Part shown: one piece after another, positions 1-64,000 of the stretch | Layout of the letters: every line of letters starts with the position of its first letter | Numbering within the stretch: position 1 is the stretch's first letter | Assembly: GCF_964204645.1 (NCBI RefSeq) | Contig: NC_134027.1 | Location: forward strand, 682,001-746,000 | DNA from: Tubulanus polymorphus | Lineage: Eukaryota; Animalia; Nemertea | DNA: 64,000 bases | Direction: 5' to 3' | Program-made: the position numbers and the translations under genes | Notes under the pieces: model-generated | Database searches by the model: none | The model's input: the letters and a program-made list of their open reading frames with translations, nothing else | Told to the model about the DNA's origin: nothing

Positions 1-245
1 AGAGAAATAGTGGATGTGGTGTCCCTGGACCCCTACATGCACCATATAGAGAATTAGTGGATGTGGTGTCCCTGGACCCCTACATGCACCATACAGAGAA
101 TTAGTGGATGTGGTGTCCCTGGACCCCTACATGCACCATATAGAGAATTAGTGGATGTGGTGTCCCTGGACCCCTACATGCACCATATAGAGAATTAGTG
201 GATGTGGTGTCCCTGGACCCCTACATGCACCATATAGAGAATTAG
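1..245. repeat. 47-bp tandem repeat (end of array)
   Basis: Unit AGAGAATTAGTGGATGTGGTGTCCCTGGACCCCTACATGCACCATAT, about 5 copies visible. Confidence 0.95.
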
Positions 246-317
246 TTCACTGAACCAGAATAAGACTGACTGATATATTTTCAAATGATTTAATATTTTT
301 ACTTGTTTTTCTAGAAT

Positions 318-3300
318 ATGCCAAAAGCCATAAAAAAAACACGGGGCACGGGCCCCTCACATTCGAGCCCGTATAATAAAGTAAGTACAAATTTACTGCT
401 TCCATGCTTATTTATTCATCCAATACTTAGTATTTTGTACCCCTGGGTCCAGTTTCACAAAAAGGATTAACGCCTAAATCGATTTAAGATAAACTGAATT
501 AATGAAGAAATTAAATCGATTTAAGAGTTAAACCTGTTTGTGAAACTGGGCCCTGAATTGCATCTAGAATGAAAAAAAAGAAAAAAAAATATTGAAAATA
601 ACGTTGGTGAAATATTTCTGGATCTTTCTGGATTTCTGCTCAATGCATCGTTTAGTAAAATATCGATATTCTCTAAAAGTAAAGATATAAGAATAAAAAT
701 ATTGTATTGAATCGTGATTAGTTACTGTATGCGCTGCTAGTTGTTGCCCAACCCATAGCCTCATTTCTCTCCATTCTAAATTTGCATTGTTTAACATTGC
801 CTGGTTGCTATGGAAACTATTTATTTAAGTTTCTTTGTGGTATCCATGGCAACAGTAACGTTTAGGTAGTGGCACCAATTATGGGTCCCAACGTTCCCAT
901 GGCGATACATGAGAACATTTATCCTATTTTTGACCTTCATGACGTAAGATGGTAGTGAGTCGATGACGTCATTTTCGTCTCACCACTAATGAAAAAAAAA
1001 AAATGAAATGAAAAAAAAGGAAAAAATGGTTAGAATTACGTTTATAAAATTTTTCTGGATCGGCTAAATGTATTGTTCGATTAAATATCGACATTCTCTA
1101 AAATCATAGGCATCAATATCAAAATGATGATACAGCAGACTCCGCTTAACTCTGTTCTATTTGGACCATTAATTAACCGAATACCGACTTTTTAAATTTT
1201 AGGATTTTAACTTTAAGGATCAGAAAATGTGTATGCAATATCAACCGGGTACCGAGTAGGGTGGCCGAGTCTACTGTAGTCTGCTGCCCCCTCGAATCCA
1301 TTACCTTATTATCTCTCAATTTGCATTGTTTGACCTCGTCTGGTTGCTATGGAAACTATTTAGTTATATCAGGAACGGTTTTTTCGAGGTAACCAGTGGC
1401 AACAGGCGTGTCCGTCCTAGAGATAAACTGTCTGATTTCACAGCCACATCCGTCCTGGAGATAAACTGTTAGATAAACTCTGATTTCGCGTCCGTCCTAT
1501 TTCTTGTCATTGTATGAATATGTTTTCTCTTTTATAGAGAACTCAACAACAACAACAACAACAGCAACAACAACAACAACAACAGCAGCAACAGCAACAC
1601 AAATTTGATATTTCTATGTCTGGGATTGACGTAAGTTATCGTAAACGCCTGTTTGAAGTCATCATTCTTGAGCTTGAAACCGAAATTTATATATATAGAA
1701 TATTAAACCCTGCTTCTGCTACTGACAGGTAATGTCCGTCATACATTACTGCATCGTCAAATCTATACCAGGGTGCACCCAGCCTGATCGTTCGCATCAT
1801 CACATGCAAAGGGCTGATTATTTTGGAACCCAGTTTTTATCAGCTGGAACATTCTGCACATTCGACCATATTGATTGATAGCCCGTTATAGACGAGTGGA
1901 GAAAAACTGGAAAACCAGTTCAATGTTACCTCATGGTAAACATAAGGGAATTTCAATGAGTTTAACTCACATTTACAGAGTTTTAACGAGGTTAGACTGA
2001 ATTAACCATTATTCCATCAATGGTGTGTTCTGTCCATCAAGGCTCCTCAGACGCACCGAGCAGTCAAATGCAGCAGTAGCGCGAGGGTCGGGTGTTCTCG
2101 TGTGGGCAGACGGTCCGAACCCCAAAACCATTTACTTACACTATACAAATCAGATCAGGTTTTTAACATTGTCTTTGATTGTATTTTCAGTTTCTGCCGA
2201 CAACGCCGCCAAGCGGTACTTCTACGCCGGTAAGTGATAACTATTTTCTAATAAATCACGCTTATTTCAATTTGTAATTTGAAAATAGAGGGCAGTAGCT
2301 GTTTTGCATAAATTATGCTAATTAGGAATAAATTCAAATTCGATTAAGTCTCATCATCGTAGAAGTCATATATTAATGATGCTATCTCTACAGTTGTCAT
2401 TTAAATTAAGTGTTATATTTACTACTTAATTTGCTTCATGACCCAAAAGCCTCTACTATATAACTACTGGTTTTGTTCTAATCTTGGAGAATTTGCTGCA
2501 AAATTAACTTATCATTCGTTAATCAGTTTTTATTGAAAACCCGAATCAGTGATACATGCATTCATGAATATCCATCTAATATTTTGTTTTATTTTATCTT
2601 TACAGGATTTATCACCGATACAGCACGTGGACGTAAGACATTAAACATTGATCTTGAATTTTAAGTTCAAACTAATTTATTTTTTATCTCACTCGGGACT
2701 ATAGTTATTGCGTTCACTTTGCGTCCAGTTGTCTCGGCTAGTTTTTGATTTATCGTGTTGATAATTGGTTTATATACTCAAACTACTCAAACTCAAAATA
2801 TTGGCACAATTGGAATTAAGATGGCGGACTTGTATGACCATTTTTTTCCCCGGCAAAATCAGCGCTTTAGGATCAATTCTGTTGTTGTTATATTACATTG
2901 AAATCAGAGTTTAATATATATCAGTATAGAGCAGGTTTTTGCTCTAGTTATAAATAAAGTTATAAATAATCTCATGACATGTTCTGTATATGTGTAGCGA
3001 GTTTCAATGTCTTTGGTTCCTTTTAAACCAGGGGGAGTTAAATTTGTAAATGTCAGATCGTCGAGCATTTCAGACCACTTCCAAAGTGGGTCCCTGCACC
3101 CCTAGTTATACCGTTAATATTTTAATAATACATTAATATTTTTATTTGATAGAATATATTGATATACCATACATTGATATCGGTCTTGTAATTGGATCAA
3201 CAACCATGAGATCAAAACACAGCAAATATGAACCTGCTGTGAATCAATAGATTTGTGATAAATGTAATGAAATTGTTATTTTTCATATTGACTTTTTGAG

Positions 3301-6300
3301 TTAAGGGTCTGTTGTATAAGAGTATTTGGTCTCGCGTGTCAATGTATGATATCAATCTGTTGTATTTCCTCGTTCCAATGTTTAAAAGGTGTTCGTCACC
3401 TTATATTAATATCCTCCGTGTTTAAAAACCTGTGCGTATTACTTTTACCGTTAGATGGCGCCATAAGTGTGATATTTGATATATGGGATACCCGCAAAAC
3501 CAGCTATTCCACCAGATGGCGCAACGAGTAGTAGGTCGTTCGTTGTCAAAATTAGTTCATTTTCGATGAACTTTGAACTGGTTTGAAGAAGAAATACTTT
3601 CATTCTTCTACTCTGATATCGGTTTAGTTTTCATTAATAATTGATTCATTTAAGAGAACAATTCATTCAGATTTAATTGAAATGTACAAGAAAATCGAAC
3701 GCAGACGACCAACTATTTACTAGCGACACCTGGTGGATCCTCGCCTGCCATAAGTGGAATCCTCGATTGCCACAGTAAGACTGCGGGTATCCCATTGTTT
3801 GGCGTGTGATAAAGTAAAGTTAGAAAACGAATGTTTAACTTTGTTGTGAAATGAAAGCGTTTTGGAGATTTTTAAACCGATCAAATCAATATTTTGATAT
3901 TACGCTTGAAACCCTTCCCACTCATATTCTGCTTACTAAGTATATATTCTAGTTTCCGTGGAAATCATGGTGAGTGGCGCCATCTATACAGTGGAGTTAG
4001 CTTTATAAATCGAGTATGATTCGACAAGTGGCTCCATCCATTCCCTAATACTGAAGCGAGGTAACCAGCAGCGCCCTCATATACAGGAAATGAACGCCTA
4101 TCAAGTTTAACAATGCACGGTGTATTGACCACAGCGACCGGTGATAATTATATCAATGTTGATTAGCTATTGCCATAGACAGGTCCGTAGCGTTTGACTG
4201 GACCAGAACGGGGCCCCCTAACCAAAACAAATTTTGAAAACGTGCCCAGATAAATTGCCTCTGGGAGATTGATTAACGAGGTTTTGATTGAATGAACAAA
4301 TTTTAATATTTGTAAGTTTAACATTTCTGTTTTTAATTTTTCTTTGTAAGGAACTGAATTTTCGAACCCCCCTGAACCGCTTCAAGCTACGTTCCTGATA
4401 TAGTGCTAGCTATACCTGAATACTTTTCTCTTATTGAAATTGTCTAAAAAACCAGCACCTTGAACTAATGAACGTCATAATGAAAATGTTTAAAAATTCA
4501 ACCGTTAATGAATTTGACTAATGTATCTTTTTTATTTTCATTTCTAGCGTCAGTTTGCCTCAGAGGCTGGGTCGCCGTCGCTTAATGTAAGTATCAGTGA
4601 CGCCCTCAATCTCACATGCCTCACTTCCCTCCTAATGTAACCATTTTTATGAAATTCCTCAAGAAAATATATACTGATAATCTTAGAATACACGTTTTTG
4701 TACCCAGACCCCTTCATTCTACTGAACTACCGTGTAATCAGTACCTGTTGTGTTCATTTTCTGTTGCATTGATTTATATATTATTTCTATTTATAGTTGT
4801 CAAACAACAGCAGCAGCAGCAGCGCACCCCTCCCGCCGGAGACGCCTCCCGACCTGCAAGCAAGAAGTAAGTTCAGTCTTCAAATACAATTTCAACGCAT
4901 TCAATTTTTTGTATGGCGTTAAAACGGTTAAAGTTGTGACTAGTTTTCATAACTCCGTGACGTCAGGTGTGAGACAAAATACAATATCATATTTCCATCG
5001 AGTACCGGACCCTTTCCTATGTTTTTTGCCAATTTGGATTGAATGATCGCCAGCGGTTTTTCTATACGACCCGGCTCTGCTGTATTGCATTTAGCCATCC
5101 TTTTTCTTGGCGTTTTTTATAAGAAGGTGTTTGATTTTGTCTCTAAGGGATTTAGGAATTTAAGAGACACTTGTACTCTCTATGCAGTGAGTTTGTTCTG
5201 TTTTTGTTCCCTCGTGAATTTTATTTTTGTTTGAATCAAATCAAATCAGTGCATCTTTCTTGAATTGCGTGTATGTTATAATATTATGTAAGTTATAACG
5301 TTAAAATATCTGTTATATTTAAACCGAATATTTAATTGTTGTATTTTGAATGCGATAATGCCGCTCCCTGCTAAAGTCCAGCGTCGTCGTCGTGAGGGAT
5401 GCGGTCATCTGTTCGGGCCCTGATTACGTTCTGTGTTCATCCTGTTTGGCTACATCGGGCGTTATATGAGTTAATCCTTCCTGGACTTGCGGATTGTGGT
5501 CGGAAGATCTATGGGTTCGGGCCGAGAAGTCCCAGAAACAGAAAGTACAGTTTCTGTCGATGTACCGATTGATGTCTCTATTTCAGAAAGTAACAGCGGT
5601 CGCCAGCTGTACTAGCACGGTTGGTTTCCCAACTCCATTCTCTGAGGAGGATCGCTGGTTCTCTAGTGCCGGTCAGTCACCAGTCAATCAATGGTTCAGC
5701 TGGCATCCCAGGGTACTGAACATCCAGTCCGGTCCGGTCCAGGCATCACTGGGAACTGTACATCCAGTCTGGTCCGGTCCAGGCATCACTGGGTACTGAA
5801 CATCTGGTCCGGTCCGGCAGCTTTGAGCACCAGTCCATTCCAGACATCACTGGGTACTGAACATCCAGTCCGGTCCGGTCCAGGCATCACCGGGTACTGA
5901 ACATCCAGTCCGGTCCGGTCCAGGCATCACTGGGAACTGTACATCCAGTCCGGTCCGGTCCAGGCATCACTGGCAACTGTACATCCAGTCCGGTCCGGTC
6001 CAGGCATCACTGGGTACTGAACATCTGGTCCGGTCCGGCAGCTTCGAGCACCAGTCCATTCCAGGCATCACCGGGTACTGAACATCCAGTCCGGTCCGGT
6101 CCAGGCATCACTGGGAACTGTACATCCAGTCCGGTCCGGTCCAGGCATCACTGGGAACTGTACATCCAGTCCGGTCCGGTCCAGGCATCACTGGGAACTG
6201 TACATCCAGTCTGGTCCGGTCCAGGCATCACCGGGTACTGAACATCCAGTCCCGTCCGGTCCAAGCATCACTGGGTACTGAACATCCAGTCTGGTCCGGT

Positions 6301-9300
6301 CCAGGCATCACTGGGTACTGAACATCCAGTCTGGTCTGGTCCAGGCATCACTGGGAACTGTACATCCAGTCCGGTCCGGTCCAGGCATCATCAGGTACTG
6401 AACATCCGGTCTGGTCCGGTCCAGGCATCACCGGGAACTGAACATCTGGTCCGGTCCGGTCCAGGCATCACTGGGAACTGTACATCCAGTCTGGTCCGGT
6501 CCAGGCATCATCAGGTACTGAACATCCGGTCTGGTCCGGCCAAGGCATCATCAGGTACTGAACATCCGGTCTGGTCCGGGCGGCCTGGCATCAATGTTTC
6601 GAATTTGAAACATAGTTATTATGACTCTAGGTTTGGTAGAGGGCGCTATTCTACCAGACGCAGGAGTAAGGTCACCTTCACTGATATCGAGGATGGATCG
6701 AGAGATTATGATTTATTCTGTAGGAACCATCATCATTCATCAGTTCACGTCGAGGGACCGTTTAGGAAGTTCATGTCTTTCACGTCGAGGGACCGTTTAG
6801 GAAGTTCACGTCTTTCACGTCTAGGGACCGTTTAGGAAGTTCACGTCTTTCACGTCGAGGGACCGTTTAGGAAGTTCACGTCTTTCACGTCGTGGGACCG
6901 TTTAGGAAGTTCACGTCTTTCACGTCGAGGGACCGTTTAGGAAGTTCACGTCTTTCACGTCGAGGGACCGTTTAGGAAGTTCATGTCTTTCACGTCGAGG
7001 GACCGTTTAGGAAGTTCATGTCTTTCACGTTGAGGGACCGTTTAGGAAGTTCACGTCTTTCACGTCGAGGGACCGTTTAGGAAGTTCATCTCTTTCACGT
7101 CGAGGGACCGTTTAGGAAGTTCACGTCTTTCACGTCGAGGGACCGTTTAGGAAGTTCATGTCTTTCACGTCGAGGGACCCTTTAGGAAGTTCATGTCTTT
7201 CACATCGAGGGACCGTTTAGGAAGTCGTCACAATAATCGGGATTTCCGTGATTTCGAAAGTAAGATGTTATTGTCATTGTAAGCTACCGCAGTTACAGGT
7301 AAGCCTATTCTTGATTGCCCGGTTAGAAGTTCAGTTATTCGGAATTCTGACTCTGAATTTCTGAGGGGTAGCATCTGATTTCAACGAGGATCTAGTTCCT
7401 GCAGCAATAAGCTTCGGGTTGCCGCTCACAACGGAAGCTCGTAACACGGTTAGCCATGCCTGCAGGGGATATGCTATTTTTTACCCCTCAGCCATAGGAC
7501 GCAAGGGGTAAAAAATCACTTATGTCCGGACGGGTGGGCTGTTTGTTTTTGACATATACAGGTCATCCAAGATGGCCGCCACAGCCATTGCAATGTGTTA
7601 AATAGCCATTTGAAGCTTGTTATCGCTCTACAGACTTAAGTTTTTCATTGATTTTCTTGTGACTTGGTTTGTTTGTTTGAGGTGTGAGATGGATGAGCCC
7701 TATTATTTTTGACATATATTGGTCATCCAAGATGGCCGCCACGGTTGTTTTAATGTGTGAAATAGCTATATTTTGGAGCTTGTTTTCCACTGTACAATCT
7801 ACAGTTTTATACTGATTTTCTTATCACGTGCTATGTGGATTGAAGGCATAAGGATCGATGAACTCTACTGTGTTTGATGTGTGTAGGCCACCACAGTTAT
7901 ATCAGTGTCTTGAATAGCCGATTTGGAGCTTGTTACTGCTCTAAGATGTAGAAGCTTAGAGGATTATAATTTTATTCATACTTGTACTGTGGTTTATTTA
8001 TGGTGGTCAGAGGATGAGCCCTATTACAATTTTGCATTCTCTACTTGACTCACTGGTCAAGGGTTAATATCTAGTTTGTTAAATGTGGAGAAACTCGTGC
8101 TAAGTCCTCGGCAGGTCCCCATGTCGGTGAATCACCACCACCCCCACCCCCCGGACTTTGATCTCAATATTTTGCGTGAATCGTCAGCAGTTTCAAGAGA
8201 ATGGGCTCGATTAGGTGTGGAACAATTGGAATCCTCGATTGCCACAGTCGAACCTAGAGTATTAAGAGCTCAATTAGGTTCGTCTTTGCGTCTCTTCTCC
8301 GGTTGGAGTGCTCCAGTTTTGACCAAACGGAGGAATATTCGAGAGGTGCAGATTCAAGTCAACCATGCGGACTCCGTGAAGTACTGGTCCAGCTCCAGCT
8401 CCGACAGCTGAAGGTTCAGCTCCGGCTCCGACAGCTAAAGGTTCAGCTCTGGCTCCGGCAGCTCAAGGTCCGGCTCCGGCAGCTCAAGGTCCAGCTCTGG
8501 CTCCGGCCGCTCAAGGTTCAGCTCCGGCTCCAGCTCCGGCCGCTCAAGGTTCAGCCCGAACTCACACAATGCCATCTCAAGCATCTTACTTTCTCAAGCG
8601 GCTACTGGTGGTTGGAGAACAAGTGCACAGCTCCAACATTCTCGTGCCCCTTCTGGTCAGAATAATTCTAATTCATATCACTAAAAGGAGCTCTTCCTCT
8701 CGGAGAAACTCAAAATGAATGCTCGGGGCCAGTGAGAGGTTGTCTGCAGCAGGCAGCCACTGGTCCGTCGGTCCCGGGTCGTATCACGGAGGCTACTGTC
8801 TTCAATTCTGAACACCTCTCGACATGCGCCCGAAAGCAGATCAGGAGACACTAATCTCGTCAGCTCTCAAAGATCTGGCCAAAAAGAGAGCAATAGAACC
8901 AGTACGCGACGAAGCCACATCCGGCTGGTTTTCATGAAAATTTATGCTCCTGAAAACCACAGGGCGTCGATGGACTGTCATTCCTCGAGCGGCACCTGGA
9001 TATCCCGAGGCTTCCGATGACTAAAACAGGGAGGTAATTCAAGGTCTCCGTCGAGGTTAATGGGCGGCTGCATTGGACCTGAAAGATGCATATTTTCAGG
9101 TTCCTGTTCACCCGAAATCCTGTCAATTTTACAGAATAAAAGTTGAAAGGCTGCCAGTTCCAGTTCAGGTCTCTTCCAATCGGCCTCAGTACAGCCCACG
9201 CCCTGGGTATTTACCAGCTTGGGTCAAGTCCAGAAGGTACATTACAGTCCAGGGCTGGGTTTCATAGATATGGAAGAAAAATAATTCCAGGGAACATTTT

Positions 9301-12300
9301 GAAATTTGTCAGTTATAACCATGGTTTCTCATTGTTAGTATGGTGGTTGTTACCAAGATTGAGGATTTACCCCTAGGGATAACTTTGATACTCAGTCTAT
9401 GAAACCGGGTCCTGGAGTATTTGTCTGTTGGTTTACCTCGACGACTGGTTACTAGTACCAAACTCGACTATAGAATGTCAGGAGGCGAGGACCGCTGTCG
9501 TAGACTTAGTTCACCAGTTCCGCGTAAACTAAGTAAAATCTCACTTGATGCCATCCCAACAGTTCACATCTCCGGATCAGCACGGTCTTTCCGTCCATGG
9601 CTCGAGTAGCCAAACTTCAAGAAGCGTAGTTACCACAAACGAGAGGACAGCTAGTTATCGGTGACGCCTGTGGCTAAATGCAATACCGCAGTGCCAGGGA
9701 TCGTATCTCTGGCTATCTACACATTCAGAGAATATTAACTAAAACCATAGGAAAGGGTCAAGCACTACTCCGAAAAAAAACTAATTTTATTTCCAAAAAA
9801 TTATGATATTATATGGATTGCATGCTGTGTGGAAGAAGTTTTCAAAATTATTTAGGAGCTTATTATAATTTGAATGCATGAATTGAGAGCAATTTGAAAT
9901 GTATTGATATCCGAAAGTGTCTCCATTGACTTCACTCATTCACCTGATGAAGCTTCTATACATTAGTACCCAAAGCTTGTGTGTCAAATAAACTAGTTAC
10001 ACGTCCTATAAAGTACTACTTGTCTCGTTATATATTCTAAACCCCAGTTAACAATTCCAGTAAGTCAGGTTTAGGGAATAGATATTTAAACCTTGAGATG
10101 ATACCAATGTGATACAATTCCAGTAAGTCAGGTTTAGGGAATAGATATTTAAACCTTGAGATGATACCGATGTGATACAATTCCAGTAAGTCAGGTTTAG
10201 GGAATAGATATTTAAACCTTGAGATGAAACCGATGTGATACAATTCCAGTAAGTCAGGTTTAGGGAATAGATATTTAAACCTTGAAATAAAACCGATGTG
10301 ATACAATTCCAGTAAGTCAGGTTTAGGGAATAGATATTTAAACCTTCAGATGAAACCGATGTGATGCAATTCCAGTAAGTCAGGTTTAGGGAATAGATAT
10401 TTAAACCTTCAGATGAAACCGATGTAATACAATTCCAGTAAGTCAGGTTTAGGGAATAGATATTTAAACCTTCAGATGAAACCGATGTAATACAATTCCA
10501 GTAAGTCAGGTTTAGGGAATAAATATTTAAACCTTGAGATGATACCGATGTAATACAATTCCAGTAAGTCAGGTTTAGGGAATAGATATTTAAACCTTGA
10601 GATTAAACCGATGTGATACAATTCCAGTAAGTCAGGTTTAGGGAATAGATATTTAAACCTTGAGATGAAACCGATGTGATACAATTCCAGTAAGTCAGGT
10701 TTAGGGAATAGATATTTAAACCTTGAGATGATACCGATGTGATACAATTCCAGTAAGTCAGGTTTAGGGAATAGATATTTAAACCTTGAGATTAAACCGA
10801 TGTAATGCAATTCCTGTAAGTCAGGTTTAGGGAATAGATATTTAAACCTTGAGATGATACCGATGTGATACAATTCCAGTAAGTCAGGTTTAGGGAATAG
10901 ATATTTAAACCTTGAGATGATACCGATGTGATACAATTCCAGTAAGTCAGGTTTAGGGAATAGATATTTAAACCTTCAGATGATACCGATGAATTTAGCA
11001 ATTTTGAATGAATTAAACCAATATGAGATTTCGATCCTAAGAATATTGGAAGCTTGTGTTTAACGTTACTAAATAGTAATATTATATAAAGCTAGAAGGA
11101 CACGAGGGTATCCATTTTTTTGCCCGATCGCAACGATTAAATTTGCCGGTGAATTTATACGCCCGATACGAGTGGGTACCGATCTATCTATAAATCGGCC
11201 GTCACGGTGATTTCGTCGCCCGCCAACATTAAACATGTTCTATATTTACGCCGGTGTTCGGGTCACTTGTTAATTCGCTCGTCTTGTCGGCAAGCTTAAA
11301 AAGATTTAGAAAAAACTACATATTCTTCTTCCTGAATAAACTGGATTCACCTGGGTTCAGTTTCATGAGACACAGTTCAAACTGCTCTTGAATTTGAGTT
11401 TGTAATTAATGTATGTGATTATAATGAATTGTATTTTTTGTTTTACAGCACTGATATTTAGATTGAGTCGTGCGTTCCGGCGGGAGGAGTTCGTACGCTT
11501 ATTTTTACCGGAGTGTAAGTAGTTTAACTATTTTCATACAATATCATTTAGTGTGACGTGTGTTACTGATCCAGGAATTTTTCCAAGAGGGGGTTCATAA
11601 TAATCCTGACTTAAATCTCTAATGATAGCCGGGGCCTATACGGCATATTGTTTGGCCAAACATAAGATCATATGGTACCGGTTTTTTGGCTTTTCTCGCG
11701 TAAGCATTTACATTCCTTCAAGAAAACTAATTTTTAGAATTTTTGGTAGCTGATCAGCGGGGTCACGACCCCTGAAACCCTCCCTGGATCCGCGCCTGTG
11801 ATATCTCCTCAAAATCTAATAAAAACATTCAACAAATTAATGCTATAATGACGATATGTAGCCTGTTATATCTGTCTATTTGAATGCATTTGCATAAAGA
11901 AATAGTTGCGGAATTATCAACTGCAAATAACAGTGTAACCCTAGTGGGTCTTAAGAGACGGCCAGAGCCTTTTTATAGGTTGTTATGGCTCACAACCTGA
12001 CTGAGTTAGCTGTACGGACCTGTCAGATTAGTTACTTCTAGAAGTTATGTTAGTCACATTTTCTGACTATATTCTGGAAAACAGTGGAAGCTTGTATCCA
12101 CCCTAGATTAGAACCAATCAGAATAGAACCAATCAGAATAGAACCAATCAGAATAGAACCAATCAGAATAGAACCAATTAGAATAAAACCAATCAGAATA
12201 GAACCAATCAGAATAAAACCAATCAGAATAAAACTAATCAGAATAGAACCAATCAGAATAGAACCAATCAGAATAGAACCAATCAGAATAGAACCAATCA

Positions 12301-15136
12301 GAATAGAACCAATCAGAATAGAACCAATCAGAATAGAACCAATCAGAATAGAACCAATCAGAATAAAACCAATCAGAATAAAACCAATCAGAATAGAACC
12401 AATCAGAATAGAACCAATCAGAATAGAACCAATCAGAATAGAACCAATCAGAATAAAACTAATCAGAATAGAACCAATCAGAATAGAACCAATCAGAATA
12501 GAACCAATCAGAATAGAACCAATTAGAATAAAACCAATCAGAATAAAACCAATCAGAATAGAACCAATCAGAATAGAACCAATCAGAATAGAACCAATCA
12601 GAATAGAACCAATCAGAATAGAACCAATCAGAATAGAACCAATCAGAATAAAACTAATCAGAATAGAACCAATCAGAATAGAACCAATCAGAATAGAACC
12701 AATTAGAATAAAACCAATCAGAATAAAACCAATCAGAATAAAACTAATCAGAATAGAACCAATCAGAATAGAACCAATCAGAATAGAACCAATCAGAATA
12801 GAACCAATCAGAATAAAACCAATCAGAATAGAACCAATTAGAATAAAACCAATCAGAATAAAACCAATCAGAATAAAACTAATCAGAATAGAACCAATCA
12901 GAATAGAACCAATCAGAATAGAACCAATCAGAATAAAAGCAATAAATAGTGTTTTTTCTCGAGTAGTTGCCGAAGAAGCATAAAAATTTGATTCAATTTC
13001 ATTCAGATTTAAACAAACAAATCGAATTTCATTTCATTCAGCGCAAACTTCAAATCTAATTAAAATTTTGTTCAGTATGAATAAGTTGCAAATCATTGAG
13101 AGGAAAAAATAATTAATTGTGTTACTTAAAAAAATCACAATTGTGCTGTGTTTATCAAAACAGGAGACCACAGGACCTTTGGTCCTCTAGTATTCTTTTC
13201 CTAGTTATTCCAAAAACACTAAAACAGTCCAATCAGCGATGGCTGCCAGACCAACACGATTACATTGAAATCAAACTTAAGTAACATCAGGCGCCCCCTG
13301 TTGGAATAATATTCATAGCCGTAGCATCGAAACCATTCGACTTGTTGTTTAATGTATTTCTCTCTATTTTTATTTTACAGTTCTGCAAGTTTTAGAAGAC
13401 TGCCCCTTTGAGGATTTGGTGGGGGAATTCAAAAGAAACTTGGTTCCCGATAGGATATTACCACCACCGGTTAATCCTATGTCGCCCGCTGCTGCCCCTC
13501 CCCCACGTCCATTAAATTCGCCTCAGCAGCGGCCTGTCAGACAGCCGCCCCCGGCCGCCACTCGTTCGTCAGACAGAGTCCGGGGACGGCTGTTTGAAGG
13601 AGATCTGACGGAGGTAAGAATCTTTATTTGTTTTCATATTTTATTCAGGATATCAGTTGAAGTTCAGCAAATAAATTACCAGACCTGTAAACAGAAGAGT
13701 AGTTATAAATTTCCATTTGCGGGTAAAACCCCATAGTCGAAAACCTTCGGTTATTGATCTATATCTGCTTAAAAGACCAATGGTTGTACACACGAGTGCG
13801 AAAACTTATCGCTCAAACTTTGATTGTATCCATGGTAACGCGTACAGTATACTATGCGTGACTTACCGTTTCCTATCACTGGAATACAATACTGTTTTAG
13901 ACCATGAGCGCCATCTGCGGCGGTCATAACGGACTGAGTGGTGATTGGCTGAAATGCTCGTCTACCGTGGTGACGATTATTCGGTGTTACACGTGCAGCA
14001 GACACGTCTCTGAATATCTAACATTTGATTGTTGTAACTCATCGGGAAAAATATGTTTATGAGTCGATTTTTTGTCGAAATTTTGTTCGGCAGAAAATTG
14101 GCTGCATACGTCAAGAAGGCGGCTGATATTTGTATCGTGTGACCCCTCGTCCCGGTAATATGCCGACCCACGTACACCTGAGACCAGTTGCATAGTCAGA
14201 GCTTAGAATTAAGACCGTTTTAAGACCAACTTAGTTCTATAGCCAATCTAATAACTTAAGACCAGTCTTTAGATTTAAGACCACTTTTGGACTTAAGTCT
14301 TGACCATGGAATCGGCCCCAGATGCTTATTCCGCTGTATTGGATGCTGACGTGCTCGTGTCTTCCAGCAATGTTGTTATTCACCAAAAATATCATGTTTT
14401 GTTCGAATAACACGATTCATCTGAGTCTGGGTTTAACGGATGACACGTTCAAACAGAACTACGAAATCAATATCAGAAGTCCTTTTATATTGAAACGGTC
14501 CCAGAAGTCCCTGTTATAATGGGTACTTTTTCAAAAAAAGTAACGAGAACTCCGATGGCTTTCCGTATTCACCGAACTATTTCTATGAGCATCACTCGTA
14601 GATTAACCGAAACGCCACCTTGTGGCACGATATCCTAACTACGTATAGGTGTTTTATTTGCTGAATCGCTGGTTTCTCATTCTGATTTTTTATGTAGTGT
14701 TTAATTTTATACTAAACAAATTTTTCACTTTTTCTCTTTACAGACACGACCACCGCCAAAAAAAACTCGAACTAAAAGGAAAAGAAAAGTTGCGGTCGTC
14801 GTGGCTCCGCAGGGAGGAGGAGCAAGAGTGGTCCCGGCGGATGGTGCGGCTGACGAAGGTAATCGGGAGGAAGGGGAGGGGATAAATAGGAAGCGGCCGA
14901 GGAGGGATGGTGGTGGGGCTGGGGATGGTGCGGGTCCTGCTCCTCCTGCTCCTCCATCCGTATCTCGGGCGGTCACTCGTTCACTCGCCAAAAAGCTGGC
15001 GAGTGAACGAGTGGCCCGAGAGGTAGAGGTGGTGGCCCGACATACGGATGGAATGTGGGAGGAGCGGCTTCGTTCGGGGACAATTCCGGATTTGTTAACT
15101 GATTTAAAAAATATTCTTTCAGTGAAGGGATATTAG
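318..15136 (+). CDS. Spliced orphan gene, copy A (9 coding exons, 340 aa; polyQ, Pro/Ser-rich, basic NLS-like protein)
   Basis: Exons 318-380, 1538-1630, 2191-2229, 2606-2632, 4548-4586, 4797-4866, 11449-11514, 13381-13613, 14744-15136. Each follows a polypyrimidine-AG acceptor, all 8 donors are GTAAG, and phases (0,0,0,0,0,1,1,0) join into one stop-free frame: MPKAIKKTRGTGPSHSSPYNK/RT(Q18)HKFDISMSGID/FLPTTPPSGTSTP/DLSPIQHVD/RQFASEAGSPSLN/LSNNSSSSSAPLPPETPPDLQAR/TLIFRLSRAFRREEFVRLFLPE/FLQVLEDCPFEDLVGEFKRNL...GDLTE/TRPPPKKTRTKRKRK...LSVKGY*. Differences from copy B are mostly synonymous or in-frame. No known family recognised. Confidence 0.8.
446..552. mobile_element. PIF/Harbinger-like MITE
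   Basis: TIR GG(T/C)CCAGTTTCACAAA...TTTGTGAAACTGGGCC, flanked by a CTG/CTG 3-bp TSD. Confidence 0.7.
1133..1276. mobile_element. Tc1/mariner (pogo/Tigger-like) MITE
   Basis: TA|CAGCAGACTC...GAGTCTACTG|TA: terminal inverted repeats with a TA TSD. Confidence 0.7.
3483..3795. mobile_element. MITE-like element carrying a CTCF-like motif
   Basis: IR ATGGGATACCCGCA / TGCGGGTATCCCAT, plus internal IR TCCACCAGATGGCGC / GCGACACCTGGTGGA. Confidence 0.55.
4180..4398. mobile_element. Degenerate MITE
   Basis: Imperfect TIRs CAGGTCCGTAGC...GCTACGTTCCTG. Confidence 0.45.
5703..6590. repeat. 40-bp GC-rich tandem repeat inside the DIRS remnant
   Basis: Unit CATCCAGTCCGGTCCGGTCCAGGCATCACTGGGTACTGAA, about 21 copies with two interruptions. 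Also at ~52439-53326. Confidence 0.93.
6744..7225. repeat. 35-bp tandem repeat
   Basis: Unit CACGTCGAGGGACCGTTTAGGAAGTTCACGTCTTT, about 13.5 copies. Also at ~53480-53961. Confidence 0.95.
7477..8075 (+). mobile_element. Non-autonomous Helentron/DINE-like insertion within the DIRS remnant
   Basis: 5' TTTTTACCCCT...AGGGGTAAAAA inverted repeat, internal ~180-bp degenerate repeats (CATCCAAGATGGCCGCCAC), and 3' hairpin CTTGAC...GTCAAG followed by CTAGTT. AT-rich block interrupting GC-rich gag-like sequence. Confidence 0.45.
8386..8556. repeat. Short 18-24-bp GC-rich repeat (AAGGTTCAGCTCCGGCTCCGGCAGCTC-like)
   Basis: Source of the LKVQLRLRQ repeats in ORF 8303-8665. Confidence 0.8.
9253..9411. 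mobile_element. Harbinger-like MITE inserted in the DIRS RT
   Basis: TIR GGCTGGGTTTCATAGA / TCTATGAAACCGGGTC with CAG/CTG flanks. It sits between the RT GLSTA and YLDD motifs. Confidence 0.6.
9935..10035 (+). mobile_element. Penelope-like element 3' end / pLTR remnant with degenerate hammerhead core
   Basis: CACCTGATGAAG...CCCAAAGCTTGTG..CAAATAAA resembles the CTGATGA...CGAAAGCT..AATAAA end of Penelope pLTRs. GAAA is changed to CAAA. Confidence 0.45.
10050..10990. repeat. 63-bp minisatellite (about 15 copies; about 16 at 56787-57790)
   Basis: Unit ACAATTCCAGTAAGTCAGGTTTAGGGAATAGATATTTAAACCTTGAGATGATACCGATGTGAT. The inter-copy offset rises by exactly 63. Confidence 0.95.
12109..12940. repeat. 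15-bp CCAAT-containing satellite (about 55 copies)
   Basis: Unit TAGAACCAATCAGAA; source of the spurious EPIRI ORF. Confidence 0.97.
14181..14317. mobile_element. Harbinger-like MITE (degenerate)
   Basis: CTG|AGACCAGTTGCATAGTCAG...CTTGACCATGGAATCGGCCC|CAG imperfect TIRs with CWG flanks. Confidence 0.5.
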
Positions 15137-15190
15137 GTGCCTTGAACGCATGAGTCGTTCATGCGCGCCTAATATGCCTTCACTGAAAGA

Positions 15191-15589
15191 AAATCAACTA
15201 TAACATGTACCACATATTTTTTGATTTAATTTTAGTCCAATTCCACAATTATTTCGGCTTTCAATAGTGTCTTCAATTCTTTAAAGCCCAAAGCACCTTT
15301 TTGACTCAACATCCAGTATGAAGGTGGTCGGGAATTGGGCCTGTTTTCTTCGATTTTTGTATCCCGCCCAGCATACTGGTTGTTGACTCGAAAAGGTGCT
15401 CGCTCTGGGAGCTTATCAAAGGCAGGTGATGGGAAAGGTGCCATCACACACTCTCCTTTGATAAGTTTCCTAGAGTGTCACGGGCTTTAACGGATTGAAT
15501 TCACTATAATACCAATTTTCCAAAATCAATTTAATTTCTTTCAGGCCATTCTTTTTCCATGTTTTTCTGGTACATGTTATGGTTGATTT
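15191..15589. repeat. Inverted-repeat element just 3' of the orphan gene stop
   Basis: AAATCAACTATAACATGTACCA / TGGTACATGTTATGGTTGATTT (21 of 22 match), plus nested TTCAATTCTTTAAAGCCC / GGGCTTTAACGGATTGAA. Confidence 0.6.
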
Positions 15590-15759
15590 CCATTTTCGAA
15601 AATCCGGAATTGAAGCCGTTCGAAGTCGGGGGGATGGTGGTGGGGTTGGGTTAGTTTAGGGTTCCTCTCTGATTACCTTCTTTAGCTCATCATCCGTGCA
15701 GGTGGCGCTTGCTCTTCTAGCCGGTGTTCCCTGGGGTAAACATTTTAAATTAAAAAAAT

Positions 15760-16490
15760 AAAAAATTTAAAAAAAATTATAAAATCTTTAAAAATCTCAT
15801 CTCATTTCATCCAATTTATTTATTTGCGGGTGCGATCCCTATCGCACCCATTCATGTCATTCATCCAAAAAAAATTAAAAACTAAAAAAGAAAAAAAAAT
15901 ATAAAAATTTAAAAAATCTCATCTCATTTCATCCAATTTATTTATTTGCGGGTGCGATTCCTATCGCACCCATTCATGTCATTCATCCAAAAAAAATTAA
16001 AAAATTAAAAACAAAATAGAAAATTATAAAATCTTAAAAAATCTCATCTCATTTCATCCAATTTATTTGCGGGTGCGATTCCTATCGCACCCATTCATGT
16101 CATTCATCCAAAAAAAATTAAAAAATTAAAAACAAAATAGAAAATTATAAAATCTTAAAAAATCTCATCTCATTTCATCCAATTTATTTGCGGGTGCGAT
16201 TCGTATCGCACCCATTCATGTCATTCATCCAAAAAAAATTAAAAACTAAAAAGGAAAAAAAAATATAAAAATTTAAAAAATGTCATCTCATTTCATCCAA
16301 TTTATTTGCGGGTGCGATTCCTATCGCACCCATTCATGTCATTCATCCAAAAAAAATTTAAAAATTAAAAACAAAATAGAAAATTATAAAATCTTAAAAA
16401 ATCTCATCTCATTTCATCCAATTTATTTGCGGGTGCGATTCCTATCGCACCCATTCATGTCATTCATCCAAAAAAAATTTAAAAACTAGA
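15760..16490. repeat. ~121-bp tandem repeat (6 copies), each with a 9-bp-stem hairpin
   Basis: GGGTGCGAT-tcct-ATCGCACCC at ~15828, 15950, 16071, 16192, 16310, 16431 in A-rich spacers. Also at ~61920-62650. Confidence 0.9.
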
Positions 16491-16737
16491 AATTAAAGTT
16501 CTAAGTTTGTTGTTAGATTCTATTCAAAGAACGTTGTAAAGTTCTTAATTTGTCGTAAAAAACGTTTGAAAAAAAGAACTTCTTAAAGTTCTCAATCTGC
16601 CGTAAAATGCAATTGAAAAGATTATAACTCACATGAAAATTAAAACGATAAAATTATTGATAAATAATCATTAATAAAAATTGAACTTTGGTCTCGCAAT
16701 GTTTCCCCGTTATGCATTTTTTACTCGTCGTCAAACA

Positions 16738-17335
16738 TCGGCAGCTCATCGTCGATACTCGCAGCTCGATACACAACAGCAGTTCGTCGTCGATACACAC
16801 CAGCAGTTCGATACACGCTAGCAGCTCGATACACACCAGCAGCTCGTCGTCGATACACACCAGCAGTTCGTCGTCGATACACACCAGCAGTTCGTCGTCG
16901 ATACAGACCAGCAGTTCGTCGTCGATACACACCAGCAGTTCGTTGTCGATACAAACCAGCAGTTCGATACTCACCAACAGCTCGATACACGCCAGCAGTT
17001 CGTCGTCGATACACACCAGCAGTTCGTCGTCGATACACACCAGCAGTTCGTCGTCGATACACACCAGCAGTTAGTCATCGATACACACCAGCAGTTCGTC
17101 GTCGATACACACCAGCAGCTCGATACACACCAGCAGTTCGTCGACACTCACCAGCAGCTCGTCGTCGATACACACCAGCAGTTCGTTGTCGATACACACC
17201 AGCAGTTCGATACTCACCAGCAGCTCGATACACACCAGCAGCTCGTCGATACTCACCAGCAGCTCGATACTCACCAGCAGCTCGTCGTCGATACACACCA
17301 GCAGCTCGATACACACCAGCAGCTTGATACCAAAA
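16738..17335. repeat. Compound 18/21/24-bp repeat (CAGCAGTTCGTCGTCGATACACAC)
   Basis: Source of the CIDDELLV and SSSSIHT ORFs. Copy B (62899-63514) has 18 extra bp. Confidence 0.93.
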
Positions 17336-18302
17336 CAGCTTTTAGCTGGTGAAAACCTACCCCCCCATCGGGGTTAAACATGATCAAGCTATTATTCTAG
17401 GAATATAACTGTTGCAAGGGAAGTTAAGATTCATTAACCTAAACTTGATACAAAGAGATTATTGCTAATTATGAATTTCAAGGGTTTAAAAACTGATTTA
17501 AAAATCTTGAAAGACGCTCGGTCTCACTAGAGATTTTCATCTTAAAGATTTATTGTCCTCTTACTATTGTTTAGGTGATCTATAATTTGGTAAATGCTGC
17601 TGTTGGAAAGATGCCAGAAGAAAGTTGATTCATGCACATCTTCACTTCACGTATTTATTGCACAAGGCGCCGACTTGCACCTGCACTACACCATTCACAC
17701 TTCATCACTTCTGCATCTTTATCAATTAATTCTGGCATCTATTTGAAAATTACTTTAAACATCAGATCTCAAACTGAAACATTGAGGTATTGAATTTCAA
17801 ACTGAAATATCGAGCTATCGAATCTCGATCTCAAATGTTTACTGGAAGCCATATTTGATGTTGTATTATTCATCATAGATTGTTTAGTGTTTTCTGGCAT
17901 ATGCGGGCCATTTAAGATGGTCAGATAAATTCCCCGGTGGAAAATATATCTCGTGGAAGAGTCATGGAAATGAAAAATATCTTATGTAGATGTGAAGTTA
18001 GGAACCTTGCAACAGTTATTCCACCTGAGGATAATTTGATATAAGATGAATCAGTTATTGGATCATTTAACTGAAGCCAAATATAGTGAAAAATCTTAGT
18101 ACAAATTTGTCTCAAACTACAATTGAAAGGACTTATCACAGTTCTAATTCGACTCTAGGTGCGTTCAGAAGAACTTCTTAACAGTGAAAAAACTTGACTA
18201 AAAATCAGGAATCGACCCTGTTCATTGATAAGATTTGATCTTTATTTGAAGATTAAGAATCAAACTCGCTAATTCACAATTTTTGGTAGTAAATACTGTT
18301 GA

Positions 18303-18500
18303 TCCATCATATTCGCAGCCCCCGTGGGCTTACCAATCCATCATACGTGCAGCCCCCTTGGGCTTACCAGTCTATCATACTCGCAGCCCCAGTGGGCTTA
18401 TCAATCCATCATACGTGCAGCCCCCTTGGGCTTACCAGTCTATCATACTCGCAGCCCCAGTGGGCTTACCAGTCCATCATACGTGCAGCCCCCTTGGGCT
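18303..18500. repeat. 31-bp (62-bp dimer) tandem repeat
   Basis: CCATCATACGTGCAGCCCCCTTGGGCTTACC-like units alternating with CTATCATACTCGCAGCCCCAGTGGGCTTA, about 6 monomers. Confidence 0.88.
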
Positions 18501-19229
18501 GAATTTGAATATTTGATACGCGACGCGCGTGATTGAAGCTTTGTTTATGTTCGTGCTTGCCGCGATGAATTGTCATAAATATATCCTCCGTACTGGAGGA
18601 CCATGAAAAGGTTTGAAGGGATCCCTAGTTAGCGCCTGTCCAGGTTTGGCTCTGGACCCGCTTGTTCGACGAGGCATCTTGTTGGAAATTTTGTCGACTG
18701 AAACTTTCGTAACTTTCGTTTTAGACCTCGCTTAGAAACCGCCTTATTCTTCTGCCGTAGATGTTGACTGTGTCGTACCCACAGTAGTATCATTTGAGAT
18801 CTTCAAAGTCTCATTGCTTGAAAGTAGCCGTCTTAAATTCAAATAGTTTCGGACATTTGAGGTCCTCATCAACTCCGAGTCTTCATTCAACTGCAGTTAC
18901 TGCCATTTGCCTGTGTCTGATGTAGAAGTGTCTGACTTGACATTTTGATTTTCAGAATTAAAACCTTTTTTCTATTAAAGAAATTACATATTGGTTAAAA
19001 AAAACGAGTGAATAATTGTTTGTAAGAAAAAAGAAAATCTTGTTAGAAAAAAATATAGATGTAAAAAAATATTGATGTAAGAAAAAAAAGTATATTGTAA
19101 ATCGACGAGACAACAGAACCAGCATCAGCAACAACAACATCAGAGGAAGCAGTAACCAGTTATTTATCAGCTCCATAAATTACTGAAACGAAATCCACAA
19201 CTTGGAAACCAGACACGCTCAACTCTAGA

Positions 19230-22200
19230 ATTGTTTATACAACTGTCAACATGGAGTTCATCTCACAAGCAAATTAGGTAATTATCTTATGATTTTGTAT
19301 GAAATGCTAATTTTACATTTTTGCATTTAAGTTTAAATGAGTTTAAAATCACGTTTCATTTGTTGTTTATTTTGTCGTTTCAGTTTTCAATTTGCCGAGA
19401 TTAGTCGTCAGAAAACTGTTACAATGGAAACTAAGATAACAAAAACTTGATTCGGCAAAGATTGAAGAAATCTTGCGAAGAGATTGTTCATAGAACTGTC
19501 AACATGGAGTTCATCTCACAAGTAAATTAGGTAATTATCTTATGAAATTGGATGAATTGCCGATTTTACATTTTTGCATTTCAAGTAGGTGTAATTGAAT
19601 GTTTGTCAACCTAACTCTTATAAAACTGTGTTAACCGTTGAACAGGATTCTAGAACTGTGCAGAAAACCCGTTATCGCTGCTTTGCAGCTATATCTATCT
19701 TATGATTTTGTATGAAATGCTAATTTTTGCATTTACGTTTAAATGAGTTTAAAATCATGTTTCATTTGTTGTTTATTTTGTCTTTTCAGTTTTCAATTTG
19801 CCGAGATCAGTGGTCAGAAAACTGTTACAACGGAAACTAATGTATCAAAGACTTGATTTGGCAAAGATTGAAGAAATCCTGCGAAAAGATTATTCATGAA
19901 TTGTTCATACAACTGTCAACATGGAGTTCATCTCACAAGCAAATTAGGTAATTATCTCATGATTTTGTATGAAATGCTAATTTTTACATTTTTGCATTTA
20001 AGTTTAAATGAGTTTAAAATCACGTTTCATTTGTTGTTTATTTTGTCGTTTCAGTTTTCAATTTGCCGAGATTGGTCGTCAGAAAACTGTTACAATGGAA
20101 ACTAAGATAACAAAAACTTGATTCGGCAAAGATTGAAGAAATCTTGCGAAGAGATTGTTCATAGAACTGTCAACATGGAGTTCATCTCACAAGCAAATTA
20201 GGTAATTATCTTATGAAATTGGATGAATTGCCGATTTTACATTTTTGCATATCAAGTAGGTGTAATTGAATGTTTGTCAACCTAACTCTTATAAAACTGT
20301 GTTAACCGTTGAACAGGATTCTAGAACTGTGCAGAAAACCCGTTATCGCTGCTTTGCAGCTATATTTATCTTATGATTTTGTATGAAATGCTAATTTTTG
20401 CATTTACGTTTAAATGAGTTTAAAATCATGTTTCATTTGTTGTTTATTTTGTCTTTTCAGTTTTCAATTTGCCGAGATCAGTGGTCAGAAAACTGTTACA
20501 ACGGAAACTAAGATATCAAAGACTTGATTTGGCAAAGATTGAAGAAATCCTGCGAAAAGATTATTCATGAATTGTTCATACAACTGTCAACATGGAGTTC
20601 ATCTCACAAGCAAATTAGGTAATTATCTCATGATTTTGTATGAAATGCTAATTTTTACATTTTTACATTTAAGTTTAAATGAGTTTAAAATCACGTTTCA
20701 TTTGTTGTTTATTTTGTCTTTTCAGTTTTCAATTTGCCGAGATTAGTCGTCAGAAAACTGTTACAACAGAAACTAAGATATCAAAGACTTGATTTGGCAA
20801 AGATTGAAGAAATCCTGCGAAAAGATTATTCATGAATTGTTCATACAACTGTCAACATGGAGTTCATCTCACAAGCAAATTAGGTAATTATCTCATGATT
20901 TTGTATGAAATGCTAATTTTACATTTTTGCATTTAAGTTTAAATGAGTTTAAAATCACGTTTCATTTGTTGTTTATTTTGTCTTTTCAGTTTTCAATTTG
21001 CCGAGATTAGTCGTCAGAAAACTGTTACAACAGAAACTAAGATATCAAAGACTTGATTTGGCAAAGATTGAAGAAATCCTGCGAAAAGATTATTCATGAA
21101 TTGTTCATACAACTGTCAACATGGAGTTCATCTCACAAGCAAATTAGGTAATTATCTCATGATTTTGTATGAAATGCTAATTTTACATTTTTGCATTTAA
21201 GTTTAAATGAGTTTAAAATCACGTTTCATTTGTTGTTTATTTTGTCTTTTCAGTTTTCAATTTGCCGAGATTAGTCGTCAGAAAACTGTTACAATGGAAA
21301 CTAAGATAACAAAAACTTGATTCGGCAAAGATTGAAGAAATCTTGCGAAGAGATTGTTCATAGAACTGTCAACATGGAGTTCATCTCACAAGTAAATTAG
21401 GTAATTATCTTATGAAATTGGATGAATTGCCGATTTTACATTTTTGCATTTCAAGTAGGTGTAATTGAATGTTTGTCAACCTAACTCTTATAAAACTGTG
21501 TTAACCGTTGAACAGGATTCTAGAACTGTGCAGAAAACCCGTTATCGCTGCTTTGCAGCTATATTTATCTTATGATTTTGTATGAAATGCTAATTTTTGC
21601 ATTTACGTTTAAATGAGTTTAAAATCATGTTTCATTTGTTGTTTATTTTGTCTTTTCAGTTTTCAATTTGCCGAGATCAGTGGTCAGAAAACTGTTACAA
21701 CGGAAACTAAGATATCAAAGACTTGATTTGGCAAAGATTGAAGAAATCCTGCGAAAAGATTATTCATGAATTGTTCATACAACTGTCAACATGGAGTTCA
21801 TCTCACAAGCAAATTAGGTAATTATCTCATGATTTTGTATGAAATGCTAATTTTTACATTTTTGCATTTAAGTTTAAATGAGTTTAAAATCACGTTTCAT
21901 TTGTTGTTTATTTTGTCGTTTCAGTTTTCAATTTGCCGAGATTGGTCGTCAGAAAACTGTTACAATGGAAACTAAGATAACAAAAACTTGATTCGGCAAA
22001 GATTGAAGAAATCTTGCGAAGAGATTGTTCATAGAACTGTCAACATGGAGTTCATCTCACAAGCAAATTAGGTAATTATCTTATGAAATTGGATGAATTG
22101 CCGATTTTACATTTTTGCATATCAAGTAGGTGTAATTGAATGTTTGTCAACCTAACTCTTATAAAACTGTGTTAACCGTTGAACAGGATTCTAGAACTGT

Positions 22201-23140
22201 GCAGAAAACCCGTTATCGCTGCTTTGCAGCTATATTTATCTTATGATTTTGTATGAAATGCTAATTTTTACATTTAAGTTTAAATGAGTTTAAAATCACG
22301 TTTCATTTGTTGTTTATTTTGTCTTTTCAGTTTTCAATTTGCCGAGATCAGTGGTCAGAAAACTGTTACAACGGAAACTAAGATATCAAAGACTTGATTT
22401 GGCAAAGATTGAAGAAATCCTGCAAAAAGATTATTCATGAATTGTTCATACAACTGTCAACATGGAGTTCATCTCACAAGCAAATTAGGTAATCATCTCA
22501 TGATTTTGTATGAAATGCTAATTTTTACATTTTTACATTTAAGTTTAAATGAGTTTAAAATCACGTTTCATTTGTTGTTTATTTTGTCTTTTCAGTTTTC
22601 AATTTGCCGAGATTAGTCGTCAGAAAACTGTTACAACGGAAACTAAGATATCAAAGACTTGATTTGGCAAAGATTGAAGAAATCCTGCGAAAAGATTATT
22701 CATGAATTGTTCATACAACTGTCAACATGGAGTTCATCTCACAAGCAAATTAGGTAATTATCTCATGATTTTGTATGAAATGCTAATTTTTACATTTTTA
22801 CATTTAAGTTTAAATGAGTTTAAAATCACGTTTCATTTGTTGTTTATTTTGTCTTTTCAGTTTTCAATTTGCCGAGATCAGTCGTCAGAAAACTGTTACA
22901 ACAGAAACTAAGATATCAAAGACTTGATTTGGCAAAGATTGAAGAAATCCTGCGAAAAGATTATTCATGAATTGTTCATACAACTGTCAACATGGATTTC
23001 ATCTCACAAGCAAATTAGGTAATTATCTTATGATTTTGTATGAAATGCTAAATTTTACTCGTTATTTTTTTACTAATAAGTTGACTTTGAAATCTTTATT
23101 TATTTCTTGTTTATTTTGTCTTTTCAGTTTTGAATTTGCC
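19230..23140 (+). repeat. Higher-order array of exon+intron-like cassettes (265/406-bp monomers, 1870-bp HOR)
   Basis: Acceptor-like TTTCAG| at 19383, 19789, 20054, 20460, 20725, 20989, 21253, 21659, 21924, 22330, 22595, 22860 (variant at 23127). Donor-like TTAG|GTAATT 147 or 158 nt later. Spacings 406,265,406,265,264,264 occur about twice. Confidence 0.9.
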
Positions 23141-23244
23141 AAGATTCACATGTAGCAGATATAATGGAATTAAGTATTGAGAACCGCAACTTAACAATAA
23201 ACCGGATCAACTTAATATAGTGCTGAGGACCAAAAATAAACAAT

Positions 23245-24030
23245 AAACCCGACCAGTGTAATTCAGTGTCGAGAACCGCAGTTAAACGATGAACCCGACC
23301 AGTGTAATTCAGTGTTGAGAACCACAATTAAACGATGAACCAGACCAGTGTAATTCAGTGTCGAGAACCACAATTAAACGATGAACCTGACCAGTGTAAT
23401 TCAGTGTCGAGACCAACAATTAAACGATAAACCGGACCAGTGTAATTCAGTGTCGAGAACCTCAATTAAACGATGAACCCGACCAGTGTAATTCAGTGTC
23501 GAGAACCCCAATTAAAGGATGAACCGGACCAGTGTAATTCAGTGTCGAGACCAACAATTAAACGATAAACCCGACCAGTGTAATTCAGTGTCGAGAACCG
23601 CAATTAAAGGATGAACCCGACCAGTGTAATTCAGTGTCGAGACCAACAATTAAACGATAAACCAGACCAGTGTAATTCAGTGTCGAGAACCGCAATTAAA
23701 CGATGAACCCGACCAGTGTAATTCAGTGTCGAGAACCGCAATTAAAGGATGAACCGGACCAGTGTAATTCAGTGTCGAGACCAACAATTAAACGATAAAC
23801 CCGACCAGTGTAATTCAGTGTCGAGGACCACAATTAAACGATGAACCGGACCAGTGTAATTCAGTGCCGAGAACCACAATTAAATGATGAACCGGACCAG
23901 TGTAATTCAGTGTCCAGAGCCGCAGTTAAACAATGAACCGGACCAGTGTAATTCAGTGTCGAGAACCGCGATTAAACGATGAACCGGACCAGTGTAATTC
24001 AGTTTCGCAATAACCGCAATAAAACGATTA
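23245..24030. repeat. 46-bp minisatellite (about 17 copies)
   Basis: Unit GACCAGTGTAATTCAGTGTCGAGAACCGCAATTAAACGATGAACCC. Confidence 0.95.
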
Positions 24031-24199
24031 TCTGGAGTTGTAATAGTGTTGTGTATTTGCGTAGTGGATCAAGTGGAAGGATTTTAAGTGTATTTGGTGA
24101 CTTTAATTCGTTCGCATCCAACAGAATCAACAAAGACATTACAAAAAACGACAAAAAATGATTGAATGTAAATGCATTGAATTTAGGTTTGATGATCAA

Positions 24200-25175
24200 G
24201 ATAATCACTGATCAAGATTGACAGTTATAATCCATAATTGTTGAACTTGATCAGAGATTTTCAAGATCGATTTTAAGGTGATTCAGAAGTTTAAATCTGA
24301 TGTTTTAATCTCTGGGACTCAGATATTAAATCAATAGATTTTTACTGCTGAATGATCTTCATGTACAGATGAGCTACAATTGTTCCTAGTGTGTTCTGTT
24401 AAGACTGATTAAAGGGTGGAAAAACTTGACTCAAATTCAAATTGAGTCAAGTTTTTCTAAGATAATCTCTGATCAAGATCGGCAGTTACCGGTATAATCC
24501 ATAATTGTTGAACTTGATTGGTGATATTCAAGATCTGTTTTAAGGTGATTCACAAGTTTAAATCTGATGTTTGAATCTCTGGGTTCCAGATATTAAATCA
24601 ATAGATTTTTACTGCTGAATGACCTTCGTGTTCAGATAAGCTACAATTGTTCCTAGTGTGTTCTGTTAAGAAAGGGTGGAAAAACTTGACCCAAATTCAA
24701 ATTGAGTCGAGTTTTTCCAAGATAATCTCTGATCAAGATCGGCAGTTATAATCCATAATTGTTGAACTTGATTGGAGATTTTCGAGAACTGTTTTTAAGG
24801 TGATTCAGAAGTGTGAATCTGATGTTTTAATCTCTGGGTTTCAGAGATTAAATAAATAGGTTTTTACTTCTGAATCACTTCGGGTTTAGGTAAGTTAAAG
24901 TGGTTCCTATTGTAATCTGTTAAACTGATTAAAGGGTGGAAAAACCTGATTCAAATTAATAATCTGAATCAAGTTTTCCAATGATAATCCGCGATCAAGT
25001 TCAGCAGTTATAATTCATAACTGTTGAACTCAATTCACAATTAAATGAACTGTTTTAAGGTGATTCAGAAGTATAAATCTGATGTTTTAATCTCTGGGTT
25101 TCAGAGATTAAATCAATAGGCTTTACTTCTGGATCACTGTTGGGTTTTGATAAGTTGTAAGTTGTTCCTATTGTT
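24200..25175. repeat. ~260-bp degenerate tandem repeat (4 copies)
   Basis: GATAATC..TGATCAAG...TTAAGGTGATTCAGAAG units starting at ~24200, 24461, 24721, 24983. Confidence 0.85.
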
Positions 25176-27146
25176 TAAATGAATTGGTAGAAATTCTATT
25201 TTTAGGTGACAGGTCAAATAGATTAGAGCAATAATTTATGCAGAGGTTGAATTAATTTAATGTTTAATATACCAAAGAATGGTTTATTGTGAAGATTTAA
25301 TTAAAATCTTAAATAAAGAGTTGTTCAATTTCATAAATGTTTTGTTTTCGATGAAGTTTTTTCATTTTCTGGATTTGAGGAATTTGACTTTAAACACATC
25401 AGTGGATTCAGCACAGTTCTGTGGACACAGTTTTGGGACCGAGACCTGGAGACACAGCTCAAGACCCAGTTACAAGTTCAACTGGACTCCATCCCAAAAA
25501 ACCCTGGGCCCTTCAAACCTTTAAGTAAGATGCTCACTTACAGATTCATAAAATTGACCCTTATTATCTTGTCATCTGCAGCACCATCTCAGAGGCTTAA
25601 ACCAAGAATTTCTTGTAATGTTCAACAAATGTGAATTATATTAAGTAATTTTTGAGATCGACTTACACCTGAGTTTTTTCTAAATCACAGTCTACTTATT
25701 TCATAGTCATCCACGATTTCATAGCTCTCTAACTATTCAACCCTTTCCCTGATGGGCCCTGGCCCCAATTGCTGAACCCAGTTCTTCAAGTCTAATTTCT
25801 GGGTTTAGTGGTTTATCAGGAAATTATTGGATTAATTGGAAATATATCTAACAGTCATAATAAAGTTTGAAATTAATCATTTGACATATCGTAATTGATT
25901 TTGTTCGCCACAACGCCTTTCTCAGCAGGATTATAGCATTTTACTTTCTATGGGTTTTTTAAAGGTAAGTTTTCAAAGGACAGAATGTCCGAATATACGT
26001 CCGGATCCGCCTTTATATGCCTCAATCCGATTCTGCTCATTTGCATATATTTTCAGCAAGTGGAAATCCCCGAATTCCAAGATGGCGGCGACCATGATAT
26101 ATCAAATAACAACTATTTTGGGCCAAATCAACGCTTTCTCAAGCTCAATATGAGTTTTCCCGAGTGCAAATGTAACTTAAAGAGAAAATAATCCTGTTGG
26201 TTAGTTATATTTTTGATAATTGAATTTATTTGCAAAGTTAAAGTGAAGTTCCAATGACAGATAGAAACGTTGAAAGACTGGGGTAGATTGAAACATGCCC
26301 TAGCCACTGGCCACTATCATATGAACAGTCCTAAACGTTTTGATCCAACTGCACCAGTTGAGGTCACCGACTGTGTGGCCCTTATTTAACAATAATGTGT
26401 ACATATAAGCACAAGGGCCCCCAAACTGCAGTTGCTCTGTTGGTTTTAAATCTGTATATAGTCTTAGTCATTTTTGATCTTATCATCTGTTCTCCACCTT
26501 TTTGAGTGTGAGAGTTTTATGAACTGTTGTGAAGATTGAGGAAGTCGATAGAAAGAGATGAAAATTGTCAAAGTTGTTATCATGAAAATGACTGAGCTTA
26601 CTATGTACAGTATATACGACCCAGAGGGACATGGCTTATTATGAGAAACATTGAGGTTTTCATGAAAGTTCATGAATTTTGCATGAAAGTACAATGTTGG
26701 AAAATATATCCCCTATGTCACACTCCCTGATTCTTTTTCATTGCCCTCATTTCTCTGAAAGGCCCTTCAACTGAATCAGTCTCCAGTCGAAAAGGTTCCT
26801 CTTATAAGTTCAATTGTCTATAACTGATGATGTGATGTGAAGAGTCTACAATTGAACAAATACCGCATTGAAATCAAATCTTCTCTATTTCAGGCATTAC
26901 TTCTGGCATAAAACACTATTCAAGCAATGTAGGAGCATTTATAGGCGCAGCAGGAAGGAGGAGTTCAGGAGCAGCATCATATAGGAGTTGCACAGGAGCA
27001 GCATCATAGGAGTAGTGCAGGAGCAGTGAGAGCTTCATAGGAGCAGCAAGACCAGCATCATAGATAGGAACAGTAGCTGAAGGAATGAAACAAGATAAGT
27101 AGCATTTGAAATATAGAAAATAGAAAAGCTGTAGAATGTTTTCTAT

Positions 27147-30100
27147 TGTAAAAATATTTTCAAATTCAGTCTGATTTGTGCCAGATTGTAACTGTAGAAG
27201 TTTCACTCATTGTTTCAGTCTAATTGAGATGTGGCTGGTGTACATGTATCACTGACTGTGTAACACTGCAGTCATTTCTTCAATTATTCCTCCTCAGTTG
27301 GAAGAATGTTTGTTCTCTTATCTTCATTAGCGATAAGAATCAATCCCATCCGTCTAACAACAGCATCGTAACATTTCCACTTATCTAATCCTAGAGGGAA
27401 TGAGTAGTATGAGGTTTGGGTATGGAGTGGGGCAGGGTAAGGTGTAGTTGACAGTTAGGGTAGGATAGGGTAATGTGGTGAGGTAAGGTCGGTTTGATGA
27501 TGCAGGGTTATTTGATGTGGTTGGATTCGATGATGAGTTTGATATGGAACTGGTCGAGGTGGGTGTTTGTGGTAGTGTACGGTGTGTATGTTCGGAGGGT
27601 GTATGATAACTGATTGAAAGGTTGCTGTTAGAGGTCAGTGCAGTAGTGATGCTGGTATAGTTTGTGTAAGGTAGGCGTCGGTGTACCGGCTTAAGTATAG
27701 GGTAAGGCATGGTCAGAGTAATGTTACCGTAGAGGAAAAGTTATGTGGGGAAGGGTGTTTTTGTTTTCAGCCCACTTGAGACTTAAGTCTCAGCGGGCCG
27801 TTGCATTTTCTTTTCATCCGTTGTCCGTTTGTGCATCCGCAGACGGAATACAGTTAATTTTGGAGGTTTTTAAGTTTTCCAACGCCACTGCACATGTTCT
27901 CCAGGGGGTGTTGAGTATAGAATTTTCAGATTGTCAGGAATTTCACCAAGTGTGCATGGTGTCCCTGGACTCCCCAATTTTGAAATTAGGGTGAATTCTG
28001 TAGAATTCTAATGATTGGTTAAATGGGCATCACTCTTTATTGGAATTCTGTGCTTAAAATATTGAATATGAAAGTAAGAACAGACGTCGTAGCTGTCACT
28101 GTGGACAGTGAATCTATTTCTGATTTGTGTGGATGTGATGGCGCAGGTGGTGGCCATAACTTCGAGGTCACCTCTTAATCATTACATGTCCTTAGATGGA
28201 TAGGACACAAGGGTAAATGAAAACATTCTTTAGGTTACTGCCAGGTTTTAGGGTATCGTACCAAGCCTTACCTTCCCGACCTCCTTCCCGCGCTAGCTAT
28301 TCCAAAATCTCTATATGAGATACATCGATAACGATGCTACTGAAGATTGAATTCATCGATTCATTTTGGAATTGAAACTTGTTTCATGGAACAAATGGTG
28401 CTGCAAATAAACAATATCATCAAACAATGATTCTGATTGACTATAGTGAACTGCTGCCCTACTACTGGTTTTAAAAGCACTGATTGAGATAGATTCAAAC
28501 CCAGTTCGATTACTTATTTCCGAACACTTACTGCCGGTTGGTACTGGTACATAGCCAGGAGAGACAGCCATAAGAAAAAGAAAGAAAATGAAGAACATGA
28601 AGAGTGGGGGGTTTAGTCCACTGTCTGCCTAGCGGGTAGGCAGTGGTCTATTACTACCTCGACTCAAAAAAAAGGTGAGCTTAAAGCCACCAAGCACAAA
28701 AGTGGGGTCCGAAGGGTAGTCCTCTGCTGGCTTAGAGGGCAGGCATTGGTCTATTCTTACCTCACGTGCTTAAAAATGTTCACAAAAATGGCTATTAAGA
28801 GAGAGAGAGTGAGAGAGAGGAGGTGCTAAGTTTCCTGTACTTGACTGGGTGTAAAGTGATCAATAATGGAAATCATTTACGGTAAACCTTGAGTTTACTA
28901 ACAATGTATTTTGGGTTCAGAGTCTATTTCCCAACAGTTTGCTGTTCACAAGCTGGTAGTAGGGTAAAAACTACCGGTATTCAGAGATTTGTGAATCAGA
29001 AGTTTTGCCATCATTTGCTTCATGAATCATTCACTTGTTAAAATGAATGATGTGACACACATGTAAAATACTGTTACTGATTTATCATTTTTGATGGTGT
29101 CTTGATATTCGACATCTTGCAGGTATCGTCTCCTAGTATTTCACATAGAATTGAGGAGTAGTTTGAGTGAATGGGAGGCATGGAGAGATTGGGCTCAAGA
29201 TATCTCACTCGTTTGTTTAGGTTTAGTTTGGGATCATCTTATTCAGCTTCAGTGTATATAATACATCCTCGACTACTTTTCAACTAGTAGTTCATCGTAG
29301 GTTTTTGACATCACATCCATAGCTCCTTCCACTACTCGTGAATTTACAATTCATTCCTTTCCGATGATGCTATTTATGATGGAATGTGTTAAAGTAGATG
29401 TCTATGTGTTTTCATCTTTTGGTAAATCGTGAAAAATTCTGGCTAATTTGAATCGAAAGCCATTGATTATTATCTTGCGCGGTAATGATGGAAAAATTCA
29501 AAATGCGAATAGCTGTGTGGAATAAGAGAATGTGTTAAAAGGATTTGAGACATTGAGATGTGTAAAGAGAGACTGATTACACCTGTACTGTCCTAGCCCC
29601 TCCCCAGGCAGTCACCACCTCGCCCCAACCAATTTTACCAAATCACCCTCACCTCAACAACATCAAAATCCCTTTCACTTTTCCTCTACCATTATTTTTA
29701 CCATGCCGGCTACCTTATCCCTAACCCTGCAAACCACACTCTACTCTACACAAACCATACCAACATCACAACTGTACCGTCCTCCAGCACCAACCTTTCT
29801 TCATTGTCAGACACCTCTCTAACTATACATCGTACACTACCACGTACACCCACCTCGACCGGTTCTATAACAAGCTGATCATCTAATCCAGCCATATCAA
29901 ACAACCCTGCATCATCCAACCTGACCTTACCTTACCACAATACCCTATCCTCCCCTAACATGTCAATCACACCATTCCCTTTTCCATTCCATTCCCAAGC
30001 GCCATACTACTCATTCCCTCTATGATTGAATAAGATAGAAATGTTACAATGTTGTAGTTAGACGGATGGGATTGATTTTCTTTGCTAATGAAGATGAGAG

Positions 30101-30268
30101 ATCAAACATTCTTCTAACTGAGGAGGAATAAGTGAACAAACTACAGCGGTGTTACACACTCAATGTTACATGTACATCAGTTATATCTCAATTAGACTGA
30201 AACAATGAGTGAAACTTCTACAGTTACAATCTGACACAAATCAGACTGTGTCAGAAAACATTTTTACA
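27147..30268. repeat. Long inverted repeat: arms ~27147-27742 and ~29676-30268, spacer ~1.9 kb
   Basis: CAGATTGTAACTGTAGAAGTTTCACTCATTGTTTCAGTCTAATTGAGAT (27182) is the exact reverse complement of 30186-30234. Similarity continues with scattered mismatches for about 600 bp. Confidence 0.85.
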
Positions 30269-30507
30269 TTAGCTCCACGTGCTGAGTGGATGATAGACAT
30301 CATGAGACTCATCAAATTTTGAGAAATTAGTTTAATTGAAAAATTAATCTAAGCAATGTCTGTTTTTGCATTTCAGAGGTTGATGTTACCTGAACATGCA
30401 GTTCTGAGCTGACTCCAGATCAGGTGAGCATGTATGCAGTGAAATTGGATAAAATCATGAGATTTTCCAAGAGCTCTTATTATTGGAATTTTGTCTCTAA
30501 TAGCCCT

Positions 30508-30677
30508 TGATCCAAGTGCTGCCCTGTGAGACACTGTCTGGTGAACTCAACATCCAAGTGCTGCAGAATCTACCCCCAGTGAGACACTGTCTGGTGAACT
30601 CAACATCCAAGTGCTGCAGAATCTACCCCCAGTGAGACACTGTCTGGTGAACTCAACATCCAAGTGCTGCAGAATCT
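30508..30677. repeat. 53-bp tandem repeat, block 1 (about 3 copies)
   Basis: Unit GTGAACTCAACATCCAAGTGCTGCAGAATCTACCCCCAGTGAGACACTGTCTG. Confidence 0.92.
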
Positions 30678-31854
30678 AGGTTTGAATTCTCTTAGATTTT
30701 TTAAACCTAAAATTCTAAGATATTCTGTGAAGACAACAATTTGACCAGTTGTCCTTTTGACTGCATGTTTTGAGTGATTTCCAATTAGCTACATGATTCA
30801 ATGTGTGGTTGTCAAATGGCTCAATATTTCCCAAACCATTTTCTAATTTATAACTGTCAAAATTCATTTGTTCAATCATGAGGTCTAGAATTGGTTTTCA
30901 TTGAATACATGAAATCCAGATATTTTATTTGTTGATTTCAAAATTATTTATTTCGCCGATTCCTTTCTAATCTCACTTTGGCAACTCATTCTGAATCAGC
31001 GACGGAAGGTGACAAACTGGTCACATCGAAATACGCTGTGCTCGGTGCCTCGGGATCCGAACCGAAACCTGACCGCACGTATAAATTCAATTGAATCCAT
31101 TCGGGTTCTTCCTTTTCTTAGTTAAACTTGTTTCTGTGGTTGCGAGACGGCGGGAAGAAAAATAGCGGTGGCGGTAAGGGGGGTGGTAGCCCTTTAAGTG
31201 AATATGCTCGGTGACAGGGATGGCGAAAGGCCACCCGGGGAGGACGATAGCATGAGGGCATCGGACGCTCCTTTACTGAACCGCGGACTCTGGGGCCCGA
31301 GAGTATCGTGTGTATGATCACTTACTCGATAGGGTAGTCATGTGCATCAAGAGATACGGGCATTTCTATCCTAGCCTCAGTTGTCTGCGGGGACGCACCT
31401 TAAAACAGTTTGAAAAAATCACCTCGAACATGTTTAAGCATAATTCACGGGCGCAAAAAAGAATAAACAGAAAGAAAGAAAGAGGTGTCGGTCGTTTTTA
31501 TAAACCACTAGGGGCGAGTTAAGCTTAGACGAGGAATTTGGCATCTTAGAAATATATTCGAAATTCCTAGGTTTTAATGGAGAATTCAGCAGGTAAAATA
31601 TTTGAGTATTTTATGTGATTCAATTCTAAATTGTAACCTCATCGTGCAATGTATTTTATTGGAATGAACTTAAACATGCAGGCTGGACTTTCACGTGATG
31701 CTTTGAAATATAGATTCAGGAACATTGACAATTCCTGATTTGAAGCACATGTTTTTACCACAAAGCAGTTAAACTTTACTCTATCTACTGTATGATTACA
31801 TTCTAACATGTATTTCTTTCCATTATTTTTCTATCATTCATGCCGAGATCATCT

Positions 31855-32369
31855 ACTCCCAGTGAGAACTGTCTGGTGAACTCAACATCCAAGTGCTGCA
31901 GAATCTACCTCCAGTGATACACTGTCTGGTGAACTCAACATCCAAGTGCTGCAGAATCTACCCCCAGTGAGACACTGTCTGGTGAACTCAACATCCAAGT
32001 GCTGCAGAATCTACCCCCAGTGAGACACTGTCTGGTGAACTCAACATCCAAGTGCTGCAGAATCTACCTCCAGTGAGACACTGTCTGGTGAACTCAACAT
32101 CCAAGTGCTACAGAATCTACCCCCAGTGAGACACTGTCTGGTGAACTCAACATCCAAGTGCTGCAGAATCTACCCCCAGTGAGACACTGTCTGGTGAACT
32201 CAACATCCAAGTGCTGCAGAATCTACCCCCAGTGAGACACTGTCTGGTGAACTCAACATCCAAGTGCTGCAGAATCTACCCCCAGTGAGACACTGTCTGG
32301 TGAACTCAACATCCAAGTGCTGCAGAATCTACCTCCAGTGAGACACTGTCTGGTGAACTCAACATCCAA
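31855..32369. repeat. 53-bp tandem repeat, block 2 (about 9.5 copies)
   Basis: Same unit as 30508-30677. Confidence 0.95.
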
Positions 32370-33018
32370 GGAGATGATCTGTTAATTAGACTCATGGTTG
32401 TGCTGGCTACTGATATGGGAGGTATGTATCCTATCTGGAGCCAATTTCACTTTGATTCCAACAACTAATTTCTTATGATTCTCCATTTCATTTTCCATTA
32501 GAAGGAACTGTGTTATTATGATTTGTCTGAGTGTCCGTTAATGTTAGTTGAACTGTAACTCAGAGAAGTGAACCGTGGATGTTATAACTCCACAGATGTC
32601 ATGTATGTATCAGGACAACTTTCATTATCAATGAATATATGTTTTATTTTTTCATAATCTATGAAATAGATGTCATTGAATCTGTTATTTTCATTTCAGT
32701 GTCCTAAGTTTAACTGTAAAGGATAGAACCGATAGCTGAATTGAATTCAACTCCTCCGGCAATGTTTGAGTCAGCTTCAGATATGAGTGGTATGTGTGTA
32801 TGGAGACGAATTCAATTTGTGAGAATCTGTGAGATATAAATTTTACAATGTAGAATTTGTTATTCTCATTTCAGTGTCCATCAATATTAAGCTGAACTGA
32901 TGCAGAATGAACTTATAGATAATGAACTGAATTGCTGGAGTCAGCTACTACTGGTGTGTGGTATGTGTTTGGAGCCAGAAATTTAACAATGACTTCATAA
33001 TTTCCTGTAATATAATCT

Positions 33019-33165
33019 CAGAGCTGCCAACTGTTACTGATTTTCAGTATTTGTAACGATTTTGTTACGAGAAATACTGATTTAGTTAATTCACATTTTG
33101 ATGAAATGTTACTGAAAAAAGCTCAATTTGTTGGTTATAACACTTTTCAGGGGTTGGCAGCCCTG
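33019..33165. mobile_element. hAT-like MITE with 6-bp TSD
   Basis: TAATCT|CAGAGCTGCCAAC...GTTGGCAGCCCTG|TAATCT. Confidence 0.7.
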
Positions 33166-35618
33166 TAATCTGATAAATAGATGTAATAAACAGATTGTTC
33201 TCATTTCAGTGTCCGATCAATGTTAGTTACACTATAAGGAATAGACCCAGTAGCTGAATTGAACTGAACTGATCCACAGTGAATATTTGAGTCACCTTCA
33301 GATATTAGTGGTATGTCTGTATGCAGACAAAATTCTATTTTAACAACTGAGTTTGTGTTTTAAATCTTTGAAATAAGTAGGCCTATAATATCATTGAATC
33401 TGTTATTTTCATTTCAGTGTTTGTCATTATAAGCTGAACTGGTAAATAATTAACGTACAAACTCCACTGGTTGAGTCACCTACAGACACATGGTATGTGT
33501 ATAGAGATTAATTCAATGAATCTGAAATACTTTGTTTCTTAGTTATAAATGATTTTCCATTTTTTATTTATCTGTTAGGAGATGAACTGAACAAATCAAC
33601 AGTTCGAATTCTGTATCAATAAGTGGTATGTATGAAAATAGAATTTCAACAACTTATTTCATAATTTCCTGCAATAGAATCTGATAAATAATTGCCATTG
33701 AATCCGTTGTTTTCATTTCAGTGTCAATCATTGTTCGTTGAACTGTAAAGAATGAATGAACCAACATCTTATTTGAACTGAACTCTACAGTCCATGGTTG
33801 AATCTATAGCTATAGACATACAGTACGTGGTGTGTGTGTATGGAGGCAATTTCAATTTAATTGAAACACTTGTTTCATTATAATTATTAATGATTATTAT
33901 GATTATCCATTTTGTTTTAATCTGTTTAGGAGAAACCTGAACCAAGGATGTTATATTGCCACAGATATCATGTATGTATCAACGTCTTTCTGTTTTATTC
34001 CGTTTCTGTTCTGCAGAAGAATCTGAGATGATTATAATGTTATGGACTGAATGTGTTTTCCATTTTAGTTTCCATCAATGTTAGTTGAACTGTAACTGAT
34101 AGAAGAGAACCATGGACGTTATAACTCCCCACAGATGTCGTGTATGTATCTGTAGAGGAATCTTTGAGAGATAGATTTTATAGAATCTGTTATTTTCAGT
34201 GTTGGTCAATGTTAGTTGAACTGTAATGAGTAAAACCAGTAGTTACTTCACAGTCAATGGTTTAGTCAGTAACAATGTATGTGATGTGGTTTGTGTGTAT
34301 GGAGACAATGTCATTATTTTCATTAATTATTTGTTAGGCAATGACCACATGGGATGACCGATTACTAGTAGATGACCAGGGTTGACCAATTGCCAGATGG
34401 CCAATTGCCAGAAATGATCAGGGAACAGTCAACATGTATGTATCGAGACAATTTTCTGTTGTTATGAGGAATCTCATAGAATCTGTTATTTTTATTTCAG
34501 TGTCCGTCATCATGAGTTGAAACGAATATCTGATTTGAAGTGAACTCTGCAGTCATTCAACAGTTGAGGAGCCCTTACACATATATAAGTTACGTATTAG
34601 TGATATTTACCACTGACAGACAATTAAAACAACTTGTATTATAATGATTTGCTGTTTGTGAATGAACTTGAGAACAGTCGCTACTCCTTAATGCTATCAG
34701 TTACAGCCACCTTTTGATAGAATCTCTGTCTAAACCTCTTGCATGATCATCTCTATCTCAATTATAATATAATAAATACTAATCCTTCATTTTAACTCTC
34801 TTCTATTCTAATACATTGTATGAGTCAAAAGATGGTTGTCACTGATAGAATTAGGGACGCTATACAGCTGGCTAATTGTCATAATCTAAACCCTTTTTGT
34901 GTTCACTGCATACTCTGTGACCCTCCACTTCAATGCATTTTAATTGATTCAATTGCACCAACTTTTTATTTTTTTTTTCATGTCAGCGTCAATCGTTTTT
35001 ACCTGCTGCAGGTAGAAATGAATCCACTGCTTGAGTGGCTATAAAAGTCGGTGGTGAAGACAAGTACACTCAATTGGAGACAATAATTTCTTTGAGATCT
35101 GACAGTGGTGGAATTGTAACATTTTAATATATAAGGGGCACATCTAGAAAATTGGAAGACACGTTTTAATTGATATCTGTTATTTTACGTGTTTCAGCTT
35201 CGAGTTTTCAGCTTCAAGTTTATCTGAGTTCTACCAAATGAGATTATTCACCCATGAAGACTCGACTGATTCATACCCACATAAGGTAGTTGTACTTTCA
35301 TTTTTATTAAACATTTCAATAATTAAAATTGACGCTATTAAGAAGAAAAAAGAAATTCATAAATTGCATTATTTAAAGTACTTTGATTTAAAAACCTATT
35401 CATAAATAACAATGCGGTACCGCTGCATAACAGATGGCACCACTATACGGTCGTTGGTACTACTAGACTGGTTACCTGTATAATAAGTACAATACAATGA
35501 ATTTTATTCGCACGGTGACGGGTGTATTGGCATTGAAGCGCTCACTTATAATTCTATTGTAGTGAATGTAGACCCAGAAAACCACGAAGGCTGCATTACG
35601 ATTGCACCTTACACACAG

Positions 35619-35789
35619 GGCCACCTTCGGTTATCGGAGTCAGTCGACTTATAGTAGTCCCGGAACTCGGGTGCCGAGTAACTCATGTCAAATGTCGGAA
35701 CTATATTCCGGAAATAGTTCGAAAATCAAGCGCATTCGGTTATTAGTTCCAACCACTAGTCGACTAGCTACCGATTACCAAATTTGGCC
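35619..35789. mobile_element. Harbinger-like MITE
   Basis: CAG|GGCCACCTTCGGTTATCGG..AGTCGACT ... AGTCGACTAGCTACCGATTACCAAATTTGGCC|CAG: imperfect TIRs and a CAG TSD. Confidence 0.55.
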
Positions 35790-35858
35790 CAGCCTGTCTA
35801 ACTCTGGATTCGCAACTGGCAACCGAGTTAAGTGCTTCTCGCTAGCCAGGTTGCCGCT

Positions 35859-35960
35859 AAGCGGCCACCAGTCTATAATATTAACCCAATCACACGTTGT
35901 TTGTCACTCGCTGATTCGCTACGCATCTGATTGGCTAGATATATAGACTGGTGGCCGCTT
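35859..35960. repeat. Short inverted repeat / mini-MITE
   Basis: Perfect 19-bp IR AAGCGGCCACCAGTCTATA / TATAGACTGGTGGCCGCTT with internal CCAAT/ATTGG. Confidence 0.7.
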
Positions 35961-36542
35961 GACCATTGAGGCAAGCGAGGATGGTTGCGTGACTTATCGA
36001 AATGTTCGCTTGCCACAGCAGGAATACCGTCCAATGTAATAAGTGTTTATGTATTAATTGTAGGAATGCCTGGTGATGTAGATCAAGTTCACAGAAACTG
36101 AAAACAGAAAGAAACCTGGCGGAATCTATTGTGTATAAATAAATATATTTATTATCGTGTTGTGTTGTTTATTCTGAGTGCGATCTGTGGTGATTCAACC
36201 ACTTGGTCCTCTCAAGTTTTTTCCCCATCCAAATTTTTGAATCCGTTTGCGCCGTTTTGACTGAAGTGACCTTTAAATTTGTATTAGTTCTAAGACTTAG
36301 ACAGGTCTTAAATTCTTTCAGTTGCGGCCACCTCTCGACAAAAATCTATTGTACTAATCCTTAATAACTTATAATCGCATGCGTCGAAAGGTAGCTGTCA
36401 TAGATGGAATTAGAGATATAATCAGTGTCTAAGATGAATACAATTGCGTTTAATTTGAAACTGCTAAACAGTTGCAGTAAGAGTTAAATAACGATCATCG
36501 CTGTATCTATGCTTGTGATGATTGTTCCACTCTCAGTAATTA

Positions 36543-36730
36543 CAGAGCTGCCAACTGTTACTGATTGCCAGTATTAGTTAGTATTTTATAACGAGAAATA
36601 CTGATCTGATTTGTGAAGGTCTTGCCGTTGATTACTGATTAATTGAACATTCCTTTCATATTTCAATGAAACGTTACTGAAAAAAATTCAATTTGCTACT
36701 GATAGGACTTTTCAAAGGTTGGCAGCCCTG
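36543..36730. mobile_element. Second copy of the same hAT-like MITE
   Basis: TAATTA|CAGAGCTGCCAAC...GTTGGCAGCCCTG|TAGTTA; internal sequence homologous to 33019-33165. Confidence 0.7.
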
Positions 36731-36816
36731 TAGTTATCTTGGTCTCGCAACTTTACCACCTCAGTACCGGCGACGCTTCACTCGTAATCCTCGCCTTCCA
36801 TTCCGCGCATTTAGCT

Positions 36817-36912
36817 ATCCTCGCTTGCCGGGGTTTAATTGGTTCTGCCCAATCAGATGCGTTGTTTTTCTACCAATAAGGGGCGCCAATTTAAACCCCG
36901 GCAAGCGAGGAT
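36817..36912. repeat. Short inverted repeat / mini-MITE
   Basis: ATCCTCGCTTGCCGGGGTTTAATTGG / CCAATTTAAACCCCGGCAAGCGAGGAT. Confidence 0.7.
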
Positions 36913-37084
36913 TAATTTGTCAGCGTTGCCACCGTTAGCTCCAGTACTGTGCCATTGTCAGTTAGACTGGGTCTGAAATGGTGGTGGCAAGCTGCAGGTC
37001 TGGACTGCGCGACCAACATTTTCCGTTCCTACATCCGAAATCTACACGTTTTCTTGTAGACTGGTTGCTGGTTGCTAGTTTACA

Positions 37085-38245
37085 TTAGACTGGTTGCCGG
37101 TCTCTTCCTGTAGACCGTTTACCGGTCTCTATCTTTCATTAGAGACTTGTTGTGCCCATCCTCCATTTTACATTTTCGATGCATGTCAAATAAGGTCAAA
37201 CATGTTAAGTAGCAAGTTACTTCCTGGTTAAGATGGCGTCTCTTCGAATCTGCTTGGCTTCGAGCGATATTAAAATTGCCCTTTATAATGGACGGAAAGA
37301 CATTAATTGCTAAGTATCAGATAAATCCGCTGATAATTTACCTGGTACTCGAAATACCGACTAACAAGGATCGAAATCTAATGCGAGGTGAGCTCTGCCG
37401 CGACCGTCACTGAATACAGAACATTCTGAAGGAACAGAGGACATCCTTCCTATAACTACCGTTCGTGGGATGTATTTAGTGAATTGATGTTTTAATACAG
37501 TGTTGTAAAATGACTATATTTAGTATCTGAATAGAGTTTACAATTGCTGAACTCCTTAGTGCTTTGTTAGATCAGATATTTGGATCCACCTCAGCCTACT
37601 GATTTCCTGATACAGACAGCAAGTTGGGACAGTCAAATTAAGAGATTTGGTCAAGACAAGTTACTCAGATCACACTGGAAATTCGCAATATCCTCTCTCC
37701 TCATGGACCACACATTGTCAATGTTGACTTTGCTAGAAATCGATTATAAAATTCACCACGACCAATTCTTTTTCACTGAATTCAATATTTATTGTTCACT
37801 TCTGGTACAAAATCTTGTTCAGCCCCTGACAAGAGAATAAACAATGACACTACGTATTTCATGACATAGAACAGTAGTTTTTTTTTCATCGACAAATTGG
37901 GACGATCCTGATATCCCTGATTTGAATGATAGTGTCTTTAGAATCATAAAGACCATGTCTCGACCAGACAGATAATCCAATCACAATTCAAATTGAAGGC
38001 TCGCTAGTGCAGTTATTCACAGAATCCAGCTCTTTAAACCTCATCAGTTTATCAGAATCGAAGAGTTTCACCGCCTGTTATTTGGAATTTCATTTCATGA
38101 CAGCTAGTGCTGATTCTTTATTCTCTTTGATTACTGCATGATGTTATCATTCTGAAATTAAAATACATATCACACTTATAATTAAACCTGGATTGACTTT
38201 ACAAATTTATGGTTCAGAATCCATTTTTCAAACTTACCTTGATTA
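37085..38245. repeat. Old ~1.15-kb direct duplication, copy 1 (partner 41155-42285)
   Basis: Shared blocks AGACTGGTTGCCGGTCTC, CCCATCCTCCATTTTACATTTTC, TCCAGCTCTTTAAACCTCATCA, AATTAAACCTGGATTGACTTT, CATTTTTCAAACTTACC. Confidence 0.85.
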
Positions 38246-41154
38246 GCATTTGATTCTCTATATATCGTCAGAACATGGACTCAGAGTGTTTCTTTAATGG
38301 TTAAGAATGTCTCTTTAACCAACATCCCCCTAGCCTGCTTCCTACATATCCCTTCCCTTTCCTCCTGATTACCTTTGATCCCCACTGCCTAGCAGCTAAC
38401 AGCTGCTGCTATTTTATCTGGTTTACATGTTTTGCAAATAGTGTCTGTTATGCTATAGTTGTTCTTTTAATTGTTTAACTTCTTCATCTGAAAATTTCAG
38501 TTTCACGCAGGAAATGGTTCATGAAAATCTGCATTGAGACTGGGACGAAATGTGCATTGAGACGGATGAAATCTGCATGAACAGAGATATACTTTAAGAT
38601 CCCCATTTTATCCATCGGAGTGAATGTACATCCACTACTCACAGGTAGCAAACCTACAAACGCTAAACACTCATCCCTGGGCCCTGATTCAAAAATAAAA
38701 ATAAAAGATTAAATTAAGAATTAACAATTTTATGAATCAGTGATCAGTTTCATAAAATAAGTCCTAAATTAATTTTAGGGGTTTATTATTTCATATTGAA
38801 ATGAATTCTTCATGTTTATGCAATTCTCATCATCTTTCATTGCAGCATTTATATATTCATTTTTAATCATACATGTGAAATATATAATGTATTTTCAGGG
38901 AAACGTAAACAAGAAAGGAAGGGAAGAAAGAGAAGGGAAGAAAGAGTTGGATGATTAATGCGCACTTATTCTCCATTCCGAATTCCTGTATTCGACTCTA
39001 GGTGATCATCATACGAACGAGATATAGAAAAAAAACATTACTGAAGTCATCTCTATTTTTTAGTCTCAATTTGTATTTCTAATTCAATTTACTAAGTGTG
39101 TAAGTCATCATTTGGAAGTGTAAGTCATAATTTGGATAAATCGTCACATTACTGAAGTCATCCCTATTTTTTAGTCTCAATTTGTATTCAGTTTACTTCA
39201 GATAACGTAATTTGGTTTAATCACAAGTCGTCAACATTATAATCAATGTAACTACAGTGACTACATTATTGTCCTTTTATTGAGAAATTTATGTTAATTT
39301 TTGATTTCTGGGATAAATCAAAATTCAAATGTTATCATTTTTTGTATCAAAAATTGTAAACAATTGAATAACTTGTGTGCTATTGAAACATTCAGTTATG
39401 GTTAGTTTTTAGCTCAGAAAACTTTGAGCCTGTTTATACAAGTGTTGTAACAAGTGTTGAACAATTCAAAGATCATGTTTTTTATACTTTGTCATGTTAG
39501 AAAAAATGTTTTCTAGTATATTGATGTTTCTAAAAAAACATATGATTCAACTTTAAAAGGCCAACAAGCCTTCTAATAAAACTAGTTTGTCATATATATA
39601 TTACTTGGTCATTGTCAAGTTTTTTAAAAAATATTTTGGTTTTCTCAGCTTTCTCTGGTGGAAATTTCTTCGTGGAATTCCTCTTCTATACAAGTTCCTC
39701 CTCAGACTGTTTTTATGCGAGAGTTTATAACAACCGGATCCTCAGAAAATGGTCGGAGTGCCAAGTCTTCGATTTAAGATCACCAGTCTTATCTGAGACC
39801 ATAAGTTCACTAGCAAGTTTCACTAGCGATTCCAACAGCTATAGGATGGAACAGTATTATTATATAGGTCACCACTGTGCAATTGAGCCCAGATCATCAG
39901 AAAAAGATAGTGAAGATGTGATGGGATTCATTGAAAATTTTGCATATATAATTAATTCATTGAACTACTTAATTTGTATGATTTATTTTTTGGGAATTTT
40001 CGAATTTGTCATCAATAACTAGTATATATTTCTTTTCAAGTTGTGAGCGATCTAGTTCTCTGTCGACCCATTGAAAATGAATCGACTCTGACCTGTAGAA
40101 CTGGACCCAGGGAGCTGAATCTCGCGTGCCACAGCAAGATACAGAGCTCTTCAATGTCTTAACCTTCAGGTGCTGCCCCTAAACAAATCAATAGCGGTAA
40201 ATCTGTGAACTAACTTATAGCTCGCTTGCCAGAGTAGAATCATAGCGAGCTGTCTAAAATCTTGAACCGTCTAGTGCTGCCACTTAATCGATATGTATCG
40301 GAAAAGTGAATTTATTACTCGCATGCCACAGTAGTTGTGTAGTTGGAACATCATGATAGACTCGTTTTTCTGTGCAGCTATAACGGGAACTATTTCAGAT
40401 CTGACAATGAATATAAACTCAATCACAGTTCGATAACAAACGCCGCTGGGTGGAATCGATGTAAACAAATAATCGTGTTGAAATTGAATTTAGTTTAAGA
40501 TATATTTTCGTGGTAGTTTTTATTTTCAAGCTGTTTACGTTCACTTCAAATGATGAAACGATGAAACTATATTAAATACATCCCTGTTTTAGTGGGGATT
40601 TTGAGTTTTGGTCCTTTCCGTATCTTCTAGAAACATCAAGTAGAAAGGCATTAACTGAACCCTATGTCTTTAACTTCAGGAGTCTATGGAGTTTTCGGAT
40701 GCCTCTTTTCCTCACTTCTTGCATTCGTCACCATTAGAAATCTGGACAAACTGAATTCAGTTCGACGAGGCCGAAGAACAGAAGACCAAAGAGTGATCTG
40801 CACTAGCCGCAGGGTTCGTGTTGGCTTGAATCGGTGGGAGGCAATCAAACCCCGACACGTGAAGATGTCATCCTCAAAAATAAGGATACCGGGACGCTTC
40901 TCTGGTTTACGATGATTAGTCTGCAGGGATAACTCTTCGGCGGGGCGTGATCGCGTGAATAGCCCAAACTAAACCTTCAGAGTTCACTGTACTACAGCAT
41001 ACAACATCTGATAACTTGCATAATAAAGCGCGGCGTGCATGAAAAGAATTGTATAAATGCGGGCAAGATTCCGTGCCCTGGCAATCGAACGCCAGAGTGG
41101 AGGTATTCCATACACTGGTAGGTGAGTCGGAGCATAGACTGTTTGCCTGTCCCA

Positions 41155-42285
41155 TAGACTGGTTGCCGGTCTCTACCTTCAGTTAGAGACCGGTTGATCC
41201 CATCCTCCATTTTACATTTTCCATGCATGTCAAACATGTCAGTATCGAGTTACTTCCGGGTTAAAATGGCGTCTCATCGAATAAGCGAAACTAGGAGTAA
41301 TATCAAAATCGCGCTGGAATGATTGATTACAGTAAATCAGCTGATTATCTATGAATCATAAATGTAAACAGCAAACAAAAGGAAATTTAAAGACCGAAGA
41401 ATAGGCATTAATTGCTGTAAGTATCGAAATAATCCGCTGATATTTACTCGGAATTCAAACTGACAACTGAATTGATACTTATTCATTTTGTAGGTAAGAA
41501 AAAGGGCTCAGCCGCGATAGTCATTCTGAAGGAACTTGGCCGAAGGGGGACATGCTTTCTTTATAAACCGTATGTGAAATATATTCAGTGAATTGTTTTG
41601 TTAATGATGTGAAAATCACTAAAGTCTGAATAAAGTTTACAATAGTTGAACTCCTTTGTCAGTGTTTTGCGAGATCAGATATTTGGATCCACTGCAGCAT
41701 CTTCACTTATATTCTCGATACAGACAATGAGTTGGGACAGACTTGGGTAAGACCAATAATTCAGATCATCTGGATATTCACAATATTTTCCTCTCCTCAT
41801 GGACCAACATGATTTTTGCTAGAAATTGAGTATAAAATCGATCAAGAAAAACTCTTTTTTACAGCCATTCTATATTTATTGTCCACTTCTAGTACAAAAT
41901 CTAATTCAATATAAAGACAGCCTGACAAGACGATACATATTTTGTGACATTGCAAATTGTGTGACAACAGAATGACTCTGATATCTCTAACTTAACTCGA
42001 ATCACAAAGACCAAGTCTTGACCAGACAGTAGGTCTAAATCCATGCTCGCTCGTGTAGTTATTCATAAATTCCAGCTCTTTAAACCTCATCATCTCAGAA
42101 TCAAGGAGTTTCATCGTTATTTGGAATCTAATTTCATGACGATTAGTGCTGGATTCGTTAATCTCTTTGATTCGTGATTGACGTTACTTTCTGAAATTGA
42201 ATCAATACACATATCACCAACAATTAAACCTGGATTGACTTTTCAATTCATGTCCCATCCATTTTTCAAACTTACCATGATACAA
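41155..42285. repeat. Old ~1.15-kb direct duplication, copy 2
   Basis: Homologous to 37085-38245 with many substitutions and indels. Confidence 0.85.
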
Positions 42286-42869
42286 CGACAATTCATTCTG
42301 TGCACGTTGAGCTCATTCAATTTAATATTGAGTTGTATCTCAGAAAATCATCATCAGAACACACACAATGACCTACAAATAGACAATCAACAGAATATTT
42401 ATAAATAAGTATTCATTTACTGTTCACAAGTTTTAAAAGACATTGTCATTGAAGTGAAGTTACCTGTCGTATAATATTTTCACCACACTGTCACTGAAAT
42501 TGACTGCTAATGTCCAGTGTCACATTCAGAATAATCAATCAATCATCTTAAGTGAACTGACAAATTGCCGGTGTCGTGGCCTCTGCTGCATGGCTGTTTC
42601 AGTTCAGTACGTCAGTCAGTGGAGATTGGTTGTTCCATCTCAAGTTCGTTGTTGTTGTCGATTGACGACAGTTCATTCGAGCAGGGTAGATTTTGACGGC
42701 GCTGTAACGGAGACATCTTGAATTGTATATCGATATTTTCGAAGCCACACGTAGTACAGGTGCCCGCAGAAAGGTTACCTGATAGTTTTGGTCGAGTTTC
42801 TTTCTTCATTGGTGTAAAAATCGACTTTTAAGCGGTCCATGGAACGTAAATCGAGACACTCTGGAGGCG

Positions 42870-43673
42870 GCCATGTTACATTGTTCACGTGATGAAATAC
42901 TGAAATCTGATTGGATCCGTACATTCCGTGGAAGATGGCGGACGGGTTAAACCTGTCCTATTCTGACTGCGCATGCAGGTGGCGCAGAATTGGACAGGCG
43001 ACCAGTCTACCTGTCCCATAGAGACCGGTAACCAGTCTAGCCACCTCACGATCAGTCTACATTGAAAAACCATTACTGAAATATGGTTGACGGAAATATT
43101 CATTTTATATCAGATTCTGAAATATTTTCCCATATTGATTACAAAATTTCTTCTTATCTTAATAAGATAAATCTGCAAAAGCTCAACAATTTGAATTAGT
43201 GAAAACCGATGTGCGAAGTCGTCAATTCAGTAGCCTGATAGAGCCCGGTAACCAGTCTAACTGTCAATGTTCATTGCGCGGGAATGAACGGGCAACCAGT
43301 CTACGATGAAAAATCATTTCTGAAAAATTATGAACGGAGATATTCATTTTACTTTGAATTTTGAATTATCTTATAAAACTGACAGCCATATTAACCAAAG
43401 TATTAATAGTAAATCTGATAAAATCTAATACCGGTTTTAGAATAGGTGAAAACTGATTTATGTGATGCCGTCGGTTCAGAAGACTGATCCGTAGAATCGT
43501 TCGCCACTTTCTTCCGGTCCACTTACTTCCGCGTTTGTGATTTACATACAAGTAGTTTGAATGTTAAATGTATTAAGCCGCGTGTTGATTGGTTGAGGTC
43601 AGTGCGGTTTACTGAACGATGACCAGCTGTCAGCTGATCGAATCATTCGTTTCACAGACATTACGACGTAAGT
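42870..43673. promoter_or_regulatory. Putative (bidirectional) promoter and non-coding first exon of the orphan gene
   Basis: YY1-like AAGATGGCGG (~42932) and AACATGGCCGCC (minus strand, ~42877), ETS-like CTTCCGG/ACTTCCG (43511-43531), reverse CCAAT GATTGG (~43587), Inr-like TCATTC (43643) and donor GAC|GTAAGT at 43667/43668. Coding exon 1 (acceptor 47053) needs an upstream exon. Confidence 0.45.
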
Positions 43674-44112
43674 ATATTTTACATCTTTGATCAAAAATTG
43701 TTGTGAAAAAAACTCAAAACTAAAGCCTCTATAAATGATCGATTGACTTTAAATGATTACTTTAGCACAGCTCTTGTAGACAATGATTAGGTGTCATAGT
43801 AGTTTAGCTCGAAAGTGCACATATAAGGTTAATTTTCATCCGTTATTTAGAGACCGAGGTATTGAGCGTCCATTTCAGCCCTTAAAACATCATCAACCTA
43901 CCTCAAACTGACTGTTTTTAAATCCAGCAATAGTTACCTAACTATTGACTCATCATGGATTCGATTCAAAAACAATTTTTGATGATCATAGTGATTCGAA
44001 ACATTTGAATTTTTGAAAAACGCGAATGCTAAACGACGGATCCGGACTTCGATTGCGGCCCAATGGCAGAGTTGATTTTCTTATTTGGAATTTGATTATT
44101 TTTCTTATTTGG

Positions 44113-46075
44113 AGGTTAGATTGCTGTTTTTGGGTTAGATCGCTGTTTTTGTGTTAGATCGCTGTTTTTGGGTTAGATCACTGTTTTTGTGTTAGATCGC
44201 AGTTTTGTGTTAGATCGCTGTTTTAGGTTAGATCGCTGTTTTTAGGTTAGATCACAGTTTTTAGGTTACATTGCAGTATTTATGTTAGACCGCAGTTTTT
44301 TTTGTTAGATCGCAGTTTTTAAGTTAGATCGCTGTTTTGGGTTAGATCACAGTTTTTGTGTTAGATCGCTGTTTTTGTGTTAGATTGCTGTTTTTGTGTT
44401 AGATCGCAGTTTTGTGTTAGATCGCTGTTTTAGGTTAGATCGCTGTTTTAGGTTAGATCACAGTTTTTAGGTTACATTGCAGTTTTTGGGTTAGACCGCA
44501 GTTTTTTTGTTAGATCGCAGTTTTTAAGTTAGATTGCTGTTTTGGGTTAGATCACAGTTTTTGTGTTAGATCGCTGTTTTTGGGTTAGATCACTGTTTTT
44601 GTGTTAGATAGCTGTTTTTAGGTTAGATTGCTGTTTTTGGGTTAGATCGCTGTTTTTGTGTTAGATCGCTGTTTTTGGGTTAGATCGCTGTTTTGGGTTA
44701 GATCACAGTTTTTGGGTTAGATCGCTGTTTTGGGTTAGATCACAGTTTTTGTGTTAGATCGCTGTTTTTGGGTTAAATTGCTGTTTTTGTGTTAGATCAT
44801 TGTTTTTTGTGTTAGATCGCAGTTTTTAGGTTAGATCGCAGTTTTTGTGTTAGATCGCATTTTTGTGTTAGATCACTGGTTTTTTGTAAGATCGTAGTTT
44901 TTAGGTTAGATCGCTGTTTTGTGTTAGATCGCTGTATTTAGGTTAGATCGCAGTTTTTGTGTTAGATTGCTGTTTTTGTGTTAGATCACAGTTTTTAGGT
45001 TACATTGCAGTTTTTGGGTTAGACCGCAGTTTTTTTGTTAGATCGCAGTTTTTAAGTTAGATTGCTGTTTTGGGTTAGATCACAGTTTTTGTGTTAGATC
45101 GCTGTTTTTGGGTTAGATCACTGTTTTTGTGTTAGATAGCTGTTTTTAGGTTAGATTGCTGTTTTTGGGTTAGATCGCTGTTTTTGTGTTAGATCGCTGT
45201 TTTTGGGTTAGATCGCTGTTTTGGGTTAGATCACAGTTTTTGGGTTAGATCGCTGTTTTGGGTTAGATCACAGTTTTTGTGTTAGATCGCTGTTTTTGGG
45301 TTAAATTGCTGTTTTTGTGTTAGATCATTGTTTTTTGTGTTAGATCGCAGTTTTTAGGTTAGATCGCAGTTTTTGTGTTAGATCGCATTTTTGTGTTAGA
45401 TCACTGGTTTTTTGTTAGATCGTAGTTTTTAGGTTAGATCGCTGTTTTGTGTTAGATCGCTGTATTTAGGTTAGATCGCAGTTTTTGTGTTAGATCACTG
45501 TTTTTGTGTAAGATAGCAGTTTTTAGGTTAGATCCCAGTTTTTGAGTTAGATCACCGTTTTGGGTTAGATCACAGTTTTTGTGTTAGATCGCAGTATTTA
45601 GGTTAAATTGCTGTTTTAAGGTTAGATCGCAGTTTTTTGTGTTAGATCGCAGTTTTTTGTTAGATCGCATTTTTTGGGTTAGACCGCAGGTTTTAGGTTA
45701 GATCGCAGTTTTTAGGTTAGAACACTGTTTTTCTGTTAGATCGCAGTTTTTTGTTAGATCGCTGTTTTTAGGTTAGATCGCAGTTTTTGTGTTAGATCGC
45801 AGTTTTTAGGTTAGATCGCAATTTTTTGTGTAAGATCGCAGTTTTTTATGTCGCTGTTTTTGGGTTAGAAAGCTGTTTTTGTGTTAGATTGGTGTTTTTA
45901 GGTTAGATCACTATTTTTGTGTTAGATCGCTGTTTTTGTGTTAGATCGCTGTTTTTGGGTTAGCTCGCTGTTTTTGAGTTAGATCGATGTTTTTGTGTTA
46001 GATCGCTGTTTTTGTGTTAGATCGCTGTTTTTGGGTTAGCTCGCTGTTTTTGTGTTAGATCATGTTTTTGTGTTT
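44113..46075. repeat. 19-bp satellite (about 100 copies) with a ~528-bp higher-order duplication
   Basis: Unit GTTAGATCGCTGTTTTTGT. The variant string starting GTTACATTGC at 44471 recurs at 44999 with the same following variants. Confidence 0.95.
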
Positions 46076-46123
46076 TTGTCAATCATCATATCAAGATTTG
46101 CAATCCCAGTTGCCTTCACGTTT

Positions 46124-46984
46124 CATATAGAGAATTAGTGGATGTGGTGTCCCTGGACCCCTACATGCATTATATAGAGAATTAGTGGATGTGGTGTCCC
46201 TGGACCCCTACATGCATCATATAGAGAATTAGTGGATGTGGTGTCCCCGGACCCCTACATGCATCATATAGAGAATTAGTGGATGTGGTGTCCCTGGACC
46301 CCTACATGCACCATATAGAGAATTAGTGGATGTGGTGTCCCTGGACCCCTACATGCACCATATAGAGAATTAGTGGATGTGGTGTCCCTGGACCCCTACA
46401 TGCATCATATAGAGAATTAGTGGATGTGGTGTCCCTGGACCCCTACATGCACCATATAGAGAATTAGTGGATGTGGTGTCCCTGGACCCCTACATGCACC
46501 ATATAGAGAATTAGTGGATGTGGTGTCCCTGGACCCCTACATGCATCATATAAAGAATTAGTGGATGTGGTGTCCCTGGACCCCTACATGCACCATATAG
46601 AGAATTAGTGGATGTGGTGTCCCTGGACCCCTACATGCACCATATAGAGAATTAGTGGATGTGGTGTCCCTGGACCCCTACATGCATCATATAAAGAATT
46701 AGTGGATGTGGTGTCCCTGGACCCCTACATGCATCATATAAAGAATTAGTGGATGTGGTGTCCCTGGACCCCTACATGCACCATATAGAGAATTAGTGGA
46801 TGTGGTGTCCCTGGACCCCTACATGCACCATATAGAGAATTAGTGGATGTGGTGTCCCTGGACCCCTACATGCATCATATAAAGAATTAGTGGATGTGGT
46901 GTTCCTGGACCCCTACATGCACCATATAGAGAATTAGTGGATGTGGTGTCCCTGGACCCCTACATGCACCATATAAAGAATTAG
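46124..46984. repeat. 47-bp tandem repeat (about 18 copies), upstream of coding exon 1 of copy B
   Basis: Same unit as 1-245. Confidence 0.96.
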
Positions 46985-47056
46985 TTCACTGAACCAGAAT
47001 AAGACTGACTGATATATTTTCAAATGATTTAATATTTTTACTTGTTTTTCTAGATA

Positions 47057-50000
47057 ATGCCAAAAGCAATTAGAAAAACGCGGGGCGTGGGGCCCTCAAC
47101 ATCGAGCCCCTATAATAAAGTAAGTACAAATTTACTGCTTCCATGCTTATTTATTCATCCAATACTTAGTATTTTGTACCCCTGGGTCCAGTTTCACAAA
47201 AAGGATTAACGCCTAAATCGATTTAAGATAAACTGAATTAATGAAGAAATTAAATCGATTTAAGAGTTAAACCTGTTTGTGAAACTGGGCCCTGAATTGC
47301 ATCTAGAATGAAAAATAAGAAAAAAAAATATTGAAAATAACGTTGGTGAAATATTTCTGGATCTTTCTGGATTTCTGCTCAATGCATCGTTTAGTAAAAT
47401 ATCGATATTCTCTAAAAGTAAAGATATAAGAATAAAAATATTGTATTGAATCGTGATTAGTTACTGTATGCGCTGCTAGTTGTTGCCCAACCCATAGCCT
47501 CATTTCTCTCCATTCTAAATTTGCATTGTTTAACATTGCCTGGTTGCTATGGAAACTATTTATTTAAGTTTCTTTGTGGTATCCATGGCAACAGTAACGT
47601 TTAGGTAGTGGCACCAATTATGGGTCCCAACGTTCCCATGGCGATACATGAGAACATTTATCCTATTTTTGACCTTCATGACGTAAGATGGTAGTGAGTC
47701 GATGACGTCATTTTCGTCTCACCACTAATGAAAAAAAAGGAAGAAATGGTTAGAATTACGTTTATAAAATTTTTCTGGATCGGCTAAATGTATTGTTCCA
47801 TTAAATATCGACATTCTCTAAAATCATAGGCATCAATATCAAAATGATGATACAGCAGACTCCGCTTAACTTTGTTCTATTTGGACCATTAATTAACCGA
47901 ATACCGACTTTTTAAATTTTAGGATTTTAACTTTAAGGATCAGAAAATGTGTATGCAATATCAACCGGGTACCGAGTAGGGTGGCCGAGTCTACTGTAGT
48001 CTGCTGCCCCCTCGAATCCATTACCTTATTATCTCTCAATTTGCATTGTTTGACCTCGTCTGGTTGCTATGGAAACTATTAAGTTATATCAGGAACGGTT
48101 TTTTCGTGTTAACCAGTGGCAACATTTAACAGGCGTGTCCGTCCTAGAGATAAACTGTCTGATTTCACAGCCACATCCGTCCTGGAGATAAACTGTTAGA
48201 TAAACTCTGATTTCGCGTCCGTCCTATTTCTTGTCATTGTATGAATATGTTTTCTCTTTTATAGAGAACTCAACAACAACAACAACAACAGCAACAACAA
48301 CAACAACAACAGCAGCAACAGCAACAAAAATTTGATATTTCCATGTCTGGGATTGACGTAAGTTATCGTAAACGCCTGTTTGAAGTCATCATTCTTGAGC
48401 TTGAAACCGAAATTTATATATATAGAATATTAAACCCTGCTTCTGCTACTGACAGGTAATGTCCGTCATACATTACTGCATCGTCAAATCTATACCAGGG
48501 TGCACCCAGCCTGATCGTTCGCATCATCACATGCAAAGGGCTGATTATTTTGGAACCCAGTTTTTATCAGCTGGAACATTCTGCACATTCGACCATATTG
48601 ATTGATAGCCCGTTATAGACGAGTGGAGAAAAACTGGAAAACCAGTTCAATGTTACCTCATGGTAAACATAAGGGAATTTCAATGAGTTTAACTCACATT
48701 TACAGAGTTTTAACGAGGTTAGACTGAATTAACCATTATTCCATCAATGGTGTGTTCTGTCCATCAAGGCTCCTCAGACGCACCGAGCAGTCAAATGCAG
48801 CAGTAGCGCGAGGGTCGGGTGTTCTCGTGTGGGCAGACGGTCCGAACCCCAAAACCATTTACTTACACTCTACAAATCAGATCAGGTTTTTAACATTGTC
48901 TTTGATTGTATTTTCAGTTTCTGCCGACAACGCCGACAACGCCGCCAAGCGGTACTTCTACGCCGGTAAGTGATAACTATTTTCTAATAAATCACGCTTA
49001 TTTCAATTTGTAATTTGAAAATAGAGGGCAGTAGCTGTTTTGCATAAATTATGCTAATTAGGAATAAAATCAAATTCGATTAAGTCTCATCATCGTAGAA
49101 GTCATATATTAATGATGCTATCTCGACAGTTGTCATTTAAATTAAGTGTTATATTTACTACTTAATTTGCTTCATGACCCAAAAGCCTCTACTATATAAC
49201 TACTGGTTTTGTTCTAATCTTGGAGAATTTGCTGCAAAATTAACTTATCATTCGTTAATCAGTTTTTATTGAAAACCCGAATCAGTGATACATGCATTCA
49301 TGAATATCCATCTAATATTTTGTTTTATTTTATCTTTACAGGATTTATCACCGATACAGCACGTGGACGTAAGACATTAAACATTGATCTTGAATTTTAA
49401 GTTCAAACTAATTTATTTTTTATCTCACTCGGGACTATAGTTATTGCGTTCACTTTGCGTCCAGTTGTCTCGGCTAGTTTTTGATTTATCGTGTTGATAA
49501 TTGGTTTATATACTCAAACTACTCAAACTCAAAATATTGGCACAATTGGAATTAAGATGGCGGACTTGTATGACCATTTTTTTCCCCGGCAAAATCAGCG
49601 CTTTAGGATCAATTCTGTTGTTGTTATATTACATTGAAATCAGAGTTTAATATATATCAGTATAGAGCAGGTTTTTGCTCTAGTTATAAATAAAGTTATA
49701 AATAATCTCATGACATGTTCTGTATATGTGTAGTGAGTTTCAATGTCTTTGGTTCCTTTTAAACCAGGGGGAGTTAAATTTGAAAATGTCAGATCGTCGA
49801 GCATTTCAGACCACTTCCAAAGTGGGTCCCTGCACCCCTAGTTATACCGTTAATATTTTAATAATACATTAATATTTTTATTTGATAGAATATATTGATA
49901 TACCATACATTGATATCGGTCTTGTAATTGGATCAACAACCATGAGATCAAAACACAGCAAATATGAACCTGCTGTGAATCAATAGATTTGTGATAAATG

Positions 50001-53000
50001 TAATGAAATTGTTATTTTTCATATTGACTTTTTGAGTTAAGGGTCTGTTGTATAAGAGTATTTGGTCTCGCGTGTCAATGTATGATATCAATCTGTTGTA
50101 TTTCCTCGTTCCAATGTTTAAAAGGTGTTCGTCACCTTATATTAATATCCTCCGTGTTTAAAAACCTGTGCGTATTACTTTTACCGTTAGATGGCGCCAT
50201 AAGTGTGATATTTGATATATGGGATACCCGCAAAACCAGCTATTCCACCAGATGGCGCAACGAGTAGTAGGTCGTTCGTTGTCAAAATTAGTTCATTTTC
50301 GATGAACTTTGAACTGGTTTGAAGAAGAAATACTTTCATTCTTCTACTCTGATATCGGTTTAGTTTTCATTAATAATTGATTCATTTAAGAGAACAATTC
50401 ATTCAGATTTAATTGAAATGTACAAGAAAATCGAACGCAGACGACCAACTATTTACTAGCGACACCTGGTGGATCCTCGCCTGCCATAAGTGGAATCCTC
50501 GATTGCCACAGTAAGACTGCGGGTATCCCATTGTTTGGCGTGTGATAAAGTAAAGTTAGAAAACGAATGTTTAACTTTGTTGTGAAATGAAAGCGTTTTG
50601 GAGATTTTTAAACCGATCAAATCAATATTTTGATATTACGCTTGAAACCCTTCCCACTCATATTCTGCTTACTAAGTATATATTCTAGTTTCCGTGGAAA
50701 TCATGGTGAGTGGCGCCATCTATACAGTGGAGTTAGCTTTATAAATCGAGTATGATTCGACAAGTGGCTCCATCTATTCCCTAATACTGAAGCGAGGTAA
50801 CCAGCAGCGCCCTCATATACAGGAAATGAACGCCTATCAAGTTTAACAATGCACGGTGTATTGACCACAGCGACCGGTGATAATTATATCAATGTTGATT
50901 AGCTATTGCCATAGACAGGTCCGTAGCGTTTGACTGGACCAGAACGGGGCCCCCTAACCAAAACAAATTTTGAAAACGTGCCCAGATAAATTGCCTCTGG
51001 GAGATTGATTAACGAGGTTTTGATTGAATGAACAAATTTTAATATTTGTAAGTTTAACATTTCTGTTTTTAATTTTTCTTTGTAAGGAACTGAATTTTCG
51101 AACCCCCCTGAACCGCTTCAAGCTACGTTCCTGATATAGTGCTAGCTATACCTGAATACTTTTCTCTTATTGAAATTGTCTAAAAAACCAGCACCTTGAA
51201 CTAATGAACGTCATAATGAAAATGTTTAAAAATTCAACCGTTAATGAATTTGACTAATGTATCTTTTTTATTTTCATTTCTAGCGTCAGTTTGCCTCAGA
51301 GGCTGGGTCGCCGTCGCTTAATGTAAGTATCAGTGACGCCCTCAATCTCACATGCCTCACTTCCCTCCTAATGTAACCATTTTTATGAAATTCCTCAAGA
51401 AAATATATACTGATAATCTTAGAATACACGTTTTTGTACCCAGACCCCTTCATTCTACTGAACTACCGTGTAATCAGTACCTGTTGTGTTCATTTTCTGT
51501 TGCATTGATTTATATATTATTTCTATTTATAGTTGTCAAACAACAGCAGCAGCAGCAGCGCACCCCTCCCGCCGGAGACGCCTCCCGACCTGCAAGCAAG
51601 AAGTAAGTTCAGTCTTCAAATACAATTTCAACGCATTCAATTTTTTGTATGGCGTTAAAACGGTTAAAGTTGTGACTAGTTTTCATAACTCCGTGACGTC
51701 AGGTGTGAGACAAAATACAATATCATATTTCCATCGAGTACCGGACCCTTTCCTATGTTTTTTGCCAATTTGGATTGAATGATCGCCAGCGGTTTTTCTA
51801 TACGACCCGGCTCTGCTGTATTGCATTTAGCCATCCTTTTTCTTGGCGTTTTTTATAAGAAGGTGTTTGATTTTGTCTCTAAGGGATTTAGGAATTTAAG
51901 AGACACTTGTACTCTCTATGCAGTGAGTTTGTTCTGTTTTTGTTCCCTCGTGAATTTTATTTTTGTTTGAATCAAATCAAATCAGTGCATCTTTCTTGAA
52001 TTGCGTGTATGTTATAATATTATGTAAGTTATAACGTTAAAATATCTGTTATATTTAAACCGAATATTTAATTGTTGTATTTTGAATGCGATAATGCCGC
52101 TCCCTGCTAAAGTCCAGCGTCGTCGTCGTGAGGGATGCGGTCATCTGTTCGGGCCCTGATTACGTTCTGTGTTCATCCTGTTTGGCTAGATCGGGCGTTA
52201 TATGAGTTAATCCTTCCTGGACTTGCGGATTGTGGTCGGAAGATCTATGGGTTCGGGCCGAGAAGTCCCAGAAACAGAAAGTACAGTTTCTGTCGATGTA
52301 CCGATTGATGTCTCTATTTCAGAAAGTAACAGCGGTCGCCAGCTGTACTAGCACGGTTGGTTTCCCAACTCCATTCTCTGAGGAGGATCGCTGGTTCTCT
52401 AGTGCCGGTCAGTCACCAGTCAATCAATGGTTCAGCTGGCATCCCAGGGTACTGAACATCCAGTCCGGTCCGGTCCAGGCATCACTGGGAACTGTACATC
52501 CAGTCTGGTCCGGTCCAGGCATCACCGGGTACTGAACATCTGGTCCGGTCCGGCAGCTTTGAGCACCAGTCCATTCCAGACATCACTGGGTACTGAACAT
52601 CCAGTCCGGTCCGGTCCAGGCATCACCGGGTACTGAACATCCAGTCCGGTCCGGTCCAGGCATCACTGGGAACTGTACATCCAGTCCGGTCCGGTCCAGG
52701 CATCACTGGCAACTGTACATCCAGTCCGGTCCGGTCCAGGCATCACCGGGTACTGAACATCTGGTCCGGTCCGGCAGCTTCGAGCACCAGTCCATTCCAG
52801 GCATCACCGGGTACTGAACATCCAGTCCGGTCCGGTCCAGGCATCACTGGGAACTGTACATCCAGTCCGGTCCGGTCCAGGCATCACTGGGAACTGTACA
52901 TCCAGTCCGGTCCGGTCCAGGCATCACTGGGAACTGTACATCCAGTCCGGTCCGGTCCAGGCATCACCGGGTACTGAACATCCAGTCCCGTCCGGTCCAA

Positions 53001-56000
53001 GCATCACTGGGTACTGAACATCCAGTCTGGTCCGGTCCAGGCATCACTGGGTACTGAACATCCAGTCTGGTCTGGTCCAGGCATCACTGGGAACTGTACA
53101 TCCAGTCCGGTCCGGTCCAGGCATCATCAGGTACTGAACATCCGGTCTGGTCCGGTCCAGGCATCACCGGGAACTGAACATCTGGTCCGGTCCGGTCCAG
53201 GCATCACTGGGAACTGTACATCCAGTCTGGTCCGGTCCAGGCATCATCAGGTACTGAACATCCGGTCTGGTCCGGCCAAGGCATCATCAGGTACTGAACA
53301 TCCGGTCTGGTCCGGGCGGCCTGGCATCAATGTTTCGAATTTGAAACATAGTTATTATGGCTCTAGGTTTGGTAGAGGGCGCTATTCTACCAGACGCAGG
53401 AGTAAGGTCACCTTCACTGATATCGAGGATGGATCGAGAGATTATGATTGATTCTGTAGGAACCATCATCATTCATCAGTTCACGTCGAGGGACCGTTTA
53501 GGAAGTTCATGTCTTTCACGTCGAGGGACCGTTTAGGAAGTTCACGTCTTTCACGTCTAGGGACCGTTTAGGAAGTTCACGTCTTTCACGTCGAGGGACC
53601 GTTTAGGAAGTTCACGTCTTTCACGTCGTGGGACCGTTTAGGAAGTTCACGTCTTTCACGTCGAGGGACCGTTTAGGAAGTTCACGTCTTTCACGTCGAG
53701 GGACCGTTTAGGAAGTTCATGTCTTTCACGTCGAGGGACCGTTTAGGAAGTTCATGTCTTTCACGTTGAGGGACCGTTTAGGAAGTTCACGTCTTTTACG
53801 TCGAGGGACCGTTTAGGAAGTTCATCTCTTTCACGTCGAGGGACCGTTTAGGAAGTTCACGTCTTTCACGTCGAGGGACCGTTTAGGAAGTTCATGTCTT
53901 TCACGTCGAGGGACCCTTTAGGAAGTTCATGTCTTTCACATCGAGGGACCGTTTAGGAAGTCGTCACAATAATCGGGATTTCCGTGATTTCGAAAGTAAG
54001 ATGTTATTGTCATTGTAAGCTACCGCAGTTACAGGTAAGCCTATTCTTGATTGCCCGGTTAGAAGTTCAGTTATTCGGAATTCTGACTCTGAATTTCTGA
54101 GGGGTAGCATCTGATTTCAACGAGGATCTAGTTCCTGCAGCAATAAGCTTCGGGTTGCCGCTCACAACGGAAGCTCATAACACGGTTAGCCATGCCTGCA
54201 GGGGATATGCTATTTTTTACCCCTCAGCCATAGGACGCAAGGGGTAAAAAATCACTTATGTCCGGACGGGTGGGCTGTTTGTTTTTGACATATACAGGTC
54301 ATCCAAGATGGCCGCCACAGCCATTGCAATGTGTTAAATAGCCATTTGAAGCTTGTTATCGCTCTACAGACTTAAGTTTTTCATTGATTTTCTTGTGACT
54401 TGGTTTGTTTGTTTGAGGTGTGAGATGGATGAGCCCTATTATTTTTGACATATATTGGTCATCCAAGATGGCCGCCACGGTTGTTTTAATGTGTGAAATA
54501 GCTATATTTTGGAGCTTGTTTTCCACTGTACAATTTACAGTTTTATACTGATTTTCTTATCACGTGCTATGTGGATTGAAGGCATAAGGATCGATGAACT
54601 CTACTGTGTTTGATGTGTGTAGGCCACCACAGTTATATCAGTGTCTTGAATAGCCGATTTGGAGCTTGTTACTGCTCTAAGATGTAGATGCTTAGAGGAT
54701 TATAATTTTATTCATACTTGTACTGTGGTTTATTTATGGTGGTCAGAGGATGAGCCCTATTACAATTTTGCATTCTCTACTTGACTCACTGGTCAAGGGT
54801 TAATATCTAGTTTGTTAAATGTGGAGAAACTCGTGCTAAGTCCTCGGCAGGTCCCCATGTCGGTGAATCACCACCACCCCCACCCCCCGGACTTTGATCT
54901 CAATATTTTGCGTGAATCGTCAGCAGTTTCAAGAGAATGGGCTCGATTAGGTGTGGAACAATTGGAATCCTCGATTGCCACAGTCGAACCTAGAGTATTA
55001 AGAGCTCAATTAGGTTCGTCTTTGCGTCTCTTCTCCGGTTGGAGTGCTCCAGTTTTGACCAAACGGAGGAATATTCGAGAGGTGCAGATTCAAGTCAACC
55101 ATGCGGACTCCGTGAAGTACTGGTCCAGCTCCAGCTCCGACAGCTGAAGGTTCAGCTCCGGCTCCGACAGCTAAAGGTTCAGCTCTGGCTCCGGCAGCTC
55201 AAGGTCCGGCTCCGGCAGCTCAAGGTCCAGCTCTGGCTCCGGCCGCTCAAGGTTCAGCTCCGGCTCCAGCTCCGGCCGCTCAAGGTTCAGCCTGAACTCA
55301 CACAATGCCATCTCAAGCATCTTACTTTCTCAAGCGGCTACTGGTGGTTGGAGAACAAGTGCACAGCTCCAACATTCTCATGCCCCTTCTGGTCAGAATA
55401 ATTCTAATTCATATCACTAAAAGGAGCTCTTCCTCTCGGAGAAACTCAAAATGAATGCTCGGGGCCAGTGAGAGGTTGTCTGCAGCAGGCAGCCACTGGT
55501 CCGTCGGTCCCGGGTCGTATCGCGGAGGCTACTGTCTTCAATTCTGAACACCTCTCGACATGCGCCCGAAAGCAGATCAGGAGACACTAATCTCGTCAGC
55601 TCTCAAAGATCTGGCCAAAAAGAGAGCAATAGAACCAGTACGCGACGAAGCCACATCCGGCTGGTTTTCATGAAAATTTATGCTCCTGAAAACCACAGGG
55701 CGTCGATGGACTGTCATTCCTCGAGCGGCACCTGGATATCCCGAGGCTTCCGATGACTAAAACAGGGAGGTAATTCAAGGTCTCCGTCGAGGTTAATGGG
55801 CGGCTGCATTGGACCTGAAAGATGCATATTTTCAGGTTCCTGTTCACCCGAAATCCTGTCAATTTTACAGAATAAAAGTTGAAAGGCTGCCAGTTCCAGT
55901 TCAGGTCTCTTCCAATCGGCCTCAGTACAGCCCACGCCCTGGGTATTTACCAGCTTGGGTCAAGTCCAGAAGGTACATTACAGTCCAGGGCTGGGTTTCA

Positions 56001-59000
56001 TAGATATGGAAGAAAAATAATTCCAGGGAACATTTTGAAATTTGTCAGTTATAACCATGGTTTCTCATTGTTAGTATGGTGGTTGTTACCAAGATTGAGG
56101 ATTTACCCCTAGGGATAACTTTGATACTCAGTCTATGAAACCGGGTCCTGGAGTATTTGTCTGTTGGTTTACCTCGACGACTGGTTACTAGTACCAAACT
56201 CGACTATAGAATGTCAGGAGGCGAGGACCGCTGTCGTAGACTTAGTTCACCAGTTCCGCGTAAACTAAGTAAAATCTCACTTGATGCCATCCCAACAGTT
56301 CACATCTCCGGATCAGCACGGTCTTTCCGTCCATGGCTCGAGTAGCCAAACTTCAAGAAGCGTAGTTACCACAAACGAGAGGACAGCTAGTTATCGGTGA
56401 CGCCTGTGGCTAAATGCAATACCGCAGTGCCAGGGATCGTATCTCTGGCTATCTACACATTCAGAGAATATTAACTAAAACCATAGGAAAGGGTCAAGCA
56501 CTACTCCGAAAAAAAACTAATTTTATTTCCAAAAAATTATGATATTATATGGATTGCATGCTGTGTGGAAGAAGTTTTCAAAATTATTTAGGAGCTTATT
56601 ATAATTTGAATGCATGAATTGAGAGCAATTTGAAATGTATTGATATCCGAAAGTGTCTCCATTGACTTCACTCATTCACCTGATGAAGCTTCTATACATT
56701 AGTACCCAAAGCTTGTGTGTCAAATAAACTAGTTACACGTCCTATAAAGTACTACTTGTCTCGTTATATATTCTAAACCCCAGTTAACAATTCCAGTAAG
56801 TCAGGTTTAGGGAATAGATATTTAAACCTTGAGATGAAACCGATGTGATACAATTCCAGTAAGTCAGGTTTAGGGAATAGATATTTAAACCTTGAGATGA
56901 TACCGATGTGATACAATTCCAGTAAGTCAGGTTTAGGGAATAGATATTTAAACCTTGAGATGATACCAATGTGATACAATTCCAGTAAGTCAGGTTTAGG
57001 GAATAGATATTTAAACCTTGAGATGATACCGATGTGATACAATTCCAGTAAGTCAGGTTTAGGGAATAGATATTTAAACCTTCAGATGAAACCGATGTGA
57101 TACAATTCCAGTAAGTCAAGTTTAGGGAATAGATATTTAAACCTTCAGATGATACCGATGTGATACAATTCCAGTAAGTCAGGTTTAGGGAATAGATATT
57201 TAAACCTTGAAATAAAACCGATGTGATACAATTCCAGTAAGTCAGGTTTAGGGAATAGATATTTAAACCTTCAGATGAAACCGATGTGATGCAATTCCAG
57301 TAAGTCAGGTTTAGGGAATAGATATTTAAACCTTCAGATGAAACCGATGTAATACAATTCCAGTAAGTCAGGTTTAGGGAATAGATATTTAAACCTTGAG
57401 ATTAAACCGATGTAATACAATTCCAGTAAGTCAGGTTTAGGGAATAAATATTTAAACCTTGAGATGATACCGATGTAATACAATTCCAGTAAGTCAGGTT
57501 TAGGGAATAGATATTTAAACCTTGAGATTAAACCGATGTGATACAATTCCAGTAAGTCAGGTTTAGGGAATAGATATTTAAACCTTGAGATGAAACCGAT
57601 GTGATACAATTCCAGTAAGTCAGGTTTAGGGAATAGATATTTAAACCTTGAGATGATACCGATGTGATACAATTCCAGTAAGTCAGGTTTAGGGAATAGA
57701 TATTTAAACCTTGAGATTAAACCGATGTAATACAATTCCAGTAAGTCAGGTTTAGGGAATAGATATTTAAACCTTGAGATGATACCGATGAATTTAGCAA
57801 TTTTGAATGAATTAAACCAATATGAGATTTCGATCCTAAGAATATTGGAAGCTTGTGTTTAACGTTACTAAATAGTAATATTATATAAAGCTAGAAGGAC
57901 ACGAGGGTATCCATTTTTTTGCCCGATCGCAACGATTAAATTTGCCGGTGAATTTATACGCCCGATACGAGTGGGTACCGATCTATCTATAAATCGGCCG
58001 TCACGGTGATTTCGTCGCCCGCCAACATTAAACATGTTCTATATTTACGCCGGTGTTCGGGTCACTTGTTAATTCGCTCGTCTTGTCGGCAAGCTTAAAA
58101 AGATTTAGAAAAAACTACATATTCTTCTTCCTGAATAAACTGGATTCACCTGGGTTCAGTTTCATGAGACACAGTTCAAACTGCTCTTGAATTTGAGTTT
58201 GTAATTAATGTATGTGATTATAATGAATTGTATTTTTTGTTTTACAGCACTGATATTTAGATTGAGTCGTGCGTTCCGGCGGGAGGAGTTCGTACGCTTA
58301 TTTTTACCGGAGTGTAAGTAGTTTAACTATTTTCATACAATATCATTTAGTGTGACGTGTGTTACTGATCCAGGAATTTTTCCAAGAGGGGGTTCATAAA
58401 AATCCTGACTTAAATCTCTAATGATAGCCGGGGCCTATACGGCATATTGTTTGGCCAAACATAAGATCATATGGTACCGGTTTTTTGGCTTGTCTCGAGT
58501 AAGCATTTACATTCCTTCAAGAAAACGAATTTTTAAAATTTTTGGTAGCTGATCAGCGGAGTCACGACCCCTGAAACCCTCCCTGGATCCGCGCCTGTGA
58601 TATCTCCTCAAAATCTAATAAAAACATTCAACAAATTAATGCTATAATGACGATATGTAGCCTGTTATATCTGTCTATTTGAATGCATTTGCATAAAGAA
58701 ATAGTTGCGGAATTATCAACTGCAAATAACAGTGTAACCCTAGTGGGTCTTAAGAGACGGCCAGAGCCTTTTTATAGGTTGTTATGGCTCACAACCTGAC
58801 TGAGTTAGCTGTACGGACCTGTCAGATTAGTTACTTCTAGAAGTTATGTTAGTCACATTTTCTGACTATATTCTGGAAAACAGTGGAAGCTTGTATCCAC
58901 CCTAGATTAGAACCAATCAGAATAGAACCAATCAGAATAGAACCAATCAGAATAGAACCAATCAGAATAAAACCAATCAGAATAGAACCAATTAGAATAA

Positions 59001-61295
59001 AACCAATCAGAATAGAACCAATCAGAATAAAACCAATCAGAATAAAACTAATCAGAATAGAACCAATCAGAATAGAACCAATCAGAATAAAAGCAATAAA
59101 TAGTGTTTTTTCTCGAGTAGTTGCCGAAGAAGCATAAAAATTTGATTCAATTTCATTCAGATTTAAACAAACAAATCGAATTTCATTTCATTCAGCGCAA
59201 ACTTCAAATCTAATTAAAATTTTGTTCAGTATGAATAAGTTGCAAATCATTGAGAGGAAAAAATAATTAATTGTGTTACTTAAAAAAATCACAATTGTAC
59301 TGTGTTTATCAAAACAGGAGACCACAGGACCTTTGGTCCTCTAGTATTCTTTTCCTAGTTATTCCAAAAACACTAAAACAGTCCAATCAGCGATCGCTGC
59401 CAGACCAACACGATTACATTGAAATCAAACTTAAGTAACATCAGGCGCCCCCTGTTGGAATAATATTCATAGCCGTAGCATCGAAACCATTCGACTTGTT
59501 GTTTAATGTATTTCTCTCTATTTTTATTTTACAGTTCTGCAAGTTTTAGAAGACTGCCCCTTTGAGGATTTGGTGGGGGAATTCAAAAGAAACTTGGTTC
59601 CCGATAGGATATTACCACCACCGGTTAATCCTATGTCGCCCGCTGCTGCCCCTCCCCCACGTCCATTAAATTCGCCTCAGCAGCGGCCTGTCAGACAGCC
59701 GCCCCCGGCCGCCACTCGTTCGTCAGACAGAGTCCGGGGACGGCTGTTTGAAGGAGATCTGACGGAGGTAAGAATCTTTATTTGTTTTCATATTTTATTC
59801 AGGATATCAGTTGAAGTTCAGCAAATAAATTACCAGACCTGTAAACAGAAGAGTAGTTATAAATTTCCATTTGCGGGTAAAACCCCATAGTCGAAAACCT
59901 TCGGTTATTGATCTATATCTGCTTAAGACCAATGGTTGTACACACGAGTGCGAAAACTTATCGCTCAAACTTTGATTGTATCCATGGTAACGCGTACAGT
60001 ATACTATGCGTGACTTACCGTTTCCTATCACTGGAATACAATACTGTTTTAGACCATGAGCGCCATCTGCGGCGGTCATAACGGACTGAGTGGTGATTGG
60101 CTGAAATGCTCGTCTACCGTGATGACGATTATTCGGTGTTACACGTGCAGCAGACACGTCTCTGAATATCTAAGATTTGATTGTTGTAACTCATCGGGAA
60201 AAATATGTTTATGAGTCGATTTTTTGTCGAAATTTTGTTTGGCAGAAAATTGGCTGCGTACGTCAAGAAGGCGGCTGATATTTGTATCGTGTGACCCCTC
60301 GTCCCGGTAATATGCCGACCCACGTACACCTGAGACCAGTTGCATAGTCAGAGCTTAGAATTAAGACCGTTTTAAGACCAACTTAGTTCTATAGCCAATC
60401 TAATAACTTAAGACCAGTCTTTAGATTTAAGACCACTTTTGGACTTAAGTCTTGACCATGGAATCGGCCCCAGATGCTTATTCCGCTGTATTGGATGCTG
60501 ACGTGCTCGTGTCTTCCAGCAATGTTGTTATTCACCAAAAATATCATGTTTTGTTCGAATAACACAATTCATCTGAGTCTGGGTTTAACGGATGACACGT
60601 TCAAACAGAACTACGAAATCAATATCAGAAGTCCTTTTATATTGAAACGGTCCCAGAAGTCCCTGTTATAATGGGTACTTTTTCAAAAAAAGTAACGAGA
60701 ACTCCGATGGCTTTCCGTATCGGTAAAAACTAACTATTTCTATGAGCGTCACTCGTAGATTTACCGAAACGCCACCTTGTGGCACGATATCCTAACTACG
60801 TATAGGTGTTTTATTTGCTGAATCGCTGGTTTCTCATTCTGATTTTTTATGTAGTGTTTAATTTTATACTAAACAAATTTTTCACTTTTTCTTTCTTTAC
60901 AGACACGACCACCGCCTAAAAAAACTAGAACAAAAAGGAAAAGAAAAGTTGCGGTCGTCGTGGCTCCGCAGGGAGGAGGAGCAAGAGTGGTCCCGGCGGA
61001 TGGTGCGGCTGACGAAGGTAATCGGGAGGAAGGGGAGGGGATAAATAGGAAGCGGCCGAGGAGGGATGGTGGTGGGGCTGGGGATGGTGCGGGTCCTGCT
61101 CCTCCTGCTCCTCCATCCGTATCTCGGGCGGTCACTCGTTCACTCGCCAAAAAGCTGGCGAGTGAACGAGTGGCCCGAGAGGTAGAGGTGGTGGCCCGAC
61201 ATACGGATGGAATGTGGGAGGAGCGGCTTCGTTCGGGGACAATTCCGGATTTGTTAACTGATTTAAAAAATATTCTTTCAGTGAAGGGATATTAG
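47057..61295 (+). CDS. Spliced orphan gene, copy B (9 coding exons, 343 aa)
   Basis: Exons 47057-47119, 48265-48357, 48918-48965, 49342-49368, 51284-51322, 51533-51602, 58248-58313, 59535-59767, 60903-61295. Same splice sites as copy A. Exon 1 reads MPKAIRKTRGVGPSTSSPYNK, and exon 3 has an in-frame 9-nt duplication (FLPTTPTTPPSGTSTP). Confidence 0.8.
52094..56436 (+). mobile_element. Decayed DIRS-like retrotransposon, copy B
   Basis: Duplicate of 5358-9700 (offset 46736) with the same RT motifs (LDLKDAYFQVPVHP at 55809). Confidence 0.75.
58908..59094. repeat. 15-bp CCAAT-containing satellite, copy B (about 12 copies)
   Basis: Same unit; 645 bp (43 units) shorter than copy A. Confidence 0.97.
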
Positions 61296-64000
61296 GTGCC
61301 TTGAACGCATGAGTCGTTCATGCGCGCCTAATATGCCTTCACTGAAAGAAAATCAACTATAACATGTACCACATATTTTTTGATTTAATTTTAGTCCAAT
61401 TCCACAATTATTTCGGCTTTCAATAGTGTCTTCAATTCTTTAAAGCCCAAAGCACCTTTTTGACTCAACATCCAGTATGAAGGTGGTCGGGAATTGGGCC
61501 TGTTTTCTTCGATTTTTGTATCCCGCCCAGCATACTGGTTGTTGACTCGAAAAGGTGCTCGCTCTGGGAGCTTATCAAAGGCAGGTGATGGGAAAGGTGC
61601 CATCACACACTCTCCTTTGATAAGTTTCCTAGAGTGTCACGGGCTTTAACGGATTGAATTCACTATAATACCAATTTTCCAAAATCAATTTAATTTCTTT
61701 CAGGCCATTCTTTTTCCATGTTTTTCTGGTACATGTTATGGTTGATTTCCATTTTCGAAAATCCGGAATTGAAGCCGTTCGAAGTCGGGGGGATGGTGGT
61801 GGGGTTGGGTTAGTTTAGGGTTCCTCTCTGATTACCTTCTTTAGCTCATCATCCGTGCAGGTGGCGCTTGCTCTTCTAGCCGGTGTTCCCTGGGGTAAAC
61901 ATTTTAAATTAGAAAAATAAAAAATTTAAGAAAAAATAATAAAATCTTTAAAAATCTCATCTCATTTCATCCAATTTATTTATTTGCGGGTGCGATCCCT
62001 ATCGCACCCATTCATGTCATTCATCCAAAAAAAATTAAAAACTAAAAAAGAAAAAAAAATATAAAAATTTAAAAAATCTCATCTCATTTCATCCAATTTA
62101 TTTATTTGCGGGTGCGATCCCTATCGCACCCATTCATGTCATTCATCCAAAAAAAATTAAAAACTAAAAAAGAAAAAAAAATATAAAAATTTAAAAAATC
62201 TCATCTCATTTCATCCAATTTATTTATTTGCGGGTGCGATTCCTATCGCACCCATTCATGTCATTCATCCAAAAAAAATTAAAAAATTAAAAACAAAATA
62301 GAAAATTATAAAATCTTAAAAAATCTCATCTCATTTCATCCAATTTATTTGCGGGTGCGATTCCTATCGCACCCATTCATGTCATTCATCCAAAAAAAAT
62401 TAAAAACTAAAAAGGAAAAAAAAATATAAAAATTTAAAAAATGTCATCTCATTTCATCCAATTTATTTGCGGGTGCGATTCCTATCGCACCCATTCATGT
62501 CATTCATCCAAAAAAAATTTAAAAATTAAAAACAAAATAGAAAATTATAAAATCTTAAAAAATCTCATCTCATTTCATCCAATTTATTTGCGGGTGCGAT
62601 TCCTATCGCACCCATTCATGTCATTCATCCAAAAAAAATTTAAAAACTAGAAATTAAAGTTCTAAGTTTGTTGTTAGATTCTATTCAAAGAACGTTGTAA
62701 AGTTCTTAATTTGTCGTAAAAAACGTTTGAAAAAAAGAACTTCTTAAAGTTCTCAATCTGCCGTAAAATGCAATTGAAAAGATTATAACTCACATGAAAA
62801 TTAAAACGATAAAATAATTGATAAATAATCATTAATAAAAATTGAACTTTGGTCTCGCAATGTTTCCCCGTTATGCATTTTTTACTCGTCGTCAAACATC
62901 GGCAGCTCATCGTCGATACTCGCAGCTCGATACACAACAGCAGTTCGTCGTCGATACACACCAGCAGTTCGATACACGCCAGCAGCTCGATACACACCAG
63001 CAGCTCGTCGTCGATACACACCAGCAGTTCGTCGTCGATACACACCAGCAGTTCGTCGTCGATACAGACCAGCAGTTCGTCGTCGATACACACCAGCAGT
63101 TCGTTGTCGATACAAACCAGCAGTTCGATACTCACCAACAGCTCGATACACGCCAGCAGTTCGTCGTCGATACACACCAGCAGTTCGTCGTCGATACACA
63201 CCAGCAGTTCGTCGTCGATACACACCAGCAGTTAGTCATCGATACACACCAGCAGCTCGATACACACCAGCAGTTCGTCGTCGATACACACCAGCAGCTC
63301 GATACACACCAGCAGTTCGTCGACACTCACCAGCAGCTCGTCGTCGATACACACCAGCAGTTCGTTGTCGATACACACCAGCAGTTCGATACTCACCAGC
63401 AGCTCGATACACACCAGCAGCTCGTCGATACTCACCAGCAGCTCGATACTCACCAGCAGCTCGTCGTCGATACACACCAGCAGCTCGATACACACCAGCA
63501 GCTTGATACCAAAACAGCTTTTAGCTGGTGAAAACCTACCCCCCCATCGGGGTTAAACATGATCAAGCTATTATTCTAGGAATATAACTGTTGCAAGGGA
63601 AGTTAAGATTCATTAACCTAAACTTGATACAAAGAGATTATTGCTAATTATGAATTTCAAGGGTTTAAAAACTGATTTAAAAATCTTGAAAGACGCTCGG
63701 TCTCACTAGAGATTTTCATCTTAAAGATTTATTGTCCTCTTACTATTGTTTAGGTGATCTATAATTTGGTAAATGCTGCTGTTGGAAAGATGCCAGAAGA
63801 AAGTTGATTCATGCACATCTTCACTTCACGTATTTATTGCACAAGGCGCCGACTTGCACCTGCACTACACCATTCACACTTCATCACTTCTGCATCTTTA
63901 TCAATTAATTCTGGCATCTATTTGAAAATTACTTTAAACATCAGATCTCAAACTGAAACATTGAGGTATTGAATTTCAAACTGAAATATCGAGCTATCGA

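Follow-up and report, generated by a model that had tools for sequence, protein, structure and literature searches.

The present analysis shows that the first coding exon of a multi-copy gene family carries a patch of divergence, 13 differences in 56 bases between two otherwise nearly identical gene copies, and that this patch is real and family-wide. The two copies, denoted A and B, lie in a window of 64,000 nucleotides, by which we mean the whole stretch of DNA analyzed here (Table 1). The pattern belongs to the mismatches between exon and flank genealogies known under ectopic recombination; what sets it apart is that it is mostly silent, spans very few bases, and involves many alleles.

Duplication and the Exon 1 Patch

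Self-BLAST of the 64-kb window together with alignment shows that A and B form a direct duplication with ~46.7 kb between them. With tandem arrays and indels left out, 61 substitutions are counted over 12,633 bp, and the divergence is 0.38% once exon 1 is excluded; this background is uneven, ranging from 0.18 to 0.61% by region. The copies have tandem arrays and a retroelement remnant in common, with 0.2–0.6% divergence over 17.8 kb, and a 15-bp tandem array is shorter in B than in A.

In exon 1, the alignment places the 13 differing bases within A316–371 and B47055–47110, at positions 316, 317, 329, 332, 334, 341, 348, 349, 353, 360, 361, 362, and 371 of A. Two of them precede the ATG, five are synonymous, and the remaining six nucleotide changes give K6R, T11V, and H15T, which reproduces in place and in class the 13 substitutions in 66 nt that the initial annotation had reported. 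Its description of the surroundings as near-identical is likewise borne out, A and B being identical on both sides of the patch (A238–315 and A372–576). The Poisson probability of at least 13 differences in 66 nt is 2e-18, and 20,000 random placements never gave 13 in any 66-bp window, the maximum being 7. The A/B differences thus cluster beyond chance in near-identical paralogs, as in interlocus gene conversion. Outside the tandem arrays, no other patch in the two copies is equally dense, the next densest having 7 differences in 66 bp (intronic, A14569–14605) and then 4 in 66 bp. The search for a third exon 1 match within the 64-kb window returned nothing beyond the A and B exons.

The intronic patch at 14569–14605 (60721–60762 in B), the second densest in the duplication, contains 7 substitutions and a 5-nt insertion. 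CpG decay was also considered as a cause of the exon 1 differences and explains at most ~3 of the 13.

Table 1. Coordinates of the duplicate copies, the exons of the predicted gene model, and associated features in the window
Feature	Position	Strand	Position in copy B	Remarks	Basis
Duplicate copy A	1..17822	+		starts before window	self-BLAST, alignment
Duplicate copy B	46740..64000	+		continues past window end	self-BLAST, alignment
Widest possible exchange tract	238..576	+		nearest flanking differences A237, A577
Exon 1 of A	315..380	+		AG before, GT after; ATG at 318; patch 316–371
Exon 1 of B	47054..47119	+		ATG at 47057; patch 47055–47110
Exon 1 cassette span	47011..47219	+		left breakpoints 47011–47056, right 47151–47219	joints and loose ends
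Exon 2, poly-Gln	1538..1630	+	48265–48357
Exon 3	2191..2229	+	48918–48965	+9 nt in B
Exon 4	2606..2632	+	49342–49368	A = B
Exon 5	4548..4586	+	51284–51322	A = B
Exon 6	4797..4866	+	51533–51602	A = B
Exon 7	11449..11514	+	58248–58313	A = B
Exon 8	13381..13613	+	59535–59767	A = B
Exon 9, coding to stop	14744..15136	+	60903–61295	synonymous differences 14758, 14768, 14773
Nested self-complementary region, ~920 nt	14810..15733	+	60969–61892	exon 9 and past stop; A = B

Gene Model and Neighboring Elements

Nine exons with AG/GT ends join into a single predicted open frame. It encodes 340 residues, with Pro, Arg, Ser, Ala, and Gln abundant among them, and outside support is limited to the junction of exons 1 and 2. 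Both copies in the window retain all eight introns and have one exon 1 each; the style of the introns suggests an animal-like host. The junction appears in a contig of run X4, which spans 47038–47118 with 3 other letters and continues with exon-2-like sequence from its exact first base; the exon-2-like part is diverged and has a shorter Gln run. Because the kind of run is not on record, the contig may represent either a transcript after splicing or a gene copy that lacks the intron. Since a near-B exon 1 is joined here to a diverged exon 2, exon 1 types are not bound to one gene body. No run is on record as RNA among those listed as carrying the gene, and exon 1 is not covered at 80% by X5. 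The putative AG acceptor of exon 1 is missing in one read variant, and the X4 contig includes 16 nt upstream of the exon start. The sole strong GTAAGT donor in 42000–47060 is found at 43668, where copy B may have a further exon upstream of exon 1.

At the start of exon 9, three synonymous A/B differences fall within 16 nt (14758–14773 versus 60917–60932), a cluster that is not significant alone. These differences sit in a Lys-Lys-Thr-Arg motif resembling that of exon 1.

Protein searches were carried out with separate pieces or exons. In these searches, no relatives of exon 9 were found among longer proteins, among 1.84 billion representatives, or in the ESM Atlas (low recognition, weak evidence), and none of exon 8 among longer proteins. 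Pfam on 10 pieces of the gene gives one sub-threshold match, DUF6508 (E 0.044), and a partial literature search returned no title describing this gene family.

The self-complementary region in and beyond exon 9 folds into a trunk with branch hairpins at −440 kcal/mol (z −14 against 20 shuffles). Among the 400-nt segments scanned from 1 to 46000, none is more stable than the one at 14801. Compared with shuffled sequence, folding is far stronger on both strands (z −11.7 and −10.8), and the G·T versus A·C test of RNA-level selection gives counts of just 1 versus 0. Rfam yields no match at gathering score across the window and 12 sub-threshold hairpin-type matches at 14700–16000. A function of this region as RNA, or a tie to exon 1, is putative.

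Several further elements are present in the window. Intron 6 contains, at 8700–9300, a decayed reverse-transcriptase-like remnant with stops and frameshifts, which we take to be DIRS-like from its motifs; Pfam on two short pieces of it gives no match. A palindromic MITE-like element in intron 1 (445–553 and 47184–47292) has a read depth of ~1,700, that is, a very high copy number. An array at 19278–23127, possibly a noncoding spliced repeat, consists of 12 units of 147/158 nt that resemble exons and are bounded by AG and GT; in the two units examined, every frame contains stops. A run of short diverged exon-like pieces in AG/GT context occupies 32500–35300, and an inverted pair of ~600 bp, 82% identical and ~2 kb apart, is located at 27143–27741 and 29677–30272.

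A and B Alleles in Independent Reads

The reads are taken from public runs of the same species label. Run X6 is raw DNA, of which 1,934 Mb (12% of the run) were used, and it comes from a different sample than the assembled individual. Each of the 13 B bases occurs among the X6 raw reads that match B to at least 95%, and the B alleles are therefore not a polishing artefact. Eight of A's 13 alleles are seen in the same reads; the other five (47087A, 47099C, 47100A, 47101T, and 47110G) are not listed there, being under 3% or clipped. This suggests that A's right half is rare in the X6 sample, and A's full haplotype is unconfirmed. B's T at 47088 is found in no Logan contig of X1 or X2, a type of contig that drops rare variants. 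In X6, intron alleles private to B are seldom seen (from 0/98 to 10/87 reads), which accounts for the exact B combination not being seen in that run. The initial annotation regarded one copy as overwritten, a view not borne out here, both A and B carrying minority alleles of the read pool, so that neither is plainly donor-like.

Silent Variation and Selection on Exon 1

Diversity was evaluated from the 270 X6 reads that pass a 95% similarity cutoff to B, a filter that understates exon diversity; partly overlapping reads mix haplotypes, and the values are not for whole-exon haplotypes. The mean heterozygosity in exon 1 is 0.152 at third, 0.034 at second, and 0.009 at first codon positions, and it reaches 0.36 over the three nucleotides that precede the ATG. 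The corresponding flank values are 0.003 (68 nt upstream) and 0.016 (62 nt downstream). Divergence is thus high in the exon and low in the intron, as in the opsin/RH type of divergence peak, and the near-invariant flanks supply homology arms around the variants, as for gene conversion. All four bases occur in the read pool at the four-fold sites 47068, 47080, and 47104, for which the chance is ~1e-5 or less per site under a flank-like mutation parameter of 0.016.

Fifteen of the 21 variant alleles are synonymous, versus 25% expected (P = 1e-5), and between A and B exon 1 has dS ~0.50, dN ~0.12, and dN/dS ~0.25. The synonymous excess, the dS and dN values, and the heterozygosity together indicate that exon 1 codes, that it is under purifying selection, and that its history is much deeper than that of its flanks. 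From these data we infer the age of the exon 1 variants and purifying selection on a basic N-terminus of 21 residues. The earlier suggestion of an older source for the variant exon is in line with the A/B values.

Variability in the reads sets in with the second base behind the AG, the preceding 23 nt having none, and the last very variable site, 47104, lies 15 nt from the nearly invariant start of the intron. In exon 3 of B, all six read variants among the top 40 of 276 entries are at third positions, the neighboring intron being also variable, and the 9-nt duplication of this exon is missing from many reads. The array at 19278–23127 (260-bp units) was used as a control; its exon-like parts have a diversity of 0.041 versus 0.057–0.105, that is, no extra variability, and the exon 1 effect is therefore not general to the region.

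Mutagenesis by diversity-generating retroelements (DGR) is adenine-specific, and that by AID is C-specific. The spectrum in exon 1 has no such base-specific character, the 13 changes consisting of 4 transitions and 9 transversions and four bases being present at third positions, which does not agree with enzyme-targeted hypermutation.

Family Size and Tandem Exon 1 Units

The unique intron 1 bins have a depth of ~125 in X6, corresponding to ~6 copies if the genome is assumed to be 100 Mb and to 26 if it is assumed to be 400 Mb; the gene family is multi-copy, with at least about 6 copies. The depth over exon 1 is 252–327, which is 2.0–2.6 times that of the neighboring intron 1. Four joints at which reads go back to an earlier position (47151→47056, 47158→47015, 47191→47018, and 47219→47026), several of them in more than one run, define exon 1 tandem units of ~117, 174, 183, and 194+ bp carrying parts of the flanks. 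One of these units restarts just upstream of the ATG, without the upstream AG. The joints are most simply explained by tandem arrays of exon 1 with partial flanks in other family members, although they may instead come from circles.

Loose ends in X6 comprise a foreign upstream side from 47011 in 23 reads and a foreign downstream side from 47158 in 9. Another 21 reads carry a third exon 1 variant, and 22 carry a fourth, the most diverged, which lacks the AG and one codon and keeps the common upstream flank. Over 30 sites, the third variant has 5 differences from A and 8 from B, compared with 7 between A and B, and the variants are roughly equidistant from one another. At least five exon 1 variants are present in the reads. 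The hidden multigene pool of diverged exon 1 variants postulated by the initial annotation accordingly finds support in the depth excess, the variants, and the tandem-unit joints.

Other sequence replaces exon 1 before intron 1 in 6 reads at 47119, and a joint 48687→47123 with a 37-nt insert (14 reads) places other sequence at the start of intron 1.

Reads at least 95% like B have a depth of ~73 at the exon center, and few of them have foreign ends. None of the loose ends listed (9 of 12) has foreign sequence starting at the borders of a B-like exon, and related exons have at least ~30–40 nt of flank in common. Exon-only homology, put forward earlier as a route of conversion, is not borne out by these ends.

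A Proposed Exchange of an Exon 1 Cassette

The explanation that we tentatively favor, with confidence that falls slightly short of even, is a DNA-level exchange of a short exon 1 cassette among the copies, with extra and tandem units supplying the older variants. The first coding exon of the family exists as many silent-site variants between nearly invariant flanks, and homologous recombination, using the shared flanks as arms, would swap a short cassette into a recently duplicated gene body. The source of the cassette would likely be the pool of older variants, the extra and tandem exon 1 units acting as a putative reservoir. The exchange itself would be gene conversion at the DNA level or a double crossover, with tracts of 56–339 bp, and the 17.8-kb duplication would be of recent origin.

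This exchange is supported by the identity of exons 4–8 in A and B alongside the exon 1 dS given above, and by the B-like exon centers, which are common in the reads and are also found with a diverged exon 2. No donor locus is present in the window, and exact exon 1 patterns have no match in metagenome contigs and none in viral contigs. The identical flanks allow a tract of 56–339 bp, and a stop at the exon borders, as previously proposed, is therefore unreadable from the A/B pair. In experimental systems, according to the available part of PMC3924818, conversion drops sharply near 80% identity and below ~200 bp of identity. Under these limits, a 66-nt, 80%-identical exon-only target would be a poor substrate, and flank-primed exchange would be easier. 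Swapping alone leaves the young flanks beside an old exon unexplained; either selection or a supply of old variants would be required in addition. A left border this sharp, at the second exonic base, is what a process delimited by exons would more readily predict, and such a process may also act.

It is also conceivable, although we regard it as unlikely, that nothing has been imported, and that old exon 1 lineages have been kept distinct by selection and mismatch blocking while recombination or conversion homogenized their surroundings. Divergent exons between homogenized introns are known, as described in the available parts of PMC3924837 and PMC3966226, and both the equidistance of the variants and the position of the most diverged one, a codon shorter, behind the common upstream flank would fit such a history. 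However, the amino acid differences are few and conservative, with the low dN/dS given above, and diversity does not decay gradually, as seen from the short distance between the four-base site 47104 and the intron. Piecewise homogenization of 17.8 kb, including the arrays and the retroelement remnant, is moreover less economical than a recent duplication. Cassette exchange and retained lineages differ mainly in how the old variants are stored, and both may act.

A less probable alternative is that mature mRNA or cDNA of older expressed paralogs templates the patches, exonic sequence alone being exchanged. The cDNA templating suggested by the initial annotation is hypothetical, although the onset of variability at the second base behind the AG and its fall before the donor are in its favor, as are the third-position variants of exon 3, the opening of exon 9 with its synonymous differences, the joined exons 1 and 2 in X4 (kind of run not on record), and the retroelement remnant in intron 6. 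As far as the available part of PMC4683709 describes it, such templating should be biased toward the 3′ end and remove introns precisely, whereas here the 5′-most coding exon is hit and the eight introns are kept. In the X6 DNA reads, no join of exons 1 and 2 is listed either; this covers 9 of 12 rows and leaves aside any joint that leads into the CAA repeat. The other exons have no enrichment of A/B differences (5 in 960 nt versus 43 in 11,607 elsewhere, P = 0.41).

Somewhat more doubtful still is that exon 1 is a hotspot of breaks or mutation, or a target escaping a nuclease or small RNAs at the nucleotide level, with purifying selection filtering the changes into silent saturation. At least six independent rearrangement breakpoints do cluster around a segment of 100–200 bp, and the three sites with four bases point the same way, but the local rate would have to be raised ~60-fold (13 in 56 versus 0.38%). 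The mixture of transitions and transversions has no base-specific signature, the exon-like control array in the window is not more variable, and no nuclease or small RNA has been seen.

Improbable as a conjunction of all its parts is a germline system that would diversify or swap a single 66-nt exon, delimited by its splice sites, throughout an orphan multi-copy family. It would draw on tandem exon cassettes or on transcripts of the family itself, ending in a large structured RNA, and silent-site variation would be an escape from a sequence-specific silencer or nuclease. Finally, it is very improbable that one variant was created in assembly or polishing by the collapse of paralogous reads, for which the absence of B's T at 47088 from the X1 and X2 Logan contigs, the five A alleles unlisted in X6, and the possibility of a chimeric consensus in a multi-copy family might be cited, because the changes respect codons, B's bases recur in raw reads, and the family-wide excess of exon diversity comes from reads, independent of the assembly.

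Relation to Known Systems

Divergence peaks under interlocus gene conversion are described for exon 5 of the human red/green opsins and exon 7 of RHD/RHCE (PMC3924837, PMC3966226). The present case resembles them, as the available parts of these sources present them, in having a divergent exon between near-identical introns of duplicated genes, but differs in having many variants rather than two, in being mostly synonymous (dN/dS as above) and 56 bp long, and in having no known functional difference. In the cDNA conversion described in the available part of PMC4683709, exon-delimited tracts would likewise result, whereas the window has neither the 3′ bias nor the intron loss. Tandem arrays of variable exons are found in exon 9 of insect serpins and in the variable exons of protocadherins (PMC3966226). 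Here too, the reads carry tandem copies of an exon with splice flanks, in other family members and as four going-back joints around exon 1, and diversity is concentrated in that exon. In contrast to those arrays, again as the available part of the source describes them, one unit has no upstream AG, the window copies have a single exon 1, and the alternative use of units is putative.

Schistosome micro-exon genes (PMC4350168) and the arrays of snake serum and venom genes (PMC6609765), for which the available parts of the sources give raised dN/dS, have small symmetrical exons, expanded families, and fast exon evolution in common with the present family. Unlike in those systems, exon 1 is here under purifying selection.

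The mouse H-2Kb microconversions are an example of short-segment conversion in the MHC. Conversion of short segments between MHC alleles or loci is covered in the available part of PMC3966226; in the present family, by comparison, no donor has come to light, nothing points to positive selection, and the product is a low-complexity orphan protein rather than a receptor.

In opsin, RH, and MHC genes, selection at the amino acid level accounts for exon trees that are far deeper than those of the flanks. In the present family, the depth is mostly silent and confined to ~56 bp, it recurs among many copies of an orphan gene, and tandem exon cassettes are found elsewhere in the genome. The family therefore offers a compact natural test of the minimum length of ectopic exchange in the face of 20–25% mismatch, of whether exon borders limit such exchange, and of whether RNA templates act in the animal germline.

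Follow-up and report, generated by a model that had tools for sequence, protein, structure and literature searches.

Schistosome MEGs are described, in the available text of two reports, as genes in which 10-20 very short exons make up most of the CDS, with a signal peptide and alternative splicing (10.1101/2023.06.21.545858, PMC4350168). The candidate gene analyzed here occupies positions 318-15136 (+ strand) of a 64,000-nt stretch of DNA, referred to below as the window, and resembles those genes in its run of short symmetric exons that can be skipped in frame. It differs from them in that its three short exons account for 10% of the CDS, and in that hydropathy analysis revealed no hydrophobic stretch for a signal peptide, NLS-like clusters being present instead. 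As both the short-exon majority and the signal peptide fail, assignment to the schistosome type of MEG was rejected.

Other points of comparison concern RNA structure. According to the part of the report available, balanced 19-nt stems are found in 44% of Drosophila Staufen targets vs. 3% of non-targets, and for human Staufen targets the stem rule was no better than UTR length (PMC3814352). Long hairpins in general satisfy this Staufen stem rule. The predicted 3' UTR of the candidate gene shares long, imperfect and balanced stems with the bicoid 3' UTR and other structures recognized by Staufen. In yeast ASH1, structured elements are located inside the ORF and right after the stop, as stated in the available portion of the source (PMC4615550); similarly, structure is predicted here both inside the ORF and just past the stop. 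The likeness to structured localization elements is one of predicted fold, the two copies of the gene being identical in this region and thus giving no covariation.

Drosophila hpRNAs, in the excerpted account, are mRNA-like foldbacks that undergo splicing and lie scattered among the gene families they target (PMC10317233). The locus shares with such loci (Nmy/Tmy, hp-pncr009) a foldback, a predicted mRNA-like spliced transcript, adjoining hairpin arrays and an amplified young gene, but differs in that the window contains no target gene to which an arm is homologous and in that the transcript model keeps an intact 340-codon ORF. Lineage-restricted orphan genes that lie in recent duplications, tandem or segmental, and whose copies undergo gene conversion constitute a general class. 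The candidate gene resembles its members in having no exon-level homologue, a disordered low-complexity product, near-identical copies and patchy divergence, and departs from them in the unusually large RNA structure predicted over the end of its ORF.

Exon chain and predicted product

Nine exons (1023 nt in total) join into a frame that is open throughout and encodes 340 aa followed by a TAG stop. The first-pass annotation had proposed this frame with uniform GTAAG donors, and its exon boundaries, translation and eight of eight donors were reproduced, as were the lengths of the five phase-0 exons (63, 93, 39, 27 and 39 nt) and the Q18 tract. The exons are as follows:

315..380, + strand: ATG exon (ATG at 318, coding part 318-380), acceptor at 315, probably an internal exon; basic N-terminus
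1538..1630, + strand: exon 2, 93 nt, phase 0-0, poly-Q (Q18; Q19 in copy 2)
2191..2229, + strand: exon 3, 39 nt, phase 0-0, Thr/Pro-rich (48 nt in copy 2)
2606..2632, + strand: exon 4, 27 nt, phase 0-0
4548..4586, + strand: exon 5, 39 nt, phase 0-0
4797..4866, + strand: exon 6, 70 nt, phase 0-1, Ser/Pro-rich
11449..11514, + strand: exon 7, 66 nt, phase 1-1, encodes the first half of the helical core (predicted)
13381..13613, + strand: exon 8, 233 nt, encodes the second core half, with one helix predicted, and the Pro-rich linker that follows
14744..15136, + strand: coding part of exon 9, 130 codons plus TAG

The donor was GTAAG(T/A) at all eight introns, every acceptor consisted of a long pyrimidine tract followed by AG, and a branch-point-like word was found at eight of nine acceptors. 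GC content was clearly higher in the exons than in their flanks in eight of nine cases, exon 2 being marginal. An independent scan of positions 1-15600 for a strong acceptor followed by the first GTAAG donor returned nine candidates, seven of which were exons of the model, while the other two lacked an open frame. When exon-like units were defined as a strong acceptor with a GTAAG within 250 nt, an open frame and GC ≥ 0.38, seven were observed in 11,450 non-repeat nt and none on the reverse strand, vs. a mean of 0.41 and a maximum of 4 in 300 block shuffles; the acceptor threshold of this comparison was chosen after the scores of the model had been seen, so that it is tuned on the model. The frame stayed open in 1.6% of trials with random exon lengths, and exon 9 alone was open in 0.2% of base shuffles. 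An open spliced frame, consensus splice sites and purifying selection (see below) were all found for the candidate coding gene, and on these grounds the candidate transcript very probably belongs to a real, spliced, protein-coding gene. Contigs of one run that we guess to be RNA (X5) showed only poly-A scraps on exons 1-6 (1 of 30 bins), which is no evidence on expression either way.

All nine exons stood as drawn in the first-pass annotation, but their total number is probably at least 10: since an acceptor precedes the ATG at 315, a non-coding first exon probably lies upstream. The further description of a run of micro-exons could not be sustained, given that only three of the nine exons (exons 3-5; 27-39 nt) are 51 nt or shorter and that symmetric exons are common generally. 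Exons 2-5 are indeed frame-neutral and skippable, with 15 of 15 skip combinations in frame, and exon 7 (66 nt, phase 1-1) is likewise symmetric; a special role for symmetric micro-exons was nevertheless not borne out, every splice site being consensus-strong, and no support emerged for isoform diversity. The uniformly strong splice sites would rather argue for constitutive inclusion of the exons. In human genes, 46% of introns are phase 0 and 23.75% of exons are 0,0, and phase-0 symmetric exons occurring in runs within disordered regions have been described as a general pattern, as reported in the part of the study available (PMC3632108). The prior for five phase-0 symmetric exons in a row is near 2%.

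The predicted protein contains 12.6% Pro and 10.3% Arg, the Q18 tract and eight S/T-P sites. FoldIndex was positive around residues 106-156 and negative at 16-46 and 166-276, in support of the first-pass view of a mostly disordered product with a short ordered core. Maximum hydropathy over 19 residues was 0.85 (at residue 226), i.e. no hydrophobic segment was detected, and there is therefore no sign of secretion or membrane anchoring. Exon 9 encodes two basic NLS-like clusters, a Gly/Pro linker and a low-confidence helical C-terminus with an NES-like Leu pattern. Motif patterns (NLS, NES, S/T-P and others) follow general consensus forms, and NLS- and NES-like patterns are frequent by chance. 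Single-sequence models placed one helix where exon 8 begins (pLDDT 68.2, low confidence) and, within the final 66 residues, four helices of low confidence (pLDDT 60.5). Overall, the product is likely a non-enzymatic, mostly disordered nuclear adaptor. Cyclin-binding, LxCxE, D-box, KEN, PIP and CtBP motifs, sought as short consensus patterns, were absent or unconvincing, and a possible likeness of the core to the F-box was discarded because the spacing is wrong.

Homology searches were carried out with single exons. Pfam searches with six of the nine exons gave four weak matches (E 0.04-0.23), all below cut-off. No match was obtained for exons 8 and 9 among 5.8 billion proteins, in the ESM Atlas or in viral contigs, for exon 9 among 1.84 billion representatives, or for exon 8 in metagenome contigs; among PDB sequences, exons 8 and 9 retrieved nothing better than E 0.037 (four weak matches in one search), and Foldseek found no match to the low-confidence C-terminal model. 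The first-pass annotation recognised no family, and this holds exon by exon, but orphan status is provisional because the core, with 21 residues in exon 7 and approximately 28 in exon 8, crosses intron 7 and the searches used single exons alone.

Second copy and divergence in the ATG exon

Positions 3-17821 are repeated at 46742-64000 with approximately 99% identity. The second copy of the gene and its candidate first exon are located as follows:

47054..61295, + strand: copy 2 of the gene, intact, 343 aa, CDS from 47057; duplication of at least 17.8 kb, offset 46.7 kb
43643..43667, + strand: candidate non-coding first exon of copy 2, putative, with an Inr-like start and a GTAAGT donor at 43668

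Copy 2 keeps all splice sites, and the only coding indel between copies is a 9-nt in-frame duplication in its exon 3. The copies differ by 16 coding substitutions, 10 of them at third positions and nine synonymous (25% expected, P 0.007), with a pN/pS of approximately 0.26, while introns differ at 39 of 10,300 sites (0.38%). The synonymous bias noted at first pass was recovered, but exon 1 accounts for 11 of the 16 substitutions. There, 13 substitutions fall within 56 nt (316-371) and none in 247-315 or 372-576, a density far from the background (Poisson P about 1e-19); a smaller cluster of differences spans the boundary between intron 8 and exon 9. The simplest cause of the 316-371 patch would be gene conversion from an older paralogue of which the exon, and not the intron, was still alignable. 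Five of the eight changed codons in the patch are silent, which points to long purifying selection on the donor copy. A conversion patch limited to an exon shows how such families can exchange a single functional module.

DNA runs of two samples covered all 30 bins of positions 250-5400. Among the 40 of 253 variants listed, five of seven sites in exons 3, 5 and 6 were synonymous, while the five variants in exon 1 were all amino-acid changes; three of these match copy 2, and two come from one X4 contig with a damaged exon-1 donor near the contig end. One form among the DNA-run contigs joins position 419 to 1504, and another shows 38 differences over 4210-4816, which suggests that further, older copies of the gene may exist. 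Overall, the gene is likely young, lineage-restricted and duplicated. Runs X1 and X4, from one sample, differed over 250-5400: X4 was thin (25 of 30 bins) and carried diverged forms absent from X1, the repeat spikes being alike. Contig depth is not copy number and was not used as such.

The donor of the candidate first exon (43668) is the nearest upstream GTAAGT and was chosen among approximately 50 donor-like sites in 30-47 kb; three GTAAGA sites nearer to copy 2 all lie within a satellite. Upstream of the candidate exon there are a reverse CCAAT box (43588) and CpG-rich DNA. Read in phase 0, the candidate exon has a closed frame and contains no ATG, so that the assigned start codon would be kept in a gene of 10 exons. 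In the same area, CCAAT boxes occur several times in a CpG-rich, promoter-like stretch (42500-43670), which also has a YY1-type motif (42932), and exon-like pieces on the - strand at 42240-42760 suggest a divergent transcript.

Predicted RNA structure at the 3' end and alternative readings

The end of the ORF and its 3' flank are predicted to fold into a large branched structure, nested inverted repeats filling positions 14950-15630. Its elements, and the tandem units that lie 3' of it, are:

14940..15630, + strand: branched RNA structure (predicted fold), reaching from the last 65 codons across the stop into the 3' flank
14940-15064, + strand: hairpin A, wholly coding sequence
15065-15093/15600-15628, + strand: closing stem
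15115-15190, + strand: hairpin B, spanning the stop, z -9.5
15191-15212/15568-15589, + strand: long-range stem
15264-15289/15482-15507, + strand: long-range stem
15292-15400, + strand: hairpin C
15401-15477, + strand: hairpin D
15747..16492, + strand: A-rich tandem units, six of 121 nt, each with a 9-bp hairpin

A stretch of 701 nt gave a folding energy of -328.5 kcal/mol (z -18.1, 20 shuffles). In the 691-nt fold, 478 nt were paired, forming four long hairpins on three long-range stems with no linker at the helix junctions 15064/15065, 15190/15191 and 15400/15401, and 196 pairs had a probability > 0.9, vs. 0-136 in 33 other windows of 691 nt from the 46.7-kb unit. The preference of the fold for the + strand is modest, since the minus strand, measured against its own shuffles, folds nearly as well (z -16.4). 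G-U vs. A-C counts were 15:2 with arms taken from the + fold, which makes the count biased; strand-neutral arms gave 8:3 (P 0.23) and 10:2 (P 0.04). The region is identical in both gene copies and gives no covariation signal. The last 65 codons were open in only 3.9% of shuffles, therefore protein code and structure probably overlap. Six balanced 19-nt stems with at least 15 pairs were counted in the element, three of them wholly 3' of the stop, using an MFE-based approximation of the rule in PMC3814352. Rfam searches of positions 1-47200 resulted in no match at the gathering score and 12 generic hairpin matches below threshold (E 0.03-0.75). The first AATAAA 3' of the stop is at 15757. We lean towards the view that the 3' structure works as RNA. 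Read-through of the TAG in hairpin B by editing was dismissed as unimportant, as it would add just three residues, and a 20-nt arm pattern that matched two contigs (L001 and L002; 53% GC, unrelated) over those 20 nt only was attributed to chance.

The reading that we prefer, with a probability of roughly 0.4, is that of a young orphan gene encoding a disordered nuclear adaptor whose mRNA is regulated through its 3' structure. The candidate mRNA would end in a branched structure of approximately 690 nt, likely bound by double-stranded-RNA proteins and acting in cis like a localization or translation-control element that sets where or when the message is translated. In the protein, the poly-Q, Pro and Ser/Thr-Pro arms would be phospho-regulated low-complexity regions, the helical core of approximately 45 residues would bind a partner protein, and the basic clusters of exon 9 would import the product into the nucleus, while paralogous copies may exchange short tracts by gene conversion, giving rise to the exon-1 patch. 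Invertebrate genomes contain many orphan genes whose products are disordered, so that by itself the gene model mainly improves the annotation; the added interest lies in the predicted 3' RNA architecture, which is large, overlaps the end of the coding region and belongs to no Rfam family. Should it prove real, it would be a candidate cis-element, open to testing, for localizing mRNA or producing small RNAs outside model animals. A bolder proposal is quite unlikely: an amplified germline or early-embryo module of a little-studied animal lineage, with a new nuclear regulator, an undescribed 690-nt multi-junction RNA element doubling as 65 codons, a basic N-terminus swapped by conversion, and its own flanking hairpin-RNA loci as in a driver/suppressor system.

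The gene could be real and its structured 3' region a DNA foldback or mobile-element remnant at the gene end, into which the frame merely reads. The genome is rich in palindromic repeats (e.g. the MITE-like element at 445-553 in intron 1, of very high contig depth), both strands fold well and one strand-neutral G-U test was not significant, all of which would fit a foldback, but at least seven unrelated arm pairs are nested with zero-nt junctions instead of forming one terminal pair. The structure is also without another copy in the 46.7-kb unit, the search with the 20-nt arm pattern yielded only the two unrelated contigs, and the low proportion of open shuffles for the last 65 codons (3.9%) likewise counts against this origin, which we regard as unlikely. 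The tail could also give rise to small RNAs, as an hpRNA- or pri-miRNA-like precursor, with the repeated block acting as a germline conflict module of an amplified young gene plus hairpin loci. Hairpins B, C and D have imperfect stems of 29-43 bp, a 260-nt tandem array whose hairpins measure 30-35 bp, with G-U bias on the + strand (8:1, 9:0, 10:1) and a 600-bp inverted repeat (27143-27741/29677-30272) lie nearby, and Drosophila hpRNAs are spliced, mRNA-like foldbacks in the account cited above (PMC10317233). Against this, nothing in the 46.7-kb unit, the gene included, was complementary to the arms, and Rfam returned sub-threshold generic hairpin matches only. Moreover, Drosha needs single-stranded flanks beside a hairpin, and the hairpins here stand in tight junctions that lack them; a small-RNA precursor is thus distinctly improbable in our estimate.

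As to the protein, it may be a member of a known family, either a small helical interaction domain or an accessory protein of a transposon, which was missed exon by exon because intron 7 splits its ordered part. The 21 and approximately 28 core residues per exon are too short to detect in very large libraries, the searches used one exon at a time, and the gene lies within a repeated block that has further diverged copies. Exons 8 and 9 nevertheless remained unmatched in the Pfam, protein, ESM Atlas, viral and metagenome sets, PDB matches had E ≥ 0.037, and inspection by eye of the ORFs of at least 100 aa revealed no evident transposase or capsid; membership in a known family is accordingly doubtful. 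The locus might, finally, be a silent recent pseudogene, or the tandem pair might be an uncollapsed assembly haplotype. The copies differ at just 0.38% of intron sites, no contig of the DNA runs spans the stretch, and no RNA run was listed as containing 250-5400, the latter being no evidence on expression either way. Both copies are intact with all splice sites kept, though, and the exon-1 patch (13 in 56 nt, Poisson P about 1e-19) is far above the allelic background, while DNA runs of two samples cover 30 of 30 bins with several exon-1 states. We consider this explanation highly improbable, and a false duplication would in any case leave the gene itself standing.

Repeats and other elements in the window

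The window is AT-rich (30-52% GC), laden with repeats and animal-like, with spliceosomal introns. Intron 6 of the candidate gene carries the following insert:

5001..9766, strand not assigned: decayed retroelement-like insert in intron 6, outside the gene, with a counterpart at 51737-56502

Imperfect inverted repeats (5001-5045/9722-9766) form the ends of this insert, which includes internal tandem arrays of 40, 35 and 27 nt and, near 9061-9530, broken pieces of a reverse transcriptase (RVT_1 with E 0.008, short of the curated cut-off). By its motifs, the insert (5001-9766) would be DIRS-like. Short palindromic MITE-like insertions are located in introns 1, 4 and 8 (445-553, 3520-3860 and 14185-14325, respectively), the first two with very high contig depth.

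The array at 24197-25174 comprises approximately four tandem units of 260 nt, each with two or three hairpins of 18-35 bp. It folds with -355 kcal/mol on the + strand vs. -280 on the - strand, with the G-U bias given above, and has no Rfam match; from its sequence, it looks like a lineage-specific pri-miRNA or hpRNA cluster. The arms of the 600-bp inverted repeat (27143-27741/29677-30272) are 82% identical and lie approximately 1.9 kb apart, with 36 G-U vs. 21 A-C pairs (P 0.06), suggesting a possible long hairpin RNA or an old foldback.

At 30377-34640 there are at least 12 related, short exon-like units with a cag acceptor, a gtatgt donor and short introns; nearly all have stops in every frame, and they probably represent a multi-exon non-coding transcript that arose via internal duplication. 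Tandem units of 265/406 nt at 19311-23146 carry an acceptor and a GTAATT donor around a stop-containing exon-like stretch of 147-158 nt, possibly a decayed amplified exon. Minisatellite arrays were found at 1-246, 10051-10991, 12105-12943, 16766-17308, 23225-24028, 31851-32370 and 44114-46985, with units of 47, 63, 15, 24/48, 46, 53 and 19 nt, and the array lengths differ between the duplicate copies (e.g. 56 vs. 13 units of the 15-mer).
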